Shown here: piece after piece, positions 1 to 15,041 of the stretch | Numbering within the stretch: the stretch's first letter is position 1 | Layout: the number at the start of each line of letters is the position of its first letter | NCBI GenBank assembly: GCA_016839805.1 | Contig: JAEOTO010000042.1 | Location: 1-15,041 of the forward strand | DNA from: Candidatus Hermodarchaeota archaeon | GTDB lineage: Archaea > Asgardarchaeota > Hermodarchaeia > Hermodarchaeales > Hermodarchaeaceae | Direction of reading: 5' to 3' | Length of the DNA stretch: 15,041 bases | Notes under the pieces: model-generated | What the model was told of the DNA's origin: nothing | Databases searched by the model: none | Seen by the model: the letters and a program-made list of their open reading frames with translations, nothing else | Position numbers and translations under genes: made by a program

Positions 1-302
1 CCTGCGGCGAGGAGATCGGCAAACATGGCGAGCCGGTTGCGGTCCCGGCAGGTCATTTGACAGACGGCTTCTAGACCTGCTATTTCTTGTATCATGTAGG
101 AGGGGGCGAGTGAGTTCATGTAGGCGAAACTTTGGGGGATATCGGTGACATTTGCTGCAGCGACATGTCCGACGAGTTTCTTTGCCCCTTCGATGACTTC
201 TTCCATATTCCCGATTTTTTCGGGTTCTAATTCGCCGGTATAGACGAATTTCCCGGCATGAATTTCTTCCATGAGTTTGCTGTGTGCTTCACGTTTTGCC
301 AT
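1..302 (-). CDS. metF: Methylenetetrahydrofolate reductase, MetVF-type large subunit (5' part only; runs off the window edge)
   Basis: Not in the ORF track; translated by hand from ATG at 302: MAKREAHSKLMEEIHAGKFVYTGELEPEKIGNMEEVIEGAKKLVGHVAAANVTDIPQSFAYMNSLAPSYMIQEIAGLEAVCQMTCRDRNRLAMFADLLAA... It has the MTHFR motifs T-x-E-x-x-P, NVTD and Q-x-TCRDRNR. It starts 15 nt after the metV stop, with AGGTG upstream. Confidence 0.93.
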   Translation of the reverse strand, partial: MAKREAHSKLMEEIHAGKFVYTGELEPEKIGNMEEVIEGAKKLVGHVAAANVTDIPQSFAYMNSLAPSYMIQEIAGLEAVCQMTCRDRNRLAMFADLLAA

Positions 303-317
303 TTGTCACACCTTTTC

Positions 318-980
318 CTAGATTTCTAGTTTTCGTGGTGACTGGGCGACGCGCCAATCACGAGGTTCACGATATTTTCGGAATAAGTCAAGACGACCCA
401 GCTTCTTTAATCGTTCATAGATGAGATACCAGGCACAGTCGTTCTTGTAATCGCCAACTTCGCATTTACCGTCAAGCATACCGCCACAAGGACCATTGAC
501 TAAAGCTTTGGGACAGCGGGTCATAGGGCAGATGCCACCAGTCTCGTTGAGTAAACAATCACCGCAACCACTGCAATATTCGAAGAAGTGGCCTAGCTCC
601 CTGTCTTTTCCCCCCATCCCAAAGGTGTCAACCGCTGTAAACACTTTCATCTCTGGAAAAACGTCAATGAGCGTTTGGGGACCAACTCCACAAGCGAGGG
701 ACACCATAGCGTCTACTCCCTCAATTTGAGGTCGAAGCGTTGTGGCTACAAGCTGCCGATCACATTGCCGTAAGACAATAGTGTGGCGCACTTCACCTGG
801 TTCCCCCTTCAATTTGCGGTGCATCCGTATCAACGTGGCTAGCGTTTCCGCTTGTTTTTCTCCACCCACCATGTAGATTCCTGAGCATCCATCACATCCC
901 ACGATGAGGATGTTTTCGACGCCTTCAATGGTTTCTAAGATTTTTTCGACGGGCATTTGTTTTGGAATAATCACTATCAA
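318..980 (-). CDS. metV: MetV, Fe-S/Zn-binding partner subunit of methylene-THF reductase (MTHFR C-terminal domain family)
   Basis: Motifs GCDGC, RQCD, LACGVG and the Cys-rich C-terminus CSGCGDCLLNETGGICPMTRCPKALVNGPCGG..GKCEV....DCAWYLIYERL. Lies directly upstream of metF. The start may be GTG at 974 (GGTGA 6 nt upstream) rather than TTG at 980. Confidence 0.92.
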   Translation of the reverse strand: MIVIIPKQMPVEKILETIEGVENILIVGCDGCSGIYMVGGEKQAETLATLIRMHRKLKGEPGEVRHTIVLRQCDRQLVATTLRPQIEGVDAMVSLACGVGPQTLIDVFPEMKVFTAVDTFGMGGKDRELGHFFEYCSGCGDCLLNETGGICPMTRCPKALVNGPCGGMLDGKCEVGDYKNDCAWYLIYERLKKLGRLDLFRKYREPRDWRVAQSPRKLEI

Positions 981-1037
981 TCACCGATTATGCTGGAGTA
1001 TGCTCTAGACAAGTGAAAATACCGTATGGGGTTTGGG

Positions 1038-1043
1038 TATATA
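1038..1043 (-). promoter_or_regulatory. Candidate TATA box for metVF
   Basis: TATATA about 58 nt upstream of the metV start, preceded on the minus strand by a purine-rich stretch (GAAAGAGGATAAG). Confidence 0.4.
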
Positions 1044-1076
1044 CGACTTATCCTCTTTCGGAAATCGATGAGGCCT

Positions 1077-1085
1077 AAAAAAGAG
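1077..1085 (-). terminator. Candidate archaeal oligo-T terminator after the response regulator
   Basis: The minus strand reads TAA-CTC-TTTTTT directly after the stop codon. Confidence 0.4.
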
Positions 1086-1451
1086 TTACTGGTTGACCAA
1101 TACTTCACTAATCGTTTCAAGCAAGTGAGCAAAGCGAACAGGTTTAATGAGAAATGAAATAGCCCCCGCCTTCAAGGCTTGGTCTCGGGCGGTTTCATCT
1201 GCACTCAAAAATATGATCTTGCTGGCTGGATCCATTTGTCTAATCTCTTTGGTGGTTGAGACTCCATCCTTAATTGGCATCCGGTAATCCATCAAGAGAA
1301 TGTCTGGTCGAGGGTTCAATTTACCAAAAATCTTCACAGCCTCAGATCCATCAAAGGCACTTGCTATCACATCAATTCCTTTCATAGTAAAGAATGAACG
1401 ATAAACTCGGTGAAGATTTTCGTCATCATCAACAATAAATATTGAGACCAT
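1086..1451 (-). CDS. Stand-alone (CheY-like) response regulator receiver protein
   Basis: IVDDD acidic pocket, DILLMDYRMP phospho-acceptor Asp, IIFLSA and FLIKP; no output domain. The ATG at 1451 overlaps the kinase stop (TGATG), so it is preferred over TTG at 1454. Confidence 0.93.
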   Translation of the reverse strand: MVSIFIVDDDENLHRVYRSFFTMKGIDVIASAFDGSEAVKIFGKLNPRPDILLMDYRMPIKDGVSTTKEIRQMDPASKIIFLSADETARDQALKAGAISFLIKPVRFAHLLETISEVLVNQ

Positions 1452-2959
1452 CAATCTTCACCTCTGGGCAAGAGAAATACAAAGTTCGCTCCTTGTGTGT
1501 AGTCCCCTTCTACTCGGTCTTGAACCCAAATTTGACCGCCATACCGTTGGATAATCCGTTGGACTAATGTGAGCCCAACCCCTGAACCCCGTTCACCTTC
1601 TAAATTTTCCTTGTAACGTGAAAAAATGTGTTTCTTCTCCGAGTTCGGGACGCCTGGTCCTTGATCCATAATCTGGATTTCTAGAAATACGCCATTTTTT
1701 GCTGTATTGGCTTGGACCTCAACTTTAACAAATTCGTTGGGATCCATTTTCATAGAGGTATGAAGCAGATTGAAGAAGAGCTCGGTAATGAAGCCGTCTC
1801 CACTAATTTGATACTTTCCATCCTCGATATTAGTCGTTAGGAATAACTGTTTATTAGGAAACGCTCGTTCTACTGCTCGAACTGCGGCATGAAAGGGTGG
1901 AGCAAGGTCTCTTGATCCTAATAGACGGGGTTCGATTTCCAGACTTTGGAAACGTTTGACATTCGCGATTAGATCGGCGCTGCGTTCTACTTGGGCAAGT
2001 GTGTCTCTGACACTTTCTCTTAGATGCGGAGGAAGTTGCTCATCGTTTTCAATGAGTTCCAGGGCTAGCATGATACCTTGGTTGATGTTGTTTAAATCGT
2101 GCGCCATGAGATCAAGGAGGAATTCACTCCGATGGTGTGCCGCCAAGAGAGCAATTTCAGCCTCTTTTCGTTTTGTGATATCCTCCAAGTTCCCCTCGTA
2201 ACAATGGACTTCGCCCTTTTCATTTCGAATTGCACGGGCATTAAGTTCAACCCAAATGGTCTGTCCATCACGTCGACGAAACTGTACTTCGAATCCCCGA
2301 ACAATTTCTTCATGTTCAATGAGGGCTTTCCAACGTTTTCGTGCTGTAGCGTCCACATAAAATTCGGAAGCGTTTCGCTTAATCAACTCTTCTTTGTCCT
2401 CGTAGCCTAACATTGCGACTAAGGCGGGGTTTATTTCGAGGATTTGTCCTTCTGGGGTCGTGCGGTATAACCCAACAGGTACACTATCGAAAAGATTCTG
2501 ATACTGTGTCTCTGATTCTTTCAATGCTTGTTGAACTTTTTTCCATTCAGTAATTTCAATGCCAATACCAAAAATTTCCTCGACTTTCCCCATTTCATCA
2601 GTAACGAATGTGTTGTTCCATTGCATAAGCCGTTTTTCGCCAGTCTTCGTTATCCAGTGGAATTGAGGTGAATAGGTGGGTAATTTGCCCTTAAGAAGGC
2701 GTTGGAAACGCTCTAAGACTCCTGCTCGTTCGTCCTCTGGTATGAGTAGTGGAAAAATGGTCTTTCCGAACACTTCTTTCTCAGAATACCCTGTGACTTC
2801 CTCACAGCGTTTGTTGAATAATGTTATTTGACCCTGTGTGTTCATTCCAACTACTAAAGCTCCCGCTGCTTCAATGATCCGTCCAAATCGACTTCGGCGA
2901 ATACGTGATGTCTCATTTGTTGAGTCATTGGAATGGTTACTAGGAGGTTGCATTGGCAT
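1451..2959 (-). CDS. Cytoplasmic PAS-PAS sensor histidine kinase (kinase 1; degenerate N-box)
   Basis: Two PAS/PAC units (FNKRCEEVTGYS...GIGIEITEWK; INPALVAMLGY...GNLEDITKRK), H-box MAHDLNN, G1 DQGPGVP, G2 GSGVGL. The N-box reads NLLHTSMK. No transmembrane segment is evident. Confidence 0.93.
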   Translation of the reverse strand: MPMQPPSNHSNDSTNETSRIRRSRFGRIIEAAGALVVGMNTQGQITLFNKRCEEVTGYSEKEVFGKTIFPLLIPEDERAGVLERFQRLLKGKLPTYSPQFHWITKTGEKRLMQWNNTFVTDEMGKVEEIFGIGIEITEWKKVQQALKESETQYQNLFDSVPVGLYRTTPEGQILEINPALVAMLGYEDKEELIKRNASEFYVDATARKRWKALIEHEEIVRGFEVQFRRRDGQTIWVELNARAIRNEKGEVHCYEGNLEDITKRKEAEIALLAAHHRSEFLLDLMAHDLNNINQGIMLALELIENDEQLPPHLRESVRDTLAQVERSADLIANVKRFQSLEIEPRLLGSRDLAPPFHAAVRAVERAFPNKQLFLTTNIEDGKYQISGDGFITELFFNLLHTSMKMDPNEFVKVEVQANTAKNGVFLEIQIMDQGPGVPNSEKKHIFSRYKENLEGERGSGVGLTLVQRIIQRYGGQIWVQDRVEGDYTQGANFVFLLPRGED

Positions 2960-3052
2960 TATTCCTCATTTGTCAGAGAATCAGATACAAGCCATGAACT
3001 GGAATAGTTCAGACTCCTGATTCTTTTCATACCCCTAAATCAAGAAGCCCAA

Positions 3053-3091
3053 TTGGTTGCATTAAATCTTTTCATTGCATATCGCAACCAA
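3053..3091. repeat. 8-bp inverted repeat with 23-nt spacer
   Basis: TTGGTTGC (3053-3060) and GCAACCAA (3084-3091) are exact reverse complements and bracket the 13-mer element. Confidence 0.6.
3060..3072 (-). promoter_or_regulatory. BRE/TATA-like element upstream of kinase 1
   Basis: The minus strand reads AAAAGATTTAATG, about 101 nt upstream of the ATG at 2959. An identical 13-mer occurs at 4722-4734. Confidence 0.6.
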
Positions 3092-3146
3092 ACAGTTCAT
3101 TGTAGAATATACAATGATACTTGTTCAGGTCAGGGGTTGGTGATAA

Positions 3147-4616
3147 TTACTCCTTCAAAGGAATAAGAATCATAAAATTTGCACCTTGTGTATGATCCCC
3201 TTCAACTCTATCAGCGATCGAAATTGTCCCACCATATCGGTGAAGAATTTGGTTAACGAGGGTTAATCCGATACCTGAGCCTTTCACACCTGTTCGACGG
3301 GAAGCTAATCGCGAAAAAATCCGTTCCTTTTCCTCATCCGGGATGCCTGGACCATGATCCATAATCTGGATTCGTAAAGAATGCTTGTCACGTATTTTAT
3401 TGGCTCGGACATCAATTGTTACCCGATCGGAGCGATCATACTTTGCAGCATTGTGGAGAATATTAAAGAACAACTCTGAAAGAAACCCATCTGCAAGAAC
3501 CTGATATTGGCCCTTTCGAATGTTGCTTGTCACAAATAGTTGCTTAGCTGGATGTGCCCGTTCAGCAGCCCATATTGCAGATTGAAGAGGAGCAAAGGGA
3601 TCAACAAGTTTAAGCTGAAGAGGTTCGACATCAATTCGTTGAAATCGTTTTACACTATCAATGAGGTATGCACTTCTTTCTACTTGCGCAATGGCATCCT
3701 TGAGTCTCCCTGCTAATTGTTCCGGGAAGCCAGGATCATGGAGAAGAATCTCTAATGCTGATAAGATTCCTTGATTGATATTATTCAAGTCGTGAGCCAT
3801 GAGATCTACAAGAAATTCCGCCAGATTACGTGCTCGTTGCATATCATCAGTTGCTTGTTTGCGTCCAGTAATATCACGAACAACACCATGAATCGCGATT
3901 AATTTTTCATCATCATCGTGAATCAATCTACTCTGCTGTTCGGTCCAAAGTACTGAACCATCTTTTTTGACCCAACGTAACTCACTTGGAGCAGTAAAAG
4001 CAGCGGGATCAGCTAGCATACTCTGTAACGTTGATAGATCATCAGGATGTATAATCTTAATAACAAAATCAGGATTGGCATAGAACTCTTCTGCAGCATA
4101 GCCTGTCATTCGAGTTGTGGCTGGACTCACATATTCAAATTTCCTCTTAGGATGCAATGAGAACAGATAAATTGAATCCAGTGCGTTTTCGGCGAGCAAG
4201 CGGAAAAGCGCTTCACTTTCACGGAGTTTATTTTCTGCCATTTTCTGTTCAGTAATGTCAAGCCCAATTCCGAAAATCTCAATTACTGTGCCCCTTTCAT
4301 CATAAATCAGGGTATTTCGCCATTGTGTTACAAGTTGGTTCCCATCTTTTGTTATCCATCTGGCTTCAGATGAATCCGAAGACACCTCTCCTGCAACTAA
4401 GCGGTTAAACCTTTTACGTACTGCAGCCCGATCTTGTTTCGAAATCAGTGAAGTAAAGACCGATTTCCCGAAAACTTCGTCTTGCGTGTAACCAGTCACT
4501 TGCTCACATTTTCGATTGAAAAAGGTAATTTTTCCGCGGGCATTCATCCCTATTATTAACACTTCTGCAGCTTCAGCCAAATTCTGGAATCTGTGTTGTA
4601 ATGTTGGTTCCGGCAT
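3147..4616 (-). CDS. Cytoplasmic PAS-PAS sensor histidine kinase (kinase 2; canonical motifs)
   Basis: PAS1 FNRKCEQVTGYT...GLDITEQK; PAS2 YVSPATTRMTGY...IHPDD...RDITGRK; H-box MAHDLNN; N-box NILHNAAKY; G1 DHGPGIP; F-box RIFSR; G2 GSGIGL. Confidence 0.95.
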   Translation of the reverse strand: MPEPTLQHRFQNLAEAAEVLIIGMNARGKITFFNRKCEQVTGYTQDEVFGKSVFTSLISKQDRAAVRKRFNRLVAGEVSSDSSEARWITKDGNQLVTQWRNTLIYDERGTVIEIFGIGLDITEQKMAENKLRESEALFRLLAENALDSIYLFSLHPKRKFEYVSPATTRMTGYAAEEFYANPDFVIKIIHPDDLSTLQSMLADPAAFTAPSELRWVKKDGSVLWTEQQSRLIHDDDEKLIAIHGVVRDITGRKQATDDMQRARNLAEFLVDLMAHDLNNINQGILSALEILLHDPGFPEQLAGRLKDAIAQVERSAYLIDSVKRFQRIDVEPLQLKLVDPFAPLQSAIWAAERAHPAKQLFVTSNIRKGQYQVLADGFLSELFFNILHNAAKYDRSDRVTIDVRANKIRDKHSLRIQIMDHGPGIPDEEKERIFSRLASRRTGVKGSGIGLTLVNQILHRYGGTISIADRVEGDHTQGANFMILIPLKE

Positions 4617-4721
4617 TTCGAATATATCCCCGTTTATCTTCGTAAAATGGGAATGTTACGTTCGCCCTGACTTGAATTCCCCACAAAGTACAGGTGTTAG
4701 TAGACTAATGCGACTAAAGGT

Positions 4722-4734
4722 CATTAAATCTTTT
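4722..4734 (-). promoter_or_regulatory. BRE/TATA-like element upstream of kinase 2
   Basis: The minus strand reads AAAAGATTTAATG, about 106 nt upstream of the ATG at 4616; identical to 3060-3072. Confidence 0.6.
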
Positions 4735-4766
4735 GAGTCACTGGCAATCATTTCGATGCGCGTCAA

Positions 4767-5588
4767 TTAATCTTCATCTTTAATCAGTGACCTGATCAAA
4801 TACTCTATAGCAAATCGTCCTTCAGTGTTCGGAAGATACCAGGGTTCAGGAAATCCTAACTTGGTTTTTATCTCCTGAATCGTCTTTCCCTCGTTACTTA
4901 GTTCCTTGACTTGAATTTTAAGTTCTGATAGGAACTTAATACGTGTTTCAATATGTTCTCGGGGATTTGGAATTGGTCCCCAGTGCCCATCGAAAAGGAT
5001 AGTGGGCTTCAAATCCTGGATTTCCTTCATTCTCGAAATCATTTTTGGAATGTTTTCCTCAGGCATCGCCATTTTCTTCTCTGAAGGCAGGGGAACTGCG
5101 TCGGCAGAAAACAACCATTTTTCTTCTGGTTCCCAGAATCCAATCATCTCTGCACAATGCCCCGAGAAATCCAATACTTCAAAGGTGAAGTCTTTCACTT
5201 GAATTGTTGAAGTGGTTAATTCACGTGCTTCTAGAACAGGTTCGGGGGTTCCCCAAACCCACTCAAAGAACTCGGGTAATGGATAGGGTTTATGAAGAGT
5301 CTCTAGCGTTATTGGTCCTGCGAAAATTTTGGCTTTCGGGAGAAACGCCGCACATCCCCCATAATGATCCTCATGATTATGGGTTACAAACACACGATGG
5401 ATCGGATGCTTCGTGGCATACTCACGCAACTCCCCGATTGCGTTCGCACACCCAGCATCAAATAAAGTATCCTCTAAATGGTAGGCATATACCCATACCA
5501 TGGCTTGGTCGCCCAACGGTGCCGCTGTCTTAATACAATTAATTATGTCATCAAAGGGAACTACTTCTAACATACCTAGTCCACCCAT
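4767..5588 (-). CDS. Metallo-beta-lactamase-fold metallo-hydrolase, substrate unknown
   Basis: LFDAG, THNHEDH (HxHxDH), GHC, FSAD and DGHWG metal-ligand motifs. Alternative start ATG at 5573. Confidence 0.9.
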   Translation of the reverse strand: MGGLGMLEVVPFDDIINCIKTAAPLGDQAMVWVYAYHLEDTLFDAGCANAIGELREYATKHPIHRVFVTHNHEDHYGGCAAFLPKAKIFAGPITLETLHKPYPLPEFFEWVWGTPEPVLEARELTTSTIQVKDFTFEVLDFSGHCAEMIGFWEPEEKWLFSADAVPLPSEKKMAMPEENIPKMISRMKEIQDLKPTILFDGHWGPIPNPREHIETRIKFLSELKIQVKELSNEGKTIQEIKTKLGFPEPWYLPNTEGRFAIEYLIRSLIKDED

Positions 5589-5686
5589 TCCCTAAACCTT
5601 CTTTCCTTAAATCGTCAACCCTCTGATAACTATCTTCAAATTACTTTCTTGTTTGTTCGATGCAACCCATTTGTACAGACGCCATG

Positions 5687-5693
5687 TATATAT
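5687..5693 (+). promoter_or_regulatory. Candidate TATA box for the hdrA-mvh operon
   Basis: TATATAT about 50 nt upstream of the ATG at 5743, in the divergent intergenic region. Confidence 0.4.
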
Positions 5694-5742
5694 GCACCTT
5701 CATCCACCGATTGCCCATCCTTCTCACACTTGGTGCTTGACG

Positions 5743-8094
5743 ATGAAAATCGGCGTTTTCCTTTGTACCTGCGGTGATACGATCAAAGGCACTCTCGACT
5801 ATGAAGAACTTGTCACCTTTACCGAAACATTACCAAACGTGAAATACGTCGAAATTCGCGATGACTGGTGCCAACATGAATCCCTCAACGCTCTCATTGA
5901 GACACTATCTAAAAAGAAACTCGAACGCCTAGTCATTGCTGCATGTAGTCCTCATCTGTTTGGTCAACGCTTTTATGAAGCCGCAGAAAAGGCAGGCATC
6001 ACACGCGGCTTAATGACTTTCGCCAATATCCGTGAACACTGTGCTTGGGTTCACAGGGAAAACCCCAAAGGGGCAACAGCAAAAGCCAAACGGCTCATTC
6101 GTGCCGCTGTCTTCCAAGTTGCGGCGCAAAGCCCCATTGCGACAAAAACCTTCCCGGTCACCCAGGAAGTACTTGTACTCGGGGCTGGAGTCGCTGGTAT
6201 TCAAGCAAGTCTCGATCTCGCAGATCGTGGCATCAAGGTTCATCTCGTTGAAAGAGAACCCACCATTGGCGGTCACATGGCGGTACTCAATAAGACGTAC
6301 CCGACGTTAGATTGCAGCATTTGTATTCTTGGTCCAAAGATGGCAGAGGCAGCCACTCATCCCAACATCCTACTTCATCCGTATACGGAGTTACTGGCAG
6401 CTGAGCATACAGGTAAGGATTGGCTGTTAACGCTTAACAAAAAGGCAACCTATGTGGATTGGGATAAGTGCACAGGATGTATGCAGTGCACAGAGAAGTG
6501 TCCTACCCGTGTGGATGACGATTGGTCGTGGGGTATTGCGAAGCGTCGGGCAATCTATATGCCCTTTTCGCAGAGTGTACCGCGCAAGGTCACAATTGAT
6601 GCTGAACACTGTAAGAAGCTCACAAACGACAAATGCGGTGTCTGTGAAAAGGTCTGTCCCGCTGAAGCGATTGATTATGAGATGAAAGATGAAGTAGTCA
6701 AAGTTCAAGTCGGGAGTGTTATCCTTGCCACCGGTTTCACAGAATTTGACCCCTCCGTAGTCCCGGAATTACACTACGTAGAGAATCCGGATGTCATCAC
6801 ACAAATGCAGTTTATCCGCATGATGGACTCAGTTGGACCTTTTGGTGGTAAATTAGAAGTACCATCGGATGGACGGAAACCCGAAAAGATAGTCATGATC
6901 CAATGTGTGGGGAGTCGAGATGAAAGGTATAGCTGGCAATGTTCAGCGTATTGCTGTATGGCGGCTATCAAACATGCAGAACTTGCCAAACTAGAATATG
7001 ATCCCACTCTTGACATCACCATTGTTGCCCGAGATATCCGTGCTGGTGGAAAGGGGTTTGATGAGTTTTATGTTCGGGCCCGTGAGGAGTACGATATTCA
7101 CTTTGAATATCGAGGTGATGATCTTGAAGTCGTACAAAATGATGGAAAGACAGTGGTAAATTACACGGATCCCTACGGTAAAGCCCATTCACTTCCAGCT
7201 GATATCGTCGTCCTTTCGTGTGCGATGAATCCGTCTCCTGGAACCGAAAAGCTGGCAACAATGTTGGGCGTTCCACTAGGAGAGCTTGGATTTTACGAAG
7301 CTCAGGATGAAAAGGTGGCATTAGCACGCACTGATGTTAATGGAGTGTTCCTTGCTGGCACCTGCCATGGCCCCAAAGATATCCCTGAATCTGTTGAACA
7401 AGCTGGAGCGGCAGCGGAAGAATCTTCTGTGTGGCTTTCAACCCAATCACTTTCCAAGGAGCTTGATGTTGCTGTCGTCAACAAAGATTTGTGCAATGCC
7501 TGTGGGCTGTGTGTCCCGGCTTGTCCTTCACAAGCGATAACGTTTGAAGAATCAGGTGACTGTGTGATAGTAGATGAGGTGCGTTGTCAAGCCTGTGGCG
7601 AATGCATGGCAACTTGTCCCGTCGATGCAATTGGACCATTAAACATCAATCCTACAGTATTAGACGCTGCAATTGATGGGCTACTCAACAATAGTATCGA
7701 AGGTCCTGAATCCGTGATTGTGGGCTTTGCTTGTAATGAATGTATGTACCGGGCTATCGACGAAGCTGGTGAAGAACGGCTACAATATCCTGCAGACTTA
7801 CACCTTCTCCAAGTTCCCTGTACGGGGAGTGTATCGACACCGAAAATCCTCAGAACCTTAGAAGCGGGAGCGGATGGAGTCATTCTATTCGCGTGTGCAT
7901 CAGATTTGTGTCACTATGGTCGCGGAGCGCGAATGGCGAATAGTCGTGTTCAAGTCGTTCGGAATATCATCAACCAATCGGGAGGAAATCCCGCTATCGT
8001 CCAAGTTGTACAGATGATTGGTCGTGAAGCGAAAGAATTCGCTGCTACTGTGCAGAAAACCGTGGATGCTATCAAGGGGAGGAATGGAGGTTAG
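5743..8094 (+). CDS. hdrA: Heterodisulfide reductase subunit A-like flavoprotein with C-terminal fused MvhD-like [2Fe-2S] domain (783 aa)
   Basis: Start reassigned to ATG 5743 (MKIGVFLCTCG; GGTG upstream). Motifs: AACSP, NIREHCAWVH, GAGVAG Rossmann, KTYPTLDCSICIL, inserted ferredoxin (CTGCMQCTEKCP; C...CGVCEKVCP), QCVGSRD...CSAYCCMAAIK, AGTCHGPKDI, and two C-terminal CxxCxxCxxxCP. From about 7714 an MvhD-like domain follows: FACNECMY...VPCTG...GADGV...AC....CHY. Confidence 0.93.
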   Translation: MKIGVFLCTCGDTIKGTLDYEELVTFTETLPNVKYVEIRDDWCQHESLNALIETLSKKKLERLVIAACSPHLFGQRFYEAAEKAGITRGLMTFANIREHCAWVHRENPKGATAKAKRLIRAAVFQVAAQSPIATKTFPVTQEVLVLGAGVAGIQASLDLADRGIKVHLVEREPTIGGHMAVLNKTYPTLDCSICILGPKMAEAATHPNILLHPYTELLAAEHTGKDWLLTLNKKATYVDWDKCTGCMQCTEKCPTRVDDDWSWGIAKRRAIYMPFSQSVPRKVTIDAEHCKKLTNDKCGVCEKVCPAEAIDYEMKDEVVKVQVGSVILATGFTEFDPSVVPELHYVENPDVITQMQFIRMMDSVGPFGGKLEVPSDGRKPEKIVMIQCVGSRDERYSWQCSAYCCMAAIKHAELAKLEYDPTLDITIVARDIRAGGKGFDEFYVRAREEYDIHFEYRGDDLEVVQNDGKTVVNYTDPYGKAHSLPADIVVLSCAMNPSPGTEKLATMLGVPLGELGFYEAQDEKVALARTDVNGVFLAGTCHGPKDIPESVEQAGAAAEESSVWLSTQSLSKELDVAVVNKDLCNACGLCVPACPSQAITFEESGDCVIVDEVRCQACGECMATCPVDAIGPLNINPTVLDAAIDGLLNNSIEGPESVIVGFACNECMYRAIDEAGEERLQYPADLHLLQVPCTGSVSTPKILRTLEAGADGVILFACASDLCHYGRGARMANSRVQVVRNIINQSGGNPAIVQVVQMIGREAKEFAATVQKTVDAIKGRNGG

Positions 8095-8098
8095 AAAG

Positions 8099-10087
8099 AT
8101 GACTACCGAAGAACCACGCATCGGTGTTTTCGTCTGTAAATGTGGCACAAACATCGCGAAAGTTGTCGACGTCCCCGCTGTCTCTGAATACGCAAAGGAT
8201 TTGCCCAACGTGGCTTATGCTGGATGGCAACTGTTTACATGTTCAGAAGAAGGACAAAACATCATCAAAGACCATATCAAAAAACACAAGCTCAATCGCG
8301 TAATTGTTGCATCCTGTAGTCCAAAACTCCATGAACCCACATTCCGACGCACCGTCATGGAAGCAGGTATTAACCCCTTCTATTTCGAAATGGCTAATAT
8401 CCGCGAACAGGTATCTTGGGCACATATGAAACAAAAGGAAGAATACAATGAAGCCACACAAAAGGCTAAAGACCTTGTTCGTGCAGCAGTTTTTCGCGCC
8501 TCTCAACTGGAATCCATTGGTTCCACCACCCAAGAAGTTCCTCCCGTTTGTATGGTGATTGGGGCAGGCATTGCCGGCATCACTGCCAGCACGCTTCTTG
8601 CTGATGAAGGATATGAAGTTCACTTAGTCGAACGCAGCCCAGCCCTCGGAGGGAAAGCAGCGCAACTGGGTTTTGTGTTTATGACAGATACATGTGGCGT
8701 ATGCGTTCCACCCCGACATGGTGAAATGGCTCGCAAATGCCTTTCCAAACGTGTTCTACGGCATGATCCGAAAATTCATGTACATACATTAACTGAGGTT
8801 AAACAGTTCAGCGGCTATATCGGGAACTTTCAGGCGAAACTCCACACACAACCCCGCGGAGTGGACATTGATACGTGCACGCTCTGTGGGAAATGTATCG
8901 ACGTCTGCCCAGTGAAGGTGCCTCATGAACTCGACTTGGGATTAGGTAATCGAAGGGCCATTTATCTACCCTACCCACAGGCAGTCCCTCGATCCCCTGT
9001 TGTCGATTTTAAGCACTGCACTCGATGTGGAAAATGTGCTGAGGTGTGTCCCGTGGGTGCCATCCATCTGGATGAAGCACCCAAAGATACGGACATCACC
9101 GTGGGAACTGTCATTGTGTCTACAGGGTTTGATGTCTTCCAGCCCATAGGCCTTTATGCATACGGAGAAAACCCGAACGTTATTCTCCAATTGGCTCTAG
9201 CACGTCTATTGGACCCTCTTGGTCCCACCGATGGGCAACTCCTTCGGGTTTCCGATAAGAACCCCCCCAAACACGTGGGTATGATCCAGTGTGTCGGAAG
9301 CCGGGACCCTGAATACTATTCCCACTGCTCACGGATCTGCTGTCAAGTTGCCATTAAACATGCTGTCTACATCAAAGAACACTGGCCCGATACCGATGTC
9401 ACCATTTTCTACAAAGACATTCGGTTACAGGGCAAACAATACGAACGCTACTATCTCAAAGCTCAGCAACTAGGTGTTAATTTCCATCGAGCCGAAATAA
9501 CGGAAGTTAAAGAAACTACCAAACAAGGACTAACACTTGCCGTTGAGCATCATAATGGCGCAAAAGAAACTGTTGATGTTGATTTGCTGGTTCTTTCTGC
9601 CGCAATGACGCCCGCTGAAGGCGCAAAAGAATTAGCTCACACTCTCAATATGGAAGTTGATTTGAAAGGATTCTTCCGGGAATACCATCTCAAACTTGCT
9701 CCTGTTGACACGACAACTGATGGAATTTACCTCGCTGGTGCTTGTAGCAGTCCTCGTGATATTGCTGAAGCTTCCTTCATGGGGGCCGCTGCAGCCTCTC
9801 ATGCGGCGATTCCTATGAGCAAAGGGGAAGTCAAAGTTGACCTCGCCAAATCTATTGTCGATGAAACACTGTGTATTGGTTGTGCCAACTGCTACACCGT
9901 GTGTCCCTATAGCGCAATTAACATGGAAGGAGGCGTCGCGAAAGTAGTTGAAGTCGCCTGTAAAGGCTGTGGTATCTGTGTCGTTGAATGTCCTGCTGAA
10001 GCCATTCAACTGCGACATTATCGTGATAAACAGATTTACTCACAAATTGAAGGGCTCCTTGCCAACGTGGGGGCAGCGAAAAAATGA
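8099..10087 (+). CDS. hdrA: Second heterodisulfide reductase subunit A-like flavoprotein (662 aa)
   Basis: Start reassigned to ATG 8099 (GGAGGT at 8086-8091). Motifs: RIGVFVCKCGTNI, FTCS, ASCSPKLHEPTFR, GAGIAG, four CxxCxxCxxxCP, QCVGSRD...CSRICCQVAIK and AGACSSPRDI. Confidence 0.95.
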   Translation: MTTEEPRIGVFVCKCGTNIAKVVDVPAVSEYAKDLPNVAYAGWQLFTCSEEGQNIIKDHIKKHKLNRVIVASCSPKLHEPTFRRTVMEAGINPFYFEMANIREQVSWAHMKQKEEYNEATQKAKDLVRAAVFRASQLESIGSTTQEVPPVCMVIGAGIAGITASTLLADEGYEVHLVERSPALGGKAAQLGFVFMTDTCGVCVPPRHGEMARKCLSKRVLRHDPKIHVHTLTEVKQFSGYIGNFQAKLHTQPRGVDIDTCTLCGKCIDVCPVKVPHELDLGLGNRRAIYLPYPQAVPRSPVVDFKHCTRCGKCAEVCPVGAIHLDEAPKDTDITVGTVIVSTGFDVFQPIGLYAYGENPNVILQLALARLLDPLGPTDGQLLRVSDKNPPKHVGMIQCVGSRDPEYYSHCSRICCQVAIKHAVYIKEHWPDTDVTIFYKDIRLQGKQYERYYLKAQQLGVNFHRAEITEVKETTKQGLTLAVEHHNGAKETVDVDLLVLSAAMTPAEGAKELAHTLNMEVDLKGFFREYHLKLAPVDTTTDGIYLAGACSSPRDIAEASFMGAAAASHAAIPMSKGEVKVDLAKSIVDETLCIGCANCYTVCPYSAINMEGGVAKVVEVACKGCGICVVECPAEAIQLRHYRDKQIYSQIEGLLANVGAAKK

Positions 10088-10566
10088 GCAAAGCCAAATC
10101 TAAACCTAAACCAAAACAAGCCCTTGGAACACCCAAGGCTGCATTTGAACCTCGAATAGTTAGCTTCTGCTGTCACTATTGCTCATATGGTGCCGCAGAT
10201 CTAGCTGGTACAAGTAAAATGGCTTATCCAACGAATGTGGAAATTATCCGGGTTCCCTGTTCTGGGCGCGTCGATCCGCTCCATGTGTTACGTGCTTTCG
10301 AGGAAGGCGCCGATGGGGTAATGGTTACGGGGTGTTTGAAAGATCAATGTCACTTTGTAACGGGAAACATTCATGCCGAGAAGCGCATGCAAAAATTAGC
10401 TAAACAACTCGATGCAATCGGGCTTGGAGGACGGTTAATCTTCGAGTTAATGAGTGCCGGAATGGCCAATAAGTGGGTAGAAACCGCCTCAACATTTTAT
10501 GAACAAATTCTAGCGCTTGGACCAAATCCACTTAAACATCATAAAAAAGAGGTGAAGAGCGATTGA
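10084..10566 (+). CDS. mvhD: MvhD/FlpD [2Fe-2S] hydrogenase-Hdr adaptor subunit
   Basis: FEPRIVSFCCHYCSYGAADLAG, IIRVPCSGRVDP and GADGVMVTGCLKDQCHF. ATGA overlap with the hdrA stop. Confidence 0.96.
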   Translation: MSKAKSKPKPKQALGTPKAAFEPRIVSFCCHYCSYGAADLAGTSKMAYPTNVEIIRVPCSGRVDPLHVLRAFEEGADGVMVTGCLKDQCHFVTGNIHAEKRMQKLAKQLDAIGLGGRLIFELMSAGMANKWVETASTFYEQILALGPNPLKHHKKEVKSD

Positions 10567-11444
10567 CCGTTCGAATCGCAACGATGGGTATGGCAGGCTG
10601 TAGTGGCTGTCACATTGCCCTCCTCGATATCGGAGTGAAATTATTAGATATACTCAAAGATGTTGAATTGGTCTATTCCTATCCGTTGGTAGATACAAAA
10701 AATCCAATTCCACCGAACATCGATGTTGCACTAATTGAAGGAAGTATTCGCACTGAGCATGATAAAGAAATGGCAGAAGCCATGCGGAAACAAGCCAAGT
10801 TCGTTATTGCCTTTGGTGCTTGTTCAGCGCACGGGGGTGTAAATGGACTTGCTAATGTCTTCGGAGGCAAGCAGGGTGTCGAGTACGTGTATACTAAAAC
10901 AATCCTGATGGCTCAGAAATTAGTACCCTCTGAACACGTTCCTCAAATCCTCACCAATGATTTACGATTAAGTGACGTCGTGAAAGTGGATTTTGTCATC
11001 CCCGGGTGTCCTCCTAATCCGGATGAAATTGCTAGTATACTAACAGCATTACTATCCGGAGAAACACCCACCCTGTCATCAAAAAGTATCTGTGATGAAT
11101 GCCCTCTCGAACGCTTAACTGAAGCCCCCGCAAAATTACGAAGAATTCATGAAATCCCTGAACCAGACAAATGCTTGTTATCCCAAGGCTTTCTTTGCAT
11201 GGGACCCGCTACCCGGGCAGGCTGTAATGCCGAATGTCCACGTCGTGGCATGCCCTGTACTGGCTGCCGGGGCCCCTCTGAGACAGTTTGGGACCAGGGG
11301 GTAGCAATGCTCGATGCACTAGCTGCAATGGAAGAGGATGAAATATCAGACTTCAAATTACCACGACTCGCAGGAACCTTTGCACGCTACACCTACGCGT
11401 CATCAAAACTTGACAACCTACGGAAAGGAGTGCAAAAAGAATGA
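10563..11444 (+). CDS. mvhG: [NiFe]-hydrogenase small subunit, MvhG type
   Basis: GCSGC, EGSIR, FGACSAHGG, IPGCPP, SICDECP and CLLSQGFLCMGPATRAGCNAECP...PCTGCRGP. TTG start overlaps the mvhD stop (TTGA); GAGGTGA at 10549-10555. No Tat signal. Confidence 0.93.
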   Translation: MTVRIATMGMAGCSGCHIALLDIGVKLLDILKDVELVYSYPLVDTKNPIPPNIDVALIEGSIRTEHDKEMAEAMRKQAKFVIAFGACSAHGGVNGLANVFGGKQGVEYVYTKTILMAQKLVPSEHVPQILTNDLRLSDVVKVDFVIPGCPPNPDEIASILTALLSGETPTLSSKSICDECPLERLTEAPAKLRRIHEIPEPDKCLLSQGFLCMGPATRAGCNAECPRRGMPCTGCRGPSETVWDQGVAMLDALAAMEEDEISDFKLPRLAGTFARYTYASSKLDNLRKGVQKE

Positions 11445-12814
11445 CCCAACCCAAACACATCGAATTCGAACCCATGACTCGCCTTGAAGGGCATGCAAAA
11501 ATCAGCCTCGACGTTACAGGCGGCAAACTCAACAAATGCCACTTCCACATCATCGAATCTCCCCGCCTTTTCGAACGATTCATGGAAGGCATCCCCGCTG
11601 AAGAAGCTCCCCAACTATCTGAACGAATTTGTGGCATCTGCTCCGTCGCCCACCATCTGGGATCAGTCAAAGCCGTAGAAGATGCCTGGGGTGTTACCCC
11701 GCCCAAACAGGCTGTGAAGTTACGCCATCTTGAGAACTTCGGTGAATTCATACATAGCCATGCACTTCACCAAGTATATCTAGCACTTCCTGATTTTCTC
11801 ACTCCTGAAACCCCAAACGTCCTTGCAGTGGCTGCGAAAGACCCAACACTTGCCAAAAAGGGCATCGAACTTCGCATGTTTGGGCAAAACATCATTAAGG
11901 CAATTGGTGGACGAATGATTCATCCCTGCTCAGCCATCCCCGGGGGCATGGCTGGCCCACTTCTGGAAGAAGAACGAGATAAACTTGCTAAGCAAGCTCC
12001 AAAGGCACTCGCTACCGCTCGTCGCCTCGTCAAATTATACTTCAAACTCGCCAAACAAAATGATGTTGGTTTAGTCGGATACTATCTCAGTGAACCTACG
12101 TATTACCTCAGCTTACACAACAAAGGCATGCACGACGTCTATGATGGAACCCTTCGATTCATTACACCCGAAGGCAAAACTCTACATAATTTCAAACCCG
12201 CCAACTACGCTCAATACATCGCCGAAGATGCCATGCCATATACCACAGTGAAATACCCTTTCATCAAGGAACTCGGTCCAGACAAAGGCAACTACCGCGT
12301 CGGTCCCCTTGCGCGTCTAAATGTTGTCAAGAAAATGGCCAGTGAAGAAGCCCAAGGATTTACTAACCAACTCTTCGAATTCTTCGGTGAGAGGCCAATC
12401 CATGATCCCATCGCCTACAACCTCGCTCGCTCCATCGAACTCCTCAGCGCCGTCGAACAAGCTATACTCCTCATCGAAGACAGCAATCTCCAAGAAGACA
12501 ATTATCGCGTTCCTGTCGAACCACGAGCTGGCGAAGGCGTTGGCGTCGTCGAAGCTCCCCGCGGCACCCTCTTTCACAATTACTGGACCAACGACGACGG
12601 TATCATCAATAAAGTCAACTGCGTGATCGCCACCGGACAAAATGTCCGCACCATCGAACACGCCGTCCAAGCCAAAGCCCAAGAACTCCTCCCCGACCTC
12701 CTCAAACCCCGACCAGAAAGTCTTAATGCGCTACAACGTATCGAGCCCCTAATTAGGGCCTACGATCCGTGCATAAGTTGTTCAGTTCATATGATTGAAT
12801 TAGTTAAAGATTAA
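11441..12814 (+). CDS. mvhA: [NiFe]-hydrogenase large subunit, MvhA type (group 3c by context)
   Basis: TRLEGH, L1 RICGICSVAH, HSHALH, GGRMIHP, YRVGPLARLN, EAPRGTLFH, and L2 RAYDPCISCSVH plus a 7-residue tail. ATGA overlap with mvhG. Confidence 0.93.
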   Translation: MTQPKHIEFEPMTRLEGHAKISLDVTGGKLNKCHFHIIESPRLFERFMEGIPAEEAPQLSERICGICSVAHHLGSVKAVEDAWGVTPPKQAVKLRHLENFGEFIHSHALHQVYLALPDFLTPETPNVLAVAAKDPTLAKKGIELRMFGQNIIKAIGGRMIHPCSAIPGGMAGPLLEEERDKLAKQAPKALATARRLVKLYFKLAKQNDVGLVGYYLSEPTYYLSLHNKGMHDVYDGTLRFITPEGKTLHNFKPANYAQYIAEDAMPYTTVKYPFIKELGPDKGNYRVGPLARLNVVKKMASEEAQGFTNQLFEFFGERPIHDPIAYNLARSIELLSAVEQAILLIEDSNLQEDNYRVPVEPRAGEGVGVVEAPRGTLFHNYWTNDDGIINKVNCVIATGQNVRTIEHAVQAKAQELLPDLLKPRPESLNALQRIEPLIRAYDPCISCSVHMIELVKD

Positions 12815-12820
12815 CCCGAA

Positions 12821-13033
12821 TTAACATCTTAATCGCTTGAGCATCCATTTTACGAGCCAGGCGATAATCCAGAAATACGGGTTAAAAACACCTATCAGGC
12901 TCTCGAAAAAGGGGTACCGGATTTTGAATAAGAGCATAGAGAAAATTCCAATAACTAATACTAACGCAATGACTGGGAGAAACTGCAGCATAATTTCAGA
13001 TGGTGTGTTAGGATGTGTTTGGGGCAACATCAC
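12821..13033 (-). CDS. Possible small membrane protein (about 70 aa)
   Basis: Strongly hydrophobic segment FLPVIALVLVIGIFSMLLF, then a second aromatic/hydrophobic segment and a basic C-terminus. It fills the gap exactly; its stop is 6 nt from the convergent mvhA stop. Confidence 0.55.
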   Translation of the reverse strand: MMLPQTHPNTPSEIMLQFLPVIALVLVIGIFSMLLFKIRYPFFESLIGVFNPYFWIIAWLVKWMLKRLRC

Positions 13034-13100
13034 AATCCAGCTATTCTAGCTTGAATGGTATTTAACGCTAAAAGGAGGGATGTTGTTCGACATTCTGAAT

Positions 13101-13868
13101 CTAGATGATATCGATTTCCCGGTTTTCTCCCAGAATCGTAAAAGCCATTCCGTTTTGGGTAATGAACAAAATGGGTGAAATATTCGTATGTCCAATTCGC
13201 CGTGCCTTGATGGGGATGATGCTTTCATAAGTTTCTTCGGGTTTTAATTGATAATTGCGGAGAAAAACGGTTTGACGGAGTACCAATGTGCGGGTTAATC
13301 CATCTAGCTCAAAGAGTTGAGGGACGGCATTAACGATAGCGGTTAATTTGACAGGATGTTTGCTACTGTTATGCATGAAATATTTCACATTCAGAGCATC
13401 GCCACGAAATACGGTATCCTTCGCAGGTAAAAGATCCGTGGTGAAAGTGATTCTTGGAGGTTCCATCACCTTTTCGGTATCGCACCATACGCAACCGGCA
13501 ATGAGCTGATCAATGGTAGGTTCAAAATCAGAAAAAGGGCCTTCCAGGCTATTCCACGAGTGAAGGCGTTCACCATAGAGTTCGATGAAAGCGGTCTTCA
13601 CAAGTGCCATAAGATTCGTCAAATCGGCTGGGCGCTCATCGGGAGTAGCAAAAATCGCGACAAAATCGCTGGGTCTTTCAGTGAGTCCATCAACAAGAAC
13701 TTCGGATCCCTCAAATTTTGCTTGTCGGAAATCGCCAGTGGCAAATTCCTTGGATGACACTCGAAACGCTGTTAGGAGTCCTGAGAGCATATGGGGATCC
13801 ACTTGGTCGGTATACTGGCGTGAAAATGCGTAAGCCCCATTGAGAATGATGAAGATGGCCTTTATCAT
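13101..13868 (-). CDS. Longin-like domain protein with C-terminal Ig-like beta-sandwich (255 aa)
   Basis: Probable start ATG 13868 (GGAGA upstream). The N-terminal ~123 aa pattern MIKAIFII..G...FSRQY....D..MLSGLLTAF....KE ... L..VK..F...Y...L..W......F..F...ID.LI resembles longin-fold proteins. The C-terminal ~120 aa has alternating beta-strand patterns (LNVKYFMHN, LKPEETYESIIPIKA..IG..NISP). Confidence 0.7.
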   Translation of the reverse strand: MIKAIFIILNGAYAFSRQYTDQVDPHMLSGLLTAFRVSSKEFATGDFRQAKFEGSEVLVDGLTERPSDFVAIFATPDERPADLTNLMALVKTAFIELYGERLHSWNSLEGPFSDFEPTIDQLIAGCVWCDTEKVMEPPRITFTTDLLPAKDTVFRGDALNVKYFMHNSSKHPVKLTAIVNAVPQLFELDGLTRTLVLRQTVFLRNYQLKPEETYESIIPIKARRIGHTNISPILFITQNGMAFTILGENREIDII

Positions 13869-14153
13869 CCTGGTTGATCTCCAAATTGGGTGTCGAAGTT
13901 GTTGTGCCCATATAGGATGTTCTAGTACATGGTGGGTGAATTTTCTGCCTTTCTCTTTTCCCAACCATTAGGAATAAGAATTTCGTCTAAAAGGAGATAC
14001 CTTGATTTCCATTGGAATATTCGTAAATATCGGCAAGAGGTGATGTTAATTTTGGGCAAAAGGCTTGAGTCTAGTTTTGTCAAGGCTTGATAAAAAAACC
14101 CATTCATTTTTAAATTCGCCTAAAAGATTGACTGTTAAAAGAGGTGGTTCATA

Positions 14154-14630
14154 ATGCCTGAAGAAGATAAATTTTCATTAGAAAAATGGCATAAAAAACA
14201 AGCTGTGGACCTTTTTAACGCCACTTGGACATATTTAGACAAGGAAAAGCGGACCAAAGAAGAAGACGATGCAATGGTCAACGCTTCTCACGCGTCACGT
14301 TATCATTGGGGGGTCCGGGTTGAGAACAACTGGGACGCCACACCTATCAACTTAGGACGCGGGGACTGGCAACTCTCACGTGTCTATGCTGTCCTTGGAG
14401 ACGGTGAACGGGCCGTCCATTATGGGAATAACTACCTAGATATCTGTAAAAAAGAAGGTATCAAAGACTGGGATCTAGCCTATGCTTACGAGGCCATTGC
14501 TCGTGGATACGCAGCTGCCGGCGATGAGAAAAATAAGTCTAAATTCCTAGAACTCGCGAAGAAGGCTACCAAGGACGTCAAAGACAAAGAATCACGTGAT
14601 ATGCTGGAAGCTGATTTTAAGACAATCTAA
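14154..14630 (+). CDS. Conserved hypothetical alpha-helical (TPR-like) protein
   Basis: RBS GAGGTGG at 14141-14147. Motifs AVDLFNATW..LDK..RT.EEDD.M...SHASRYHW, RGDWQLSRVYAVLG and AYAYEAIARGY resemble, from memory, a widespread uncharacterised prokaryotic family. Confidence 0.8.
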   Translation: MPEEDKFSLEKWHKKQAVDLFNATWTYLDKEKRTKEEDDAMVNASHASRYHWGVRVENNWDATPINLGRGDWQLSRVYAVLGDGERAVHYGNNYLDICKKEGIKDWDLAYAYEAIARGYAAAGDEKNKSKFLELAKKATKDVKDKESRDMLEADFKTI

Positions 14631-14659
14631 GCTTTCTGTGTCATAAAATTTCATTAGGA

Positions 14660-14694
14660 CGGGGATTTTTATGTCCCCGCTTCTCCTTCTTTTT
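14660..14694 (+). terminator. Hairpin plus pyrimidine tract, terminator-like
   Basis: CGGGGA (14660-14665) pairs with TCCCCG (14674-14679) around an 8-nt loop, followed by CTTCTCCTTCTTTTT; about 30 nt after the stop at 14630. Confidence 0.55.
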
Positions 14695-14726
14695 AATAAT
14701 AAATAATCACCAAGAGGTCTTTCGGA

Positions 14727-14987
14727 GTGACCCAAGAACCTTCATCCAAACCCAAACGTGAGGAATCCCAGTCCGCCCTCGCAGTGGAGATGATCCTCAG
14801 TGATGCCAATCGCCCCATGACAACTTTTGAGGTGACTCGGATATTCCATGAAATCGGTTGCCCCGATTCACCCAGCCGACTACTCAATCAGCTTCGGCTT
14901 GAAGGCAAAATTCATGGCAAACTCAGCATAAAACGTAAAACCTGGTTGTGGTGGGCTCCGACAGTACCTGAACCCACTGACGTATAG
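14727..14987 (+). CDS. Small putative winged-helix protein with CPD motif
   Basis: GTG start with AGAGGT upstream. The pattern ILSDANRPMTTFEV...CPDSPSRLLNQLRLEGKIHG......TWLWW fits helix-turn-helix plus a beta-wing. Confidence 0.65.
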   Translation: MTQEPSSKPKREESQSALAVEMILSDANRPMTTFEVTRIFHEIGCPDSPSRLLNQLRLEGKIHGKLSIKRKTWLWWAPTVPEPTDV

Positions 14988-15041
14988 ATTCATTTTTAGA
15001 AAATAATATCCGCTTCCAGACCATACTGCTTAGATAGATCA

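Follow-up and report, generated by a model that had tools for sequence, protein, structure and literature searches.

The window analyzed here, a complete 15-kb contig (C34) from the metagenome-assembled genome of a Hermodarchaeota (Asgard) archaeon, carries a five-gene operon on the + strand, recognized from Pfam matches and reading of the sequence. The operon consists of (i) hdrA1::mvhD (5743..8094), encoding a full HdrA fused to an MvhD-like [2Fe-2S] domain, (ii) hdrA2 (8099..10087), encoding a full HdrA with no MvhD fusion, (iii) mvhD (10084..10566; PF02662, E 1.5e-45), for a free [2Fe-2S] connector subunit, (iv) mvhG (10563..11444; PF01058), for a [NiFe] hydrogenase small subunit, and (v) mvhA (11441..12814), for a group 3c-like [NiFe] hydrogenase large subunit. 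A TTG start for hdrA1 at position 5653 was replaced by the likely start, ATG 5743 (giving 783 aa). The hdrA1 stop codon (TAG, 8092–8094) is followed by a 4-nt gap and the hdrA2 ATG at 8099, 5' of which lies a GGAGG, while the hdrA2/mvhD, mvhD/mvhG and mvhG/mvhA junctions are 4-nt overlaps (ATGA, TTGA and ATGA, respectively). Every junction was re-read, and the tight coupling reported in the preliminary description is correct, as are the operon bounds that it gave: a divergent gene on the left and, on the right, a gene convergent to mvhA (13101–13964, − strand).

The divergent intergenic region upstream of hdrA1 (5589..5742) contains a TATATA stretch ~50 nt before ATG 5743. Beyond it, all on the − strand, lie genes for a metallo-beta-lactamase-fold protein (4767..5588; PF00753), two PAS-PAS histidine kinases (3147..4616, with PAS and HATPase_c domains; 1451..2959, with PAS, HisKA and HATPase_c domains) and a single-domain response regulator (1086..1454; PF00072, E 1e-23) whose gene overlaps that of the neighboring kinase by 4 nt. 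The metallo-beta-lactamase-fold gene, which has weak, sub-threshold NCBIfam matches only, occupies the same place in Hermod-type loci and in L017. In Hermod-type genomes the response regulator gene is inserted in the stretch that separates metVF from the hdrA operon, being found in close relatives L013, L015, L016 and L022 and missing from L017, L018 and L019; most relatives have one kinase at the locus (L013, L016), and L030, L032, L033 and L068 have two. At the left end are metV (318..980, − strand; PF12225, E 1.8e-33), encoding the Cys-rich Fe-S/Zn subunit of MetVF, and the N-terminal 100 codons of metF (3..302, − strand; MTHFR family, PF02219, 25.6 bits), truncated by the contig end. The left end of C34 is an exact 127-bp overlap with the right end of contig C12, on which the remaining MTHFR part of metF is found (C12:26406–27122). 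As first described, metVF lies 4.8 kb away on the opposite strand; four unrelated genes intervene, and metVF is not co-transcribed with the hdrA1 operon.

The cofactor sites of the encoded proteins are intact. The metal-site motifs of MvhA (RICGIC and DPCISCSVH) are preserved, and its closest solved relative is 5ODC_F (E 2.9e-112); the NCBIfam match of MvhG is VhuG (E 5e-82, under the curated cut-off). Free MvhD displays the pattern CxxC...PC...Cx4CH and is 48% identical to the MvhD of a canonical cluster on contig C46. Cluster cysteines are retained in both the fused and the free MvhD modules, and an MvhD tree gives no sign of which of the two serves MetVF. MetV contains many cysteines that are invariant among 12 orthologues, and shares 50–59% identity with its counterparts in Bathyarchaeia, Syntrophoarchaeum and ANME-1.

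HdrA1 comprises an N-terminal domain, a TrxR/FAD domain, inserted and C-terminal ferredoxin domains and, finally, the MvhD-like [2Fe-2S] domain. Its residues 2–648 align to 5ODC_A (E 9e-153) and residues 656–779 to MvhD chains; the best NCBIfam model, hetero_SS_HdrA2, matches over the full length, at 744 bits against a 1100-bit cut-off. HdrA2 aligns to 8RVU_a (E 2.5e-182) and carries, after the CxxC/Cys197 motif, a clade-specific insertion of 11–13 aa with an invariant extra cysteine (C214). Comparison of the two proteins revealed two points. Firstly, they are 36% identical and fall into separate clades, each with 100/100 support and each covering three phyla; they form an old tandem gene pair, which fits an obligate heteromer. 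Secondly, all canonical Fe-S cysteines and the inserted ferredoxin domain are retained in both, and Glu356 is retained in neither: HdrA1 has Ile in its place (Lys409 is kept), and HdrA2 has Ala in all orthologues. Glu356 is part of the published signature of bifurcating HdrA flavins (PMC9430772), and its loss from both proteins weakens the case for the ferredoxin coupling that the preliminary description had allowed for. Ferredoxin-coupled bifurcation by the Hermod version is, in our estimation, possible but doubtful.

The locus shares MvhA, MvhG, MvhD, the canonical HdrA domain set and the HdrA Fe-S cysteines with the MvhADG-HdrABC complex of hydrogenotrophic methanogens (PDB 5ODC, 8RVU, 7BKB). 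It differs in that (i) HdrB and HdrC are missing from the operon, with metVF as the conserved neighbor instead, (ii) the HdrA homodimer gives way to two unlike HdrAs, of which HdrA1 brings a second MvhD module by fusion, and (iii) Glu356 is replaced. In addition, mcrA was not found in the organism, so CoM-S-S-CoB is not expected as a substrate.

The absence of hdrB and hdrC from the operon holds beyond its borders: no CCG-domain (HdrB) gene occurs within the window, hdrBC was not found on the adjoining contig C12 (27 kb) over the 20 kb inspected, and none lies in cis in any relative examined. Across the whole genome, CCG matches are confined to contigs C22, C15 and C46, and the sole hdrCB pair, on C46, sits inside its own hdrA-mvhDGA cluster. 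The genome further encodes a protein resembling HdrD and a pair resembling TfrAB, and four of five non-Asgard genomes with the same cluster have an HdrB homologue elsewhere. These genes leave room for an ordinary bifurcating hydrogenase/Hdr core served in trans, by the HdrBC of C46 or by an HdrD- or TfrB-like CCG protein, that reduces an unknown disulfide and makes reduced ferredoxin; MetVF would then be a separate, ferredoxin-dependent enzyme, encoded nearby as a ferredoxin consumer or through shared regulation. The ferredoxin domain inserted in both HdrAs would suit such a core, and purified acetogen MetVF accepts reduced ferredoxin in vitro without having retained Hdr proteins (PMC9430772). 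However, the sole hdrCB pair already belongs to another cluster with its own hdrA-mvhDGA, and the 11 complete loci compared, drawn from three phyla, all couple metVF to the HdrA1/HdrA2 operon and never hdrBC. Furthermore, hydrogenase-free archaeal clusters (classes B to D) keep metVF joined to hdrA and mvhD. We consider a core of this kind unlikely. The earlier proposal that MetVF replaces HdrBC gains from the conserved linkage and the lack of hdrBC in cis, and is weakened by the hdrCB pair elsewhere.

That linkage, singled out in advance as a test, survives inversion, insertion and a full change of flanks, in Asgard, Bathyarchaeia and Thermoprotei. Close relatives share the entire synteny. 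A relative whose HdrA1 is 74% identical has an inverted metVF and lacks the kinases and the regulator; where HdrA1 identity falls to 58% and 53%, metV-metF and hdrA1::mvhD-hdrA2-mvhD-mvhG(-mvhA) point directly away from each other amid unrelated flanks (the L018 contig terminates within mvhA). Across relatives (53–74% HdrA1 identity), Bathyarchaeia and Thermoprotei, the divergent spacing is about 110–270 bp, with gaps of ~110–130 bp in Bathyarchaeia (L044, L050, L061) and Thermoprotei/Desulfurococcales (L054, L060, L065). Archaeal metV loci flanked on each side by 4 kb or more numbered 24; 22 of these have HdrA within the flank, nine have MvhA and only three have HdrB. A few Bathyarchaeia metVF loci (L043, L059) have no HdrA nearby. 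Given its recurrence in three phyla with differing flanking genes, the association of metVF with the hdrA operon is more than chance.

The one-carbon context also bears on the function of MetVF. The genome encodes Fwd, Ftr, Mch, Mtd, CdhC and a true Mer, while neither FolD nor Fhs (FTHFS) was found in any of 15 genomes of the genus. The carrier in this genus is therefore most probably tetrahydromethanopterin, with methylene-H4MPT the likely substrate, and the folate-type Wood-Ljungdahl methyl branch of the preliminary description is not upheld. Each of the 15 genomes has Mer, so MetVF is dispensable for closing the pathway here. With Mer already serving the catabolic step, MetVF could instead be an anabolic methylene-tetrahydrofolate reductase that turns C1 units from serine or glycine into methyl-THF for methionine synthesis, its proximity to the hydrogenase operon being mechanistically meaningless; MetF does belong to the MTHFR family, and its best NCBIfam match, below cut-off, is to the MTHFR portion of a bacterial protein that fuses homocysteine methyltransferase to MTHFR. 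We regard this as highly improbable: the HdrA linkage is conserved in five archaeal lineages, fwd, mch, mtd, ftr or mer genes adjoin the cluster in several lineages (fwd, mch, mtd or ftr in L060, L044 and L021), the folate genes are not found in the genus, and neither Mer nor FolD was found in three Thermoprotei-type genomes with the cluster.

Three other known systems resemble the locus. In the Hdr-type (type IV) MetFV-HdrCBA-MvhD of Moorella thermoacetica and Sporomusa ovata, as relayed from Mock 2014 in PMC9430772 and PMC9012536, MetF and MetV are likewise tied to HdrA and MvhD, with methylene-pterin the proposed high-potential acceptor of the HdrA flavoprotein; indeed, MetV, MetF, MvhD and HdrA of S. 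ovata pull each other down (PMC9430772). According to those accounts, the bacterial clusters include hdrCB but lack a hydrogenase, the converse of the present locus, and belong to the folate pathway, whose branch genes were not found here. The MetFV-linked bacterial HdrA also lacks the inserted ferredoxin domain and has extra TrxR/GltD parts (PMC9430772), whereas the HdrAs here are canonical in order. The metFV-hdrA-mvhD clusters of Ca. Syntrophoarchaeum and the ANME-1-type MetF clade (L052, L057, L062, L064) belong to the same MetF/MetV clade (52–56% identity to the ANME-1 and Syntrophoarchaeum proteins); for these, Chadwick et al. 2022 (PMC9012536) proposed that archaeal MetF acts on H4MPT-bound C1 units and pairs with, and feeds, HdrA paralogues, and read the tandem HdrAs as heterodimers. 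They differ in that hydrogenase is absent, several HdrAs are split and an FrhB-like subunit is present, and in that their tandem HdrAs have lost the N-terminal domain and Cys197 in complementary fashion; both HdrAs here keep both features. Lastly, HdrA1 shares the HdrA-MvhD fusion of Methanosarcina HdrA2 (Yan et al. 2017, as cited in PMC9430772), the partners here being a second HdrA and a hydrogenase rather than HdrB2C2.

The operon would specify a soluble Mvh-type [NiFe] hydrogenase (MvhAG) joined through MvhD to an asymmetric core in which two old HdrA paralogues are paired, HdrA2 and an HdrA1 that bears an MvhD-like domain of its own. Electrons from H2 would pass through MvhA, MvhG and MvhD to the Fe-S chain and FAD of HdrA1/HdrA2, and onward via MetV and the MetF flavin to the methylene-C1 carrier, or along the whole path in reverse. 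Assembly as one complex, the docking partner of each MvhD module, the pterin specificity, the direction of electron flow and any co-reduction of ferredoxin are parts of the model that we infer. Run mainly in reverse, the same complex would oxidize methyl-H4MPT, perhaps with reduced ferredoxin as a second electron donor (confurcation), and give off the electrons as H2, as part of a syntrophic lifestyle in which organic matter or hydrocarbons are oxidized via a reversed Wood-Ljungdahl pathway. The anatomy would be identical, and midpoint potentials of ~ −320 mV for methylene/methyl-H4MPT and −414 mV for H+/H2 at 1 bar make H2 formation feasible at the low H2 pressure of sediments. However, the group 3c hydrogenases of methanogens are characterized as H2-oxidizing, and the loss of Glu356 speaks against a confurcating as much as a bifurcating flavin. 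Although the Hermodarchaeota possess a Wood-Ljungdahl pathway and are predicted to degrade hydrocarbons and organic matter (PMC8163825), we judge predominantly reverse operation to be rather unlikely.

We found no description of this operon/metVF architecture in the literature; it is a variation on known Mvh-Hdr and Hdr-type MetFV systems. Against a joint function of the hydrogenase-HdrA module and MetVF stand the 4.8-kb separation in the window, Mer in every genome of the genus, the loss of Glu356, the HdrB homologues elsewhere, the few metVF loci without HdrA and an MvhD tree that assigns neither module to MetVF. In favor are linkage that persists through rearrangement, HdrA beside nearly all of the metV loci counted, the old tandem HdrA pair, intact cofactor sites, the lack of hdrBC in cis, the H4MPT context and the bacterial precedent. 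Weighing these, we lean, slightly, towards the view that the module and MetVF, the latter in place of HdrBC, form a hydrogen-linked methylene/methyl-pterin oxidoreductase; in this archaeon, such an Mvh-HdrA-MetVF complex would operate in parallel to the F420-dependent Mer.

The window is the whole of contig C34, one of 50 contigs in a Hermodarchaeota metagenome-assembled genome of 2.31 Mb (G000; 86.7% complete). Pfam searches place on its minus strand the first 100 codons of metF (3–302; PF02219), metV (318–980; PF12225), a single-domain response regulator (1086–1454), two PAS histidine kinases (1451–2959 and 3147–4616) and a metallo-beta-lactamase-fold gene (4767–5588). On the plus strand lie hdrA1, encoding an HdrA with a fused MvhD/FlpD domain (likely ATG at 5743, to 8094), hdrA2 (likely ATG at 8099, to 10087), mvhD (10084–10566; PF02662), mvhG (10563–11444; PF01058) and mvhA (11441–12814). 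The hdrA1 TAG is followed, after 4 nt, by the hdrA2 ATG at 8099, with GGAGG upstream of that ATG; the hdrA2/mvhD, mvhD/mvhG and mvhG/mvhA junctions are 4-nt overlaps, and a minus-strand ORF (13101–13964) bounds the operon at the right. Gene order, gap, overlaps and right-hand boundary all agree with the preliminary description. An Rfam scan of the window for structured RNAs returned no match. Homologues of the HdrA1 fusion at 78–89% identity are labelled Promethearchaeota, Hermodarchaeota, Hodarchaeota or Thorarchaeota, and the closest metV loci are those of Hermodarchaeota genomes, Ca. Hermodarchaeum yapensis among them.

Two features of the flanking and intervening DNA are recorded here. Firstly, window positions 13101–14987 hold three ORFs (287, 158 and 86 aa) without Pfam or NCBIfam matches, whose synteny is kept in relatives down to 74% HdrA1 identity, with radical-SAM and rubrerythrin genes next to them there. 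Secondly, between metVF and the hdrA operon, Hermod-type genomes and one relative from Guaymas (L022) have a PAS histidine kinase paired with a single-domain response regulator (window 1086–4616); the window and a few relatives have the kinase in duplicate. The pair may regulate the locus in response to redox state or H2, although it lacks a DNA-binding output domain.

The operon contains neither hdrB nor hdrC, and it had been proposed that MetVF replaces HdrBC as the electron acceptor. Window positions 1–127 are identical to C12:27028–27154; as an exact 127-bp end overlap is typical of a k-mer assembly break, the two contigs can be joined, and the remainder of metF lies on C12. There, metV-metF proves to be a two-gene unit, beyond which come convergent, unrelated genes (PhoU-like, unknown, Na/sulfate symporter, phosphorylase, phosphoglycerate mutase and CofD). 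Neither the window nor the inspected 20 kb of the 27-kb C12 contains a CCG domain, the mark of HdrB, which rules out hdrBC past the left edge over that distance. Similarly, no HdrB or HdrC was found within 10 kb of the operon in 11 orthologous loci. Genome-wide, none accompanies the window operon, but one hdrCB pair does exist. Its HdrB is one of three CCG-domain proteins in G000, namely a true HdrB (with HdrC) on contig C46, a TfrB-like protein on C22 adjoining a TfrA-like flavoprotein, and an HdrD-like protein on C15. The C46 pair belongs to an operon with its own hydrogenase: hdrC-hdrB-ferredoxin-2-oxoacid:ferredoxin oxidoreductase (three subunits)-hdrA-mvhD-mvhG-mvhA (C46:46978–56037; L009:8979–18041). 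The presence of a 2-oxoacid oxidoreductase within an Hdr/Mvh operon is unusual, and the ferredoxin there is small. The genome encodes four HdrAs: HdrA1, HdrA2, the C46 HdrA and an 820-aa HdrA::MvhD fusion followed by a 494-aa polyferredoxin on C50 (C50:80489–84551; L027:14490–18551). The C50 fusion lies near an FwdB-like gene, a CooC-like ATPase and CdhC. Since there is one HdrBC pair for four HdrAs, and that pair has its own HdrA and hydrogenase, it is unlikely to be the dedicated partner of the window operon; a sharing of HdrBC is conceivable.

Conservation of the linkage between metVF and the operon was followed through related genomes. Relatives at 78–81% HdrA1 identity have the whole neighbourhood in common, which by itself is evidence of kinship only. 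At 74% identity, metV-metF is inverted and the beta-lactamase-fold gene alone separates metVF from hdrA1; at 65% that gene is missing. At 58% and 53%, metV-metF is directly divergent from hdrA1::mvhD-hdrA2-mvhD-mvhG(-mvhA) amid very different flanks (the contig of L018 ends inside mvhA). A MetV alignment scan of one genome per species, mapped by tblastn, yielded 42 archaeal loci. Among these, the seven-gene layout, with gaps of ~110–130 bp, recurs in Bathyarchaeia (L044, L050 and L061) and in Thermoprotei/Desulfurococcales (L054, L060 and L065). Where at least 4 kb was available on both sides of metV (24 archaeal loci), HdrA was present in 22, MvhA in nine and HdrB in three. The 4.8 kb between metVF and hdrA-mvhD in the window corresponds to adjacency in relatives of three phyla, the two remaining separate transcription units. 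This divergence without a spacer in other lineages indicates, on comparative grounds, that the divergent pair is the older arrangement and that the 4.8-kb spacer (beta-lactamase-fold gene, kinases and regulator) was inserted into it in the Hermod lineage. The gene set is real and conserved, and the linkage of metVF to the hdrA operon, retained in Asgard archaea, Bathyarchaeia and Thermoprotei, is well supported; the main test set by the preliminary description was passed.

The MetV and MetF of the window are 50–59% identical to those of Bathyarchaeia, Syntrophoarchaeum and Methanophagales. The same MetVF clade occurs with HdrA and MvhD in other combinations: (i) hydrogenase-free, in Bathyarchaeia and Altiarchaeota, (ii) with hdrCB, in Sif- and Borrarchaeota, and (iii) with FrhB-like subunits, in Syntrophoarchaeum and Methanophagales. 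A 43%-identical relative, L020 (JGI 3300033156 contig, 10001–16003), reads mvhG-mvhA-hdrA::mvhD-hdrA::mvhD-frhB and lacks metVF; there, apparently, an F420-binding subunit joins the tandem-HdrA/hydrogenase module.

The preliminary description had placed MetVF in a folate-type Wood-Ljungdahl methyl branch, and this part did not hold. G000 encodes FwdA, FwdB, FwdC, Ftr, Mch, Mtd and CdhC, together with a true Mer (413 bits, above the cut-off of 349), while searches for FTHFS (Fhs) and FolD came up empty in G000 and in all 15 genomes of the genus. With the genes of the tetrahydromethanopterin (H4MPT) branch present and Fhs and FolD not found, a folate-dependent pathway is unsupported and was rejected. 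The neighbours of the cluster, or of its MetVF, include fwd, mch, mtd, ftr or mer in other lineages, and FolD was found in none of five non-Asgard genomes carrying the cluster. The substrate of MetVF is accordingly more likely to be methylene-H4MPT than its tetrahydrofolate (THF) counterpart, judging by gene content; an H4MPT-bound substrate has been argued for the same MetF clade by Chadwick et al. (PMC9012536). Within the genus, Mer is encoded by 15/15 genomes and MetV by 13/15, and MetVF would there act in parallel to Mer with a different electron source. No Mer was found in the three Thermoprotei-type genomes among those five. In two other Asgard families metV lies 1–3 kb from a true mer (G022:C1:19111–21918 and G021:C1:294581–298560), and mer also adjoins metVF in L043, L051 and L061.

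HdrA1 and HdrA2 are 36% identical to each other, and each is 41–43% identical to the C46 HdrA. They fall into separate clades (support 100/100 each), each with Asgard, Bathyarchaeia and Thermoprotei members; the tandem is therefore ancient and its two members have been inherited together, as would be the case for a heteromer. Each protein can be aligned along its full length with a solved HdrA (5ODC_A for HdrA1, 8RVU_a for HdrA2), contains the HdrA FAD domain, and keeps all canonical cysteines: those of the N-terminal domain, the CxxC with Cys197, the TrxR-domain cluster, and the inserted and C-terminal ferredoxin domains. In the tandem HdrAs of ANME archaea, one lacks the N-terminal domain and the other Cys197 (Chadwick et al. 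2022, PMC9012536); with both elements present in both window proteins, this pattern of complementary loss was rejected. All HdrA2 orthologues, across the three phyla, carry an 11–13-residue insertion with an invariant extra Cys right after the CxxC/Cys197 (residues ~199–216; window 8690–8740), which is absent from HdrA1 and canonical HdrAs.

Glu356 and Lys409 have been described as the signature of the bifurcating HdrA flavin (Kremp et al., PMC9430772). Lys409 is universal in the HdrAs compared. Position 356 is Glu in the C46 and C50 HdrAs. All HdrA2 proteins have Ala there, whereas HdrA1 has Ile in Hermod, Ala in Bathyarchaeia and Glu in Thermoprotei. As neither window HdrA has Glu356, the Hermod complex may, by this signature, be non-bifurcating. 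HdrA1 keeps Glu356 in L054, L060 and L065, where no Mer was found, and has lost it in L044, L050 and Hermod, where Mer is present; it is lost too in L061, where a Mer-like gene lies beside the cluster. This inverse pattern, in three lineages only, is a hint.

The MvhD domain fused to HdrA1 keeps its cluster cysteines, and the free MvhD has the expected cysteine pattern. Two MvhD modules per HdrA1/HdrA2 pair suggests two docking arms, one for MvhAG and the other perhaps for MetV. An MvhD tree, aimed at the module serving MetVF, separated the fused domain as a long-branched clade and left the remaining MvhDs unsorted; as only the fused clade stands apart, the assignment was abandoned. A complex prediction for MetV, MetF and the C-terminal ferredoxin/MvhD part of HdrA1 (12-row alignments) gave no call (scores 0.00 and 0.00), and was counted neither way. 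A search of solved structures turned up no MetV, and for MetF it gave distant relatives only.

The locus can be compared with three known systems. Like MvhADG-HdrABC, it has MvhA, MvhG, MvhD and the full HdrA domain and cysteine set. Its MvhA retains the RICGIC and DPCISCSVH motifs (N- and C-terminal CxxC metal sites) of a group 3c large subunit, its best PDB match is MvhA 5ODC_F (E 2.9e-112), and it is one of three [NiFe] large subunits in G000. Unlike that system, the window operon lacks HdrB (with its two CCG domains) and HdrC, and has Ile (HdrA1) or Ala (HdrA2) for Glu356 alongside the retained Lys409. Nor does G000, at 86.7% completeness, yield a match to MCR_alpha/mcrA; CoM-S-S-CoB, which depends on methyl-CoM reductase metabolism, does not appear to be the substrate. 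With the Hdr-type MetFV-HdrCBA-MvhD methylene-THF reductase it shares MetF, MetV and the linkage of metFV to hdrA and mvhD, and MetVF may associate with the Hdr and MvhD proteins; it differs in lacking hdrC and hdrB, in an organism without detected Fhs or FolD. With the archaeal (ANME-1-type) MetFV-HdrA cluster it shares archaeal-clade MetF and MetV beside HdrA paralogue(s) and MvhD, and gene context makes the putative activity of that type, on methylene-H4MPT rather than methylene-THF, the more likely one here. The gene set is best read as a hybrid of Mvh-Hdr and Hdr-type MetFV systems, with MetVF in the place of HdrBC.

The midpoint potentials are −414 mV for H+/H2, ~ −320 mV for methylene/methyl-H4MPT and ~ −450 to −500 mV for ferredoxin. 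The methylene/methyl-THF couple lies at −200 mV (PMC9430772). The H4MPT potentials leave little energy for ferredoxin co-reduction from H2, in agreement with the loss of Glu356, and a simple H2:methylene-H4MPT oxidoreductase is plausible, or its reversal where H2 pressure is low, as in sediments. We infer that the proteins form a complex, and likewise its substrate, direction and coupling to ferredoxin. A further reading, to which we give only a small chance, is that MvhAGD-HdrA1/HdrA2-MetVF would be a previously uncharacterised complex linking H2 directly to the methylene/methyl-H4MPT step and shared by Asgard archaea, Bathyarchaeia and Thermoprotei. Reversed in sediment syntrophs, it would merge electrons from methyl-H4MPT and reduced ferredoxin and release H2; with this F420-independent outlet, running the Wood-Ljungdahl pathway in reverse would become thermodynamically feasible. 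On the same reading, the complex would account for the 'orphan' Mvh/Hdr genes in archaea without methyl-CoM reductase.

Mvh/Hdr genes have been reported from the genomes of Asgard archaea and Bathyarchaeia, with the acceptor left open because CoM-S-S-CoB is not made there (PMC8163825, PMC11291895, PMC7886697). In the Hermodarchaeota paper (PMC8163825), hdrABC and mvhADG are listed, the heterodisulfide question is not settled and MetF goes unmentioned; the soil Asgard paper refers to 'an unidentified heterodisulfide compound' (PMC11291895). Chadwick et al. described metFV-hdrA-mvhD clusters of Syntrophoarchaeum and placed Asgard MetF in the ANME-1-type clade; theirs is the only open full text found with both 'MetV' and 'Asgard' (PMC9012536). 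In our full-text literature search, no account turned up of an archaeal Mvh-HdrA-HdrA-MetVF cluster, hydrogenase-containing and HdrBC-less.

For the HdrBC-less paralogue, the conserved association with MetVF points to a concrete acceptor that can be tested. If true, it would (i) add an H2-dependent (or H2-forming) step to the archaeal Wood-Ljungdahl pathway, (ii) mean that an HdrA core is able to exchange HdrBC for a pterin reductase, and (iii) open a biochemical way into what 'ANME-1-type' MetF does. It would also matter for models in which Asgard syntrophy and the origin of eukaryotes are based on hydrogen.
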